A stretch of 64,000 nt of DNA from an uncultured Gammaproteobacteria bacterium (GCA_963797555.1 CAWCPV010000009.1:293049-357048), one strand, 5' to 3'; numbered from the stretch's first letter, positions 1 to 64,000 are shown. The notes: a model not told the origin generated them from the sequence alone. Numbers and translations are program-made.

Positions 1-2
1 AG

Positions 3-143
3 GGTATGGACGCCCTGGTGAAGCACGCCGTCCAGGGCTTCCAGGGGTCGCAGGGCGTTATGCCGCCCAAAGGCGGGAACCCGTCGTTCTCCGATCAGCA
101 AGTCGCCGACGCCGTCGCCTACATGGTGCAGCAGGCCAAATAG
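3..143 (+). CDS. C-terminal part of cytochrome c5-family protein (partial, runs off window)
   Basis: Translation GMDALVKHAVQGFQGSQGVMPPKGGNPSFSDQQVADAVAYMVQQAK*; MPPKGG axial-Met motif of cytochrome c5. Confidence 0.8.
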   Translation, partial: GMDALVKHAVQGFQGSQGVMPPKGGNPSFSDQQVADAVAYMVQQAK

Positions 144-146
144 GCT

Positions 147-1667
147 TCAGGGGCCGGGGCCGCGGTCCAGGCGGCGGTACTGAACCGCTTCCATGAGATG
201 GGCGGCCTCGATGGTGGGCGAGTCCGCGAGGTCGGCGATGGTGCGCGCGACCTTGAGCACGCGGTGGTAGGCGCGCGCCGACAGGCGCAGCCGTTCGATC
301 ACCTGCTCCAGGAACTGTTGCTCCGGCTCCGCGAGGCGGCACAGCCTCTCGACCTGTCTGGGCCGCAGCGCGGCGTTGGGCTGTCCAGCCCGGTCGAGCT
401 GGCGCACGCGGGCCGCCAGCACGCGCGCCCGGACCTCAGCACTCGTCTCCCTGGCTTGGTCCCCAGTACCGGCGAGCATGTCACGCGGAACACGCGGCAC
501 CTCTACGTGCATGTCGATGCGGTCCAGGAGGGGGCCGGATAGGCGCATGCGATAGCGTTGGACCTGCTCCGCGGTGCAGTGACAGCGCCCGCCCGTGTCG
601 CCCAGGTAGCCGCAAGGGCATGGGTTCATGGCAGCAACGAGCTGGAAGCGCGCTGGAAATTCCGCCTGCCGCGCCGCCCTCGAGATAACGATACGGCCTG
701 ATTCCAAGGGCTCCCGGAGTACCTCCAGCACCCGCCGGTCGAATTCGGGTAGCTCGTCGAGAAACAGCACTCCATTGTGCGCGAGCGAGATCTCGCCCGG
801 GCTGGCTTGGCTCCCGCCGCCGACGACGGCGATGGCGGAAGCCGTATGGTGCGGCGCCCGAAAGGGCGGCCGTCGCCACTGCTCCAGAGCGAAACCCAGG
901 CTACTGACCGAGTAAACGGCGGCGGTGGCTATGGCCTCCCGCTCGGTAAGCGGTGGGAGAATCCCCGGCAATCGGCTAGCGAGCATGCTCTTTCCGGTGC
1001 CGGGCGGTCCTATCATCAACAGGCTGTGGGCACCAGCGGCGGCGATCTCCAAGGCGCGTTTAGCGTGGTGCTGACCCCTGACCTCCATCAGGTCCGCCTC
1101 CGTGTCGGTCAACTCCGGAGACATGACGGGACGCCGCACCCAAGGGTTCAGGGGCTCGCTTCCCTGGAGATGCGCGCATACCTCCAGCAGATGTCCGGCC
1201 GGCAGGACGTTCGCGCCTTCCACCAAGGCGGCCTCGTCCGCGTTTTCCCGTGGCACCACCAGTGCGCGGCCTGCCGCGCGGGTCTTGAGCGCCGCCGGCA
1301 GAATGCCGCGCACGGCGCGCAGCTCACCGGTCAGCGCCAGCTCACCAAAAAACTCCAAACTCGAGAGGTGTTGTCCAGGCACCTGCCCCGACGCTCCAAG
1401 GATGCCGATCGCGATCGGGAGGTCGAAGCGCCCTCCTTCCTTCGGGAGATCCGCCGGCGCCAGGTTGATGGTGATGCGGCGCAGGGGGAACTCGAAGCGG
1501 GCATTCAGCAGCGCGCTGCGCACCCGGTCCTTGCTCTCCTTCACTGCCGTCTCCGGCAAGCCCACGATAGAGAGTCCCGGAAGTCCGTTGGACAGATGGG
1601 CTTCCACGACCACTTCGGGGGCACCGATGCCGGCCTGTGCCCGCGTGTAGACGACCGCCAGGGACAC
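147..1667 (-). CDS. comM: YifB/ComM family Mg-chelatase-like AAA+ ATPase
   Basis: VGLPETAVKESKDRVRSA, GPPGTGKS Walker A, RAPHHTAS, GEISLAHNGVLFLDELPEF; GTG start at 1667. Confidence 0.95.
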   Translation of the reverse strand: MSLAVVYTRAQAGIGAPEVVVEAHLSNGLPGLSIVGLPETAVKESKDRVRSALLNARFEFPLRRITINLAPADLPKEGGRFDLPIAIGILGASGQVPGQHLSSLEFFGELALTGELRAVRGILPAALKTRAAGRALVVPRENADEAALVEGANVLPAGHLLEVCAHLQGSEPLNPWVRRPVMSPELTDTEADLMEVRGQHHAKRALEIAAAGAHSLLMIGPPGTGKSMLASRLPGILPPLTEREAIATAAVYSVSSLGFALEQWRRPPFRAPHHTASAIAVVGGGSQASPGEISLAHNGVLFLDELPEFDRRVLEVLREPLESGRIVISRAARQAEFPARFQLVAAMNPCPCGYLGDTGGRCHCTAEQVQRYRMRLSGPLLDRIDMHVEVPRVPRDMLAGTGDQARETSAEVRARVLAARVRQLDRAGQPNAALRPRQVERLCRLAEPEQQFLEQVIERLRLSARAYHRVLKVARTIADLADSPTIEAAHLMEAVQYRRLDRGPGP

Positions 1668-1671
1668 TGGC

Positions 1672-1980
1672 TCAGCCGCCCGGCGCGGTGCCCTCGGGGG
1701 GCAGGGACTCGGCATGCTCCGCAGTAGTGTTGCGCTCTACCAACGCTTGTCCCTCCAACGCCGCAACCTGTCGCTCCAATGACTCGACTTTCGCTCGGGT
1801 GCGTGCGAGGACCGCCGCCTGAATATCGAACTCTTCCCGTGTGACCAAGTCCACGCGCGCCAGCGCATCAGCGAAGAGCGCGCGCATGTTCTTCTCCATG
1901 TCCCGTTGCAGCTCTCGGGCGCCGGCCGGGACCGTCTGGGAGACTATGCGAACGAGATCATCCAGCAGGTTGGCGTACAT
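1672..1980 (-). CDS. ubiK: Ubiquinone biosynthesis accessory factor UbiK (YqiC)
   Basis: DLVTREEFDIQAAVLARTRAKVESLERQVAALE signature; conserved position between glnK locus and comM. Confidence 0.9.
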   Translation of the reverse strand: MYANLLDDLVRIVSQTVPAGARELQRDMEKNMRALFADALARVDLVTREEFDIQAAVLARTRAKVESLERQVAALEGQALVERNTTAEHAESLPPEGTAPGG

Positions 1981-2017
1981 CGGAGATCCTCGTGTTTTGG
2001 CGGTGTGGTCGAAGTCA

Positions 2018-2055
2018 TGCACTTTAATGGTGCATTCTGTCTCCAAACTGGTGCA
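2018..2055. promoter_or_regulatory. Tandem NtrC binding sites
   Basis: TGCACTTTAATGGTGCA (2018-2034) and GTCTCCAAACTGGTGCA (2039-2055), 21 bp apart, match TGCACC-N5-GGTGCA; upstream of a sigma54 promoter. Confidence 0.8.
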
Positions 2056-2117
2056 TCAGGGTCGGGCGCCGAGGCTGCCTGTCTCCTTGTGTCTTGTTCG
2101 CTCCACTGTGTTGTGTC

Positions 2118-2133
2118 TGGCACAGAAAGTGCA
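2118..2133 (+). promoter_or_regulatory. Sigma54 (-24/-12) promoter of porin-glnK-amtB operon
   Basis: TGGCACAGAAAGTGCA, GG-N10-GC spacing exact. Confidence 0.85.
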
Positions 2134-2199
2134 GCGGAGCACTCGGGGCCGGCCGTAGGCGCCGTCCGGATTCCTTTAACTTGCTCTAAGGAGAAAGCT

Positions 2200-2913
2200 A
2201 TGAAACGGTTACCTGTCCTTCTCGCGGCGACCAGCATCGTCGCGAGCGCTCACGCCGCTGAGCCCGAGTTCCAATTCCCGGTGAGCGTAGACCTGACATC
2301 CAATTACGTTTTCCGCGGAATCTCGCAAACCGACAACGGTCCGGCCATCCAGGGGAGCTTTGGGGTGACGCATAGCAGCGGACTGTACGTCGGTCTTTGG
2401 GCATCGAACGTCGACTTCAACGATAACAACCAGGCCAACTTGGAGACGGACTGGTCGGCCGGGCTGACAGGAAAGCTCGGGGGGCTCGGCTGGGATCTGG
2501 GGGCGATTTACTACTACTACCCGGGCGCTGCCAGCAGTCTGAACTACAACTACTGGGAGATCGGTCCCAAGCTGAGCTATGACCTGGGGTTTGCCTCGAC
2601 CACGTTCGGGTTCTACGCCAGCCCCAACTTTTTTGGCGACACCGGGACGGGCTGGTACCCGTACCTCGAGGCGAGCATACCGCTGCCTTTGCCTATGACG
2701 CAGAAGGTGAATCTCGGTCTGCACGTGGGTCACCAGAACGTGGAAGCCCAAACCTTTACTAACTATACGGACTGGAGGGTGGGACTGTCCACGCAGCTGG
2801 CGGGCCTGGGCTTCGACCTCAGCTACATCGACACTAGCCTTAGCCAGAGTGAGTGCGGCAATACCACGCTCTGTGGCTCCCGCGCTGTATTTACGGTTTC
2901 GAAGAGCTTCTAG
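2200..2913 (+). CDS. TorF/Gcw_chp family putative outer-membrane porin
   Basis: Signal peptide, TSNYVFRGISQTDNGPAIQG motif, C-terminal F; typical first gene of glnK-amtB operon. Confidence 0.88.
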   Translation: MKRLPVLLAATSIVASAHAAEPEFQFPVSVDLTSNYVFRGISQTDNGPAIQGSFGVTHSSGLYVGLWASNVDFNDNNQANLETDWSAGLTGKLGGLGWDLGAIYYYYPGAASSLNYNYWEIGPKLSYDLGFASTTFGFYASPNFFGDTGTGWYPYLEASIPLPLPMTQKVNLGLHVGHQNVEAQTFTNYTDWRVGLSTQLAGLGFDLSYIDTSLSQSECGNTTLCGSRAVFTVSKSF

Positions 2914-3267
<354 letters not shown>

Positions 3268-3289
3268 CTGGACTTCAGGAGGAATCTTG

Positions 3290-4645
3290 ATGAGTCTCAC
3301 GATCGATAAGAAAGGTGCGCGGCCGCTGCTGGGCCTGCTGATGTGGGCGATGCCCGTGCTCGCCATGGCCGCGGACGCACCGAAGCTCGATAGCGGCGAC
3401 ACGGCTTGGATGTTGACGTCCATGGCACTGGTGCTGATGATGACGGTCCCCGGGCTGGCGCTGTTCTATGCCGGAATGGTACGGGCCAAGAACGCACTTT
3501 CGGTAATGATGCAGTGTTTCGCCATCACCTGCCTGGTGACCATACTCTGGGCGCTGTATGGTTACAGCCTGGCCTTCTACGGCGGTGTGGACGCCACGGC
3601 GCCGTTGAGCAATCTGCACAACTGGATAGGCGATCTGTCGCACGCATTCATGAGCGGAGTGACCCTGGATCCCAAGACCCCCTCCGTGTTTTCCGGTGCC
3701 CCGACGATCCCGGAAACCGTGTATTCGATGTTTCAATTGACTTTCGCGATCATCACCCCGGCACTCATCGTGGGTGCGTTCGCCGAGCGTATGAAGTTCT
3801 CGGCGATGCTCTGGTTCATGGGGCTTTGGCTGACGCTGGTCTATGCCCCCATCGCCCACTGGGTATGGGGCGGCGGCTGGGCCGGCAACCTGGGAGTCAA
3901 AGACTTCGCCGGCGGCACTGTGGTGCACATCAACGCGGGGATCGCCGGCCTGGTGGCGGCGCTGGTGTTGGGCAAGCGCAAGGGTTATCCGACTACCCCC
4001 ATGCCTCCGCATAACCTGCTGTTCACGGTGACCGGTGCATCCCTGCTGTGGGTGGGGTGGTTCGGATTCAACGCGGGCAGCGCGGTGGCCGCCAACGGGA
4101 CCGCCGGGATGGCGATGGCCGTGACCCAGATTGCCACCGCTGCGGCGGCGCTCGCGTGGATGTTCAGCGAATGGATATCCCACGGCAAGCCCAGCGCGCT
4201 CGGAATTGCGTCCGGCGCCGTCGCCGGCCTCGTGGCGATCACCCCGGCCTCGGGTTTCGTCGGTCCAATGGGCGCCATCGTGATCGGCGTCGCGGCGGGA
4301 GTGGGCTGTTATATCGCGTCGGCCAAGGTGAAGCGCCTCCTGGGCTACGACGACTCGCTGGACGCTTTCGGCGTACATGCCATCGGCGGCATCATCGGGG
4401 CCTTGCTTACCGGGGTCTTCATCGACGCGGCGCTGGGCGGTGCTGGACTGGACAAGGACGTGACCATGGCCGCTCAGCTCACAAAACAAGCCATAGGCGT
4501 GATGTCCACTATCGTCTACGATGGGGTAGTGAGTTTCGTGATCCTCAAGGTGTTGGATATGCTCATCGGCCTGCGGGTCACCGAGGAGCAAGAGACGGAG
4601 GGTCTCGATGTCGCCCTCCACGACGAGCGCGGTTACGTTCTCTAA
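3290..4645 (+). CDS. amtB: Ammonium transporter
   Basis: DSGDTAW, DFAGGTVVH, WFGFNAGS, DDSLDAFGVH motifs. Confidence 0.97.
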   Translation: MSLTIDKKGARPLLGLLMWAMPVLAMAADAPKLDSGDTAWMLTSMALVLMMTVPGLALFYAGMVRAKNALSVMMQCFAITCLVTILWALYGYSLAFYGGVDATAPLSNLHNWIGDLSHAFMSGVTLDPKTPSVFSGAPTIPETVYSMFQLTFAIITPALIVGAFAERMKFSAMLWFMGLWLTLVYAPIAHWVWGGGWAGNLGVKDFAGGTVVHINAGIAGLVAALVLGKRKGYPTTPMPPHNLLFTVTGASLLWVGWFGFNAGSAVAANGTAGMAMAVTQIATAAAALAWMFSEWISHGKPSALGIASGAVAGLVAITPASGFVGPMGAIVIGVAAGVGCYIASAKVKRLLGYDDSLDAFGVHAIGGIIGALLTGVFIDAALGGAGLDKDVTMAAQLTKQAIGVMSTIVYDGVVSFVILKVLDMLIGLRVTEEQETEGLDVALHDERGYVL

Positions 4646-4695
4646 ATTCAAAAACACCAGTTGAAAGAAAGGCTACCCCCTAATCGGGGGACTCG

Positions 4696-4724
4696 GCGGG
4701 CGCGCACTGCGCCCGCTTTTTTTT
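4696..4724 (+). terminator. Rho-independent terminator after amtB
   Basis: GCGGGCGC-GCACT-GCGCCCGC stem followed by T8. Confidence 0.9.
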
Positions 4725-4988
4725 GCGGGGGTCTCGTAGCCACTTTGGCAGAAGAGGGGTCTGCCTTTCGAGCCCGCTCTCGGAATGAGATTTGCGTTCG
4801 CCCGACGCGAGCGAAGTCCAGGGTACGCCGGCTGCTTGGAGTGCTCCGCTCCGCCGCAAGATGCGTGGCGCCCGGAGTAGCCTGGCCCGTCAGCAGCGGC
4901 GTTCCGGGTCCGGCCTGGGGTACTCTGCTTCTGGGTGGCGAGCGCTTGTGACATAATCGCCGTCGCGGGCAAGACTCCGCACGGTTAG

Positions 4989-5645
4989 ATGACCTTGACG
5001 ACGGTGCCGCAGCTCACGATGGCGCCCCGACTGCGGGTGGTCGAACTTGTGACTCGGAAGCTGGGGCCGTTGTCGCTGCATCTCGCGGCGGGAGAGTGTG
5101 CGGCCTTGGCCGGCCCCTCTGGCGCTGGCAAGACCCTATTGCTGCGGGCCATCGCGGACTTGGATCCGCATCGCGGAGAGGTGTACCTCGACGGGCGGGA
5201 GGCCTCCCAGGTGTCACCCGAGAAGTGGCGAAGGGCCGTCGGCATGTTGCCCGCCGAAAGCGTCTGGTGGTACGACGTGGTGGGAGCACATTTTCCAACC
5301 GCGTCCCCGTCCTCGCTCAAGGTGCTCGGGTTCGATGACGATGTCTTGGGGTGGACCGTCCGCCGGCTATCCACCGGTGAACGTGCGCGCCTGGCTCTGG
5401 CCCGTCTGCTTTGCAACCGGCCCGACGTGCTGCTGCTGGATGAGCCCACTGCGAGTTTGGACCCTGTCAGCACACAGCGGGTAGAGGCGGTGCTCGCTGC
5501 GTACCGGTCCGGGCAGAAGGCAGCGCTCTTGTGGGTGAGCCATGACCCAGGACAGGTGGAACGCGTGGCCGGGCGCTGCTGGCGTCTCGACGGGGGTAAA
5601 CTGCTCGATCAGGGGGAAACCCGACCGGTGTTGGTGGCTTCGTGA
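4989..5645 (+). CDS. ABC transporter ATP-binding protein (FetA/YbbL-like)
   Basis: GPSGAGKT, LSTGERAR, LLLDEPT, WVSHD; paired with UPF0014 permease. Confidence 0.85.
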   Translation: MTLTTVPQLTMAPRLRVVELVTRKLGPLSLHLAAGECAALAGPSGAGKTLLLRAIADLDPHRGEVYLDGREASQVSPEKWRRAVGMLPAESVWWYDVVGAHFPTASPSSLKVLGFDDDVLGWTVRRLSTGERARLALARLLCNRPDVLLLDEPTASLDPVSTQRVEAVLAAYRSGQKAALLWVSHDPGQVERVAGRCWRLDGGKLLDQGETRPVLVAS

Positions 5646-5688
5646 GGGCTGCCGGCCGAAGCAATGGCGCCGACGGGCCGGACGTGTT

Positions 5689-6486
5689 TTGCACACTACC
5701 GTCCTGACGCCCCTGGATCTCACGCTGGCGGCCGGCCTCGTGCTCGCGCTCGCCGCCCTGTCCGTGCGTCTGCGCCTGGGCCTGACCCGGTCCCTGCTTG
5801 TCGCTAGCTTGCGCACGACGGTGCAGCTCCTGTTGACCGGACTGGTGCTCAAGGCGCTATTCGCTCATGTGCACCTGGCGTGGATGGCGCTGGTCGCAAT
5901 GGTGATGCTGCTCGCGGCGGGACGGGAGGTGGTCGCGCGGCAGGCACGGGGTTTCCAGGGGCTCTGGGGTTTTGCCGTGGGGACCACGGCCATGTTCATT
6001 TCTTCTTTCGCGGTGACGGTGCTGGCCCTGACCGTCATCGTCCATGCCCGACCTTGGTATACCCCGCAGTACGCGATCCCGTTGCTCGGCATGCTGCTCG
6101 GCAACGCCATGAACGGTATTGCGCTGGCCGTTGACCGATTGACCCAGTCGGTCTGGAGCGAGCGCTCGATCATCGAGGGGCGGCTCTTGCTCGGACAGCG
6201 TTGGGAGGAGGCCATCGGGGACATACGGCGCGACAGCCTCCGATCCGGCCTGATCCCCATCGTCAACGCCATGGCAGCCGCAGGCATCGTCAGTCTGCCG
6301 GGCATGATGACGGGACAGATCCTGGCTGGTGCACAGCCGGTCGAGGCGGTGAAGTACCAGATCTTGATCATGTTCCTGATCGCGGGCGGCACGGGTTTCG
6401 GCACGTTCGCGGCGGTCTGGCTGGGATCGGCGCGCCTGTTCGACGAGCGCCAGCGGCTGCGTCTGGAGCGCTTGCGCACCGGCTGA
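5689..6486 (+). CDS. ABC transporter permease, FetB/YbbM (UPF0014) family
   Basis: RTTVQLLL, PQYAIPLLGMLLGNAMNG, GIVSLPGMMTGQILAG, AVKYQILIMF; start approximate. Confidence 0.88.
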   Translation: MHTTVLTPLDLTLAAGLVLALAALSVRLRLGLTRSLLVASLRTTVQLLLTGLVLKALFAHVHLAWMALVAMVMLLAAGREVVARQARGFQGLWGFAVGTTAMFISSFAVTVLALTVIVHARPWYTPQYAIPLLGMLLGNAMNGIALAVDRLTQSVWSERSIIEGRLLLGQRWEEAIGDIRRDSLRSGLIPIVNAMAAAGIVSLPGMMTGQILAGAQPVEAVKYQILIMFLIAGGTGFGTFAAVWLGSARLFDERQRLRLERLRTG

Positions 6487-6527
6487 ACCCAGCTCGACGC
6501 CGAGTCTGGTGGCAGACGACGCGCCGC

Positions 6528-7387
6528 TCAGGACGACACCAGCGCCTGACAGAGGAACTCAGGTGCGGCCATTGCCGCGCGGTGCACCGCGGCGTTGTAG
6601 TAGCGGGTCGGGAAAGTCTTGTCGGCGGCCGCTGATTCGCGGAAGCCCGAGAGCACGCGGTCTTTCCCCGCCAGGGTGGCGCTCCACCACCCCGACGGGT
6701 AGGAGCACTGGGGGAAATGCAGAAGCCGGAACGTCCAGAAAGCCCGCATGGCGCATCCCGTCATGCATGGACTTGATGAAGTTGGTGTGAAACAATGGGG
6801 ACTCGCTCTGTTGAGCGAATATTCCGCCCGGCTTGAGCGTGCGCAGGCAATCCCGGTAGAACGTTTCGGAGAACAGCCCGGTTGCGGGCCCGACTGGATC
6901 GGTGCTGTCCACTAGGATCAAGTCATACTGCTCGGCGGGCGTTTCGGCGACCCAACGGATGCCGTCGCTGAAATGAAGTTCAGCGCGGGGGTTTTCGTTC
7001 GATTCGCACAGTTCCGGGAAGTATTGCTCGGCCAAGCGGGTGACCCGTTCGTCGATCTCGACTTGGACCACGCGGCGCACGGTTTCGTGTTTGATCACTT
7101 CCCGCAAGGTGCCGCAATCGCCACCCCCGATGATGAGCACGTGCTCGGGGCGAGGGTGCGTGAACAAGGCAGGATGCGACATCATCTCGTGGTAGATGAA
7201 GTTGTCGCGGTCCGTCAGCATCACTGCGCCGTCGATGAGCATCGCGGTCCCGAAGCTCTCGGTCTCGTAGATGCGGATACGCTGGTAAGCGGTCTGCTCC
7301 TCATGGAGCAACGTCCCGAGCTTCATGGAGAAGGCCGAGCCAGAGTCCTCGCAGATCTCCGTCAGCCACCGGTCATCCAGCACCATG
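6528..7387 (-). CDS. speE: Spermidine synthase, one apparent frameshift near 6730
   Basis: LIIGGGDCG, DSTDPVGPA; C-terminus (FPQCSYPSGWWSATLA...RYYNAAVH) continues in another frame. Confidence 0.9.
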
Positions 7388-7470
7388 GTGCCCACCTGCA
7401 CGTGGCGGAAACCCGAAAGATAAATGAAAAGGGCGGCCTTGGGTAGGGTCGCCACCCGCTTTCCGTTACG

Positions 7471-11258
<3,788 letters not shown>

Positions 11259-11272
<14 letters not shown>

Positions 11273-12362
11273 GCGGGTTATGGCTGCCACCGACCTGCTG
11301 AGGAAACTGGACCTCTCTCCCTTCCTGCGATGGTGGGCTGCAGAGTTGGCCGCGGCGCTGCCGCCCCGCGCGCAGCGGTTGATTCGGGGGCAGCCGCAAC
11401 GCTTGGTTCTGGAAGTGGAAGGGGAGCATGTGGCGGTGATCTGCCACCGCAGCGACGTGCCCCAGGACCTGGGGCACTTCCCGCTCGGCGATCTCGCCGA
11501 AGAGCAGATCGCGAAGCTTCGCGAACAGTTGGATGTGGACGCGACCCGCTGTCCGGCGCTGACGGTGCGCCTGCCTGCGGAGCTTGCCCTGCAGAAAGTG
11601 GTCGCACTGCCGCTCGCTGCCGAGGAGAATCTCCGGCAGGTGCTGACTTTCGAGATGGACCGGCAGACTCCCTTCAAGGCCGATCAGGTGTACTTCGACT
11701 ACGAAGTGCTGGCGCGCGACTCAGCGGCCCGGCGCTTGCGCGTGCGGTTGACGACGGTGCCGAGGAGGGCAATGGACGCCGTGCTAGGGAAGCTCGAGGT
11801 GTTGGGGATGCAGCCGGATCGCGTAGAGGTCGTCGGAACCGCCGCGGTCAATTTGCTGCCCCCAGAGCGGCGCCAGGCACGAGGCCATGGCAGCCGGCGG
11901 CTCCATCTGGCCCTCGGTGCGGTGGCCGTGCTGCTGGTGCTAGCGGCTGTAGCCATACCCCTGTGGCAGCAGTGGGGGCAGGTGCTCACGCTGCGACCTC
12001 AAGTGGCGAGTGCGCAGCGCGAGGCGGAGCAGGTCCTGTCCTTACGGGACTCCCTGGACCGCGCTATCAAGGAATCCCGGCTGGTGCTCGACAAGCGGCG
12101 CCAGACACCCCTGCTGGTGGACGTTCTGAACCAGCTTACCCATCTCCTTCCCGATGGAACTTGGCTCTCGTCGTTCGAGCTGAAAGGCAACGATCTGCGT
12201 ATCCAGGGCGAATCGACCGGTGCCTCGGCCCTGGTCGGCGTACTCGAGGCGTCCCCGCGGTTCTCGCAGGTACGCTTCAGCTCACCGGTGACCCAGAACC
12301 CGGCCACCGGGCGGGAGCGTTTTCAGCTCTCGGCCACAGTGGATCCGTACCCGAAGCAATGA
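11259..12362 (+). CDS. gspL: T2SS GspL / PilN-domain protein (XpsL type)
   Basis: LPLAAEENLRQVLTFEMDRQTPF, TM helix, LPDGTWL PilN domain. Confidence 0.85.
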
Positions 12363-12940
12363 AGCTGCAGCTCAGTCCATGGACGAGCCGTGCGGCCGCG
12401 CTGGGACTCCTGGCCCTGGTGTTGGCGGCGATTTACGGCCTGCTCCTGGGGCCCCTGATCGGCCGTCACGAGACCTACCAGGTGACCATCCACGACTTGG
12501 AGGAGCGCCTGGCCCGCTACCGGAGCGTCGAGGCAGACAGGCGGGCGGTGCAGGCCAGGTTCGACGCCCTGCGCCGACGCAGGCGCGGTGTCGAGGTCTA
12601 TCTGAAGGCCGCGACGTTGACGCTGGCTGGCGCGGAGCTGCAGGAGCGCACCAAACGGGTGGTGGAATCGAGCGGCGGAACCCTCGTCAGCACTCAAACT
12701 CTGCCCGAGCGTACGGAAGGGGGGCTGGTGCAAGTGTCGATCAAGGTGCGCATGAACGGCGATGTCGGCTCCTTGCAGAAGGTCTTCTACGAGCTAGAGT
12801 CTGGCCAGCCGGTGCTGTTTCTGGACAATGTGTTCATACGCTCGCGCATGGTGCGGCGCGGCCGTGGCATTAGCACTGCGTCGGAGCTGGACATCAACTT
12901 CGATATCGTCGGGTATATGCCCGCGGGGACGCCGGCATGA
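12359..12940 (+). CDS. gspM: T2SS protein GspM (XpsM type)
   Basis: N-terminal TM, LAGAELQ, LESGQPVLFLDN; operon position. Confidence 0.82.
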   Translation: MKLQLSPWTSRAAALGLLALVLAAIYGLLLGPLIGRHETYQVTIHDLEERLARYRSVEADRRAVQARFDALRRRRRGVEVYLKAATLTLAGAELQERTKRVVESSGGTLVSTQTLPERTEGGLVQVSIKVRMNGDVGSLQKVFYELESGQPVLFLDNVFIRSRMVRRGRGISTASELDINFDIVGYMPAGTPA

Positions 12941-13557
12941 TGCTTTCCGGTCCCGGCTCGCGCCTGACACTGGTGTTGGCGGGAGTTTGCGCAACTTTGT
13001 CGGTGCTGGTCGGCTGGGAGCTGATGACCCCCCGGCGCTCGACTGCCGCGACGACGGTCCCTGCGCACCCGGGAGGTGTTTCCCTCCCGGAAATCCCGAG
13101 CTGGGACTATCGGGTGCCGCCGGCCGCCAAGTTCAATGAGAGCGTGGAGCGACCCCTGTTCATTGTGGAGCGAAGGCCGCCCGAGCCCGAAAAAGAGGGG
13201 GGCACGGTGACAGCGGCAGCGAGCGCAGTTGAGAAGCCGCAAGCGCGGCTCTTGGGGGTGGTCATCACCCCCCAGAAGCGTCAGGCCTTATTGCAGGAAA
13301 ATGGAAGTGATAACGTATTGTACCTTGAGCCCGGGATGACACTGCAGGACTGGGAGATCAAGAGCATAGAGCCGGATCGGGTCGTGTTGACGGCGGGGCG
13401 GGAGACGGAAGCCCTGGAACTGCGCACCTTCGAGCAGCCTTCTGGGACAGCCGCCGCGCCGCTGCGTCGCGCCGGCGCTTCGGCACCGTCGCCGAGTCTG
13501 TACAGACGCGACCTATGGCGCCCGAAGCGAGGCCAGGGATTACCGAAGGAGCATTAG
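12937..13557 (+). CDS. T2SS protein GspN/GspC-like (XpsN type)
   Basis: N-terminal TM, ERPLF...RRP, LLGVVITP motifs; between gspM and gspD. Confidence 0.7.
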   Translation: MMLSGPGSRLTLVLAGVCATLSVLVGWELMTPRRSTAATTVPAHPGGVSLPEIPSWDYRVPPAAKFNESVERPLFIVERRPPEPEKEGGTVTAAASAVEKPQARLLGVVITPQKRQALLQENGSDNVLYLEPGMTLQDWEIKSIEPDRVVLTAGRETEALELRTFEQPSGTAAAPLRRAGASAPSPSLYRRDLWRPKRGQGLPKEH

Positions 13558-13642
13558 CCGGCGCGACGCCCGCAGCGCCCACCAGGGCGGGCACGGATAC
13601 AGCCGTGAGGATCGTACATTGCGAGGCAAAGGGATAGATGAC

Positions 13643-15918
13643 GTGCCCGTTCGGTTGGGGGTAGTGATCCGGGCAGCCGTGTTTCTGGGAATCGGAGCGT
13701 TGCTCGCCGCCTGCGCCCATGCTCCCGAGACTCCGGCTGTCGAGGGAGTGTCGCGGCCTACCGGCGCAGCCGTGGGTGCGCTGCCGCCTAAGGGCGGCGC
13801 GGGCGCCACGGCGGGAATGACATTGCCTTCGGAGAAGGCGGCCCGGAAGACGGAGAAGCCGCGCGTTTATCAAGGCAGCGGCGTGTTCGTCAAGGCGCCT
13901 GCCCAAGGAGGCCGGTGCGCCCCCCGGGCCAGGCGAAGTCACGCTGAACTTCGAGAATGCCGATCTCAGGGAGGTCGTGAAGGTCATCCTGGGAGACATG
14001 CTGAATCAGAACTATGTCCTCGATCCGCGAGTGAAGGGAGCAGTCACCGTCCAGACGAGCCAGCCCCTCGCCCGCGATGACCTGCTGCCCACCTTGGACA
14101 CCTTGCTGCGCATGAACGGAGCAGCGCTGGTGCGCAGCGGCACCGGCTACCAGGTGGTTCCTTTGGCGGGCGCGTTGCAGGGAACGGTGACCCCGCAGCT
14201 TGCCTTGACGCCCCTGCGGCCCGGATATGGCGTGGTCGTGGTGCCTCTGAAGTACGTCGGGGTGGACGAGATGCAGAAACTGCTGGAGCCGTTCGCACCG
14301 GCCGGGAGCATCGTGCGGGCGGACGAGATGCGCAACCTTCTGGTGCTGGCCGGGACCCGGCAGGAGCTGACGCACTTGGTCGAGACCATCGGGGTCTTCG
14401 ATGTCGACTCGCTGGCGGGGATGTCGGTAGGACTGTTCCCGCTCAAGAGCGTGGAGGCCAAGACCGTCTCCGAGGAGATCGACAAGCTGCTGGGTGCTAA
14501 GGGCGCCGCACCGCTCGCCGGGATGGTGCGGGTGATGCCCATCGAGCGTCTGAATGCGCTGCTCGTGGTGACGCAGCAGCCCAAGTATCTGGATGAGGTC
14601 CGCACCTGGATCGAGCGGCTGGACCGCACCAGCGAGGAGGCGGGCAAGCAGCTTTACGTCTATCAAGTGCAGAATGCCAAGGCCGAGCACCTTGCGGAGG
14701 TCTTGGGCGACCTGTTTGGGGGGCAGAAGGCGAAGCCCGCCGCACCGCGGCCGCCCCAGGTCGCCCCCGGTCTGACGGGGGCGCAGCTCAGCTCCGGGTC
14801 GGCATATATGGAGATGGCGGAACAAGCGACGACGGGGACTCTGGGGACCACCGGGACCATGGGGACCACCGGGACCTTAGGGAGTACGCAGGGGCCTTCC
14901 TTTGGGGCTAGCCGTGGCGGCCAGGCGGGAAAGGGGGGCGGGGCAGGGGGGGTGACGGCGACACAGGCCGGCGAGGTCAGCATCATCGCCGATGCGGAAA
15001 ACAACTCCCTGCTGATCCTGGCGACTGCGGCCGAATACGAAAAGATCGAGGCGGCGCTGCGCAAGCTGGACATCGTGCCGCGCCAGGTGCTGGTGGAGGC
15101 GACCATCGCCGAAGTCACGCTGAGCGGGGACCTGCAGTACGGCTTGCAATGGTTCTTCGACAATAACGTGGGGGCCTACAAGGGTACCGGGGCGCTCGAT
15201 GTCACCAACGGCCTGAAGTTAGCCGACGTGCTGAAGGGTGCGGGCTCAGGCTTCACCTATGCGCTGACCGATGCCAGCGGGTTCGTCAGGCTGTTCCTGA
15301 AAATGCTCGCCGATGAGTCGAGGATCAAGGTACTGTCTTCCCCCCAGCTCATGGTCACCGACAACCAGACCGCCCAGATACGCGTGGGTGACCAGGTGCC
15401 CGTGAACACCGGGGAAACCACTGGCACTGCCGGGACCACCACGAGTTTCCAGTACCGAGACACCGGCGTGCTGCTCCAAGTCACCCCACGGGTCAACGCG
15501 GGCGGGCTGGTCAGCATGGAGGTCAGTCAGGAGGTGAGCATTCCCGGCCCCTCGAGTGGTAACGCCGGGGGGAACCCCACCATCTCGCAACGCAGCATTC
15601 AGAGCAGCGTGGTCGTGCAGAGCGGCGACACCCTGGTGCTGGGCGGCCTCATCCGGGACGAGAACACCACGCTGAAGCAACGGGGTGCCGGGGCTCTACA
15701 AAATGCCGATCATCGGCCCGGTGTTCGGTACCACCATCCATAACAAGATCCGGACCGAGCTGGTCGTGCTCATCACCCCGCGGGTAGTGCGGGACCAGCG
15801 GGAGGCCCAGGAGGTCACCGAAGAGATCAAGCGCAAGCTCCAGGAAGTGATTCCTCCCTCGCAGGAGCACCCCTGGAAGGTCCGAGACGCGGCGGCGAAC
15901 CACTCCGGGGCGAGCTGA
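13643..15918 (+). CDS. gspD: T2SS secretin GspD (lipoprotein type), apparent frameshifts near 13903 and 15678
   Basis: LAAC lipobox, VTLNFENADL, RQVLVEATIAEV, YRDTGVLLQVTP, TELVVLITPRVV across three frames. Confidence 0.9.
14834..14888 (+). repeat. Imperfect 18-bp tandem repeat inside gspD encoding GTLGTTGTMGTTGTLGST
   Basis: gggactctggggaccacc / gggaccatggggaccacc / gggaccttagggagtacg. Confidence 0.7.
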
Positions 15919-16027
15919 CGCGCGAGCGGGCGAAACCTTGTCCGCCCGGCCGTGGTCTCATCCACGGACCACTCGCCGCGTCCGAGCGGTAGCCCGGTCT
16001 GATCACGCTGTGCGCCCAGCGTTCTGA

Positions 16028-16243
16028 GAGCTTGTGAATAAATCTGCTGCGCGTCCCGGTAGCGGCGTTGTGCGGTGTTCATGGCGTACCTCCTGTACGC
16101 CACCCCTTCGGGGCGTCCCGCGGACGTGCCGAATGGCTGTCCTGCCATTCGGTCGCTCCTCGCCTATCTACTGGATATGTCTCGTCGCTGCGCTCCGTAT
16201 GCCTTGCTCTCGGGCCGCTCGCGACGGATTTCTTCACAAGCTC
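16028..16243 (+). mobile_element. MITE copy 1 (142-bp core plus 74-bp nested insert)
   Basis: TIRs GAGCTTGTGAATAAATC / GATTTCTTCACAAGCTC, flanked by direct TGA; near-identical to inverted copy at 53195-53336. Confidence 0.85.
16081..16154. repeat. 74-bp four-hairpin element inserted in MITE
   Basis: Absent from copy 2; stems TGGCGTAC/GTACGCCA, CCCC/GGGG, CGTCC/GGACG, CCGAATGGC/GCCATTCGG. Confidence 0.75.
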
Positions 16244-16279
16244 TGAGTCGACCCGTGCGCAAGCTCGGTCACTGATCCC

Positions 16280-18421
16280 ATGTTAACGCCCGCTGCATCC
16301 GTCACTCCCGCTCGGCCTTTCACGGCTGAGGAAATGGAGGAGCGCTTGGAGGTGTTCCTCGACGCGGTGCTCTCTTCGCGGCGCACCGCGGCAGGACCGG
16401 CCGGGAAGCTGGCCCGCTTCGACCGCCCCCGCCAAGAGCTTGTGCTGAAGTGGGTCGAGATCGTCGGCCGCAGCAACGCCGAGGTTGCTTACCAGTTCGC
16501 CGATCACGTCGCTCATGCCTTCTCCTCGATGAACGAGCAGGCCATCGAGGCATGGGTGGTCCACGCCATGGATGTTTACGACACTCAGGGCTTGCACCCG
16601 GCCGTGGCCGTGCTGCGTGACGCGGAGATCTTCGCCCAGCGGGTGCAGCAGCAGGCCCGCGGGCTCGCCTTCGGGGAAATTGCCGGCGTCCTCTCGCTGT
16701 TCTTGCGCGGACTGAGCGGTCGGGAGCTGAAGCTGGATGCCTCGGACGAGGTCTACACGGACACCGAGACCGTGTTTCTGCCGCCGCTCCTGTGCCGCTT
16801 CGCGGAGCGCGAGGAGAATTTCGCCCTGTACCGCGCCATGGCCGTCCACCTCTGGGCGCAGACCTGGTTCGGGACGTTCCGCCCCGGAATCATCGAGGGT
16901 CTGTCGGCGTTCAGCGACCCAGAGCGGGCGGCGCGCCTGTTCCACGCTCTGGAGACCATGCGCCTCGATGCCTGCCTGGAGCGGGAGCTGCCCGGCGTAC
17001 ACCGCGGCATGGCCCGACTGCGGGCGAGCCTCAGCGAGCCGGCCGTCCCCCCGGGCCTCGAGCGGTTCGAGCCCCGACTGCGGGAGCCTTCCGCCACAGC
17101 GCAGATCAGCCTGGAGATGGTGGCGGACGCCTACCGCATCGCGCTGCCCCCCTCCTTGTCCTACCAGGGGCGGCTGTTGCCGGACCGGGTTGCCGCCGCC
17201 CTGAGAGCGCGCGCGGAACGCGACCAGGGGCTCTTCCAGTCCGCGCTGGCGCGCCTCGCCGCGGAGAAGGACGGCAGGGTCGACCCCACGCAGCTCGCAC
17301 GGGCGGGCCGCTTCAGCGTGGAGATGCGGCCGGACGAGGAGCGGCCCGACGGCATCACCATCGATTCCCGGTTGGACGGCCGGCCGGTCGCGCCGCCGGA
17401 GGAACTCCGCTCCCTGGTGTCCTCCATACTGCAGGACTTCGGCGAGATTCCCGACGAGTATTTGGTGCCTGCCGGTGACGGTGGCTACCGGCCGGCGCGG
17501 GCGGGGAGCGAGCGTGCCGAGGACGTGTGGAAGGGTACTTACCACGAGGAGGGAGCGTTTCTATACAACGAGTGGGACTTCAAGCGCGGCCACTACCGGA
17601 AGAACTGGTGCGTGCTGCGCGAGCTGGACGTGCATCCACAGCAGGACGACTTCGTGTCGCGCACTCTCGAGAAGCATCGCGGGCTGGTCAAGCAACTGCG
17701 CAAGAGCTTCGAGGCCCTGCGCGGCGAGGACAAGATGCTGAAGCGCCAGTCCAACGGCGACGACATCGACATCGATGCCCTGGTGGAAGCTTATGCCGAC
17801 GTGAGGAGCGGCATGGAGCTTACGGACCGCCTGTTCGTGAAGCGCCACAAACTGGACCGGGACATCGCCGTGATGTTCATGGTGGACATGAGCGGCTCCA
17901 CCAAGGGCTGGATCAACGATGCGGAACGCGAGTCGCTGGTTCTGCTGTGCGAGGCCCTGGAGAACTTGGGCGACCGTTATGCCATCTACGGCTTTTCCGG
18001 CATCACGCGCAAGCGCTGCGAGCTCTACCGCATCAAGCGCTTCAAAGAGCCATACAGTGATGCGGTGAAGCACCGCATTGGGGGCATGACGCCGCAGGAT
18101 TATACCCGCATGGGAGTGGTCATCCGCCATCTGAGCCGGCTGCTGAGCGAGGTGGACGCCAAGATCCGGCTGCTCGTAACGTTATCCGACGGCAAGCCCG
18201 ACGACTACGACGGCTACCGGGGCGACTACGGCATCGAGGACACGCGCCAGGCCCTCATCGAGGCCAAGCAGCAGGGCATCCATCCCTTCTGCATCACCAT
18301 CGACAAGGAAGGTCGGGAGTACCTTCCGCACATGTACGGGGCGGTCAACTACGCCCTCGTCGACGAGGTCGGCAAGCTGCCCGTCAAGGTGGGCGACATC
18401 TACCGCCGCCTGACTCGTTGA
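16280..18421 (+). CDS. CbbO/NorD-family VWA-domain activase adaptor
   Basis: YNEWDF...Y...[51 protein letters not shown]. Confidence 0.88.
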
Positions 18422-18557
18422 GGGAGCCGTTCGGACTTTCCCGCCTCATCCTTTTGTTGCTGCGTCCCTCCATGCGAGAATTAGTGAATTTTTTGGAGCG
18501 GAAGGAGTGTGGCGGCGCGCACCGGGTTCGACCACGGAGGCGGGCAGCGAGGGGCTC

Positions 18558-19304
18558 ATGGCCGGACATAGCAAGTGGGCGAACATCCAGCACCGCAAGG
18601 GCGCGCAGGACGCGCGGCGCGGCAAGCTGTTCACCAAGCTGATTCGAGAGATCACGGTTGCGGCGCGCAGCGGAGGCGGGGATCCGAGCTTTAATCCGCG
18701 CCTGCGTGCCGCCATCGACAAGGCCCTCGGTGCCAACATGCCCAAGGACACCGTCGAGCGCGCGATCAAGCGAGGAGTGGGAGCTGCGGAGGGAGAGAGC
18801 TTCGAGCAGGTCCGCTATGAAGGCTATGGTCCGGGCGGGGTGGCGGTATTGGTCGACTGCCTCACGGACAATCGCCAGCGCAGCGTCTCGGATGTGCGTC
18901 ATGCGTTCACGAAGTGCGGAGGCAACCTGGGCACTTCAGGCTCCGTCGCCTATCTCTTCACGCGCACCGGAATCTTGAGCTTTGCGGCAGACAGCGACGA
19001 GGAGCGGATCATGGAGCTGGCGTTGGAGGCGGGGGCGGATGATGTGGTGACGAATCCGGACGCCTCTGTGGATGTGCTGGTGGCGCCCGAGTCCTTCGAG
19101 GAAATTAAACAGGTGCTCCTGAATGCGGGCCTCGCCCCGGAGCTGGCGGAGATCACCATGCGTTCGACGACGGACGTCGCCCTGCGCCTGGAGGATGCGC
19201 GCAGGATGGTCAAACTCCTCGACATGCTGGAGGACCTGGACGATGTCCAGAACGTTTATAGCAATGCGGATCTTTCCGAGGAGATCCTGGCTCAGATCGC
19301 GTGA
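18558..19304 (+). CDS. yebC: YebC/PmpR family protein
   Basis: [33 protein letters not shown]. Confidence 0.96.
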
Positions 19305-19818
19305 CGCGCATCCTGGGGATTGACCCGGGTCTCGGCTGACCGGCTACGGGGTCATCGATGTCGACGGCGAACGATTGTCGCATGTGGCGAGCGGCTGCGT
19401 GCGGGTGGTTGGTAACGGTCTCGGGGAGCGGCTGCGTACGATCTTCGAGGGCGTGGGCGAGGTCATCGAGTCCTACCGGCCTATGGAGATGGCCATCGAG
19501 CGGGTGTTCCTGTACCGCAACGTGGATTCCGCCTTGAAGCTCGGGCAGGCGCGCGGTGCGGCCATCTGTGCGACCGCGCTGCAGTCCATTCCCACCTATG
19601 AATATACGCCGTCGCAGGTGAAGGAGGCGGTGGTCGGCGGGGGACGTGCAGCCAAGACCCAGGTACAGTACATGATGCGTTTGCTGCTGCGACTGCCGCA
19701 GCCGCCCACGCCGGATGCGGCGGACGCCCTGGCGGTCGCAGTGTGCCATGCTCAGCGGCAGCGGGCCATGCGCCGGGTGCCCTCGGCGCGCCGCTGGCAA
19801 AGAGGCCGCTGGCGATGA
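19301..19818 (+). CDS. ruvC: Holliday junction resolvase, apparent 1-base deletion near 19331
   Basis: ILGIDPG then TGYGVI in shifted frame; [19 protein letters not shown]. Confidence 0.92.
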
Positions 19819-20405
19819 TCGGCCGGCTGCAGGGGCTCCTTCTCGAGAAGCGGCCGCCCCAGCTTCTGGTGGACGTTCGCGGTGTCGGGTACGAGCTGCA
19901 GGCGCCGCTCAGCACGTTCTACGTTCTGCCGCCGGAAGGCGACGAGGTTACGCTGCTCACACACCTGGTGGTGCGCGACGACGCGCATGTGCTGTACGGC
20001 TTTTCCAGCGAGGCGGAGCGGAGCCTGTTCCGCCATCTCATCCGCGTCAACGGCATCGGTGCGAGGCTCGCCATCACCATTCTCTCCGGCGTGAGCCCCG
20101 ACGCGTTCGTGCGCTGCATCCGAGAGGACGATGCCACGACCCTGACCCGGCTTCCCGGAATCGGGAAGAAGACGGCCCAGCGCCTCCTCGTGGAGATGCG
20201 CGACCGTTTGACCGGGGAGGTCTGGCAGGTCCGTGCGGTGGACGGACTTGTCGCCGCGAACGACGCCATGCAGGATGCGGTGAGCGCGTTGGTGGCACTG
20301 GGATACAAGCTCCCCGAGGCGACTCGCATGGCGCAGGCGGTGGATGGGACGAGCCTCACCAGCGACCAGATCCTCCGCTTGGCGTTGCAGAGGACGGCCC
20401 GATAG
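19815..20405 (+). CDS. ruvA: Holliday junction branch migration protein A
   Basis: MIGRLQG, GVGYE, LYGF, PGIGKKTAQRL. Confidence 0.96.
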   Translation: MIGRLQGLLLEKRPPQLLVDVRGVGYELQAPLSTFYVLPPEGDEVTLLTHLVVRDDAHVLYGFSSEAERSLFRHLIRVNGIGARLAITILSGVSPDAFVRCIREDDATTLTRLPGIGKKTAQRLLVEMRDRLTGEVWQVRAVDGLVAANDAMQDAVSALVALGYKLPEATRMAQAVDGTSLTSDQILRLALQRTAR

Positions 20406-20523
20406 CAGGAGACCCCTGCAGGGACCGCCCGATGGTGCAGGCGATGGCTGAGGGATGCGGCCGGGGCTGTGCTCGATACGCTGAAGCGATAGCGCTCGAC
20501 TCTGCCCGTCACTCTGAGACATC

Positions 20524-21573
20524 ATGAACGACCGCCTGGTGAGCCCTCAGGGTGCGGCACCCGAGGAAGCGCAGGAGCGCGCGTTACGCCCGCAGCGCCT
20601 GGCGGATTATGTGGGTCAAGCCGCCGTCAGGGAGCAGATGGCGATCTTCATCGACGCCGCACGCCGACGCGGCGAGGCCTTGGACCACCTGCTGATCTTC
20701 GGCCCCCCAGGGCTGGGCAAGACCACGCTCGCGCACATCGTCGCCCGCGAGATGGGCGTGAGCCTGAAGCACACGTCGGGACCGGTTCTGGAGCGGCCAG
20801 GGGATTTGGCGGCCCTGCTCACCAATCTGGAACCGCGGGACGTACTGTTCGTGGACGAGATCCATCGGCTGAGTCCGGTGGTCGAGGAGATCCTTTATCC
20901 GGCCCTCGAGGACTACCAGCTCGATATCCTGATCGGCGAAGGGCCGGCCGCACGCTCCATCAGGCTGGACCTCCCGCCCTTCACGCTGGTCGGCGCCACG
21001 ACCCGCGCGGGCCTGCTGACCTCGCCTCTGCGCGACCGCTTCGGAATCGTCCAGCGCTTGGAGTTCTACTCGCCCGAGGAGCTTTCCGTGATCGTCCAGC
21101 GCTCGGCGCGTCTTCTGGGGGTGAACATCGATGGCAGCGGCGCTGCCGAGCTGGCAGGCCGTTCCCGGGGCACCCCCCGCATCGCCAACCGGCTGTTGCG
21201 CCGAGCGCGGGACTACGCGGAGGTCCGGGCCTCGGGCAGCATCACCGCGGAGGTGGCCCGGCAGGCCTTGGAGCTGCTGGACGTGGATGCAGAAGGCTTC
21301 GACCTCATGGACCGCAAGCTCCTGCGCACCATCATCGAGAGGTTCGACGGCGGCCCGGTGGGGCTGGACAGCCTCGCCGCAGCGGTCGGCGAGGAGCGGG
21401 ATACCATCGAGGAGGTGCTGGAGCCGTTCCTCATCCAGCAGGGTTTCCTGCAGCGCACCCCGCGCGGGCGGATGGCAACCCCGCGTGCGTACCTGCACTT
21501 CGGTCTCGGCCCCGCGGCTCGCTCCGTCGGCGCGAGCGTCCCGGACCTGTTCTCGGGGGACGGCGGGAAGTGA
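20524..21573 (+). CDS. ruvB: Holliday junction helicase B
   Basis: [35 protein letters not shown]. Confidence 0.97.
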
Positions 21574-21983
21574 CCGTCGGGGGCTTCGTGTGGCCGGTGC
21601 GCATCTATTACGAGGACACCGACGCCGGCGGCGTGGCTTACCATGCGAATTTCCTCAAGTTCATGGAGCGTGCCCGCACGGAATGGCTGCGCAGCGTGGG
21701 TTTCGAGCAGGACGCGCTGTTGGCGGCCGGCCTCCTCTTCGTGGTGCGCTCGGTCTCATTGGAGTTCGTGCGTCCCGGGCGCGTCAACCAGGCACTGGAG
21801 GTGAGCGCCGTGCCGTCGCGGCGCGGTCACGCCAGTCTGACCTTCGAGCAGCAGGTGAGGTTGGCGGGAGGAGGCGAGGCTCTGTGTACCGCGCGGGTGA
21901 AGATCGCCTGCGTGGATGCCGCCACGTTCCGGCCTCGGCCCATCCCTGCCGAGCTTCGTGCGGAGATCCATCGTGAGCTCTGA
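21570..21983 (+). CDS. ybgC: Tol-Pal associated acyl-CoA thioesterase
   Basis: [28 protein letters not shown]. Confidence 0.95.
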
Positions 21984-22647
21984 GCTGTCCTTGTGGCATC
22001 TGGTCGTGCACGCCAGCCTCATCGTTCAGATGATTCTGGTTTTTCTGTTGGGCGTATCCCTGATGTCATGGACGCTCATATTCCGCAAGTCGGCGCTGCT
22101 CAAGCGCGTTCGGCGGGTGGCGGACGACTTCGAGGAGCGCTTCTGGTCCGGAGCCGAGCTGAGTGCGATCTTCAACCAAGTTTCCCGCCGGCGCAGCGTC
22201 GGGGGAATGGAGCAGATCTTTCAGGCAGGGTTCCGTGAGTTCGCCCGGCTCCGCCAGAAGACCGCCATCGACGCCAGGGCGGTGGTGGAGGGTGCCCAGC
22301 GCGCCATGCGCGTGGCGCTGGCCAGAGAGATCGACGGGTTGGAGACGCACCTCACCTTCCTCGCCACGGTCGGCTCGACGAGTCCTTACATCGGCCTGTT
22401 CGGTACCGTGTGGGGCATCATGAATGCCTTTCGCGCCCTGGGGGCCGTGGAGCAGGCGAGCCTGTCCATGGTGGCCCCGGGAATCGTCGAGGCGCTCATC
22501 GCCACGGCGATGGGGCTGTTTGCCGCCATTCCCGCGGTGATCGCCTACAACCGATACTCCAGCGAGGCGGAACGGATGATCAACCGCTACGACACTTTCG
22601 TAGAGGAGTTCTCCACCATCCTGCAGCGCCAGGCCCACGCCGACTAG
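21973..22647 (+). CDS. tolQ: TolQ
   Basis: FLATVGSTSPYIGLFGTVWGIM, EALIATAMGLFAAIPA. Confidence 0.96.
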   Translation: MSSELSLWHLVVHASLIVQMILVFLLGVSLMSWTLIFRKSALLKRVRRVADDFEERFWSGAELSAIFNQVSRRRSVGGMEQIFQAGFREFARLRQKTAIDARAVVEGAQRAMRVALAREIDGLETHLTFLATVGSTSPYIGLFGTVWGIMNAFRALGAVEQASLSMVAPGIVEALIATAMGLFAAIPAVIAYNRYSSEAERMINRYDTFVEEFSTILQRQAHAD

Positions 22648-22649
22648 CA

Positions 22650-23087
22650 ATGGCACGATACCGCCGTCGCCGCCGGCCGATGGCCGAGATCAACGTCGTC
22701 CCTTACATCGACGTGATGCTGGTGCTGTTGATCATCTTCATGATCACCACGCCCCTCATCAAGGAAGGGGTGAAGGTGAACCTCCCGCAGGCAGCGGCGC
22801 GCCCACTCCCGGAAGATGCGGCTCAGCCGGTCGTGGTGACGGTGGATTCACGGGGCGGGTATTTTGTGCGCGTCGGGATACAGCCGGACGAGGCGGTCGA
22901 CACCGACACCCTCATGGCCCGCGTGGCCGCGGTGCTGCTGCGCGAGCCGACCACCCCGGTCCTGGTGAGGGGGGACAAGACGGTCCCCTACGGCGCCGTG
23001 ATCCAGGCCATGACCCTCCTGCAGCAGGCCGGTGTGCCCAGTGTCGGCCTGATGACCGAAAATCCGCCTCAGCCGCGCACTCCATGA
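22650..23087 (+). CDS. tolR: TolR
   Basis: AEINVVPYIDVMLVLLIIFM, VRGDKTVPYG. Confidence 0.96.
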   Translation: MARYRRRRRPMAEINVVPYIDVMLVLLIIFMITTPLIKEGVKVNLPQAAARPLPEDAAQPVVVTVDSRGGYFVRVGIQPDEAVDTDTLMARVAAVLLREPTTPVLVRGDKTVPYGAVIQAMTLLQQAGVPSVGLMTENPPQPRTP

Positions 23088-24271
23088 TCTTGGCCCGGAT
23101 CCGCGAGTGGTTCCTGAACCTCCGCTCGGCGGTGCTCTCCGTCGCCGTCCATCTGCTGCTGCTGGCGGCGCTGGTGGTCAGTCTGCGGTGGGGTGTGACG
23201 CCCAGGCCCGCAACGAACGCGGACACGCCCGTCGTCAAGGCGGTCGTGGTGGATCAGCGGCGGGTACAAGAGGAGCTGGCGAAGCTGCAACAGGATGAGG
23301 CACGCAAGCGCCAGGAAGAGGAGGATCGCCAGAAGCGCCTCGAGGAGCAGGCGCAACAGGCCCAACGCGCCGTGGAGGAGCAGCAGCAGAAGCTGGCCGA
23401 AGTGGAGGCCCGCCGCAAGGAGGAGGCGGAGCGGCTGGCGGCAGAGGGGGCGGCGGAGCAGGAGCGGCTGGAAAAGCTGAAGCTGGAGCAGGAGGCGCAA
23501 GCCAAGCACGTGGCCCAACTGCAGAAGGAGAAGGCGGCGGAGGCTGCGCGTCTGGCGAAGCTGCAGGCGGAGAAGCAGGCCATGGAGCGTCAGCGTGCCC
23601 AGGAAGAGAAGCGCCTCGAAGCGGTCCGGGCGCAACGGGAGCAGGAGGCGGAGCAGCGCCGCCAGGCCCAAGAAGCGGAGAAGCGCAAGGCCGCCGCGGA
23701 GGCAAAGCAAAAAGCGGCCGAGATTGCCAAGCGCAAGGCGGCCGAGGCGGCGAAGCTAAAGGCGGCCGAGGCGGTGAAGCGTAAGGCGGCCGAGGAGGTG
23801 AAGCGTAAGGCGGCGGAAGAGGCGAAGCGCGAGGCTGCGCAGGCCGCGAAGCGCCAGGCGGCGCAAGAGGCGAAGGCCAAGGCGGAAGCCGAGGCGAAGG
23901 AGGCGCGCCGCCAAGCGGAGCAGGCGCTGGCGCAGCAGCTCGATACGGAGCAAGAGCAGTTGGCCGGACAGAGGGCGAGACAGTCCCAGCGGCTGCTCAG
24001 CGAGTACAATAGTCGCATTCGGTCGTCCGTCCAACGCAACTGGCTGCAGCCCCTCGGGCAGTCCCAGGGACTGTCCTGCAGGCTGCGAGTGCGGCTGCAG
24101 CGGGGCGGCAAGGTGACTGACGTGCAGATCGAGAAGGGCAGCGGCAACAGCGCCTTCGACCGCTCTGCCGTTGCTGCGGTGTGGAAGTCGTCGCCCTTGC
24201 CGGTTCCGTCCGATCCGGCGTCTTTCGACTCCTTCAAGGAGTTCAACTTCAAGTTCGAGCCTCAGGAGTGA
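23084..24271 (+). CDS. tolA: TolA
   Basis: TM with SVAVH, long K/A/E helical region, C-terminal SGNSAFDRSA. Confidence 0.93.
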   Translation: MILARIREWFLNLRSAVLSVAVHLLLLAALVVSLRWGVTPRPATNADTPVVKAVVVDQRRVQEELAKLQQDEARKRQEEEDRQKRLEEQAQQAQRAVEEQQQKLAEVEARRKEEAERLAAEGAAEQERLEKLKLEQEAQAKHVAQLQKEKAAEAARLAKLQAEKQAMERQRAQEEKRLEAVRAQREQEAEQRRQAQEAEKRKAAAEAKQKAAEIAKRKAAEAAKLKAAEAVKRKAAEEVKRKAAEEAKREAAQAAKRQAAQEAKAKAEAEAKEARRQAEQALAQQLDTEQEQLAGQRARQSQRLLSEYNSRIRSSVQRNWLQPLGQSQGLSCRLRVRLQRGGKVTDVQIEKGSGNSAFDRSAVAAVWKSSPLPVPSDPASFDSFKEFNFKFEPQE

Positions 24272-24272
24272 G

Positions 24273-25580
24273 ATGGTGAAGGGTTTCAACGCAGGCTGGA
24301 TCGCTGCGCTCGCTCTGCTCGTGCTGCCTGCGCGGGCCGGTGCAGTGCTCACCATCGAGATCACGCAGGGTGTGGAGGGCGCCTTGCCGATCGCCGTCGT
24401 GCCCTTTGGCATCGAAGGCGGCGCGACGCCCCCCGAAGACGTCTCGGCCATCGTTTCGGCCGATCTGCGGCGCAGTGGTCGTTTTTCGCCTCTGCCCCCG
24501 GATCGGCAGCCGGCCCAGCCCACCGAGGCCGCCCAGATGGACTTCGGTCCCTGGCGGGGTGCGGGCATCGAGGATCTGGTGATCGGCAAGGTCCGCCCCG
24601 ACCCGGCTGGCGGATACCAGGTCGAGTTCCGGCTGTTCGACGTGTTCCAGGGCGGCCAGCTCGTCGGGAGCAGCTATGTCGCGTCAGCTCGGCGGCTACG
24701 CGCCCTGGCGCACAAGATCAGCGACGTAATCTACGAGAAGCTGACCGGCGAGCGCGGTGCATTTTCGACGCGCATTGCCTATGTCATCGTCACCAAGGGC
24801 GCAGGCGGCCAGAGCCGTTACGAGCTGCAGGTGGCGGACGCCGACGGCTACAACCCGCAGAGCATCCTTATCTCGCAGGAGCCGGTGCTCTCGCCGGCCT
24901 GGTCCCCGGACGGCCGCCGGCTGGCCTACGTATCCTTCGAAAATCGCTACGCACACGTGTTCGTTCAGGACGTGGCCAGCGGGCGGCGCGACCGGGTGGC
25001 GGCGTATCCCGGCCTGAACAGCGCGCCGGCCTGGTCCCCGGACGGGAGAGCCCTGGCGCTCAGTCTGTCCAAGGACGGCAATCCCGAAATCTATATCCTC
25101 GATCTGGCCGCACGGCATCTGCGGCGCGTGACCGAGAATCTGGCCATCGACACGGAGCCGGCTTGGTCCCCGGACGGCAAGTCGCTGGTGTTTACCTCGG
25201 ACCGCGGCGGCAACCCTCAGATCTACCGTGTCCCGGTCGCGGGCGGCGCGGCGGAGCGGCTGACCTTCCAGGGTGATTACAATGCGCGCGCCAGTTTCTC
25301 CCCCGACGGCCAGCGGCTCACGCTGCTGCACGGTGACAGGGGAAGTTACCGCATCGCGGTGCTCGACCTTCGGGACAAGTCGCTGCACGAGCTGACCGAA
25401 GACCAGTTGGACGAGTCGCCCAGCTTCGCCCCTAACGGCAGCATGATCATCTACGCCACCCAGGCAGGAGACCGCGGCGTGCTGGCTGAGGTGTCGGTGG
25501 ACGGCCGGATGCGCCAGCGGCTGGTCGCCGGGGACGGAGACGTGCGCGAGCCCGCTTGGGGACCGTTCGGTGCTGACTAA
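24273..25580 (+). CDS. tolB: TolB
   Basis: IAVVPF, STRIAYV, repeated PAWSPDG propeller blades. Confidence 0.96.
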   Translation: MVKGFNAGWIAALALLVLPARAGAVLTIEITQGVEGALPIAVVPFGIEGGATPPEDVSAIVSADLRRSGRFSPLPPDRQPAQPTEAAQMDFGPWRGAGIEDLVIGKVRPDPAGGYQVEFRLFDVFQGGQLVGSSYVASARRLRALAHKISDVIYEKLTGERGAFSTRIAYVIVTKGAGGQSRYELQVADADGYNPQSILISQEPVLSPAWSPDGRRLAYVSFENRYAHVFVQDVASGRRDRVAAYPGLNSAPAWSPDGRALALSLSKDGNPEIYILDLAARHLRRVTENLAIDTEPAWSPDGKSLVFTSDRGGNPQIYRVPVAGGAAERLTFQGDYNARASFSPDGQRLTLLHGDRGSYRIAVLDLRDKSLHELTEDQLDESPSFAPNGSMIIYATQAGDRGVLAEVSVDGRMRQRLVAGDGDVREPAWGPFGAD

Positions 25581-25606
25581 TGCCTTTCTGCGATGAGGAG
25601 ACCGTG

Positions 25607-26176
25607 ATGAAGCTGTTGGTGAGAGTCCTGATCATGGCTTTCGTGGCCTGGCTGGTTGCGGGCTGTAGCACCGCGCCCAAGAAGGAAGCGCCGGCGCCGG
25701 TGCAAGGGCCTGGCGCGGGTGCGACGACCCAGGGCGCGGGCGGCCAGCCGGGCGTGGGAGGCGCTGAGGTCGGCGCCACACCTTGGCGTGAAGGCCCTGA
25801 AGGTCGCCCCGGGGAGGCCGTGGGCGGCCCGGATAGCCCTTGGTCGAGCCGCGTCATCTACTTCGACTTCAACAGCAGTCAGGTGCGCGACGAGTTCCGG
25901 CCCATCCTCCAGGCCCAGGCCACGTATCTGAGCGCTCATCCCAGCGCGCGGGTCGTGCTGGAAGGCCACACCGACGAGCGCGGCTCTCGGGAGTACAACC
26001 TGGGGCTGGGCGAGCGCCGCGCACAGGCGGTGCGCCAGATCCTGCTGGTCCTCGGGGTGTCTGCGCAGCAGATGCAGGTGGTGAGCTACGGTAAAGAGAA
26101 GCCCGCCGCCGTGGGCCACAACGAGGAGGCCTGGCGTATGAACCGACGGGTAGAGATCGTGTACTCGGGCTCCTGA
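25607..26176 (+). CDS. pal: Peptidoglycan-associated lipoprotein
   Basis: VAGC lipobox, IYFDF, GHTDERGSREYNLGLGERRA, NRRVE. Confidence 0.96.
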   Translation: MKLLVRVLIMAFVAWLVAGCSTAPKKEAPAPVQGPGAGATTQGAGGQPGVGGAEVGATPWREGPEGRPGEAVGGPDSPWSSRVIYFDFNSSQVRDEFRPILQAQATYLSAHPSARVVLEGHTDERGSREYNLGLGERRAQAVRQILLVLGVSAQQMQVVSYGKEKPAAVGHNEEAWRMNRRVEIVYSGS

Positions 26177-26178
26177 GG

Positions 26179-26979
26179 GTGCGCCCCGTGCTTCGCAGGG
26201 TTCCGGCCGCCTTCGGGCTCGGGCTGCTGCTCGTCTGTGTTGCGGTCGAGGCGAGATTGGATGCGGAGCTCGAGGCGCGGGTGGCACGCCTCGAGCGGAT
26301 GCTGGAGAGCGGTGGACTGCTGGATTTGGTGACGCGCCTGGATAGGCTCCAAGAGCAGGTGCAGCGGCTCCAGGGCCAACTGGACGTCCAGGGCCATACC
26401 CTGGAGCAACTGCGCGAGCGCCAGCAGCATCTCTCCGCAGAGCCGGCGCCGGGGACGGCCGAGCCAAGGGGAGGGGAACCGGCGCCAGAGGGCGAGCCGC
26501 CGGCACCGCCGCCATCACCCGCCGCATCGCTTGTCCCACCGCCGCAGTTCGGTACGCCTCCTCCGCCGCCTGCCGAGCCACCGAGCGCAGCCTCGAGCGA
26601 GCAGGACATCTACGAACGTGCACTGGGGCTGCTGCGTAATCGGCGCTATGGCGAAGCCGCCCAGGCATTCCAGGCGTATCTCGGGGCCTACCCGAGGGGG
26701 GAGTATGCGCCCAATGCCGCCTACTGGCTGGGCGAAGCATACTCCGTCAACGGCAAGGCCGACCAGGCCATGGCGGCGTTCCGCAAGGTGCTCGACGATT
26801 ACCCGCAGAGCGCCAAGGTCCCCGATGCGATGCTCAAGATCGGGGTCATCCAGGCCGACCAGGGACATCGCGCCGAAGCGCTCCAGACCTTGGAGCAAGT
26901 GCTCGCCCGCTACCCGGACTCCACGGCGGCCCGGCTCGCCCAGGACCGTCTGGAGCGGCTGAAGGGCACGGCCGGCTGA
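26179..26979 (+). CDS. cpoB: Cell division coordinator CpoB (YbgF)
   Basis: N-terminal coiled coil plus TPR (NAAYWLGE, KVPDAMLKIG); follows pal. Confidence 0.93.
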   Translation: MRPVLRRVPAAFGLGLLLVCVAVEARLDAELEARVARLERMLESGGLLDLVTRLDRLQEQVQRLQGQLDVQGHTLEQLRERQQHLSAEPAPGTAEPRGGEPAPEGEPPAPPPSPAASLVPPPQFGTPPPPPAEPPSAASSEQDIYERALGLLRNRRYGEAAQAFQAYLGAYPRGEYAPNAAYWLGEAYSVNGKADQAMAAFRKVLDDYPQSAKVPDAMLKIGVIQADQGHRAEALQTLEQVLARYPDSTAARLAQDRLERLKGTAG

Positions 26980-27006
26980 GGGACGTGCGCTCGGGCGGAG
27001 TGCTCC

Positions 27007-27648
27007 ATGAGCCGCCTGCGGATCACCGAGATCTTCTATTCCCTGCAGGGCGAAGCTCGTTCAGCCGGGTGGCCCACCGTCTTCGTGCGCCTCACCGGCT
27101 GCCCGCTGCGCTGCGGGTATTGCGATACGGCCTATGCTTTCCACGGGGGTGCGTGGTACGAGATCGACCCGATCCTGGCGGAGGTCGCCCGCTACCGCGT
27201 CCGCCACGTGACCGTCACCGGGGGCGAGCCCCTGGCACAGCGCGACTGCAACGAGCTGTTGCAGCGACTCTGCGACAGAGGCTATGAGGTCTCGCTGGAA
27301 ACGGGCGGAGCTGTCGACATCTCGGGCGTGGACCAGCGGGTGATCACGGTCATGGACCTCAAGACCCCGGGCTCCGGCGAGGCCGAGCGAAACCGGTACG
27401 AGAACATCGCTCATCTGCGTTGCAGCGATCAGGTCAAGTTCGTGCTCTGCCACCGAACGGACTACGAGTGGGCGTGCGACATGCTGCAGCGGCACGCGCT
27501 TCCCGCGAGATGCGAGGTGCTGTTCTCCCCGAGCTACGGGGAGCTGAACGCGGGTCAGCTCGCCGACTGGATCCTGGAGGACCAGCTACCGGTGCGCATG
27601 CAGATCCAACTGCACAAGGTGCTGTGGGGCGACGTGCCAGGGCGGTGA
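27007..27648 (+). CDS. queE: 7-carboxy-7-deazaguanine synthase
   Basis: [23 protein letters not shown]. Confidence 0.95.
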
Positions 27649-27775
27649 TTGGCTCGTTGCGCTACGGCCCCGCAAGACGGGATCGGATATCCGGCGAGTC
27701 GAGGTGGCCGAGGTGCCGGCGCACGGACGCGCCGTTCTCGGTACGTGCTTCGTGCCCGGGTCCGCTGCGCAGCCC

Positions 27776-28462
27776 GTGAAGGAAAAGGCCGCCATTCTGC
27801 TCTCCGGCGGACTCGATTCCGCCACCACCCTCGCGCTCGCCAGAGCACAGGGTTACACCTGCTGCGCCCTCAGCGTTGCCTACGGTCAACGCCACGCGGT
27901 GGAGATCGAAGCGGCGCGGCGCGTGGCCCGCGCCCTCGGTGCGCTCGAGCACAGGACCATCGAGGTGGGTCTGGATACCATCGGCGGCTCCGCCCTGACT
28001 GATCCTTCCATGGCGCTGCCGGAGCGACCGACCCGGGGCATCCCCGTCACTTATGTCCCGGCCAGAAACAGCGTGCTTCTGGCCTTGCTGCTCGGTTGGG
28101 CGGAGGTGCTGGGGGCGCGCGACCTGTTTATCGGCGTGAATGCGGTGGACTACTCGGGCTATCCGGACTGCCGCCCGGCCTTCATTCGGGCCTTCGAGCG
28201 GCTGGCCAACCTGGGCACGCGGGCGGGGATCGAGGGGACGCGATTCCGCGTGCATGCGCCGCTCATGTACCTGACCAAGGCGCAGATCGTCCGGGAAGGC
28301 GCCCGCTTGGGCGTCGATTACGGACTGACCGTGTCCTGCTACGCTGCGGACGAAGCAGGCCGCGCCTGCGGAGTCTGCGATGCCTGTCGGCTGCGGGCAC
28401 GGGGCTTCGAGGAGGCGGGACTGCCCGATCCCACCGTGTACCGCAGCGCAGGCCCGGCTTGA
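27776..28462 (+). CDS. queC: 7-cyano-7-deazaguanine synthase
   Basis: [29 protein letters not shown]. Confidence 0.96.
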
Positions 28463-28474
28463 AGCGGCTGCGGC

Positions 28475-29179
28475 CTAGCCAGGTGTGAGTGCGGGGCCGG
28501 CGGGGGCGTTCAGGCCCGTCGCGCCGTCGAGCTTGGCGTCTGCCAGATGGGTCTCGCGCAGGTCGGCCCCCTCCAGGTTCGCTCCCTGAAGGTTGGCCCA
28601 GCGGAAGGTCGCTCCCTTGAGGCTGGCGCCCTGAAGGTTGGCGCCCTCCAGGTTGGCCGACACGAAGTCGGTGGCCACCAGGCGGGCCCCCGTCAGGTTG
28701 GCCCGCTGCAGGTTCGCCCACTTCAGGTTGGCGTTCTCCAGGTTGGCGCCCTGCAGGTCGGCCCACTGCAGGATGGCACCCTGCAGCGTCGCGTGCTGCA
28801 AGTCGGCGTCCCGCAAGTGTGCTGCGGCGAGGTCCGCTTCGAACAGCGTCGCCCCGCGCAGGACCGCCTGCTGCAGGTCCGCCTCCCGCAACTGTGCCTT
28901 GATGAGCCTCGCCTCCGTGAGGTTGGCCGCGCGCAGCCTGGCCTTCAGCAGCAGCGCGCCCTTGAGGTTGGCGCCGGCCAGCGAGGCGCGCTCCAGGTTG
29001 GCGCCCTGCAGGTTGGCGCCTTCCAGGTTCGCACCCGTGAGGGTCGCCTCCGCGAGCCAGGCGACCCCCGGCAGCTCGATCCCCGAGAGGTCGACGCCGC
29101 GCAGGTACGGTGGGCCGCGGCCCGCGATGATGGCGAGCAGGAGCGTACGTCGGCTCAGCTCGGCCACGGTGTCCCCCAC
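28475..29179 (-). CDS. Pentapeptide repeat protein
   Basis: Long run of A(N/D)LxG units. Confidence 0.9.
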   Translation of the reverse strand: MGDTVAELSRRTLLLAIIAGRGPPYLRGVDLSGIELPGVAWLAEATLTGANLEGANLQGANLERASLAGANLKGALLLKARLRAANLTEARLIKAQLREADLQQAVLRGATLFEADLAAAHLRDADLQHATLQGAILQWADLQGANLENANLKWANLQRANLTGARLVATDFVSANLEGANLQGASLKGATFRWANLQGANLEGADLRETHLADAKLDGATGLNAPAGPALTPG

Positions 29180-29228
29180 CCCGATCCAGTCGCGGCCCGT
29201 CCGCCCTCCGCGTCACGGACCACGGTGC

Positions 29229-29666
29229 TCAGCCGCAGCCGCTCAGGCGATGGGCCCAGTCCAGGATGGGCTTGACGCGATCCGCCAGGGCGTCGCGGGC
29301 TTCGGTGTAGGTCATCCATCGGAACTCGTTGTGCTCCGGCCGCCCGAGCTCGGGGCTCACCGGCAGCCGCACCTCCCCGACCGGGGCTTCGGCCACGTAG
29401 TAGCGCGCGATCTTGCCGCGGCTGTATGGGGCCGTCTCGCGGTAGGATTCGCCCCAGCGGAACTCGATCTCGCGCAGCGTGGTCTCCTCCTCCACTTCCC
29501 GCCGTGCCGCACGCAGCGCGTCCTCGCCGGATTCCACCAGGCCCTTGGGGAAGTCCCAATAGTTGTAGGCCCTGAGCAGCAGATAGCGGCAAGCGGATGC
29601 ATCGCGCCGGATGACGATGACTCCCGCGGACAGGATGCGCGCATCGGTCTGTTTACCGCGCGCCAT
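29229..29666 (-). CDS. NUDIX hydrolase (Ap4A hydrolase-like)
   Basis: WDFPKG, Nudix box GLVESGEDALRAARREVEEET, EH..FRW. Confidence 0.9.
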   Translation of the reverse strand: MARGKQTDARILSAGVIVIRRDASACRYLLLRAYNYWDFPKGLVESGEDALRAARREVEEETTLREIEFRWGESYRETAPYSRGKIARYYVAEAPVGEVRLPVSPELGRPEHNEFRWMTYTEARDALADRVKPILDWAHRLSGCG

Positions 29667-29840
29667 GAGTGCTATTCCCGAGCCCGTTCACGCAGGAGCG
29701 GCCGCATCAGCCCAGCCTCGCAGGTAGTTTCTCGTAATGCAGGCCGGACCATCAAGAGAAATTTCAGATCGCGGCGCAGGACCGTCCTGCGGCCGGCAGC
29801 TCCGACTCAGGCGCTGACCCGTACGGAGGTACCGTAGGCC

Positions 29841-30830
29841 ATGCGCTCGCTGAGCTACGAAGAGCGCGCCATGCTGTTTTCGCACCTAGCGCAGCTCGAG
29901 GATGCGGGCGTACCGGCCGCGTCGGCGCTCCGCACGCTGGGGCAAAACGGTGCGACCGCGCTGGCGGCGCGCGCCAGATGTGCCGCTGCCGGGGTCGGTG
30001 CGGGGCGCGATATCGCGCGGGCGGGCTTCCGCTGTGGGCTGTTCACGACCTTCGAGCGGGAGCTGCTCCTCGCGCTGCTGAAGGGCGGCAGCCCCGCCGG
30101 CGCTTACCGGCGTCTGGCAGCCCATTATCGGGCCAAGCGGGCGCGGCGGCGGACCATCCGTTCCCGGTTGTTCGTCCCGGGTACGATGCTCGTGCTCGCG
30201 CTGTTCGTGGCACCCCTGCCCGCGCTCGTCGCCGGGGAGACGAGCGTCACCGGCTACTGGCTGGCTACGGTGGGCTCTCTGGTCGGACTCGCGGCGTTCC
30301 TCTATGTGCTGATCCGGCTGCCGGCATGGCTGCGGGAGAGCGGACGCTGGCCGGTGCTGGCCACTGCCGTGGACGGCCTGCTGGTCCACCTGCCTGTTTT
30401 CGGTCCCATGAACGTCCGCCGCGCGATCCGCGACTTTCTGGAAACCCTCGCATGGCTGCTGGCCGCGGGCGTGCCGCTGCTGGAAGCCTCGGCGGAGGCG
30501 TTGCGCGCGGTCGACAACCGAGTGGTCCGAGCCGGCCTGTCCGAGATCGAAGTGCGGCTGCGCGCGGGCAGGCCTCTCGCCGAGGCGGTGCGAGGCAATC
30601 CCTACATCGGCCGGAGTCGGGCGCTGCCCTTCATCTCCACCGGGGAGGGCTCCGGTACGCTCCCTGAAATGCTGCTGCGCCATGCAGCGGCGGAGACCGA
30701 GGCCATCGCCAGCTTCGACGACGTGGTCGCCGAGTGGCTCCCGAGGCTCGCGTATGCCGCGGTCGCGGCCTGGATCGCCGGCGGCCTGCTGGTACGGACT
30801 CTGGTGGCGTCATACACAGCCCTTGGTTGA
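29841..30830 (+). CDS. Stand-alone GspF/PilC family membrane protein
   Basis: Two T2SSF-like repeats (LAQLEDAGVP; LLAAGVPLLEA...TGEGSGTLPEML). Confidence 0.82.
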   Translation: MRSLSYEERAMLFSHLAQLEDAGVPAASALRTLGQNGATALAARARCAAAGVGAGRDIARAGFRCGLFTTFERELLLALLKGGSPAGAYRRLAAHYRAKRARRRTIRSRLFVPGTMLVLALFVAPLPALVAGETSVTGYWLATVGSLVGLAAFLYVLIRLPAWLRESGRWPVLATAVDGLLVHLPVFGPMNVRRAIRDFLETLAWLLAAGVPLLEASAEALRAVDNRVVRAGLSEIEVRLRAGRPLAEAVRGNPYIGRSRALPFISTGEGSGTLPEMLLRHAAAETEAIASFDDVVAEWLPRLAYAAVAAWIAGGLLVRTLVASYTALG

Positions 30831-31145
30831 TCAGCTCGGCGGTCGGTGACACGCGGCAAGCGGCCAAGACGACCGCATGTCAGGAGTCCTGTAGGCTATA
30901 AAGGTAAGGATCTGACCCTTGGCGGACGCTCACGTCCTTCCCTTCCGGGTTTGCGGGATGAGGAAACGACGCTTGAGAAGGTCGTCGCGGAGCGCTTCGG
31001 CCTGCGGAACCCCGGCAGCAGACCGGCCCCAGCCGGCGCGTCCGAAGGGATACGCGGAAGGAATGCTGCGGCACCCTCAGCGCGTTAGAGCCAGCGCGTG
31101 GCAATGCCGCGGGATGTAACATATAAGCCGAGTTCCGAATTTCCC

Positions 31146-31161
31146 AGATACTAGAGTATCT
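31146..31161. promoter_or_regulatory. Palindromic operator-like site upstream of STAND gene
   Basis: AGATACT-AG-AGTATCT perfect 7-bp inverted repeat in an AT-rich stretch. Confidence 0.35.
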
Positions 31162-31232
31162 TTGGTTCTCATCCTACCATCCTGCACCGCCATCCTCCTG
31201 CACGACGCCCTTTCAAAAGTATCCATGGATCC

Positions 31233-34200
31233 ATGCTCGTCGAACTGCTGAGAAAGCTGGCCGCAACTGGCCATGATGGCTTCGAGGGATTGATTGCAGG
31301 CCTGCTCGAAACCCTCACAGGCCGGCAGTTCCACTTGGCACGTGCGGGTAGCCAGGCCGGACGCGACATGACGGCAGATCGCTCAGGAGCAAGCCTTATA
31401 GCTGTGGAATGCAAGCGATACGGCACGGCGACGAATCTCGACGTACGTGAATTGCTAGGGGAACTGGTGCAAGCAGCAGCTACGATCCCTGATCTCGATC
31501 TATGGGTGCTTGTAACCTCCCGCCCGGTAGACGACCAGCTCATCAGCCCGCTCTGCGATGAAGCCCGCCGTCGGGGCGTCGAGTTCCGCGCCATTGCAGA
31601 CAGTGACGGCGCACCGAGCACATTGAAGGCGCTGTGTGCACAGGACTCCGAGCGCACCCTGGGAATGCTGGCGCCTGGGCTCGCCACCGCCGACCTTGAC
31701 CATCTACGCCGCGAACTGCAGGACATTTCCCATCACACCTCCTTCCGGTCTGTAGTCAGACGCTTGCGGGAGTGGTTTTCGGCCCCGTTCATCGGCTACG
31801 ACCAATGGCGAACGGCGCAGCAGAACGTCTTCCTCCAACGACTGCACGATGAGCCCGAGAGCCGCGCGGCCTTTTACCAGCCGCTGAACGTTATGGCCGG
31901 GGAAGGTGGGTTGGTGGAGCGTCGGGTTGCCTGGACCCGGCTCGACCAGTGGCTCGGTCAGTGGTACTCGACACGCTCCATCCTTGTGCTTACCGGTGAA
32001 GAGGGCGATGGCAAGACTTGGGCGCTTGCCTCCTGGCTCGCGCTGGGCACCAGTGAGCGGCCCGCCTTCCCACCGGTGGTTTTCGTGCCTTCGCCCCACG
32101 CGGATACCACCGACCCGATCAGACTCGTGGCCACCGAGTTGGCACGGTGGCATGGCCAGCCGTATCACGAATTCTGGTGCCGACGCATTGAGCGTTGGCT
32201 GCAGCGTCCAGTGTCGGAGATGCCAATGATGCTCTTGGTGCTCGACGGCATCAACGAGCGTTCCAACTTCACAGTGTGGCGCGCGCTGCTGGAGTGCCTG
32301 CGAACTGGCCCTTCGGCAGAGCGGGTAGCGGTCGTCATCACCTGCCGAGCGCAATACTGGGAGCGCTATTTCGCTGGCCTCGATTATCTCAATACCGATT
32401 CCTGGCTGTTGCCACCCTATGATGACTCCGAGCTTCGGATTGCATTGGCACGACGGCACATGAGCCCCTCCCAATTTTCGGCCGAAATGCTCCGGTTGCT
32501 TCGCAAACCTCGCTATCTGGATCTTGCCATCCGGTATGCAGCGCAACTTCAAGCGAGCGGGGACTTTACGCCAGCGCGCCTGATCTTTGAAGACTGGAGC
32601 GACCGCTATCGGCGCAAGACTCGTCTGTCGTTAAACGACTTCCAGTTCCAAGCGGTACTTCAGGACCTCGCGCGCATTAGGCGAAGCGGGCAGGAAAGCC
32701 TTCGCGACTCCGAAGTTCGCGGCATTCTGCGTGATTATGAGGGCGCCTACGACGAGCTGTGCAGCGGCGGGGTATTGATTGCGGTTGGCCACACTCGGAC
32801 GCGGTACAAGATCGACGAGAGCCGCCTTGCACTGGGCCTCGGCCTGCTGCTAGCCGAGGAAGTGGAGAGAACAGCAGCCGAAATGGGGGATCTGGACGAG
32901 ACCATTGCGCAGTGGCTGGAGCCGCATCGCGAGATGGATCTCAAGGCGCGCATCTGCGAGATGGCAGCGCTGTCGACCCTCCAGCGGGGGGCTTCACAGA
33001 CAGTCTGCGTGGCGCTGCTGCATGCCTGGCTCGAATGCCTCAACTGCGGAGATAGGTTCGACGAGACCTTCCCGCCTATCTGCCGCTATCCCCGCCGACC
33101 TACCTGGCGCTCGCCGAGCGTATCTGGTCCGACGAGAGCGATAACCCCATCGGACAGGAACTTCTGATGCGTGCCCTGTTGCGCTGGCACCAGATCCCGC
33201 GTCTGGAGTCCCTGCTGCCGCCCACATTCGAGCGTTGGCTAGGCTTCGTTCATCCTCAGGGGTTTCCGCTCAAGCGCCCGAGTGGGGGAGACCCCGCCGC
33301 CGACAAGAAGCGGCTAAAGGAAACCCGTACGGAGATTGCGCGCCGCGCCGGCCATGAACTGGAGATGGGCACGCAGATCGAGCGAGCTGGCTGTGCGCTC
33401 ACTGTCATCAACGATGGTGGGCTGCTACGGCTTGGGCGGTTCGCATTGGCGGTCATTTCCCATCTGCCTCGGCGCCCTTACGTGCACGCTCTAGCCGTTG
33501 GCTGTGTTGCCGAAGCGATTATGAACCACCCGGATAAGTATCAGCTTTTCGCATGGACCCTGCGCTCTTCCTCAGAGCCGCTGTGGAGCGCGGTCCACAG
33601 CGAAGTGCAGCGGCTGCTCGCCGACGACAGCCTTGCTGGTCAGCAGGCTGCCCATCGCCTGCTTTCCTTCAACGGCAGCGAAACGGCACATCGCGTCCAA
33701 CAAACACTGCCTGCGGATCTGTTCCCGAAAAATCCTCTGGTAGTGCAGCATGAGCGCGACCCTTGCATCTCGTTTTTTCGCTGGACCAGAACGGATTGCG
33801 AGAAGTGCCTGTCGCGAGCGGACGTCCCGACCCGTCTGCTTGCGGAAAGGCTCGCCCGATTCTGCATAGATCCCGAACTGCCGGTACCCGCTGATCTCGG
33901 TCAGCGGATCGTTCCCCTGGCCCAAAGCATCCCGATCCACGAAGTATGGTCTCAGCTCGGCGTCACTGCAGCGGATCTTGCGATCCGGGATCTGGAGCCA
34001 GCGCTGTGCGCCTATGCCCCGGAGGCATTCGCGGACCTCATGCGCTGCATTGTGCGTGACGCCGCGAGCCGGCGGGATATGCCGCTGCGCCAGCTCTGCT
34101 GGCACTTGGTGGAACATACGCTGCTGTTTGGGCCCGACGAGTGGCGTGCACTGCGCACTGCTTGGGACCGCTTACATCAAACAGCCGGTCCGCTGGCCGA

Positions 34201-35932
34201 ACCCGAGCGCGTCGCCGAGCATCAGCTATTTGAGGTGCTGCTGGAGACGATGACCGCCGAGGAGCAGCTAGACCGGCTATTAGCGCGGCCGGACGAGGCA
34301 TCCGATCTCCTGGCCTTCCAAAGACATTTCGCCGAGATCACCGACTGGCAGACCATTTCCCCACGGTTGACGGAAGGTATGGATACGAAGAGCCTCACCA
34401 GGGTGCTATGGTTCGTCTCCCGCCATCCGGAGCAGATTCCAGCCGGGATCCTTGAGCGCACTGCGGACTATGTCGAGCATGAGGACACAGTGGTCCGCAC
34501 TGCTGCCCTGGACATTCTCTACGGAGCCGGGTCTCCCACTGTCCTGCAAGGTTTCCTTCGAGGGAAATGGGCCTGGGGGACCGCCCGCTGCCGCAGGGAA
34601 AATCACTTGGGAAGCTTGCTGCTGTGTGAGTATGGCGAGGACCTGGCGTATGAGGAGTTGCGCCGAAGAGTCGATCCAGCTTACTTGGGCTATGCCATTC
34701 ACTGCCGGGGTCTGTCAGCTGACGAAGCCCAACAGTACGCCGAGGATGTCCACCGGGTATGGGGATCGTTGTCGACGCCGCAACTACCCGCCCTGCCTCC
34801 GAGCTTTCCCCTGTCGGAAACGGGCTGCGGGGCTGCGGCAGAGGCGCCCGCATTCAACTACATTCACCTCGCGCCCGAAATGCTTCCTCGCCGTTTCGTA
34901 TTCAAGAACCCAGATGCCACATGGGGTGGCGGCGCGCGGTCGACGCCGGATGCCTTCCCGCGTGACTTCTCGCTGGAGGGCGACCGGTTCGTGCAGGACC
35001 AGACCAAAGCGTTGAGCGACGGACTGGAACAGCAGTGGCAAGCGGGTAACACATGGTTCGGCATATGCCTTCCGACTCACGGACTGGATTGGATAGTTGC
35101 GCATCGCCCCGACTTGGTGGAGACCTGGTTGGCGCCAGTGCTGGAAACCGGCCACGCAGCGAGCCGCTTGCTGGCCGTGGCTGCCGGTTTCTACGAGGCG
35201 CTGTGCAAGGTGCTGCTGCGGCAAGCCCCTGAACGAGGTGTCGCTCTATACAGGCGGCTGAAGAAATCGCAGTATCCGGTACGCTTCGTAGCTCAGTGGA
35301 GCGGAACTAGCCTGATCGAGCAGGCGCTGTTCGCTGCCCCGGCACACCCAGCCGTCGAGGTACTGTGGGAAGAGCGGCTGGCGAACTGCTGTACTGACCG
35401 GGAACTGCTGGAGCTAGTGCTGGTAGCCCAGTCTGGTCAGGCGCGTACCTGGCTGTGGTCCGTGATAGCGCGGGGGGTGGTCGCCCCGGTGCCATTCCAG
35501 CAAGCGCAGGTACTCATGCTGCTCGCGTTCATTGACGGTTCACAAGCTGACGACATGCTGAGCCGCTATGTCAAAGCGAGTCCCCAAACCTGGCTTGACC
35601 ACGTGGCTGCTGCAGCGTCTCGGTACCGCCAGAACAATTGCTGGGCGAGACACTGGTATGTCCGATTTCTCGGCACGGCGGACGATATAGCCTCGTGGGC
35701 CGCATTCCGCCTGTTCCTGCGGTGCGTCGATTCGCGGTACTGGTATTGGCGGAGTCCTTCGAGCCCGGACGACAGCACCGATGCCGCATGGAACAGACGC
35801 CTCCATTTCCTGGAGGCCAACAAGGAGGCAATCAAGAGGCACGCCCAAGAGAACGAAAAGCCACTGACGGAGGAGTTTCTAGCTCAAAAAGTGTTGAAGG
35901 GGGATGTGTGGCCGTGGCTAGAGCAGGCGTAA
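31233..35932 (+). CDS. Mrr-like nuclease-STAND NTPase, putative antiviral Avs-like protein (~1570 aa; apparent 1-base deletion near 33072)
   Basis: GFEGL...AGRD...VECKRY PD-(D/E)xK domain; Walker A GEEGDGKT; Walker B LVLDGINE; VVITCR; one extra C at 33071-33073 joins the two ORFs. Confidence 0.78.
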
Positions 35933-35975
35933 TGTGGGTCTGTCAATCAGGCAACGAGACAGCCGGCTGTTCCCG

Positions 35976-36266
35976 TCACGCATCGTCGTAGAAGTTCTGC
36001 CGTGAACCCACGTTCCTGAGCCGGATCCGCCTGTGTTCCCCGTCGACGCTGAAGGAAGGCGATAGTTGCGGCCGAGCCGGCAAGCGTACACGCCTCCGCT
36101 TTTCGCCTTCAGCTTCTTGATCTGGATCTGTGAATCGAAAGGATCTTCTTCCAGCTTCCAGCTTCTTCAGGACCTGCTCAAGCTTGTCCAAGATGTTCAG
36201 GGGAAGCGCCGCAGCCATCTTATCGAAGCGCGGACTTTTTAGGAGTCGCCACTTGTCTTCGGCCAT
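35976..36266 (-). CDS. RelE/ParE-like toxin
   Basis: 96 aa, basic, SPRFDK N-terminus, C-terminal IRLRNVGSRQNFY. Confidence 0.65.
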   Translation of the reverse strand: MAEDKWRLLKSPRFDKMAAALPLNILDKLEQVLKKLEAGRRSFRFTDPDQEAEGEKRRRVRLPARPQLSPSFSVDGEHRRIRLRNVGSRQNFYDDA

Positions 36267-36270
36267 CCAG

Positions 36271-36786
36271 CTAGGGCCTTCTCGCCTTGATAGCGGCAAT
36301 TACAACCTGTGCGCTTCCCTCCGTTAGCTCGTCGTCCAGATCGGCGTCATGCTCCATGATCTCCCAGCGGAGATCCGACGCCGCATCGTGGAGGAGCTTG
36401 AGGGCTTCGATCACGTCGCTGTACGCCTGAACGACCCGGCGCTCATGCTCGCCCACAAGCGCCCGGTCCTGGAAGGCGCTATCTCGCTTTCTCTCAAATT
36501 CCCCGATGGCCTTCCGGAAGACGGATTCGGCGCGTTCGATGCGCCCGACCGTGCTGGCGGAGGGGTCCAGGGGCTGCTCGATATCGCAGCTATGGATGAC
36601 CTCGATCGCCGCCTGGACGCTGTGATGGACCGCCGTGGTGAAGGTACGAAGCCGCGAGAGGAACTGGACGGTTTGCTCCGCAAGCGCCTCGATGGATGGC
36701 GGCGCCTCGAGCATGTCGGCCAGCGAGGCGATGCCGACGTAGGCGCTATTTGTGGCGGCTTCGCTGTATCGCTCTCCACAGCGCAT
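36271..36786 (-). CDS. Acidic helical protein, putative antitoxin
   Basis: Strong RBS (AGGAGG), ends 4 bp before toxin start, acidic C-terminus WEIMEHDADLDDE. Confidence 0.6.
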   Translation of the reverse strand: MRCGERYSEAATNSAYVGIASLADMLEAPPSIEALAEQTVQFLSRLRTFTTAVHHSVQAAIEVIHSCDIEQPLDPSASTVGRIERAESVFRKAIGEFERKRDSAFQDRALVGEHERRVVQAYSDVIEALKLLHDAASDLRWEIMEHDADLDDELTEGSAQVVIAAIKARRP

Positions 36787-37018
36787 GGTTTGTCCTCCTG
36801 GCCATCAACGGGTAGAGCAGTACTATTATGGTTGGAGCACATTAGAATTGCAGTACACGCGGTATATCAAGGGATCTCGCGGGCACGAATGGCCGGCGCG
36901 AAGACAGCGAGCTTGACCTTACACACGACCGGGGCGCGAATAGGGCCACCATACCTGAGCAGGGCAGCACATTTCCTGACGGCATTCGCCAGGCAGGCGC
37001 AGTAAGCCACAATGATCC

Positions 37019-39868
37019 ATGTCTGAAACGCCCGAACAAAAAGCCCGCCGCGGGATCGACGCTGACCTCACGGCCGCCGGTTGGCTGGTGCAGGACCGCG
37101 AGGACATCGACCTCACCGCCGGCCGGGGGATCGCCGTGCGCGAGTTCCCGATGAGGTCCGGCTTCGGTTTCGCGGACTACCTGCTCTATCTGGACCGCAA
37201 GGCGGTGGGCGCGGTGGAGGCCAAGGCGCAGGGCACCCTGACCGGCGTCGAGGAGCAGTCGGCGAAATACGCCGCCGGCCTGCCGGAGAACCTCCCCGCG
37301 CACAAGCGCCCGCTGCCCTTCCTGTTCGAGTCCAACGGTTCGGTGACCTACTTCACGAACGGACTCGACCCCGCGCCGCGCAGCCGCCGCGTGTTCAACT
37401 TCCCGCGCCCGGAAACGCTGGCGGAGTGGGTGGCGCAGCCCGCGCAACTGCGCGCCCGCCTGCAAGGCTTGCCGCCGCTCGACGAGTCGCGGCTGTGGAC
37501 GGTCCAGGCCCGCGCCATTCGTAATCTCGAGGAATCCTTCGCCCGGGGCGACCCGCGCGCCCTCATCCAGATGGCCACCGGCTCGGGCAAGACCTTCACC
37601 GCCGTCAACGTCGCCTATCGGCTGCTCAAGTTCGGCGGCTGCCCGGCGCATCCTGTTCCTGGTGGACCGGGGCAACCTCGGCAGGCAGACCGAGGACGAG
37701 TTCGCCAACTTCGAGCCGCCCGACGACCCGCGCAAGTTCCCGACGCTCTACACCCTCCAGCGGCTCAAGACCAATTCCATCAACCCCGCCGCCAAGGTCG
37801 TCATCACCACCATTCAGCGCCTGTACTCGATGCTGAAGGGCGAGGCCGAGCTCGACGCCGGCAACGAGGAAGGCTCGGGCTTCGATTCCGCCAGGCCCTG
37901 GCAGGGCGAGCCGCCGGAAGTGGTCTACAACGCCGGCATCCCGCCCGAGTTCTTCGACTTCATCATCGTGGACGAGTGTCACCGCTCCATCTACGAGCTG
38001 TGGAGCCAGGTGCTGCTCTATTTCGATGCGTTCCTCGTCGGCCTCACCGCCACGCCCGCCGGCAAGACCATCGGCTTCTTCAATCAGAACCTTGTCATGC
38101 AGTACGGCCACAACGAGGCGGTGACGGACGGCGTGAACGTGGACTTCGACGTCTACCGCATCCGCACCCGCGTCACCGAGCGGGGCGCCACCATCGAGGC
38201 GCGCGATACCGGAGTCTACGTGGACAAGCGGGACAAGCTCACCCGCGCCGAGCGGCTGCAACTGCTCAATCAGGACCTCACCTACACGGCCAACCAGCTC
38301 GACCGCGATGTGGTCTCGGAAAGCCAGATCCGCACTGTGCTCCAGCAGTTCCGGGACAATGTGCTGCCCGACGCCTTCCCGGGCCGCGCGGAGGTGCCCA
38401 AGACCCTGATCTTCGCGAAGGACGACTCCCACGCCGACGACATCGTGCGCCTGGCGCGCGAGGTGTTCGCGGAAGGCAACGAGTTCTGCCAGAAGATCAC
38501 CTACCGCACCGGCTTCACCAAGCGTCACCCAGAAGGTGAGGAACGAGGACGGCACGCGAGTCGGAAGTCACCGAGTGGGTGAGGACCGCGAGCCTCACGC
38601 CGGATGAGATCCTCGCCAACTTCCGCAACAGCTTCTTCCCGCGCATCGCGGTGACCGTGGACATGATCTCGACTGGCACCGACGTGAAGCCCATCGAGTG
38701 CGTGTTCTTCCTGCGCAACGTGAAATCCGCCGGCTTCTTCGAGCAGATGAAGGGGCGCGGCGTGCGCGTGATCTCGCCCGACAAGCTGCGCGTCGTCACT
38801 CCCAGCGCAAAGGTCAAGGACCGCTTCATCATCGTGGACGCCGTGGGCGTGTGCGAGCAGGACAAGACCGACTCCCACACCCTCAACCGCCAGCCTTCCA
38901 AGACTCTGGAAGAAGTCCTCGAATATGTCGCCCAGGGCGGCACCGATCCCGAGGCCCTCACCACCTTGGCCGGCCGGCTGGCCCGCCTCCAGCGCGGGTT
39001 CAGCCGCGAGCAGCTCGCCGAGCTGAAGGACCTCGCGGGCGGCAAGTCCTTCCCCGACCTTGCGCACGACCTCTTGAATGCCTGCGACCCGGACGCGCAG
39101 ATCGAAGCGGCCAAGCAACTGCCCGGCGTCATCGGCCATCCGACCGAAGATCAGGTCAAACAGGGCGCCGAGCAGCTCGCCCAGGCCGCCGTCACGCCCT
39201 TCCTCAAGGCCGCGTTCCGCCGCCGCATCCTGGAAATCCGCCAGCAGAACGAGCAGACTATCGACCGGCATACCATCGACGACGTGCTCTACGCCGGCTT
39301 CGACGCCTCGGCGGTGGAGAAGGCGCAGAAACAAGGTGCAGGACTTCCGCGCCTGGATCGCCGCGCACAAGGACGAGCTCACCGCCCTGCAAGTGCTCTA
39401 CGCCGGCACGCGCCCGCTCAAGCTCTCGCTCAAGGACCTGCGCCAGTTGAAAGACGCGCTCGCCCGCCCGCCGCTCGCCGCCACGCCGGTCCAGCTCTGG
39501 CGCGCGTTCGAGGCGATAGAGACGGACAACGTCAAGGGTCAGAGGCGGCCAGCAACTGGCCGACCTCGTGAATCTCGTGCGCCACGCGCTGATCCCGGCC
39601 TTGACACTGGTGCCCTACCGCGGACGAGCTGCGCGAACGTTATCAAGGCTGGCTGGAGGACCAGGACGCGGACAACGCCTTCACACCCGACCAGCGCGAA
39701 TGGCTCGACCGCATGGCCGAGCATATCGCCACCAGCCTTGCCATCGAGCCCGAGGACTTCGAGACCGGCTGGTTCGGCCAGCATGGCAGCCTCGGCAAGG
39801 CGCACGCGCTGTTCGGGGATACGCTCAGGCCGCTGATGGCGGAACTGAATGAGAGGTTGGCGGCGTGA
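37019..39868 (+). CDS. hsdR: Type I restriction subunit R (about six apparent indels)
   Basis: FADYLL...VEAK nuclease, QMATGSGKT, IIVDECHRS, GLTATP, KTLIFA, QMKGRG across frames. Confidence 0.9.
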
Positions 39869-41452
39869 GTGGGAACGGGCAGGAACTGCCGCCGGGCTGG
39901 GGCTGCCGCCACTCGCTACGTCGCGCACGATGAACCCATCATTGCGATCGATGCGTCATTCAACGACGATGTGCCGAGTGAAATTCGTTCCGATGCGCGC
40001 TGTCGAGGCCGAACGTGGTGGGCCTGTTCGGCCTGAAGCGCGTGCGCTGTCGGCTCGAGGTCAAGAGTGGCGCGATACACGTCGTTCCTCTCGGGCGACG
40101 TGATGTATGGTCGCCAGCGATCACACCGTGTATGGAGAACGGCAAGACGTACCGTTGTCCGGAGTTGCGCCGGACCGGTCTGCTTTCGGTCCACGGAATT
40201 CCATCGTAGTCCGTCCGAGGAAGGTCTTCAGCCGCTATGGTCGAACAGTTCCTGATTTGCCGCATCGACGGTGCGATTCGCTCGCCCAGCGCCAGATGAC
40301 AGGCGGCGTCGGTCAGATGCGTAGTTCCGGCTGCATTTCTAGAAATTCCGGTTCCAATTCCCCTCGCACCGCACTGAACAGTCCCGCATCGCCGACGCCC
40401 TCGACGAACTCTTCTCCGACCTCGACGCGGGCGTGGCGGCGCTGGAGCGGGTGCGGGAGAAGCTAAAGCTCTATCGCGCCTCGGTGCTGAAGGCGGCGGT
40501 GGAAGGGGCGCTCACCGCCGAATGGCGCACGCAACAGCCGCACACCGAGCCCGCCAGCGAACTGCTCAAGCGCATCCTCGCCCAACGCCGCCGCCTCTGG
40601 GAGGAAGAGCAACTCGCCAAGTTCCAGGCCAAGGGCCAGGAGCCGCCCAAGAACTGGAAGGCGAAATACAAGGAGCCCGTGGCGCCGGATACCACCGATC
40701 TGCCAGAGCTGCCGCAGGGGTGGGTAACGGCGAGCATGGATGCACTTACCGTACGGATCACTAGCGGGTCTCGCGACTGGCAGCAGTTCTATGGTGCGGG
40801 CTCGGGAACCTTCATCATGGCCCAAAACGTACGTCCCGGCCGCTTCGATCCAAGCGCTCGCCAAGCGGTCAATCCACCGCCGGGTGATCCAAGCTGCGAG
40901 CGAAGCCTCGTTGAAGTCGACGATCTACTGGTCACCATCGTTGGCGTGAATACCGGGGATGTTTGTCGAGTGCCAACACCGCTTTCCGAGCACTACGTCT
41001 GCCAAAGCGTGGCTCTGATGCGGCCTGTGGATCGTCGCATCGCCAAGTTTCTCGATTACTACTGCAATTCCGGAAGCGGCGCTCAACTCCATTACCGACG
41101 GTACATCTATGGTGCTGGGCGTCCGCACCTAAGCTTCGATCAACTGAAGATGACCCCGGTCCTCTTGCCTGGCCTCGCAGAACAAGAAGCGATTGTTGAA
41201 CTCGTCGAAGACCAGCTCTCCGTCATCGACCACCTCGAAGCCGACTTAGCCGCCAAGCTGAAGTCCACTCAGGCGCTGCGCCAATCCATCCTGCGCCACG
41301 CCTTCACCGGTCAGCTCGTGCCGCAGGACCGGAACGACGAACCGGCCTCGGAACTGCTGAAGCGCATCGCCGCCGAGCGCGAGACCCGCGCCCGCGCGGC
41401 TGTCGTGGCGAAAGGCTCGCCTGGGCGCAAGGGCAGACAGGCGAAACCATGA
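39865..41452 (+). CDS. hsdS: Type I specificity subunit S; first TRD heavily frameshifted
   Basis: ELPPGW start, fragments ITPCMENGK and STEFH, ELFSDLDAGVAALER...SVLKAAVEG, intact TRD2, LRQSILRHAFTGQLVPQD. Confidence 0.88.
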
Positions 41453-41564
41453 GGGCACCTCCTTGCACATCTGGTTATTCCGCCGGAGCTTGCCCCGGAC
41501 TCGATCCGGAGGCGTGGTGGCATCGAGAACACACGGACGTGGCCCGCTTAGCCGTCCCTGGCGC

Positions 41565-41681
41565 CTGGATTCCGGCGATCCATGCCGGAATGACGGTCAT
41601 GCGGAGACCTGCGGGTAATGGTATGGGTCGGAGCAGCCGTCCTCAGCCTCTGGATTCCGACGATCCCTGCCGGAACGACGG
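41565..41681 (-). repeat. Two REP-like hairpins (CGTC...CCAG type) with ANGGA loops
   Basis: 41565-41596 revcomp CCGTCATTCCGGC-ATGGATC-GCCGGAATCCAG; 41650-41681 degenerate copy. Confidence 0.8.
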
Positions 41682-41716
41682 TGGTACGGTGATGCATCGA
41701 TTGCGGAAAACTATGA

Positions 41717-41745
41717 CCGTCATTCCCGCGAAAGCGGGAATCCAG
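41717..41745 (+). repeat. REP-like palindrome, left flank of GIY-YIG gene
   Basis: CCGTCATTCCCGCGAAAGCGGGAATCCAG. Confidence 0.92.
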
Positions 41746-41758
41746 TGCGGCGCCTAGG

Positions 41759-42034
41759 ATGGAAAAACGACCCGCCGTGTACATCTTGGCGAGTCAACGA
41801 AACGGCACGCTATACATCGGCGTTACCAGCGACCTGGGCAAGCGCGTTTGGGAACACCGGAATAGCCTGGTCTCCGGTTTCACGAAGAAATACGCGGTGC
41901 ATCGTCTCGTCTATTTCGAGATGCACGATGACATGACGTCGGCAATCACGCGGGAAAAGCAGATCAAGAAATGGAACCGCGCCTGGAAACTGGAATTGAT
42001 CGAGAAGGAAAACCCGGAATGGAAAGACCTCTGA
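41759..42034 (+). CDS. Small GIY-YIG nuclease (Ssn-like)
   Basis: VYILAS.RNGTLYIGVTSDL..RVWEH, FTKKY, AITREKQIKKWNRAWK, NPEWKDL. Confidence 0.93.
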   Translation: MEKRPAVYILASQRNGTLYIGVTSDLGKRVWEHRNSLVSGFTKKYAVHRLVYFEMHDDMTSAITREKQIKKWNRAWKLELIEKENPEWKDL

Positions 42035-42051
42035 CTGGACATTATGTGACT

Positions 42052-42080
42052 CTGGATTCCCGCTTTCGCGGGAATGACGG
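42052..42080 (-). repeat. REP-like palindrome, right flank; exact inverse of 41717-41745
   Basis: CTGGATTCCCGCTTTCGCGGGAATGACGG, 29/29 reverse complement. Confidence 0.92.
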
Positions 42081-42102
42081 ATTGGCGGCCCGCACACCCC
42101 GA

Positions 42103-42172
42103 CCTCATCCCCGCGCAGGCGGGGACCCAGCAGGCGGGACGTTCCTGGATTCCTGCCTACGCAGGAATTGCG
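42103..42172. repeat. Inverted pair of diverged REP-like palindromes
   Basis: CCTCATCCCCGCGCAGGCGGGGACCCAG and CTGGATTCCTGCCTACGCAGGAATTGCG with compensatory stem changes. Confidence 0.78.
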
Positions 42173-42188
42173 ATCGAGACTTTGAGCC

Positions 42189-42386
42189 ATGAAAGTCCGC
42201 TACTTCCCCGACACCGATACTCTCTACATCCTGTTCCACGAGGGCGAGATCGCGCAGAGCCGCGACATTGACGACGACACCTTGGTCGAGTTCGACAACG
42301 AGGGCCGCCTGTGCGCCATGACGGTGGAGCACGCACGGGAGCGCGCCGACCTGCCTCACCTCTCGTTCGAACAGATTCCCGCATAG
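42189..42386 (+). CDS. DUF2283 family protein (putative antitoxin)
   Basis: MKVRYFPDTDTLYI...EFDNEGRLCAMTVEHA. Confidence 0.88.
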   Translation: MKVRYFPDTDTLYILFHEGEIAQSRDIDDDTLVEFDNEGRLCAMTVEHARERADLPHLSFEQIPA

Positions 42387-42395
42387 GCACGGCGA

Positions 42396-43895
42396 ATGGA
42401 CGCTTCCCAGATCGGCAAACGCGCCTGGAGCTATGCGGGCGTGTTGCAGGACGCCGGGCTCTCCTGCTTCGAGTACGTGGAGCAGTTGACGCTGCTGCTG
42501 TTTCTCAAGATGGCGGACCAGCTCACCGAGGAGCCTTACAACCGCGCGCCCCTCGTGCCGCCGGGACTGGGCTGGAAGGCGCTGCTGCCGCTGGACGGCG
42601 CGGTGCTGGAGGACCAGTACCGCGCGAGCCTGGAAAAGCTCGGCGTCAAGCCCGGCATGCTGGGCGTGATCTTCAAAGGCGCGCGCTGCGAGATCCACAA
42701 CCCCGCGCTGCTCAAGCAGCTCATCGTCAATCTGCTGGACAAAGTGGACTGGCTGTCGCTGCCGGTGGACGTGAAGGGCACGATCTACGAGGAGTTGCTC
42801 TCGCGCTCGGCACAGGAATCCTCGCGCGGCGCGGGCCAGTATTTCACCCCGCGTCCGGTGATCCAGGCCATGTGCGAGGTGATGCAGCCTACGCCCTCCG
42901 ACCGCATCTGCGACCCGGCGGCGGGCACCGGCGGCTTCCTCTGCAACGCCTACCAGTACGTGCTCGACCGCTTCGAGCGGCACCTCGACCGCGACGAGAA
43001 GCGGGCGCTGCAAGAGGATCTGGTCGAGGGCATGGAGCTGTCGCCCAAGGTCGGGCGCATGTGCGCGATGAACGTCTACCTGCACGGCATCGGCGGCGAC
43101 AAGGTGGTGGTCCGCACCGGCCACGACAGCCTCGCCGCGCCGTGGAGCCGCGAATACTCCATGGTCCTCGCCAATCCGCCGTTCGGGAAGAAGCAGAGCC
43201 TGCTGTTCGTGAACGAGGAGGGCGACACCGAGAAGGAAGACCAGATCGTCGTCCGGGAGGACTTCTGGACCTCGACCAGCAACAAGCAGCTCAACTTCGT
43301 CCAGCACATCTACACGCTGCTGAAGATCGACGGCCGCGCGGCGGTCGTGGTGCCGGACAACGTGCTGTTTGAAGGCGGCGCGGGCGAGAAGGTGCGCAGG
43401 AACCTGCTGCAGAAATGCCGCGTCCACACCCTGCTGCGCCTGCCGACCGGCATCTGGTATTCGCCGGGCGTCAAGGCCAACGTGATCTTCTTCGACAAGA
43501 AGGAAGGCCGCGCCGAGGCGTGGACCGACAAGCTCTGGGTCTACGACCTGCGCACCAACCGGCACTTCACGCTCAAGCAGTCGCCAATCCAGCGCAAGGA
43601 CTTCGACGAGTTCGTCGAGTGCTGCAAGCCGGGCCGGCTCCACGAGCGCAAGCCCACCTGGAGCGAGGATAACCCCGAGGGCCGTTGGCGCTGCTACGAT
43701 TACGAGGACTTGCTCAAGCGCGACAAGCTGAGCCTCGACCTCTTCTGGATCAAGGACCAGAGCCTGACCGATACCGACTCGCTGCCCCCGCCCGACGTCA
43801 TCGCCACCGAGATTGCGGACGACCTCGAAGCGGCGCTGGAGCAGTTCACCAAGATTGCCGCGCGGCTGGGACGCCATGCGGGAGGCGCAACGTGA
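42396..43895 (+). CDS. hsdM: Type I N6-adenine methyltransferase M
   Basis: YVEQLT.LLFLKM, GQYFTPR, DPAAGTGGFL, NPPF, LRLPTG. Confidence 0.95.
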   Translation: MDASQIGKRAWSYAGVLQDAGLSCFEYVEQLTLLLFLKMADQLTEEPYNRAPLVPPGLGWKALLPLDGAVLEDQYRASLEKLGVKPGMLGVIFKGARCEIHNPALLKQLIVNLLDKVDWLSLPVDVKGTIYEELLSRSAQESSRGAGQYFTPRPVIQAMCEVMQPTPSDRICDPAAGTGGFLCNAYQYVLDRFERHLDRDEKRALQEDLVEGMELSPKVGRMCAMNVYLHGIGGDKVVVRTGHDSLAAPWSREYSMVLANPPFGKKQSLLFVNEEGDTEKEDQIVVREDFWTSTSNKQLNFVQHIYTLLKIDGRAAVVVPDNVLFEGGAGEKVRRNLLQKCRVHTLLRLPTGIWYSPGVKANVIFFDKKEGRAEAWTDKLWVYDLRTNRHFTLKQSPIQRKDFDEFVECCKPGRLHERKPTWSEDNPEGRWRCYDYEDLLKRDKLSLDLFWIKDQSLTDTDSLPPPDVIATEIADDLEAALEQFTKIAARLGRHAGGAT

Positions 43896-43965
43896 AGCAT
43901 CCCGACCATCGGGGCAGTGCGGGGCAACAATGCGCCTGTGGGTCCGCCAGCCAAGGCCAACGAAG

Positions 43966-44340
43966 GTGACTAAGCCTGGTTTGCAGGTACCGGACGTTGA
44001 AGTGTTGGGTGGTCCTGCGTTGTTGTCTCCCGAGGAGGCCGGAGCTCGGATCCGCGACTACCTTTCGGGAACCCGTGTCCTGCGCGCCATCCTTTTCGGG
44101 TCATTCGCCCGGGGCCAAGCCGATTCGGAGAGCGACCTCGACTTGCTGCTTATCGAACAAACGGACTCACCGTTTCTGGAGCGTGGGCTGCAGCACTTGC
44201 CGCTCTATCGGCTCGGCGTCGGGGTCGACTTGTTGGTTTACACTCCAGAGGAGTATCAGAGGCTCAAGGAGGACGGAAACCCTCTTATCGAGCGGGTGGA
44301 GAAAGAGGGGATCACGATCTATGCGCGACCCGAAGGCTGA
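43966..44340 (+). CDS. Minimal nucleotidyltransferase (MNT) antitoxin
   Basis: ILFGSFARGQADSESDLDLL, VDLLVYTPEE; start uncertain. Confidence 0.88.
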   Translation: MTKPGLQVPDVEVLGGPALLSPEEAGARIRDYLSGTRVLRAILFGSFARGQADSESDLDLLLIEQTDSPFLERGLQHLPLYRLGVGVDLLVYTPEEYQRLKEDGNPLIERVEKEGITIYARPEG

Positions 44341-44722
44341 ATGTGCGAGATGGCTATCCCAGGCCGAGAACGATCTCGCATTCGCTCGTTATGCATTGGA
44401 CGGCCGCTTCTTCCATCAGGCGTGCTTCCATGCCCAACAGGCGGCGGAAAAGGCGTTGAAGGCGGTGCACTATAACGACGGCGCGAGGGCAGTCCTCGGG
44501 CACTCCGCCGTCGGGTTGCTGGCAAGGCTTCTGAACAGCCATCCCGACCTCGAGAGGGTGCGCGACCTCGCGGCCGAGTTGGATCTCTTCTACATTCCCA
44601 CCCGATATCCGAACGGCTTGGTCGAGGGAACCCCGCACGAGGTGTTTACCCGCGCCCAGGCGGAGCGCGCCGCGAAGGCCGCCGAAAAGCTGATGCTGGC
44701 GGTCAAGAGCGAGATCGGCTGA
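44321..44722 (+). CDS. HEPN domain protein
   Basis: WLSQAENDL, ACFHAQQAAEKALKA, GHS, YIPTRYP; overlaps MNT. Confidence 0.9.
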   Translation: MRDPKAECARWLSQAENDLAFARYALDGRFFHQACFHAQQAAEKALKAVHYNDGARAVLGHSAVGLLARLLNSHPDLERVRDLAAELDLFYIPTRYPNGLVEGTPHEVFTRAQAERAAKAAEKLMLAVKSEIG

Positions 44723-45167
44723 CACCGGGCGCGGGAACATCCTTTTGGGGCCGAGGACCAGGGCGAGGGATGAGGTTTCGGAAAGCTCCGCCAGGTCCGC
44801 CCGCTCGGACCGACGCGGCCGCGTGCGGAACACACGACCCTGGTATATTGTCCCTCGGCACCACAACAGCCAGGATGACTTGGCCGTGGGGGTTCTCCAC
44901 GACAAACCGCTGGAGAGCGGCTTCACCTTCCCAGACTGACAGGGTCCAAAACTGCCGCTTGGGCGTATGCGTCCGCAGCGAGTAGCCGAGAAGGCCCGGC
45001 GTGTGTGTGTAGCACCGGCCGTCACAGCCTGAGTGCGAACGGCTAGACCGTGGGTCACGGACATCATAAGGGGGCGGACCGTGCCCAGCACCAGGGCTGG
45101 TGCCAGAAACGCCGCGGGCCGCCCGGCAGGAACCGCGCGGCCCTCGATCTGCGTCTCGGCGGGTTTG

Positions 45168-45521
45168 TCAGGCCGCCTTCAGGACGACTTCGGTCTCCTC
45201 GCTCAGCACACGGTAAATCTCGTTGAAGTCCGCCTTGGCCGTCTCCACGAACACCCCGAAGTGGCCCATCACGCAGATGGAATAGTCACCGGCCGACAAT
45301 GCCCAGCCATGGAAGGGTGAGCAGTTCATCCCGGTGATCCGGCCAAGAGCCTCCGCCTCGGTGGCTCCTAGGAGAGACTTGCCTGCGCACAGCCTTGCGA
45401 TGTAGCGAGCCGTCTCCTGGGGGAAGTCTCCCTTGTAGGAGACGAGTTCTCCGCCGGCAGAAAACTCGCCAGCGGCCACCGCGCCGCCTAACGTCATCAG
45501 TCGGTTGAGGTTTGCCATCAC
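45168..45521 (-). CDS. DUF2173 family protein
   Basis: LMTLGGAVAAGEFS..GELVSYKG, GWALSAGDYSICV, ADFNEI; RBS GAGGAGGT. Confidence 0.8.
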   Translation of the reverse strand: MMANLNRLMTLGGAVAAGEFSAGGELVSYKGDFPQETARYIARLCAGKSLLGATEAEALGRITGMNCSPFHGWALSAGDYSICVMGHFGVFVETAKADFNEIYRVLSEETEVVLKAA

Positions 45522-45842
45522 CTACCTCCTCGCTCTGTGAGCAGAGCGAATGTGCAAACCGCGAACGCTCGTTTCCGAGCCTCATGTTAAAGTTTAGCAC
45601 CATGCTCAACTATTACGAGTCTGGGGTGGCGGGAATAGAGATACCACAGGTGTTGTCTCTGGCAGGACAGCCGTCTGTCGCCAGGGGGCGACCGTATTTC
45701 CCTTTCCACCCAAGCTGTTGCGGTTCAGGCTCGGAAAGTGTCGGACTAGAACGACAGCCCGGCGGCCCGGAAGGCCCCCACCCACCTCTCATCGTTCAAC
45801 ATAACCCCTCAAGCCTTTGTTCACGCACGAATGAAAACCGGC

Positions 45843-45859
45843 TTGGCACGGGTATTGCT
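45843..45859 (+). promoter_or_regulatory. Sigma54 promoter
   Basis: TTGGCACGGGTATTGCT, full match to TGGCACG-N4-TTGCW. Confidence 0.85.
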
Positions 45860-45919
45860 TGGAGCCAACGGCGGCCCGACGGCAGCAGTCCTCACCACAG
45901 CCCAAAGGAGGAACCATGA

Positions 45920-46153
45920 ATGCCGCCGAGTCGACAGGTCGACCTGGTTGGTCAGGATGTCACCGTGAACAGTCATCTCGACGTTCTTCATGCGCACTCC
46001 TCGGGACGCGGATCTCTCCGGACCGCCCCTCCGGGGGGCCTCTCAGCCCACGAGGTCGTGGCCTGGAATCCCTTTCCCGGCAGCACTGATGACCTCGTTC
46101 TGCGCGTTCTGCGAGCCCAACTTCATCGTCAGTCTTTAAGCTCGGGGGCATGA
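45920..46153 (+). CDS. Small hypothetical protein (alternative start 45916 gives a 57-aa ORF in another frame)
   Basis: Strong RBS AAAGGAGG about 45 bp downstream of sigma54 promoter; frame ambiguous. Confidence 0.4.
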   Translation: MPPSRQVDLVGQDVTVNSHLDVLHAHSSGRGSLRTAPPGGLSAHEVVAWNPFPGSTDDLVLRVLRAQLHRQSLSSGA

Positions 46154-46219
46154 TGTCACGCGCTTCGGCCTCGCCGTCGGGCAACCGTGTGTTCCGGGCA
46201 CCTACCCAGGAGGTTCGCG

Positions 46220-46333
46220 ATGTTCGCATTGGACGCCTTCACTCTCTCGGGCATTCTCGTGGCAGTCACGGTGGCACTGGTCGTCGCGTGCTGCAGCTCT
46301 GCGAAATGCCGCCTCTGCGGCACCGGCAAATGA
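46220..46333 (+). CDS. 37-aa single-TM protein with Cys-rich tail
   Basis: CAGGAGG RBS 6 nt before ATG; MFALDAFTLSGILVAVTVALVVACCSSAKCRLCGTGK. Confidence 0.55.
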   Translation: MFALDAFTLSGILVAVTVALVVACCSSAKCRLCGTGK

Positions 46334-46345
46334 TGGCGAGCCGTC

Positions 46346-46447
46346 ATGGACAAGGACCGCCACCGCCTCGGGCTCGCCTTGCTGGCGAGCGGCTTGGTGC
46401 TCGGGGTTTTCATCGCCGTCATTGTCATCGCCGCCCCAGGCACGTAA
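46346..46447 (+). CDS. 33-aa single-TM protein
   Basis: MDKDRHRLGLALLASGLVLGVFIAVIVIAAPGT; 12 bp after previous stop; weak RBS. Confidence 0.45.
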   Translation: MDKDRHRLGLALLASGLVLGVFIAVIVIAAPGT

Positions 46448-46946
46448 CAGCCGCAAAAAACGACAGGTCTCCGCTCCCGTGCGGCTGTGACTGCCTCGGG
46501 GATCGGGGTTCGACGCCAGCTTGAGCCTTAACCAGATCTCGCCTGGAGATCGGCGTGGCAAGGTCCATCCTGTAAAGGAAGAGTATTCGACCTTTTTCCA
46601 TGTCGGCAGCGACTCGGAGGACCAAGCCATAGGAGTTAGCCACCTTACTCATTCCCGTCCTTGCGTTGTCCCTTGCTGGCTGCGGCACTGAGATTGGCGT
46701 GCTGGCGGTCTGCCGAGGTAGGCCGCCCCGGCTTCCGGTGCCGCCGTGGTAGCGTATAACCACTCGAACACTTCGTAGCTCATGGCTACACCGCTACCGC
46801 TTTCTTCTTCGCCTACCACGGGCCGCGGCAGCTCGGCCTGGATCTGGCAGCCGTTCGGAGTTGAGCGACCTCGCGGCGCATCCACGACGCGCGCATCAAC
46901 AGGCGCTCAGGTGAGGCGCCGCGGACCGCACCGCTCCTCGCGTGTT

Positions 46947-48767
46947 TCAGCGGGCGCCCTGGTTCCGGTGGCTCTGCCGGGCGTCCTCGGGTGAGCAGAA
47001 CAGTCGCCTGTCTCGTTGGGACAACCCGTGACCGGGCGCCTTCTCCACCAGTCGATAGGGAGGAAGGGGCGGCAGGGGCGGCGGCGTGCGGGAGCATCCG
47101 GGGTCTGCGGCATCGATGAGCCCGTCGAAATCGTCGTCCATGCCATCGGAGCACGCCGTCGGGGAGTCGTGCGACTCCGGGTCCGGCCGTCCCACGAGCC
47201 ATTTGTCCGGGATCGAGCGCCACAGCCGCTCGAAGAAACGCTCGACGCGGGCGGCGACGTTGCGGCTGTCCACAATCAGCACGTTCTCGTCGTTCTCCTT
47301 GTCTCCCGCGCGGGTCCAGTTCATCGACCCGAGCACGGTGAAGCGGCCGTCGACCACGGCCGTCTTCATGTGCATCTTCCCGCCCCAGTTCTCCACCTTG
47401 ACCGGGATGCCGGCGGCGCGCAGCAGCTCGTGCTTGCTATAGCCGTTGACGGCGCTCGTCGCGTCGACGATCACGCGGACGCGCACGCCGCGGCGGGCGG
47501 CCTGGATGATCTCGCGGGCGAGCGCCTGGTGGGTGAGAAAGAACATCGCGACACTGATCGATTGTCTCGCTCCCTGCAGCAGCGGCAGCAGCTCGCGCTC
47601 TACCACGTCCCCCTGAGGGGAGAAGGCGAGTCTCGCCGAGGTCCCGTCCCCGAAGCGCACGTGCAGGCTCTCCCGGACGTGCGCTGCCTTCTCCCGGTGA
47701 AACCGCCCCCGGCTGTACATCTCATCGAATTCATCGGCGTACCACTGGGCGACCGGCTCGGAGTCGATGACGGCCACGGCGTTGGCATGGTAGCCTCCCG
47801 TTCCCGAGTCGCTCACGTTCGCCGAGCCGGTCCATACGTACCGACCGTCGAAGACGAAGAACTTGTGGTGCATGACGTTGCCCTCGAACACCGCGGGCTC
47901 CAGGCTGGCTTGACCGGCCAGAAGGCAGCGAGTGCCGAGGTCGTAGCCCACGCACTGGAGCGGCCCCCGAAAACCCGCGGGACGCTCGCACCAGGGTCGG
48001 GACTTGTTGTGTTCGGGGCGTGCGCGCTCGGAGGCCTCGAGGTCTTGGAGGTAGTCCGTGCGCACCGTGCCGATGGCGGCGATGAGGGCATCCGTATCGC
48101 GATAATAGCTCTGGTTCCGGATGTCCTTGTCCACCACACCCCGGACGCGCACGCCGCGCTGTTTCGCCTCGACCAGGGCGTTCAGAATCGCGGGCTGGGC
48201 CCGCAGGCCGTAGATCGCGAAGTCGATGGTCCGCCTCGCCCCGTTGATCAGGCGAAGCAGTTCCCGGCAGATGTCGGCCTTGCACTCCTGGGAGGGACCT
48301 CGTGCCTTCAGGGGCGAATTCAGCAGCACCTTCAGCGAGCCGACTGTTCGGGTCCGTTCGGAGCGGGATGGCTTACCTCGGTAGGCGGCGTCTTTCAGCG
48401 CGATCTGGTCGGGTGTCCGAGCCACGATCTCTGGTCTGCCTTTGTACGCGTCGACCCGGCCGATGACGCAGATGTTCTTGCCCTTGTACAGCGACACGGG
48501 CGGACCTGGAAAAGCGGGCTGATCGCGACCGAAGATGACGACCGTGAAGGTCTCGTTCGGATGCGGCTTGCCCATGTCGAGGAACATGGGCTCTCCGCGG
48601 CTGTGTTGCGCGTGGTAAGTGTCGACCACGGTTCCACACACCGTCCGCATCTCGCCGACATGACGGCGGGCCTCCGCCGCACTCGTCAGCTCTGCGGCGA
48701 GCGGAGAACGGGCGGCAAGGGCCGTGCAGACGAGCCCGAGGGCGAGAATGTATCGTCCGGAGATCAA
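46947..48767 (-). CDS. Secreted phospholipase D-family (Nuc-like) protein with N-terminal OB fold
   Basis: Signal peptide; HHKFFVFD...TGSAN and HMKTAVVD...GSMN HKD motifs; CSDGMDDDFDGLIDAADPGC motif. Confidence 0.85.
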   Translation of the reverse strand: MISGRYILALGLVCTALAARSPLAAELTSAAEARRHVGEMRTVCGTVVDTYHAQHSRGEPMFLDMGKPHPNETFTVVIFGRDQPAFPGPPVSLYKGKNICVIGRVDAYKGRPEIVARTPDQIALKDAAYRGKPSRSERTRTVGSLKVLLNSPLKARGPSQECKADICRELLRLINGARRTIDFAIYGLRAQPAILNALVEAKQRGVRVRGVVDKDIRNQSYYRDTDALIAAIGTVRTDYLQDLEASERARPEHNKSRPWCERPAGFRGPLQCVGYDLGTRCLLAGQASLEPAVFEGNVMHHKFFVFDGRYVWTGSANVSDSGTGGYHANAVAVIDSEPVAQWYADEFDEMYSRGRFHREKAAHVRESLHVRFGDGTSARLAFSPQGDVVERELLPLLQGARQSISVAMFFLTHQALAREIIQAARRGVRVRVIVDATSAVNGYSKHELLRAAGIPVKVENWGGKMHMKTAVVDGRFTVLGSMNWTRAGDKENDENVLIVDSRNVAARVERFFERLWRSIPDKWLVGRPDPESHDSPTACSDGMDDDFDGLIDAADPGCSRTPPPLPPLPPYRLVEKAPGHGLSQRDRRLFCSPEDARQSHRNQGAR

Positions 48768-49093
48768 GCTGCACCAGAGCCTGGCTGTCTTCGCAACAGG
48801 TAGCTGTGGAACGAGGTCCCGGGAAGACCCATGGTATCCGTTCGGGCCCGCGCCTTACGAGCGCATTCGGCCATGCCGTTCGCCGCGGGCTGCGGCGGTC
48901 GTCACAGAAATGTTACGTTTCCGTGAAGCCGGCGTGACCGGCCGCGACCATCATGTTCGCGGAGGAGGGCCGTGAACGGGCGCGGTCCCCGCGGTCGTGG
49001 GGCGGCCGCAGCGCAGCCGCCGCTAGCCGGCAGGCGGTGCGGGGACGCAGTATCCGCCCGTTCTTTCAAGCGCGAGGGATAGAGGGTCGAATC

Positions 49094-51802
49094 ATGGCAG
49101 ACAAGCGTTCGCTGAATGCAGAGCGCGAGCGGCTGGAGGCGCAGCGCGAGGGCAAGGAGAACTGGCGGCTGTGGGGCCCCTACCTCTCCGAGCGCGCTTG
49201 GGGCTCGGTGCGCGAGGACTATAGCGCCTATGGCAGCGCCTGGGAGTACTTGGACCACGACCAGGCGCGGTCGCGTGCGTACCGCTGGAGCGAGGACGGC
49301 CTGGGCGGGATCTGCGACGAGCAGCAGCGTCTGTGTCTCGCGCTCGCCCTATGGAACGGGCGCGACCCCATCCTGAAGGAGCGCGCCTTCGGGCTCGCCG
49401 GCAACCAGGGCGTGCACGGCGAGGACGTGAAGGACGTCTACTTCTACCTGGATGCGACCCCCAGCCACAGCTACCTCCGCTACCTCTACAAGTACACGCA
49501 GAAGGAGTACCCGTACGGGTGGTTCGTGGCTGAAGCAGCGCGCCGCAGCCGCACGGACCCGCCGGTGAGCGTGTTCGAGTCCGGCATGTTCGAGGAGAGC
49601 CGGTACTGGGACGTCGAGGCCACGTACGCGAAGGCGGACCCGGAGACCATCCGGGTGCGCATCAGCGTCGCCAACCGCGGTCCGGAGACCGCGACGCTCC
49701 ACCTGCTGCCCACCCTGTGGTTCCGCAACACCTGGTCCTGGGGCGATGAGGCGGTCGAGCGCCCCCTGCTCCAGGCCGTCCAGGCGCCGCCGGGTGCCGC
49801 GTGGGCGGTGGAGGCCGGTCACCCCACGCTGGGCACCTATCACTTGTATGGCCGCCAGCGTGCCACAACGCTCTACACCGAGAACGAGAGCAACGCGGAG
49901 CGGCTGTGGGGCCAAGCCAGCCGCACGCCGTTCGTGAAGGACGCCTTCCACCGCCGGGTCATCCAGGGTGATAAGGAGGCGGTCAAACCACAGCAGCAGG
50001 GCACGCGGTTTGCGGCCTGGCACGTCCTCACCTTGGGGCCGAGCGAGCAGGCCAGCATAGACCTGGCGCTGACCGCCAAGGCCGGCGACAGCCCTTTCGC
50101 CGGCGGCGAGGTCATCTTCTCGAAGCGCCAGTCCGAGGCCACCGTCTTCTACGACGAGCTGCAGCCGGATGTGAGCCCCGAGGATCACCGCATCTTGCGC
50201 CAGTCCCTGGCCGGCATGATCTGGGGCAAGCAGTTCTTCCACTACGACGTGGCGCGCTGGCTGGACGGCGACCAGTTGCCGCCGCCCGAGGCCCGCAGGT
50301 ACGGCCGCAACCGGACCTGGCGCCACTTCAAGGCGGCGGACGTAATCTCCATGCCGGATACCTGGGAGTACCCCTGGTTCGCCGCCTGGGACTTGGCCTT
50401 CCACTGTGCGGCGTTGTCCCTCGTGGACGTGGATTTTGCCAAGGGCCAGATCGAGCTGATGCTGAGGGAGAACTACCTCCACCCCAACGGCCAGATCCCG
50501 GCCTACGAGTGGGCCTTCGGGGACGTGAACCCGCCGGTGCACGCCTGGGCGGCGCTCAAGGTGTTCCGCGCCGAGCGGGTGCAGCGCGGCAAGCCCGACC
50601 TGGACTTCCTGCAGCGGGTGCTGCACAAGCTCCTCATGAATTACACGTGGTGGCTGAACCGCAAGGATGCGGATGGGCACAACGTGTTCGAGGGTGGGTT
50701 CCTGGGACTGGACAACATCTCGGTGTACGACCGCTCCCAGCCGCTGCCCCCCGGCTACGCTCTGAAGCAGGCCGACGCCACGGGCTGGATGGCGATGCTG
50801 GCGTTGAACATGACGGTGATGGCGCTGGAGCTTGCGACCGAGGACCGCGACTACGAAGACATCGCCGTCCAGTGCCTGACCCAGTTCTTCGCCATCGCCA
50901 ACGCCATCGCCGGTCACGCCTGGCACGGGGAGTCCCTGTGGGACCCCCTGGACGGGTTCTTCAAGGACCTGATCGTAACGCCCGACGGACAGTCGCACCG
51001 CATCGACGTGTTCTCGTGGGTGGGCATCATCCCCCTGTTCGCCTGCGAGATCGTCGATGCCCGCCTGCTCGCCAACGCGCCGCGATTCAAGGCGGTGCTT
51101 GGGCGCCACGGGGGCGGGCTGTTCGACGGCCATTATATCTGCGCCTGCCCGGAGCACACCAACGAACGGGGCGAGCACCTGCTCTCGCTGGTGGACCACA
51201 CCATGCTGCCGCACATACTGAAGCGCCTGCTGAACGAGGAGGAGTTCCTGTCTCCTTACGGCATCCGCAGCGTGAGCAAGATCCACGCGACGCGCCGCGA
51301 CCTGGGGGTGATCCCGGGGATCGGCACCGCGATGATCGAGTACCTGCCGGGCGAATCCAACAGCGGACTCTTCGGCGGCAACTCCAACTGGCGGGGGCCG
51401 GTCTGGATGCCGACCAACTACATGCTGGTGCAGGCCCTGGAGAAGTACCACCGCTACCTCGGCGACAGCTACCGGGTGCCGGTGCCGTGCGCGAACGACC
51501 GGGAGCTCAGCCTGGCCCAGATATCCAGACTCATCTCCGACCGGCTGGTCGGAATGTTCCGGCGCGGGGCGGACGGACGCATCCCCGCGCTGCCGCCGAA
51601 CAGTCCCTTCCAGCGCGACCCGCACTGGAAGGACCTGTCGCTGTTCCACGAGTACTTCCACGCCGAGACCGGCCAGGGGCTGGGGGCAGCGCACCAGACG
51701 GGATGGACCGGCCTGGTGGCGAACCTGGTGATGCGGCACTACCGTACGGACATTCCAGAGTTCTGGCGCCAGAGGAGACAGCCGGCCACCGCCGCGGCCT
51801 GA
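49094..51802 (+). CDS. GH63/MGH1-like glucosidase
   Basis: WGPYLSERAWG.VREDYS, MPDTWEYPWFAAWDLAFH, GGNSNWRGPVW, GAAHQTGWTG. Confidence 0.92.
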   Translation: MADKRSLNAERERLEAQREGKENWRLWGPYLSERAWGSVREDYSAYGSAWEYLDHDQARSRAYRWSEDGLGGICDEQQRLCLALALWNGRDPILKERAFGLAGNQGVHGEDVKDVYFYLDATPSHSYLRYLYKYTQKEYPYGWFVAEAARRSRTDPPVSVFESGMFEESRYWDVEATYAKADPETIRVRISVANRGPETATLHLLPTLWFRNTWSWGDEAVERPLLQAVQAPPGAAWAVEAGHPTLGTYHLYGRQRATTLYTENESNAERLWGQASRTPFVKDAFHRRVIQGDKEAVKPQQQGTRFAAWHVLTLGPSEQASIDLALTAKAGDSPFAGGEVIFSKRQSEATVFYDELQPDVSPEDHRILRQSLAGMIWGKQFFHYDVARWLDGDQLPPPEARRYGRNRTWRHFKAADVISMPDTWEYPWFAAWDLAFHCAALSLVDVDFAKGQIELMLRENYLHPNGQIPAYEWAFGDVNPPVHAWAALKVFRAERVQRGKPDLDFLQRVLHKLLMNYTWWLNRKDADGHNVFEGGFLGLDNISVYDRSQPLPPGYALKQADATGWMAMLALNMTVMALELATEDRDYEDIAVQCLTQFFAIANAIAGHAWHGESLWDPLDGFFKDLIVTPDGQSHRIDVFSWVGIIPLFACEIVDARLLANAPRFKAVLGRHGGGLFDGHYICACPEHTNERGEHLLSLVDHTMLPHILKRLLNEEEFLSPYGIRSVSKIHATRRDLGVIPGIGTAMIEYLPGESNSGLFGGNSNWRGPVWMPTNYMLVQALEKYHRYLGDSYRVPVPCANDRELSLAQISRLISDRLVGMFRRGADGRIPALPPNSPFQRDPHWKDLSLFHEYFHAETGQGLGAAHQTGWTGLVANLVMRHYRTDIPEFWRQRRQPATAAA

Positions 51803-51827
51803 GCCGGGCGACGGCCAGAGACCCGGC

Positions 51828-53171
51828 GTGGACGCGCGACGCATCGTCATCGTGGGCGGGGGGTTCGCCGGGTCGACGCTCGCCCGGTGCCTGGAACGGA
51901 CGCTGCCGAGTGACTCGGAGCTGTTCCTGCTGAGCCAGGACAACTGCATCACATACACGCCACTGCTCCCCGAAGTGGTCGGGGCCTCCCTCCAGCCCGG
52001 CCATGCGGTCGCACCGCTGCGGGTGATGCTCAAGCGCACGCGGTTCATGATGGTGACTGTGAGCGACATCGACCTGGAGGCCCGCGAGGTCCACTACCTG
52101 GGGGAGGGCGCCGGGGTCATCCGCTACGACCACTTGGTGCTGGCGTGCGGTACGATGGGCGATCTCGACGTGGTGCCGGGGATGGCGCGCTACGCGCTGC
52201 CGCTCAAGACGCTGGGCGATGCCCACTTCTTGCGCAACCGCGTGATCGTGCGCATGGAGCAGGCGCAACTGCAGCCCGACCCGGACGCCCGGCGCTGGCT
52301 CACCTCCTTCATCGTCGTGGGGGGCGGCTTCAGCGGTGTGGCGGTGGCCGGCGCGATCGGCCGCTTTCTGGATTCCGCTCGGCGCTACTACAGCGGCCTG
52401 AGCCCGGAGGACGGGCGGGTGGTCCTTCTGCACGGCGGATACCGGCTCCTTCCGGAGCTGTCGCCCAGCCTGGGGAAACTCGCCCTGACGAAGATGCGCA
52501 AGCACGTGGACGTGCGCCCGGATACCTTCGTGATCGCCGTCGACCCGCAGGGCGTGCGTCTGGAATCCGGGGACGAAGTGCGTGGCGGGACCGTCATCTG
52601 TACCATCGGCACCGCGCCCAGCCCGCTGCTCGCCGAGCTGCCGCTGCCCAGGGAGCGCGGCCGTGTCCGCACCGCGCCCGATATGTCGGTGCCCCGGTTC
52701 CCGGGTGTCTGGGCACTCGGTGACTGCGCCTCTGTGCCCAACGGCCATGACCATCGCCCTTCTCCTCCGACCGCCCAGTTCGCCGCCCGCCAGGCGCGGC
52801 AACTCGCCGACAACCTGCGCCGTGCGCTCCAGGGCGTCCCGACTCGGCCGTTCTCCTTCCGGCCCCGGGGCCAGATGTCCTCCATCGGCCACACCAACGC
52901 GGTGGCGAAGGTGTTCGGAGTGCGCATCTCCGGATTCGTCGCGTGGCTGCTGTGGCGCGGGGTGTACCTGATGAAGATGCCGACGCTGGCTCGCAAGATC
53001 GAGCTCTATTTCGAATGGAATTGGGAGCTGCTGTTCCCGCCGGACTTGGCCCACATGGGGTTTGCGCGCACCCGGCGCGGCGCGAAGCAGGTGCAGATCC
53101 GCCCGAAGGAAGAGCACAGGCATGCATTCATGAGGAACGCCGAGACAGGGGCGTCGCGTCGTGATCGATGA
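51828..53171 (+). CDS. Type II NADH dehydrogenase-family FAD oxidoreductase
   Basis: GGGFAG, YTPLLPEV, VVGGGFSG, ALGDCA, PPTAQFA. Confidence 0.9.
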   Translation: MDARRIVIVGGGFAGSTLARCLERTLPSDSELFLLSQDNCITYTPLLPEVVGASLQPGHAVAPLRVMLKRTRFMMVTVSDIDLEAREVHYLGEGAGVIRYDHLVLACGTMGDLDVVPGMARYALPLKTLGDAHFLRNRVIVRMEQAQLQPDPDARRWLTSFIVVGGGFSGVAVAGAIGRFLDSARRYYSGLSPEDGRVVLLHGGYRLLPELSPSLGKLALTKMRKHVDVRPDTFVIAVDPQGVRLESGDEVRGGTVICTIGTAPSPLLAELPLPRERGRVRTAPDMSVPRFPGVWALGDCASVPNGHDHRPSPPTAQFAARQARQLADNLRRALQGVPTRPFSFRPRGQMSSIGHTNAVAKVFGVRISGFVAWLLWRGVYLMKMPTLARKIELYFEWNWELLFPPDLAHMGFARTRRGAKQVQIRPKEEHRHAFMRNAETGASRRDR

Positions 53172-53194
53172 AGCCGGCCAGCGTGCAGTGCTCA

Positions 53195-53336
53195 GAGCTT
53201 TGTGAAGAAATCGTCGCGAGCGGTCCGAGAGCAAGGCGCACGGAGCGCAGCGACGAGACATATCAAGTAGATAGGCGAGGAGCGAGCACCGCGCAACGCG
53301 GCTATCGGGACGCGCAGCAGATTTGTTCACAAGCTC
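53195..53336 (-). mobile_element. MITE copy 2 (142 bp)
   Basis: Inverted homolog of 16028-16243 without the insert; flanked by direct TCA. Confidence 0.85.
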
Positions 53337-53433
53337 TCAGGACTTGAGCGGCGCTGAACAGGTGGGCGAGGATATCCTTGTTGGCGCCCCTCGCGTTACC
53401 CTAGACTCCAGGTTGACCCACGGGGACCCTGGC

Positions 53434-54168
53434 ATGAAGCGGAAGCAGATCCATACGCTGTTTGCGCGGCTGCAGGCGGCGAACCCGACGCCCACTACCG
53501 AGCTGCGCTACACGACGCCCTTCGAGTTGCTGGTGGCGGTGATCCTCTCTGCTCAGGCCACCGACGTTGCGGTGAACAGGGCGACCGCGCGCCTGTTTCG
53601 CGTGGCCGGCACGCCCGAGGCGATGGAGCGGCTCGGTGAGGAGGGGCTCGCGGAGCACATCAAGTCCATCGGCCTGTATAACAGCAAGGCCAGGCACATC
53701 ATCCGGATGAGCCGGCTGCTGCTGGAAAGGCACGAGGGCCAAGTGCCCCGCTCCCGCGAGGCATTGGAAGCCCTGCCCGGGGTCGGTCGCAAGACCGCCA
53801 ACGTGGTCCTGAACACGGCCTTCGGGGAGTCCACTATCGCCGTGGACACCCACATCCTGCGCGTGGCCAACCGCACCGGACTGGCGCCGGGCAAGACCCC
53901 CAAGGAGGTGGAGACGGGCCTTTCCAGGCGGGTCCCCGCGCAGTTCCGGCGGCACGCCCACCACTGGCTGATTCTCCACGGGCGCTACGTCTGTACCGCG
54001 CGCAGGCCGCGCTGCTGGGAGTGCCCGATCGAGGATCTGTGCGAATACCCCGCCAAGAACCTCGTGCTACCAGGCCCGGCGTCGGCGCGGGGAAGATCTC
54101 GCGGCACCGCGGGGAGCGCGCAGGCTGCCGCCTCCGGCGTCGCCGGCGCAGGTGAGCCGTCCGCATGA
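53434..54168 (+). CDS. nth: Endonuclease III
   Basis: LSAQATD, LPGVGRKTANV, AVDTH, C-X6-C-X2-C-X5-C. Confidence 0.95.
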   Translation: MKRKQIHTLFARLQAANPTPTTELRYTTPFELLVAVILSAQATDVAVNRATARLFRVAGTPEAMERLGEEGLAEHIKSIGLYNSKARHIIRMSRLLLERHEGQVPRSREALEALPGVGRKTANVVLNTAFGESTIAVDTHILRVANRTGLAPGKTPKEVETGLSRRVPAQFRRHAHHWLILHGRYVCTARRPRCWECPIEDLCEYPAKNLVLPGPASARGRSRGTAGSAQAAASGVAGAGEPSA

Positions 54169-54233
54169 CAGGCCCCGGTTGCCGGGCGCACCGCAACCAC
54201 GCGGTGCGTTGAAACGCAGCGGAGTGCCGAGCG

Positions 54234-54672
54234 ATGTTGTTTCCCCAGGACCGCGGGCAGGCGCGCGCCGTATTCCAGCGTAGCTGGCGCAAGTACCTCG
54301 AGGGCATCCCCTTGGAGCCGCTGGAGGCGGTGGTCGTGGACGTGGTGTTGCGCCACCCCGAGTTCCATGGCGTCCTGACGGCGCAGGACGTCAACGAATG
54401 CGACACCCTGGTCGAGCCTGGGGAGGGCAACCCGTTCCTGCACCTGGGCCTGCACGTGGCGGTCCAAGAACAGAATCGCGAGCGCCCGCCCGCCCGGGAT
54501 GCGCGAGCTGCACGCGCGCCTCGTGGAGAAATGGCGCGATGCGCACGAGGCCGAGCACCGCATGATGGAGTGTCTGCTCGAAGTGCTGCGGGCAGGCATG
54601 GCGGCCGGGCGAGCCCCGGACGAGGCCAGATACCTGGAGTGCGTGCGACGCCGCGCTGGAATCCCGCGCTGA
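54234..54672 (+). CDS. DUF1841 family protein, apparent frameshift near 54490
   Basis: HPEFH, NPFLHLGLH; HEAEHRMMECL and YLEC in the shifted frame after a GCCC duplication. Confidence 0.82.
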
Positions 54673-54682
54673 GACGATACGG

Positions 54683-56267
54683 ATGGACGCCGTCGATTGC
54701 AGGCGTGTACCGGCCCCAAGGGGTGGCCACGCCGCGGGTGCAGCGACGCTCGGTCCCGCGCCGCTTGGCCGGAGCCGTCATCGCGGGACGGCGCTACACC
54801 GGCTGGGGCTCGTGTGGGTGGTGGGCGCACTTTCCGCCTGCGCCCTCCAGCCGCCGGTCCCGCCCGGCCCCGCGGCGCAGTGTACGGACTTCTTCCACAC
54901 CATGGACGCCCAGGTGACGAGCGCCGGTGTGCAGGACGTCCAAGCCGCCCGCATTCCCGGATTCCCGTATCTCCGAGTGGACCGCTTCTTGGAGAGCTTC
55001 CGCCCGCTGCCGTCCGGCAGCCCCGAGTACGCCGCCTGGGTGAGCCGGCTGGAGCGCTTGGCCTTGCGCGGATGGGAGATGCGAGCTCGCCAATCTGCCC
55101 GCCGAGGCCCGCCCGCTCATCGAAGCCCGTGTCCCCGCCGGCATGGGTCCGGACCCCATGGACGGCGCTCGACGCTGTGCGGCTCTGCTGCGCGATCGCG
55201 ACCTGGCGACGCCCGACGGGCGCGGGCGCCTCGCCGAGCGGGCAAGAGTGCCCGACGATTACCTGACCTGGGAGCGTGCCCTGGGGCTGTACCCCTTCAC
55301 GGCGCTCGTCTTCGCTTACGGGATCGCCCGCTGGCACGACGAGACGCGGGCGGGCTACGGGCAGCCCGTGGAGAGCTTGCCGGTGCTCGGGCGTCTGCTA
55401 CGCTTCGAGCCTCCCAGGCAGGCTCCGCTGAGCCGGACGGAGGTCGCCCAAATCCTGCGGCGATCTGCCGCCAACCCGCTGCACAGCCCCGAGCCCGCCG
55501 GCGAGGACCGAGAAAGGCTGTTCGCCGCCTTCGCGCCGGTCTGGGAGGTGGATGTCGCGGCGGACGCCGACCGCATCGGTAGTCCCCGATGGGACCAAGG
55601 CCCTTATCCCGGGGTGGGCGTCGCCGTCCCGGTGGTGTATCGCCACCTTTCCCATACTCGCATGGCGCATCAGGTGCTGCTGCAGCTCAGCTACATAGTC
55701 TGGTTTTCGTCGCGGCCCAAGACCTCCTCCTTCGACCTGCTGGGCGGACGGCTGGACGGAATCACCTGGCGGGTGACCCTCGCCCCGGACGGTGTGCCGC
55801 TGATCTACGACACCATCCACAACTGCGGATGCTATCACCTGTTCTTCCCCACCTCCCGAGTGCGGCTCAAGCCGCAGCCTCCGACGGTCGAGGAAACCGC
55901 GTTCGTTCCCCAGCAGGCCCCTGAGACCGATAGGCCATCGGGCGTAATGGTGCGTATCGCCCAGCGCACCCATTACGTGGAGCGAGTGCTGGGCAGGGGA
56001 AGCGGCGGGGACGCGGTCACGTACCGGTTTGCAGACTACGATGAGCTGCGTTCCCTGCCGCGCGGGGCCTCGGGAAGACGCAGCCTGTTCGGTCTCGACG
56101 GCATCGTGCCGGGCAGCGAGCGCGGAGAGCGCTTTTTCTTCTGGCCCACGGGTGTCCCCTGCCCGGGCGCGATGCGCCAGTGGGGGCACCACGCGACGGC
56201 GTTCGTCGGTAGGCGTCACTTCGATGACGCCGATCTCATGGAGCGCTATTTCCTGTGGCAGCCCTGA
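54683..56267 (+). CDS. Conserved hypothetical lipoprotein, apparent frameshift near 55080
   Basis: LSAC lipobox, FPYLRVDRFL; downstream frame LLQLSYIVWF, DTIHNCGCYH, GAMRQWGHHATAFVGRRHFDD; start uncertain. Confidence 0.7.
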
Positions 56268-56905
56268 TCCGCGTCGCCGCCCTGCTGCTCGTGGTACTCG
56301 CCAGCGCGTCGCACGCCGGGGAGGACCGTATCGTGGTAGGCGCTTTCTCCGCCGGCGACCTCTCTGGCTGGCGGCCCGAGAGATTCCGCGGCGACACCGC
56401 CTACCGCATCGTGGCTCTCGATGGCCAGCGGGTGCTTCGCGCGGACAGCGTACACAGCGCCTCCGGACTGGTGCGGCGGCTGCGGGTGGACCTCACGCGT
56501 ACCCCGTTTCTGCACTGGCGCTGGCGCGCGGAGGGCGTGCTCCAAGGGGTGGACGAACGCACCAAGGCGGGTGACGACTATCCGGCCCGCATCTACGTCA
56601 TCGTGTCGGGAGGCTTGTTGTTCTGGAAGACGCGCGCCCTCGACTACGTGTGGTCCAGCAACCAGCCGCCGGGGAGTGCCTGGCCGAACGCCTTTACGGG
56701 CAACGTGATGATGCTGGCAGTGGAGTCCGGCCCGGAGCGAGTCGGCCACTGGGTCGAGGAGCGGCGGAACGTTCGCCAGGATCTCGCACTCTATTTCGGA
56801 GAGCGGGTGGACGCCGTGGACGCCGTCGCCTTGATGACCGACACCGACAACTCGGGCCGCAGCGCGCTGGCCTACTACGGGGATATCTACTTCGCGGCCC
56901 ACTGA
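56255..56905 (+). CDS. DUF3047 family protein
   Basis: Signal peptide, PFLHWRW, KAGDDYPARIYV, W..ERRNV..D, ALMTDTDN. Confidence 0.88.
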   Translation: MAALIRVAALLLVVLASASHAGEDRIVVGAFSAGDLSGWRPERFRGDTAYRIVALDGQRVLRADSVHSASGLVRRLRVDLTRTPFLHWRWRAEGVLQGVDERTKAGDDYPARIYVIVSGGLLFWKTRALDYVWSSNQPPGSAWPNAFTGNVMMLAVESGPERVGHWVEERRNVRQDLALYFGERVDAVDAVALMTDTDNSGRSALAYYGDIYFAAH

Positions 56906-56991
56906 AGCCGTGAGCAGATCGCCACGACCCGGTCCCGTTCCCACATCTCGCGCCGCGGGGAGCGCCCGCCTGCAAGCAACGGAGAGGAGCC

Positions 56992-57945
56992 ATGCACGCG
57001 ACCCTGCCTCTGCTCCAGGAAACCGATTTCCCGCCCCTCACCCGTGGGCCACTGGAGACCCTTCAGGTCAACGTCGGTTACCGGTGCAACCAGCAGTGCC
57101 TGCACTGCCACGTCAACGCCGGGCCGAACCGCAAGGAAGAGATGGAGCGGCCGACGGTCGAGGAGGTTCTCGCGTTCCTGGACAGGAGCGGTGTCAAGAA
57201 GCTGGACATCACGGGCGGTGCGCCGGAGCTCAATCCACATTTCCGTCATCTGGTCCAGGAGGCATGGCGGCGCGGCGTGCACGTGATCGACCGGTGCAAT
57301 CTGACGATACTGGAGCAGTCCGGCCAGGAGGACTTGCCGGCGTTTTTGTCCACCCGGCAAGTGGAGATCGTGGCATCGCTGCCCTGCTACCTGGAAGAGA
57401 ACGTCGACCGCCAGCGCGGCAGCGGCGTGTTCGCAGCGAGCATCCGGGGCTTGCGCCGTCTCAACGCGGTCGGCTACGGGTTGCAGCCGGAGCTGGTGCT
57501 GAACCTGGTCTACAACCCTCAGGGACCTAGCCTGCCGCCCTGCCAGCAGGGGTTGGAACGGGGCTACAAGCAGCACCTCAGCGAGCGCTACGGGATTGCG
57601 TTCAACGCCCTCTACACCCTGGCGAATATGCCCATACAGCGCTTCGGCAGCACGCTCGTCTCCAAGGGGCAGTTCTCCGAGTACATGCGCCTGCTGCGCC
57701 ATGCCCACCAGGACGCCAACCTGAAGACGGTGATGTGCCGCACCCTCATCAGCGTCGACTGGCGGGGTTACGTGTACGACTGCGACTTCAACCAGATGCT
57801 GGGGCTTCCCCTCGGCGGATACCGTCGTCACCTGAGCCAGTTGCAGACATCCCGGTTGCCGGGGCGGCCCATCGCGGTCGCCGACCACTGCTACGGATGC
57901 ACCGCCGGTCAGGGCAGCAGTTGCGGCGGGGCGCTGGCCGCTTGA
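56992..57945 (+). CDS. arsS: ArsS-family radical SAM protein
   Basis: LQVNVGYRCNQQCLHCHV, DITGGAPE, ASLPCY, YDCDFNQML, HCYGCTAGQGSSCGG. Confidence 0.9.
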   Translation: MHATLPLLQETDFPPLTRGPLETLQVNVGYRCNQQCLHCHVNAGPNRKEEMERPTVEEVLAFLDRSGVKKLDITGGAPELNPHFRHLVQEAWRRGVHVIDRCNLTILEQSGQEDLPAFLSTRQVEIVASLPCYLEENVDRQRGSGVFAASIRGLRRLNAVGYGLQPELVLNLVYNPQGPSLPPCQQGLERGYKQHLSERYGIAFNALYTLANMPIQRFGSTLVSKGQFSEYMRLLRHAHQDANLKTVMCRTLISVDWRGYVYDCDFNQMLGLPLGGYRRHLSQLQTSRLPGRPIAVADHCYGCTAGQGSSCGGALAA

Positions 57946-58715
57946 GGATTTCCATCGTCGTGCCGGCACTGAACGAGGCGACCGGGATTGCCGCTGCGCT
58001 GCGGCCCATGCAGCCCTTTCGGGCTTCGGGACACGAGGTGATCGTGGTGGACGGGGGGAGCGCGGACGCCACGCTGGAACAGGCCGCTCCGCTCGCCGAC
58101 AGGGCTCTGGTGGCGGAGCGCGGACGCGCGCGCCAGATGAACGCGGGCGCCGCCGTGGCACGGGGAGCGATCCTGTGGTTCGTCCACGCCGATGTCATCG
58201 TCCCGCCCGCGGGCGAGCGGCGCGTCATCCACGCGATCCGCGACCGCGGCAAGCTCTGGGGCCGCTTCGGGGTACGACTATCCGGGCAGGCGCCCTTGCT
58301 GCGCATCGTGGAACGGATGATGAACTGGCGCTCCTGCTTGACGGGCATCGCCACCGGCGACCAGGCCATCTTCGTTCGGCGCGGGGTATTCGACGCCGTC
58401 GGAGGCTTCCCCGAGATTCCCCTCATGGAGGACATCGCCTTCAGCCGCCGCCTCAAGCACCATGGGCGGCCGGCCTGCATTCCCGACCCGGTGACCGCCT
58501 CCAGTCGTCTCTGGGAAGCGCAGGGGGTGCTGCACACGGTGCTCCTCATGTGGAGGCTGCGGCTGGCCTATGCCCTCGGGGCGGACCCGGCCGCTCTCGC
58601 ATCCCGCTATGAAGGGCGCGCCGGTGCTGTGCGATACCCCGCCCGGCGCCGCAGCAGCCCGATGCTAAACTCAAAGGGTCGGCCGCGCAGCAGGCGCTCG
58701 TCTGGTCCGGGCTAG
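57942..58715 (+). CDS. GT2 glycosyltransferase (TIGR04283-like)
   Basis: VVDGGSAD, GRARQMNAGA, FVHAD, GDQAIF, PLMED. Confidence 0.9.
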   Translation: MRISIVVPALNEATGIAAALRPMQPFRASGHEVIVVDGGSADATLEQAAPLADRALVAERGRARQMNAGAAVARGAILWFVHADVIVPPAGERRVIHAIRDRGKLWGRFGVRLSGQAPLLRIVERMMNWRSCLTGIATGDQAIFVRRGVFDAVGGFPEIPLMEDIAFSRRLKHHGRPACIPDPVTASSRLWEAQGVLHTVLLMWRLRLAYALGADPAALASRYEGRAGAVRYPARRRSSPMLNSKGRPRSRRSSGPG

Positions 58716-58747
58716 GCGGATCGCCTCGGGGACGCCGGGTATCGAGA

Positions 58748-59413
58748 GTGGCTCTTCGGCTTGCGGTATTCGCGCGGGCTCCGGTCGTGGGCCAAGTGAA
58801 GCGGCGCCTCACCTCCCACCTGGGAGCGCGCCAGGCATCCCGGTTGTACCGCCGAATGGCAGAGCGCTGTCTGCGTACCGCGGTGGAGGCATGTTCCGGA
58901 ACGGTCGAGCTCTGGTGCACGCCGGACGCGCTTCATCCCTTCTTCCTGGCGTGCCGCAGCCGGTTCGGTGTGCGGCTGCGCGTGCAGCGCGGGGCGGATC
59001 TCGGGGCGCGCATGGCGGACGCGCTCCACAGGCGGTTCCCCGCGCTGGTCATGGGGAGCGACTGTCCGTCCGTGACGGTCTCGGACCTGCGGGCGGCGCG
59101 GCAGGCCCTGGAGAGCGGGGCGGATGCGGTATTGGGTCCCGCGCGAGACGGCGGCTACGTGCTGCTCGGGCTGTCGCGTCCCATCCCTGGCCTGTTCAGG
59201 AGCATGCCGTGGGGGAGCGGCTCCGTGCTCGACGAGACGCGGGCGCGTCTGCGGGGCCGAGGGCTGCGATGGCATGAGCTTCCGGTGCGCTGGGACGTGG
59301 ATCGTCCGGCAGACCTGAGAGAGCTGAGCAGACTGGACGGCTGGGCCGATGTTCTCGATGTCAAGAAGCAGAGCATCGCTCAATGGTGCAACGGCGGAGG
59401 AGGAGAGCCATGA
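58748..59413 (+). CDS. DUF2064 / TIGR04282-like transferase
   Basis: FARAP..GQVKRRL, QRGADLGARM, GSDCP, GPARDGGYVLLG, WDVD. Confidence 0.9.
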   Translation: MALRLAVFARAPVVGQVKRRLTSHLGARQASRLYRRMAERCLRTAVEACSGTVELWCTPDALHPFFLACRSRFGVRLRVQRGADLGARMADALHRRFPALVMGSDCPSVTVSDLRAARQALESGADAVLGPARDGGYVLLGLSRPIPGLFRSMPWGSGSVLDETRARLRGRGLRWHELPVRWDVDRPADLRELSRLDGWADVLDVKKQSIAQWCNGGGGEP

Positions 59414-59643
59414 CAGACGACTGGGATCCCGTGGTGCTGAATTTCCTGTACGCCGCGATGGGCGGGACGATGACGCTGGCGTTCATGTGGGCAGGCTGCA
59501 AGCTGTTCAACTACACCGTGTGCTTCAAGATCAGCGAAGAGCTGGCCAAAGGCAACATCGCCGTCGGCCTGATGGTGATGGGGCTGTTCATCGGAATCGG
59601 GGTGGCGACCGGGCTCGTCATCGGTCTGGGGCTGAACGGATGA
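59410..59643 (+). CDS. DUF350 family membrane protein
   Basis: Two TM helices, ISEELAKGNIAVG. Confidence 0.82.
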   Translation: MTDDWDPVVLNFLYAAMGGTMTLAFMWAGCKLFNYTVCFKISEELAKGNIAVGLMVMGLFIGIGVATGLVIGLGLNG

Positions 59644-60305
59644 CTGGCCCATCCACATGGGCGGCCTGCGTGCTGGGCGTGGTCGCACCGGTCGTGGTCG
59701 GCGGTCAATTGTCCGCCCCGCCCACTCTGGGGGGCTGGACCACGAAATACGACGCCCACTTCCGCAAGCATTCCAGGCACTACTTCGGCCCCGGCTTCGA
59801 CTGGCGCTGGTTCAAGGCCCAGGCCGTCGTGGAGTCCGGCCTCGATCCAGTCGTCCGCGGCCGCCGCGGCTCGCGGGGCATCATGCAGATCAAGCCCAGC
59901 ACGTTCCGGACTCTGAAGAAGGAGGAGCCGAACTTCCTAAACATCGCCAACCCCGAGTGGAACATCGCCGCGGGCATCTATTACGATCGGCTGCTGTTCG
60001 ACCAGTGGGACGACCGCAGGCCGCTCGTGAACCGACTATGCTTCACCTTCGGGAGCTACAACGCGGGGCCTTCCCGTATCGAGGGCAGCGTCAAGCGCGC
60101 GCGACAGAGTGGACGTGCGCACGGGCAGTGGGAGCAGGTCGCCCCGTATGCGCCGAAGACGACGCGTCGGTATGTGCGCCAGATACGGGACCTCGTCGGC
60201 AAGGCGCCGCCTCACAAGGCAGCGCCGGCAGCCCGCGCACACACCCGGACCTCGATGCGATCGGCTCCGGGGGCCCGCCGCCGGGGTCGGTCTCAGAGTT
60301 CGTGA
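59640..60305 (+). CDS. Lytic transglycosylase SLT-domain protein
   Basis: DWRWFKAQ..VES, GIMQI, NIAAGIYY, SYNAG. Confidence 0.88.
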   Translation: MTGPSTWAACVLGVVAPVVVGGQLSAPPTLGGWTTKYDAHFRKHSRHYFGPGFDWRWFKAQAVVESGLDPVVRGRRGSRGIMQIKPSTFRTLKKEEPNFLNIANPEWNIAAGIYYDRLLFDQWDDRRPLVNRLCFTFGSYNAGPSRIEGSVKRARQSGRAHGQWEQVAPYAPKTTRRYVRQIRDLVGKAPPHKAAPAARAHTRTSMRSAPGARRRGRSQSS

Positions 60306-60324
60306 AGAAATCGAACAGGCGGTA

Positions 60325-60615
60325 GGTCAACGGGCGCGGAAGCTTACGCGTCGTCGGCAGGGGTGACCGGGTCAGGGGAAAGCCCTTGGGTGACCGGGGC
60401 GAGGGGGTCCGTCAATGCCCCGCAGACGTCCCTCGAATAACCGTTTGCGCCCCAGGCTGACGACTTCGCGCCGGGTACCCAAGCGCCCGGCGATATGATC
60501 GTTCCTTGACCCCTCGGCCGCGAGCAAAATCATCGTGGCGCCGACGACCCGATAATACGGCAGTGCGACGAATCCAGGATTACCACGTGAGCAGTGCTGT
60601 AGGATCTCGCGCTGC
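60325..60615 (-). pseudogene. IS630-family transposase remnant (HTH part only)
   Basis: LPYYRVVGATMILLAAEGSRNDHIAGRLGTRREVVSLGRKRLFE...PRPGHPRAF; no DDE domain. Confidence 0.7.
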
Positions 60616-60835
60616 GCCTGCGGCACCGGCCGGACGTGGGCGGCGGCCGACGGTCCAGCGGGACTTCGCAGCGTAGATGCTGGCGCCCCGGACACAGACG
60701 GCATCCCGTTGCCGTGGCGGGGCGCGCCGCGGGGGGCTGCCATTCGGTGCAGGCTAGCTGTACGCTCCACAACACGGCGCCAGGCGGCGCCTAAAGTTGG
60801 GGTCATGACCGTCTATCCAGCGAAGGGAGTACAGC

Positions 60836-61762
60836 ATGGAGAAAGTCAGTATCGTAGGAGCGGGCCGCGTCGGTGAAGCCACGGCGCATTTCCTGGCCAA
60901 AGAGGACATCTGCCGCGAGCTGGTGCTGGTCGATGTGCGCGAGGGCGTCGCGCAGGGCGCTGCCCTCGACATTCAGGAGTCCGCCCCCCTGTTTGGGTTC
61001 GATAGCCGGGTGGTCGGTGCAAGGGAATCCGCGGGCATGGAAGGCTCGGACCTCGTCATTATCACGGCCGGCCTTCCCCGCAAGCCGGGCATGTCCCGCT
61101 CCGATGTCCTGGAAACCAACGCTCGTATACTCGACGGGATTGTCGATGACGTGCGCCGGTACGCACCGGATTCCATGGTGCTGGTCGTGTCGAACCCGGT
61201 GGACGTGCTCACCTACCGGGTGTGGCAGCGTCTCGGCTGGGCGCGCAGCCGGGTCATGGGGCAAGCGGGGGCATTGGACTCGTCCCGCATGGCCAGCTTC
61301 GTGGCGATGGAAACCAACCTGTCCGTCCAGGACATCAACGCCATGGTACTCGGGGGACACGGCGACACGATGGTGCCCCTGGTGCGCTACACCACCATCT
61401 CGGGGATACCCATCACCCAGTTCCTGGACCGCTCGGCCATCGACCGCATCATCGAGCGTACGCGTCACGGGGGAGCAGAGATCCTGGCCTTGAAACAGAC
61501 CAGCAGCGCGTACGGCGCCCCGGCCGCAGCGATCGCGGCGATGGTGGACGCGATCGCGCGGGACCGCAAACGCGTGCTGCCAACTGTGGCCATACTGGAG
61601 GGCGAATACGGCCAGCGGGACGTCGCGATGGGGGTACCTTGCGTACTGGGGCGTGGAGGCGTGGAGCGGGTAGTGGAACTCGACCTGAACGCTGAAGAGT
61701 CCGCCATGTTCGGGGCTTCGCTGGGGGGTGTGCGCGCGGACATCGCCCGCCTACCGGCTTAG
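60836..61762 (+). CDS. mdh: Malate dehydrogenase (LDH-like type)
   Basis: GAGRVG, TAGLPRKPGMSRSD, VSNPVD, LDSSR, GGHGD. Confidence 0.95.
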   Translation: MEKVSIVGAGRVGEATAHFLAKEDICRELVLVDVREGVAQGAALDIQESAPLFGFDSRVVGARESAGMEGSDLVIITAGLPRKPGMSRSDVLETNARILDGIVDDVRRYAPDSMVLVVSNPVDVLTYRVWQRLGWARSRVMGQAGALDSSRMASFVAMETNLSVQDINAMVLGGHGDTMVPLVRYTTISGIPITQFLDRSAIDRIIERTRHGGAEILALKQTSSAYGAPAAAIAAMVDAIARDRKRVLPTVAILEGEYGQRDVAMGVPCVLGRGGVERVVELDLNAEESAMFGASLGGVRADIARLPA

Positions 61763-61981
61763 GGCGCGTCCGCGGCCCGCCGCGGACGCTATTCTCACGT
61801 GCCCCCCGAACTCGCCTGGGACGCCGTGCCTGCGTAGCAGGCCGGCAGGTGCTCATCCGAGACTCATGCAACGACCACAAGCTCATCGATGCGCCACCTC
61901 TGCATGGGACTTCCGGCGGTTGGGGCCAAGTCGATAGAGGTGTGCGCAATACGTGCGGCGCTTCAGGGGCGTTGCTGACCC

Positions 61982-62611
61982 ATGGCAGACGCAACCAAGA
62001 TATCCGGCCTGCTGATTGAGCGGCGGCCGGACGCCCGGATCGCCCTGCACTTCGGGAGTCCCCTGGAGCTCCTGGTCGCCACCATACTTTCCGCGCAATG
62101 CACCGATGCGCGCGTCAACGAGGTGACCAAGGTGCTGTTCAAGAAGTACCGCAGTGCGCAGGACTATGCCCAGGCGCATCCGTCCGAGCTGGAGCAGGAG
62201 ATCCGGCCCACGGGGTTCTATCGCAACAAGGCCAAGACCGTCATCGCGTGCTGCCGTAAGCTGGTGGAGGACTTCGAAGGCAGAGTGCCGTCGACGCTGC
62301 AGGAGTTGGTCATGCTACCCGGGGTGGGAAGGAAGACGGCGAACATCATCCTCGGGAGCGCGTTCGGCCGCCCCGCCATCGCCGTGGACACCCACGTCCT
62401 GCGGGTGAGCAATCGTCTGGGGCTCGTGTGCACCAAGGATGCCGACAAGGCGGAGCAATCGCTGATGACGCAGGTGCCCCAGGAACGGTGGACCCATTTC
62501 GCCCTGGCGATGATCCTTCACGGGCGAGAGGTGTGTACGGCCAGAAAGCCCAAGTGCCGGGACTGTGTGCTCTACGCGGAGTGCGCGTGGCCCGACAAGA
62601 CCCCTCCCTGA
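61982..62611 (+). CDS. nth: Second endonuclease III paralog
   Basis: LSAQCTDARVN, PTGFYRNK, LPGVGRKTAN, AVDTH, Fe-S Cys motif. Confidence 0.93.
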   Translation: MADATKISGLLIERRPDARIALHFGSPLELLVATILSAQCTDARVNEVTKVLFKKYRSAQDYAQAHPSELEQEIRPTGFYRNKAKTVIACCRKLVEDFEGRVPSTLQELVMLPGVGRKTANIILGSAFGRPAIAVDTHVLRVSNRLGLVCTKDADKAEQSLMTQVPQERWTHFALAMILHGREVCTARKPKCRDCVLYAECAWPDKTPP

Positions 62612-62727
62612 CTCCCGCCCCATGATAATGCGCTGTGATGAGAGAGCGGCAAGGACCGCGGCGATTTCCTCACACGTGTTGACTACATGGCCGCTCCGCG
62701 CCGGAAGCAGTCCCTCGGTGTAAATCG

Positions 62728-63893
62728 GTGGGAACACTCGACGCAGACAAGGACGCCGCGAAAGAGAGGGTTGCGACCACCCAGGTCCTGAGCCGCTTGG
62801 CTGGCTGCATGGGGCCGTCCGGACGGCTGCTGGAGAGCCATGTTCTGCGGCGTGGTCTTATCCATGACACCTATGTCGCAGCCTACGAAGCGGACGGCCG
62901 AATACGCCGCTACCTGCATCAGCGCCTGAACACGCAGGTCTTCCGCGACCCCGAGGCGTTGATGGCCAACATCGCACGGGTCACGGCCCACCTGCGAGCG
63001 AAGCTGGAGGAGCAGGGCTGCACGGACGTCGACCGCCGGGTCCTGACGCTCGTTCCCGCCCGGGATGGCAGGTCCTACTGCCTGGATGGCGCCGGCGCCT
63101 ACTGGCGCACTTACCACTACATCGAAGGTGCGCGCGCCCACGACACCATCGAGACCCCAGAGCTGGCCTTCCAGGCAGCGCAGGCATTCGGCCGCTTCGT
63201 ATGCGCCCTTGCCGAGCTGCCCGGCCCGCGTCTCTACGAGACTATCCCGCATTTCCACGACACGCCGGCGCGTTTTCAAGCGCTCCTGGACGCCGTACGG
63301 CAGGATCCGTGCCGAAGGGCGGCTGCCGCGCGCGCGGAAATCGACCTCGCCGTGGACCGCGAGCCGCTGGCCGGCGTGCTCGCTCGCCTCCAGTCCACGG
63401 GGGATCTGGCCGAGAGGGTCGCGCACAACGATACCAAGATCAGCAACGTGCTGTTCGACGCGCTGACCGGCGACGCGCTCTGCGTGGTGGATCTCGACAC
63501 GGTCATGCCCGGGCTCATCCTGCATAACGTCGGAGACCTCATCCGAACGGCCGCGGCGGCCGCTCCCGAGGGTGAATGCGCGGCCAGTTTCCCGGCCCTG
63601 CGGCTGCCCGTCTTCGAGGCTGTGGTGAGAGGCTACGTGGCGGGTGCGGGCACTGGGCTCACCGAGCAGGAGGTGATGCTGTTTCCGGTGGCGGCAACGG
63701 TCGTCACCTTGGAGTCGGGACGCGCTTCTTGACCGACCATCTGACGGGGGACAGGTATTTCAGGATCGGCAGACCCGGCCACAACCTGGAGCGAGCGCGC
63801 CATCAGTTTCGTCTGCTGAGCAGCATGGAGCGGCAGCAAGACGCTATGGTCGACGTGGTCCAGCGGGCGTGGGTCCACCGCCGCGCAGGCTAG
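62728..63893 (+). CDS. APH-family phosphotransferase (N-acetylhexosamine kinase-like), apparent frameshift near 63716
   Basis: IHDTY, QRLNTQVF, ETIPHFHDTP, HNDTKISN, VDLDTVMPG; RFLTDHL.GDRYF...HNL.RA in shifted frame. Confidence 0.85.
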
Positions 63894-64000
63894 GGCGGGC
63901 CGGAGCGGGGGGGCCGCCAGGGCGCGCCGCTTGGACCAGGCCGGCGTGGGTGGCCGAATGGATTTCCCTGGGAGCCCCGCGCACGGACGCGGCGCCGGTC

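Follow-up and report, generated by a model that had tools for sequence, protein, structure and literature searches.

The closest described systems are antiviral STAND proteins in which a nuclease, an NTPase and a helical sensor follow one another in a single chain. EcAvs4 combines an Mrr nuclease, a STAND NTPase and a TPR sensor, and its complex with the phage portal is available (PDB 8DGF); in what is described of this EcAvs4-Mrr-portal complex, tetramers of the Mrr and Cap4 domains consist of two active dimers. For bNACHT25 and bNACHT32 (clade 6 of Kibby et al.), a PD-(D/E)xK DNase, a NACHT domain and an NCH1 helical domain are reported. The D48A mutant of the PD-(D/E)xK effector of bNACHT25 is reported to lose both toxicity and defence, and this protein is described as sensing the phage via host DnaJ (PMC12169576). 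Avs7 is reported to share its sensor with the SIR2-containing Dsr1. The Walker B signature described for NACHT is D[GAS]hDE. Finally, a recent survey covers 589 STAND clades and 684 sensor clusters, the seeds being STANDs that carry Mrr (Lee et al., 2026; PMC13581612). We compared with these systems a locus of an uncultured Gammaproteobacteria bacterium, and read it, with a probability of about 0.72, as the gene of an NLR-like phage sensor of the Avs/bNACHT type whose nuclease would be activated on oligomerisation. The kind of protein is already known; for its sensor we find no described family in Pfam, PADLOC 2.0, NCBIfam or PDB.

One gene in two reading frames

The window, i.e., the whole stretch of 64,000 nt analysed here, contains two ORFs of the same strand, ORF1 (31233..33167, +, 644 aa) and ORF2 (33167..35932, +, 921 aa), which share one base within the junction sequence TGATG at 33165-33169. 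Positions 31233-35932 are nevertheless a single gene of ~1,565 codons, split into two ORFs, with the following parts:

31233..33071, + strand: 5′ part of the gene in the original frame, residues 1-613, with nuclease, NTPase and helical/winged-helix region, delimited by the end of a tblastn HSP
31233..31610, + strand: Mrr-type PD-(D/E)xK nuclease domain, approximately residues 1-125 (Pfam Mrr_cat, conserved residues, AF2 model)
31920..32462, + strand: NACHT-like STAND NTPase core, approximately residues 230-410 (weak Pfam matches, invariant motifs, Foldseek)
33072..33073, + strand: frame break, a two-base codon CC between TTC (Phe) and GCC (Ala), where reading on needs a -1 frame change
33072..33167, + strand: out-of-frame tail of ORF1, 31 codons plus TGA, translation PPICRYPRRPTWRSPS..., with no counterpart in the homologues
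33074..35932, + strand: 3′ portion, read in the shifted frame, a ~950-aa HEAT-like alpha-solenoid (tblastn HSP of P0006 residues 616-1561)

Alignment of the full-length homologue P0006 with the window by tblastn gives two HSPs in different frames with zero residues lost: the first, of residues 5-617, stops at window position 33071, and the second begins at 33065. The frame of ORF2 is open from 33056, so that the two frames overlap across 33056-33167; the earliest start codon in the shifted frame is at 33167. The DNA at the break reads TTC (33069-71), CC (33072-73), GCC (33074-76) and TAT (Tyr), and the homologues show F-x-A-Y-L/F-P at this position, which indicates that exactly one nucleotide is absent from one codon. 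The short codon adjoins a CCC run, and a separate codon-score scan puts the junction at 33071/33064. ORF1 residues 607-644 have a pLDDT <50 in the AF2 model. The original prediction that the two ORFs join into a protein of ~1570 aa on restoring one C is thus confirmed by the abutting HSPs, and also by the homologues: a single ORF of about 1,480-1,600 aa is found at 42 of their 55 genome loci, the others being cut by contig ends (6/55) or broken or truncated (7/55). The C-terminal ORF is matched by 54 database clusters in one search and by 972 (at 50% identity) in another, which makes the family mid-sized, and the matching clusters are mostly ~1,550-aa single proteins; a chance ORF was therefore rejected. 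As assembled, the gene cannot make the full protein, since the nuclease and the NTPase (ORF1) are severed from the sensor (ORF2).

Nature of the lesion and state of the island

We lean towards a lesion that is real and recent. A weaker but still serious contender is that the base was lost in assembly or consensus calling and that the organism carries an intact, functional gene. The lesion is alone across 4.7 kb, every invariant residue is retained in the window copy, and this copy departs from conserved columns less than most intact homologues: at columns conserved to at least 90%, departures are 1/92 in the N part and 0/77 in the C part, compared with 3.3% and 3.8%, respectively, for the median intact homologue. 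Such low numbers speak against an old pseudogene and leave two readings, a very recent lesion or an artefact. The quality of the assembly also leaves room for an error, the genome being a 20-contig draft, 84.6% complete, from which rpoB and rpoC are both absent. In metagenome-derived genomes, coverage of island regions can be low or mixed. Furthermore, the copy at locus L012, from another metagenome bin, falls into five frame pieces, indicating that it is not unusual to meet broken copies in such assemblies. On the other hand, frameshift-like junctions are rare genome-wide, the codon-score scan yielding at most 77 (strict) to 184 (relaxed) in 5.35 Mb; three relaxed junctions lie within the 8.6 kb from 31233 to 39836. 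Long homopolymers are not overrepresented at the candidate junctions, the site here being only a CCC run, and the housekeeping genes of the window are full length (eleven match whole NCBIfam profiles, and uvrA is unbroken). Small-share samples of two soil-metagenome runs gave pieces at 32640-32790 and 33254-33449, and none over 33056-33167. The gene is absent from 60 genomes of the same class, which therefore offer no orthologue for comparison at the DNA level.

The genes next to the STAND gene bear on the same question. They are:

37019..39868, + strand: hsdR, type I restriction subunit, in at least five frame segments (NCBIfam/PADLOC pieces, GC3 frame plot)
40433..41452, + strand: hsdS, lacking the N-terminal ~200 profile positions (PADLOC Specificity_I, residues 3-334 = profile 199-536/591)
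42396..43895, + strand: hsdM, intact (PADLOC MTase_I, E 1.1e-167, residues 1-494 = profile 1-480/487)
43997..44722, + strand: ORF with a HEPN domain, downstream of hsdM (Pfam HEPN, E 4.6e-25, residues 118-237)

Three ORFs match consecutive pieces of the HsdR profiles (NCBIfam, PADLOC), an EcoEI_R_C piece lies at 39713-39868, and changes of frame are seen in the GC3 plot at ~37600, ~38480, ~39250 and ~39500; compared with PDB sequences, the HsdR pieces give one weak match only. Between 39869 and 40432 there are stops in all plus frames and no GC3 signal. The four or more frame switches of hsdR, together with the loss of one third of the hsdS profile, fit local decay and argue against an error confined to the assembly. 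The STAND gene sits in a low-GC island in which the type I restriction genes are decayed too, and this island is a defence island in decay: its STAND gene is frameshifted, hsdR is broken and hsdS truncated, and hsdM is intact. As to the RM and TA genes originally placed beside it, the type I RM genes do adjoin, as do the HEPN ORF and a DUF2283 ORF; a classical TA pair is not supported. Scans for promoters and terminators gave no more matches than in shuffled sequences, and a tRNA scan of the window found none.

Far less probable than either a recent lesion or an error is a functional split, whereby two polypeptides would be produced through translational coupling at TGATG, or the full protein through a ribosomal -1 shift at the break. 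The stop of ORF1 overlaps the ATG of ORF2, with AGGA 7 nt upstream, and the representative library contains both sensor-only ORFs of 890-970 aa (P0071, P0130, P0164, P0171, and P0173) and 7 representatives that begin at P0006-equivalent residues 433-453; many of the sensor-only ORFs may be contig-end or frameshift artefacts. In addition, the sequences of P0074, P0091, and P0092, in which a TIR domain is fused straight to the sensor with no NTPase, suggest that the sensor can work unfused to the NTPase. However, homology crosses the break with no residue loss, which is the signature of a fresh frameshift and not of an evolved gene boundary, and a polypeptide initiated at 33167 would be short of 31 residues, among them the almost invariant Y, E, and W in the motif AYxPxxPxxYxxLAExVWSD. 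Programmed frameshifting was rejected, since no slippery heptamer of the form X XXY YYZ lies at 33066-33074. The same holds for a recurrent split site, the other broken copies (L012, L026, L029, L035, and L050) being interrupted elsewhere in the gene, at P0006 residues ~425, ~590, ~969, ~1230, and ~1470.

Domain order compared with Avs and bNACHT proteins

The effector-NTPase-sensor layout that had been proposed for this gene is confirmed by the nuclease, the P-loop motifs and the helical solenoid, which follow each other in this order. At the N-terminus, the PD-(D/E)xK domain matches Pfam Mrr_cat above the cut-off (residues 14-96, 22.4 bits vs. 21), and an alignment of 37 sequences shows no variation at residues E18, G39, Q41, G43, D45, E59, and K61. 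The motifs QAGRD (D45, codon at 31365-31367) and VECKRY (E59-x-K61, codons at 31407-31415) are read in the translation of ORF1, whose AF2 model (pLDDT 83.6, with confidence collapsing past residue 607) makes the alpha/beta core of the nuclease visible. Based on Mrr_cat and on the invariant D45/E59/K61, the N-terminal domain is thus predicted to be of the conflict type found as effector in antiviral STAND proteins.

The nuclease is followed by a central P-loop NTPase and then by helical/winged-helix domains, the arrangement expected of antiviral STAND proteins. Both motifs anticipated by the original prediction, namely Walker A GEEGDGKT (residues 255-262, 31995-32018) and Walker B LVLDGINE (residues 335-342, 32235-32258), are present and conserved throughout the same 37 sequences, in which G255, G258, G260, K261, D338, G339, N341, and R372 are invariant. 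Pfam AAA_22, NACHT and nSTAND1 match weakly over residues 247-406. For NACHT (PF05729), the window protein scores 19.3 bits, below the cut-off of 26.7, while P0006 reaches 32.5 bits and matches at E ≤ 0.01 are obtained for 17 of the 29 homologues. In the Walker B box, which reads DGINE, the NACHT signature would call for D at the place of the invariant N. When the N-terminal half was searched with Foldseek, the best match was 8dgf, Avs4 with the portal (E 7e-8, 633 aligned columns), followed by CED-4, NOD2, Apaf-1 and NLRC4; the low TM-score against Avs4 (0.30) results from aligning several domains together.

The C-terminus, which had been described as ~900 helical residues of no assignable family, fits that description. 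The AF2 model of ORF2 (pLDDT 88.5, pTM 0.88) consists of helical repeats and is nearly all alpha-helical, so that a large (400 aa or more) C-terminal repeat region, as in the sensors of this class, is predicted; the tail of ~920 aa has no Pfam, PADLOC or NCBIfam match. Structure searches with the sensor model returned, among the matches listed, only generic HEAT/ARM solenoids and no specific match to any solved structure in PDB, and no Avs chain is among the best 50 matches listed in either search. ESM Atlas gave unnamed or HEAT-like leads with low recognition, and no relative of the sensor was found in phage records.

Among the described systems, Avs4 is similar in its three-part order, its size (1,534-1,541 residues in the 8DGF chains vs. 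~1,565 aa here), its Mrr-type nuclease and the fold of the N-terminal half. The presumed logic, from sensor binding through oligomerisation to nuclease activation, would also be that described for Avs4. On the other hand, identity is 13-14% and there is no sequence-profile match; no Avs4 model appears among the PADLOC/NCBIfam matches of the window ORFs or of the 29 homologues, and these libraries may hold none. The likeness to bNACHT25/32, compared by description only, extends to the PD-(D/E)xK effector, the NACHT-type NTPase and the helical C-terminus. The catalytic Asp reported for bNACHT25 is D48, and the invariant Asp of the family is D45 in the window protein and D48 in P0006 numbering; a difference lies in the Walker B box, which here is DGINE and not D[GAS]hDE. 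Avs2 (AVAST type 2; PDB 9O4E) is the sole defence family whose HMMs touch this one. In the window protein, PADLOC Avs2 matches residues 248-377 (profile 344-466/1504, 14.5 bits); it also matches 5/29 homologues (best 1.8e-13), and the NCBIfam Avs2 model matches 1/29. Compared with 9o4e, the family profile matches the NTPase core at a non-significant E of 0.032, the chain having DAINE where the family has DGINE. Membership in Avs2 was rejected, given that the match is limited to ~130 residues of the NTPase core, leaving the sensor and the N-terminus unmatched, instead of running the full length of PDLC02163-5 / NF041813. The PADLOC check thus found weak Avs2 NTPase matches only, and no full-length match to an Avs family. 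As for the novelty of the receptor, the sensor does stand apart from described families, but the Mrr-STAND-helical sensor architecture is already that of Avs4 and bNACHT25.

By analogy with Avs4 and bNACHT25, the C-terminal solenoid would bind either a conserved protein of the phage or one of the host that the phage perturbs, and this binding would lift the autoinhibition of the NACHT-like NTPase. The ATP-bound NTPase would then drive oligomerisation and bring the Mrr-type domains together in active dimers, which would cut DNA indiscriminately and so halt the phage, in most cases with loss of the cell.

Spread of the family and its candidate sensor

Homologues occur sporadically, at 55 loci in many phyla (including Cyanobacteria, Chloroflexota, Desulfobacterota, Acidobacteriota and Proteobacteria) and on plasmids of these groups. 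In several relatives Mrr is replaced while NTPase and sensor are kept, either by CHAT (P0065, P0067, P0072, and P0077) or by EAD1 or EAD10 (P0030 and P0039). Defence-type genes (RM, TIR, SIR2, JetD, AAA_21+RloB/DUF4276, KAP, CHAT, caspase) are among the four nearest ORFs at 15 of 36 homologue loci, compared with a published null of 1.5% (PMC13581612) that was not matched to these loci, which include related lineages (L019, L023, and L030); integrase, transposase or relaxase genes lie beside 6 further loci. On a Sphingobium plasmid, for instance, the gene has vapBC on one side and an AAA ATPase plus RloB on the other. Homologues are thus often found close to defence genes. The suggestion of a defence receptor made in the original prediction agrees with these neighbourhoods, with the effector order and with the type I RM genes and HEPN ORF beside the window's own copy; this copy is broken as assembled, and the adjoining RM genes are decayed.

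Least probable of all is a role outside defence, in which the STAND NTPase would be, e.g., a signal-transduction or regulatory ATPase using the Mrr-like domain for DNA binding: STAND clades with and without a defence function intermingle in the 2026 phylogeny (PMC13581612), 21/36 loci have no defence-type gene among the four nearest ORFs, and L007, L022, and L028 have housekeeping neighbours, but the nuclease D, E, and K are invariant, the alternative N-termini CHAT, TIR and EAD are all conflict-system domains, the share of defence-type neighbours is far above the null, and the distribution is sporadic with plasmid carriage.

Returning to the phage-sensor reading, PADLOC 2.0 and NCBIfam miss the family, so that its current annotation at NCBI is only "NACHT domain-containing protein". 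The family was probably already catalogued in the 2026 survey. Four of its motifs are absent from six supplementary files of PMC13581612, large tables aside, and no genus with a protein tested in that survey is represented among the 55 loci; a literature search found no experiment on any family member. HMM searches do not assign the solenoid to Avs1-5, and no solved Avs sensor is among its structural matches listed. Tentatively, and at slightly less than even odds, we propose that this HEAT-like solenoid, which is also wired to TIR, represents a functionally uncharacterised Avs family, whose trigger would be a phage or host protein that no bacterial pattern-recognition receptor is known to recognise.

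What the finding adds for this genome is mainly the record of a decaying defence island. To our knowledge, each characterised Avs family recognises one conserved phage protein by its shape, and uncharacterised sensor families are an obvious place to seek the remaining triggers. The exchange of Mrr, CHAT, EAD and TIR, together with the TIR-sensor form, offers a usable model of one sensor coupled to different outputs. Because the same sensor is joined to TIR with no STAND NTPase, the family would be, if our proposal is true, the second natural case after Avs7/Dsr1, to which the likeness is an analogy of architecture only, in which one sensor, used with and without a STAND NTPase, drives both NTPase-dependent and NTPase-independent immunity.

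The split gene and its product

The gene under study (31233-35932, + strand), which encodes an Avs-like protein with an Mrr nuclease, a STAND NTPase and a C-terminal sensor, is listed as two ORFs:

31233-33167, + strand: P0001, 644 aa
33167-35932, + strand: P0002, 921 aa

The P0002 frame is open already from 33056 (frame reading), and in database searches P0002 is covered end to end by full-length relatives of ~1,550 aa at 33-42% identity. The tblastn comparison of P0006, a full-length reference homologue, with the window yields two HSPs in different frames which abut with nothing lost: the first (residues 5-617) ends at 33071 and the second (residues 616-1561) starts at 33065. A whole-genome codon-usage scan found the frame junction independently (33071/33064). 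The DNA at the break reads TTC (33069-33071), CC (33072-33073), GCC (33074-33076) and TAT, and aligns with F-x-A-Y-(L/F)-P of the homologues; therefore, one codon is short by one base, and this codon adjoins a CCC run. The original prediction had joined the two ORFs by restoring one C in a C-run, and the HSPs, the DNA and the homologue motif agree exactly with this proposal. The nuclease and Walker motifs it quoted are all present, their key residues being invariant in 37 aligned sequences (D45, E59 and K61; G255, G258, G260 and K261; D338, G339 and N341). The gene is real and was correctly read; it is broken in the source genome as assembled.

The N-terminus reaches Pfam Mrr_cat with 22.4 bits (cut-off 21) and the middle region, where the NTPase domain spans residues ~230-410, gives weak Pfam matches to AAA_22, NACHT and nSTAND1; among 29 full-length homologues, NACHT is matched in 17 and Mrr_cat in 7. 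AlphaFold2 with the family alignment models the N-terminal half at pLDDT 83.6, the collapse of confidence past residue 607 corresponding to the out-of-frame tail. The top Foldseek match of this half is portal-bound Avs4 (8dgf; E 7e-8, 633 columns), followed in order by CED-4, NOD2, Apaf-1 and NLRC4. The family sequence profile gave no significant match against solved structures, the nearest being the Avs2 NTPase (E 0.032), where DAINE of the Avs2 chain is aligned to DGINE of the family. Avs2 models of PADLOC match 5 of the 29 homologues and that of NCBIfam matches one, while no other defence model of these two libraries matches any of them.

As for the sensor, P0002 has no match in Pfam, PADLOC or NCBIfam. 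Its model is an all-helical solenoid (pLDDT 88.5, pTM 0.88) which resembles only generic HEAT/ARM proteins (Foldseek TM ≤0.26); a wide VIA search with the same model also returned generic HEAT/ARM proteins, the best at Z 7.6 and none at Z ≥8.

The surrounding island and the origin of the missing base

The GC content drops from ~0.67-0.70 to 0.62-0.66 across about 30-46 kb of the window, beyond an upstream region carrying ruvB, tol-pal genes, queE, queC and a GspF-like gene. The following features lie downstream of the split gene:

37019-39868, + strand: type I hsdR, its reading frame broken into five or more segments (profile matches, GC3 frame plot)
40433-41452, + strand: hsdS without the first ~200 profile positions (positions 199-536 of 591 matched)
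41759-42034, + strand: GIY-YIG nuclease ORF (E 2.7e-16)
42189-42386, + strand: DUF2283 ORF (E 2.8e-17)
42396-43895, + strand: intact hsdM (E 1e-167)
43997-44722, + strand: HEPN-domain ORF (E 4.6e-25)
46947-48767, - strand: PLD/DrmC-like gene at the outer limit of the GC-poor region; its 606-aa product has two PLD/HKD domains and matches DrmC/NucT-type models (best 1.5e-23)

GC3 is ~0.9 inside each hsdR frame segment. Every + frame of the 565 nt 5′ of hsdS (39869-40432) is interrupted by stops, and this stretch lacks a codon-position signal; the first target-recognition domain of hsdS seems to have been lost or degraded. The broken hsdR with an intact cognate hsdM is the classic pattern of restriction lost and methylation kept. 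The small accessory ORFs (GIY-YIG, DUF2283, HEPN) are interspersed among these genes, with neither a partner antitoxin nor a nucleotidyltransferase identified for any of them. A tRNA or integrase marking the island was not found in the window either. Two other large ORFs lie in the window: 48953-51802 (+; 949 aa), whose only Pfam matches are glycoside-hydrolase-like (MGH1-like, GH63 C-terminal), and 16280-18421 (+; 713 aa), which has no NCBIfam match.

No public reads cover the missing base at 33072-33073, and the 60 nearest genomes compared, related only at class level, include no close relative of the source genome. We consider a real and recent frameshift the best reading (probability about 0.6). 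Comparison with profiles shows 11 housekeeping genes in the window to be full length, and uvrA is unbroken. Frameshift-like junctions number from 77 (strict) to 184 (relaxed) in the 5.35 Mb of the genome, three relaxed ones falling inside the 8.6 kb of 31233-39836, and long homopolymers are not enriched at the candidate junctions. Full-length housekeeping genes, rare junctions, the lack of a homopolymer link and the decayed restriction-modification neighbour all favour a real lesion. On the other hand, the missing base is the sole lesion in 4.7 kb, and the window copy keeps 91/92 and 77/77 of the highly conserved positions, a score above the median of intact homologues; moreover, the source assembly is a draft (20 contigs, 5.35 Mb, 84.6% complete) in which rpoB and rpoC models find no match. 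These features point to an artefact or else to an event that is very recent. An error in the assembled sequence is the less probable reading but keeps an appreciable share. A functional split or recoding at the break is very unlikely. The 55 homologue loci in the genome collection comprise 42 with a single ORF of 1,484-1,600 aa, 6 cut by a contig end and 7 broken or truncated (L012, L026, L028, L029, L035, L045, L050), and the five placeable breaks (L012, L026, L029, L035, L050) are all elsewhere than that of the window.

Elsewhere in the source assembly, one open frame of 1,928 aa (G000:C4:511393-516981, - strand) contains two tandem UvrA-like copies, one spanning profile positions 2-924 and the other 2-286 plus 402-924.

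Spread, architectures and neighbourhoods of the family

A word-indexed search recovered 54 clusters, and an exhaustive search 972 representatives at E≤1e-3 (634 at ≤1e-10, 274 at ≤1e-30). The 55 loci belong to Desulfobacterota, Chloroflexota, Cyanobacteria, Acidobacteriota, Alpha-, Beta- and Gammaproteobacteria and one Halanaerobacter. Relatives occur in 12 plasmid records, labelled "NACHT domain-containing protein" or hypothetical, and in none of the phage records searched.

Among the 150 representatives listed, Mrr is replaced by CHAT in P0065, P0067, P0072 and P0077 and by EAD1 or EAD10 in P0030 and P0039, while in P0074, P0091 and P0092 TIR_2 is joined directly to the sensor without the STAND NTPase. 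The sensor part of the latter three corresponds to P0006 residues ~591-1560, and the use of a sensor without NTPase likens them to Dsr1. Effector swapping has been described as a behaviour of immune STAND families (PMC13581612), a pattern which the N-terminal swaps in the family match. Seven further representatives (P0068, P0070, P0111, P0132, P0152, P0159, P0188) begin at a common point, equivalent to P0006 residues 433-453 and just upstream of a ...GDxTxxRLIYEDWRDR motif; this may be a natural form in which two genes are divided behind the NTPase core, or else an artefact of gene calling.

Neighbours were taken as the two nearest ORFs (≥100 aa) per side at 41 of the 55 loci (150 ORFs), leaving out nine near-duplicates (L009, L025, L036, L040, L042, L046, L048, L049, L052) and five short contigs (L018, L020, L032, L037, L054). 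After a size limit, which dropped L050, L051, L053, L055 and L056, 130 ORFs from 36 loci were scanned, and 15 of these loci have neighbours with defence-type domains:

L002: AAA_21 + DUF4276, methylase, GmrSD
L003: JetD
L012: caspase
L015: CHAT-TPR, two copies
L019, L023, L026, L030: MmeI-type
L022: Eco57I-type
L029: KAP + DEAD/MZB
L033, L034: ThsB-TIR
L041: PIN, AAA_21 + RloB
L044: SIR2_2
L047: AAA_21

L019, L023 and L030 are not independent, since they come from related lineages with a common context. The published null for a position <5 kb from a defence system is 1.5%, a value not matched to these loci (PMC13581612). Integrase, transposase or relaxase genes lie near six further loci (L005, L010, L016, L024, L027, L039), and the neighbours at the remaining 15 are housekeeping or uninformative. 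The copy on a Sphingobium plasmid has vapBC on one side and an AAA ATPase + RloB pair on the other, with an integrase near. Some homologues are flanked by further giant conflict-type proteins: a 1,542-aa HEAT_2 protein directly 3′ of the homologue (L010:14481-19109, +) and TPR-CHAT proteins on either side of it (L015:6618-9398 and 14832-17921, +).

Relation to known STAND proteins and possible mechanism

Avs/bNACHT-type STANDs are a well-known kind of protein; PADLOC and NCBIfam, the defence libraries used, do not cover this family, and literature searches, not aimed specifically at it, found no paper on it. Lee et al. (2026; PMC13581612) started their survey of NCBI nr from STANDs that carry Mrr. 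Since nr holds members of the family, the survey, which also has 684 sensor clusters, very probably lists it among its 589 clades; the supplementary files searched held no mention of it. The Avs8-21 proteins tested in that survey come from genera not represented among the 55 loci, which tips the balance slightly towards a trigger still to be found.

Trigger-bound tetramers with two active dimers have been described for Mrr in Avs4 and for Cap4 or Mrr in Avs3 and Avs7 (10.64898/2026.08.25.746987). In bNACHT25, which has a PD-(D/E)xK effector, D48A abolishes toxicity and defence, and phage sensing goes via DnaJ (PMC12169576). Because of these precedents, we expect the signal to pass from sensor to NTPase to Mrr: the sensor would bind a phage or host protein, the NTPase would then oligomerise in an ATP-dependent manner, and the Mrr domains, brought side by side, would cut DNA.
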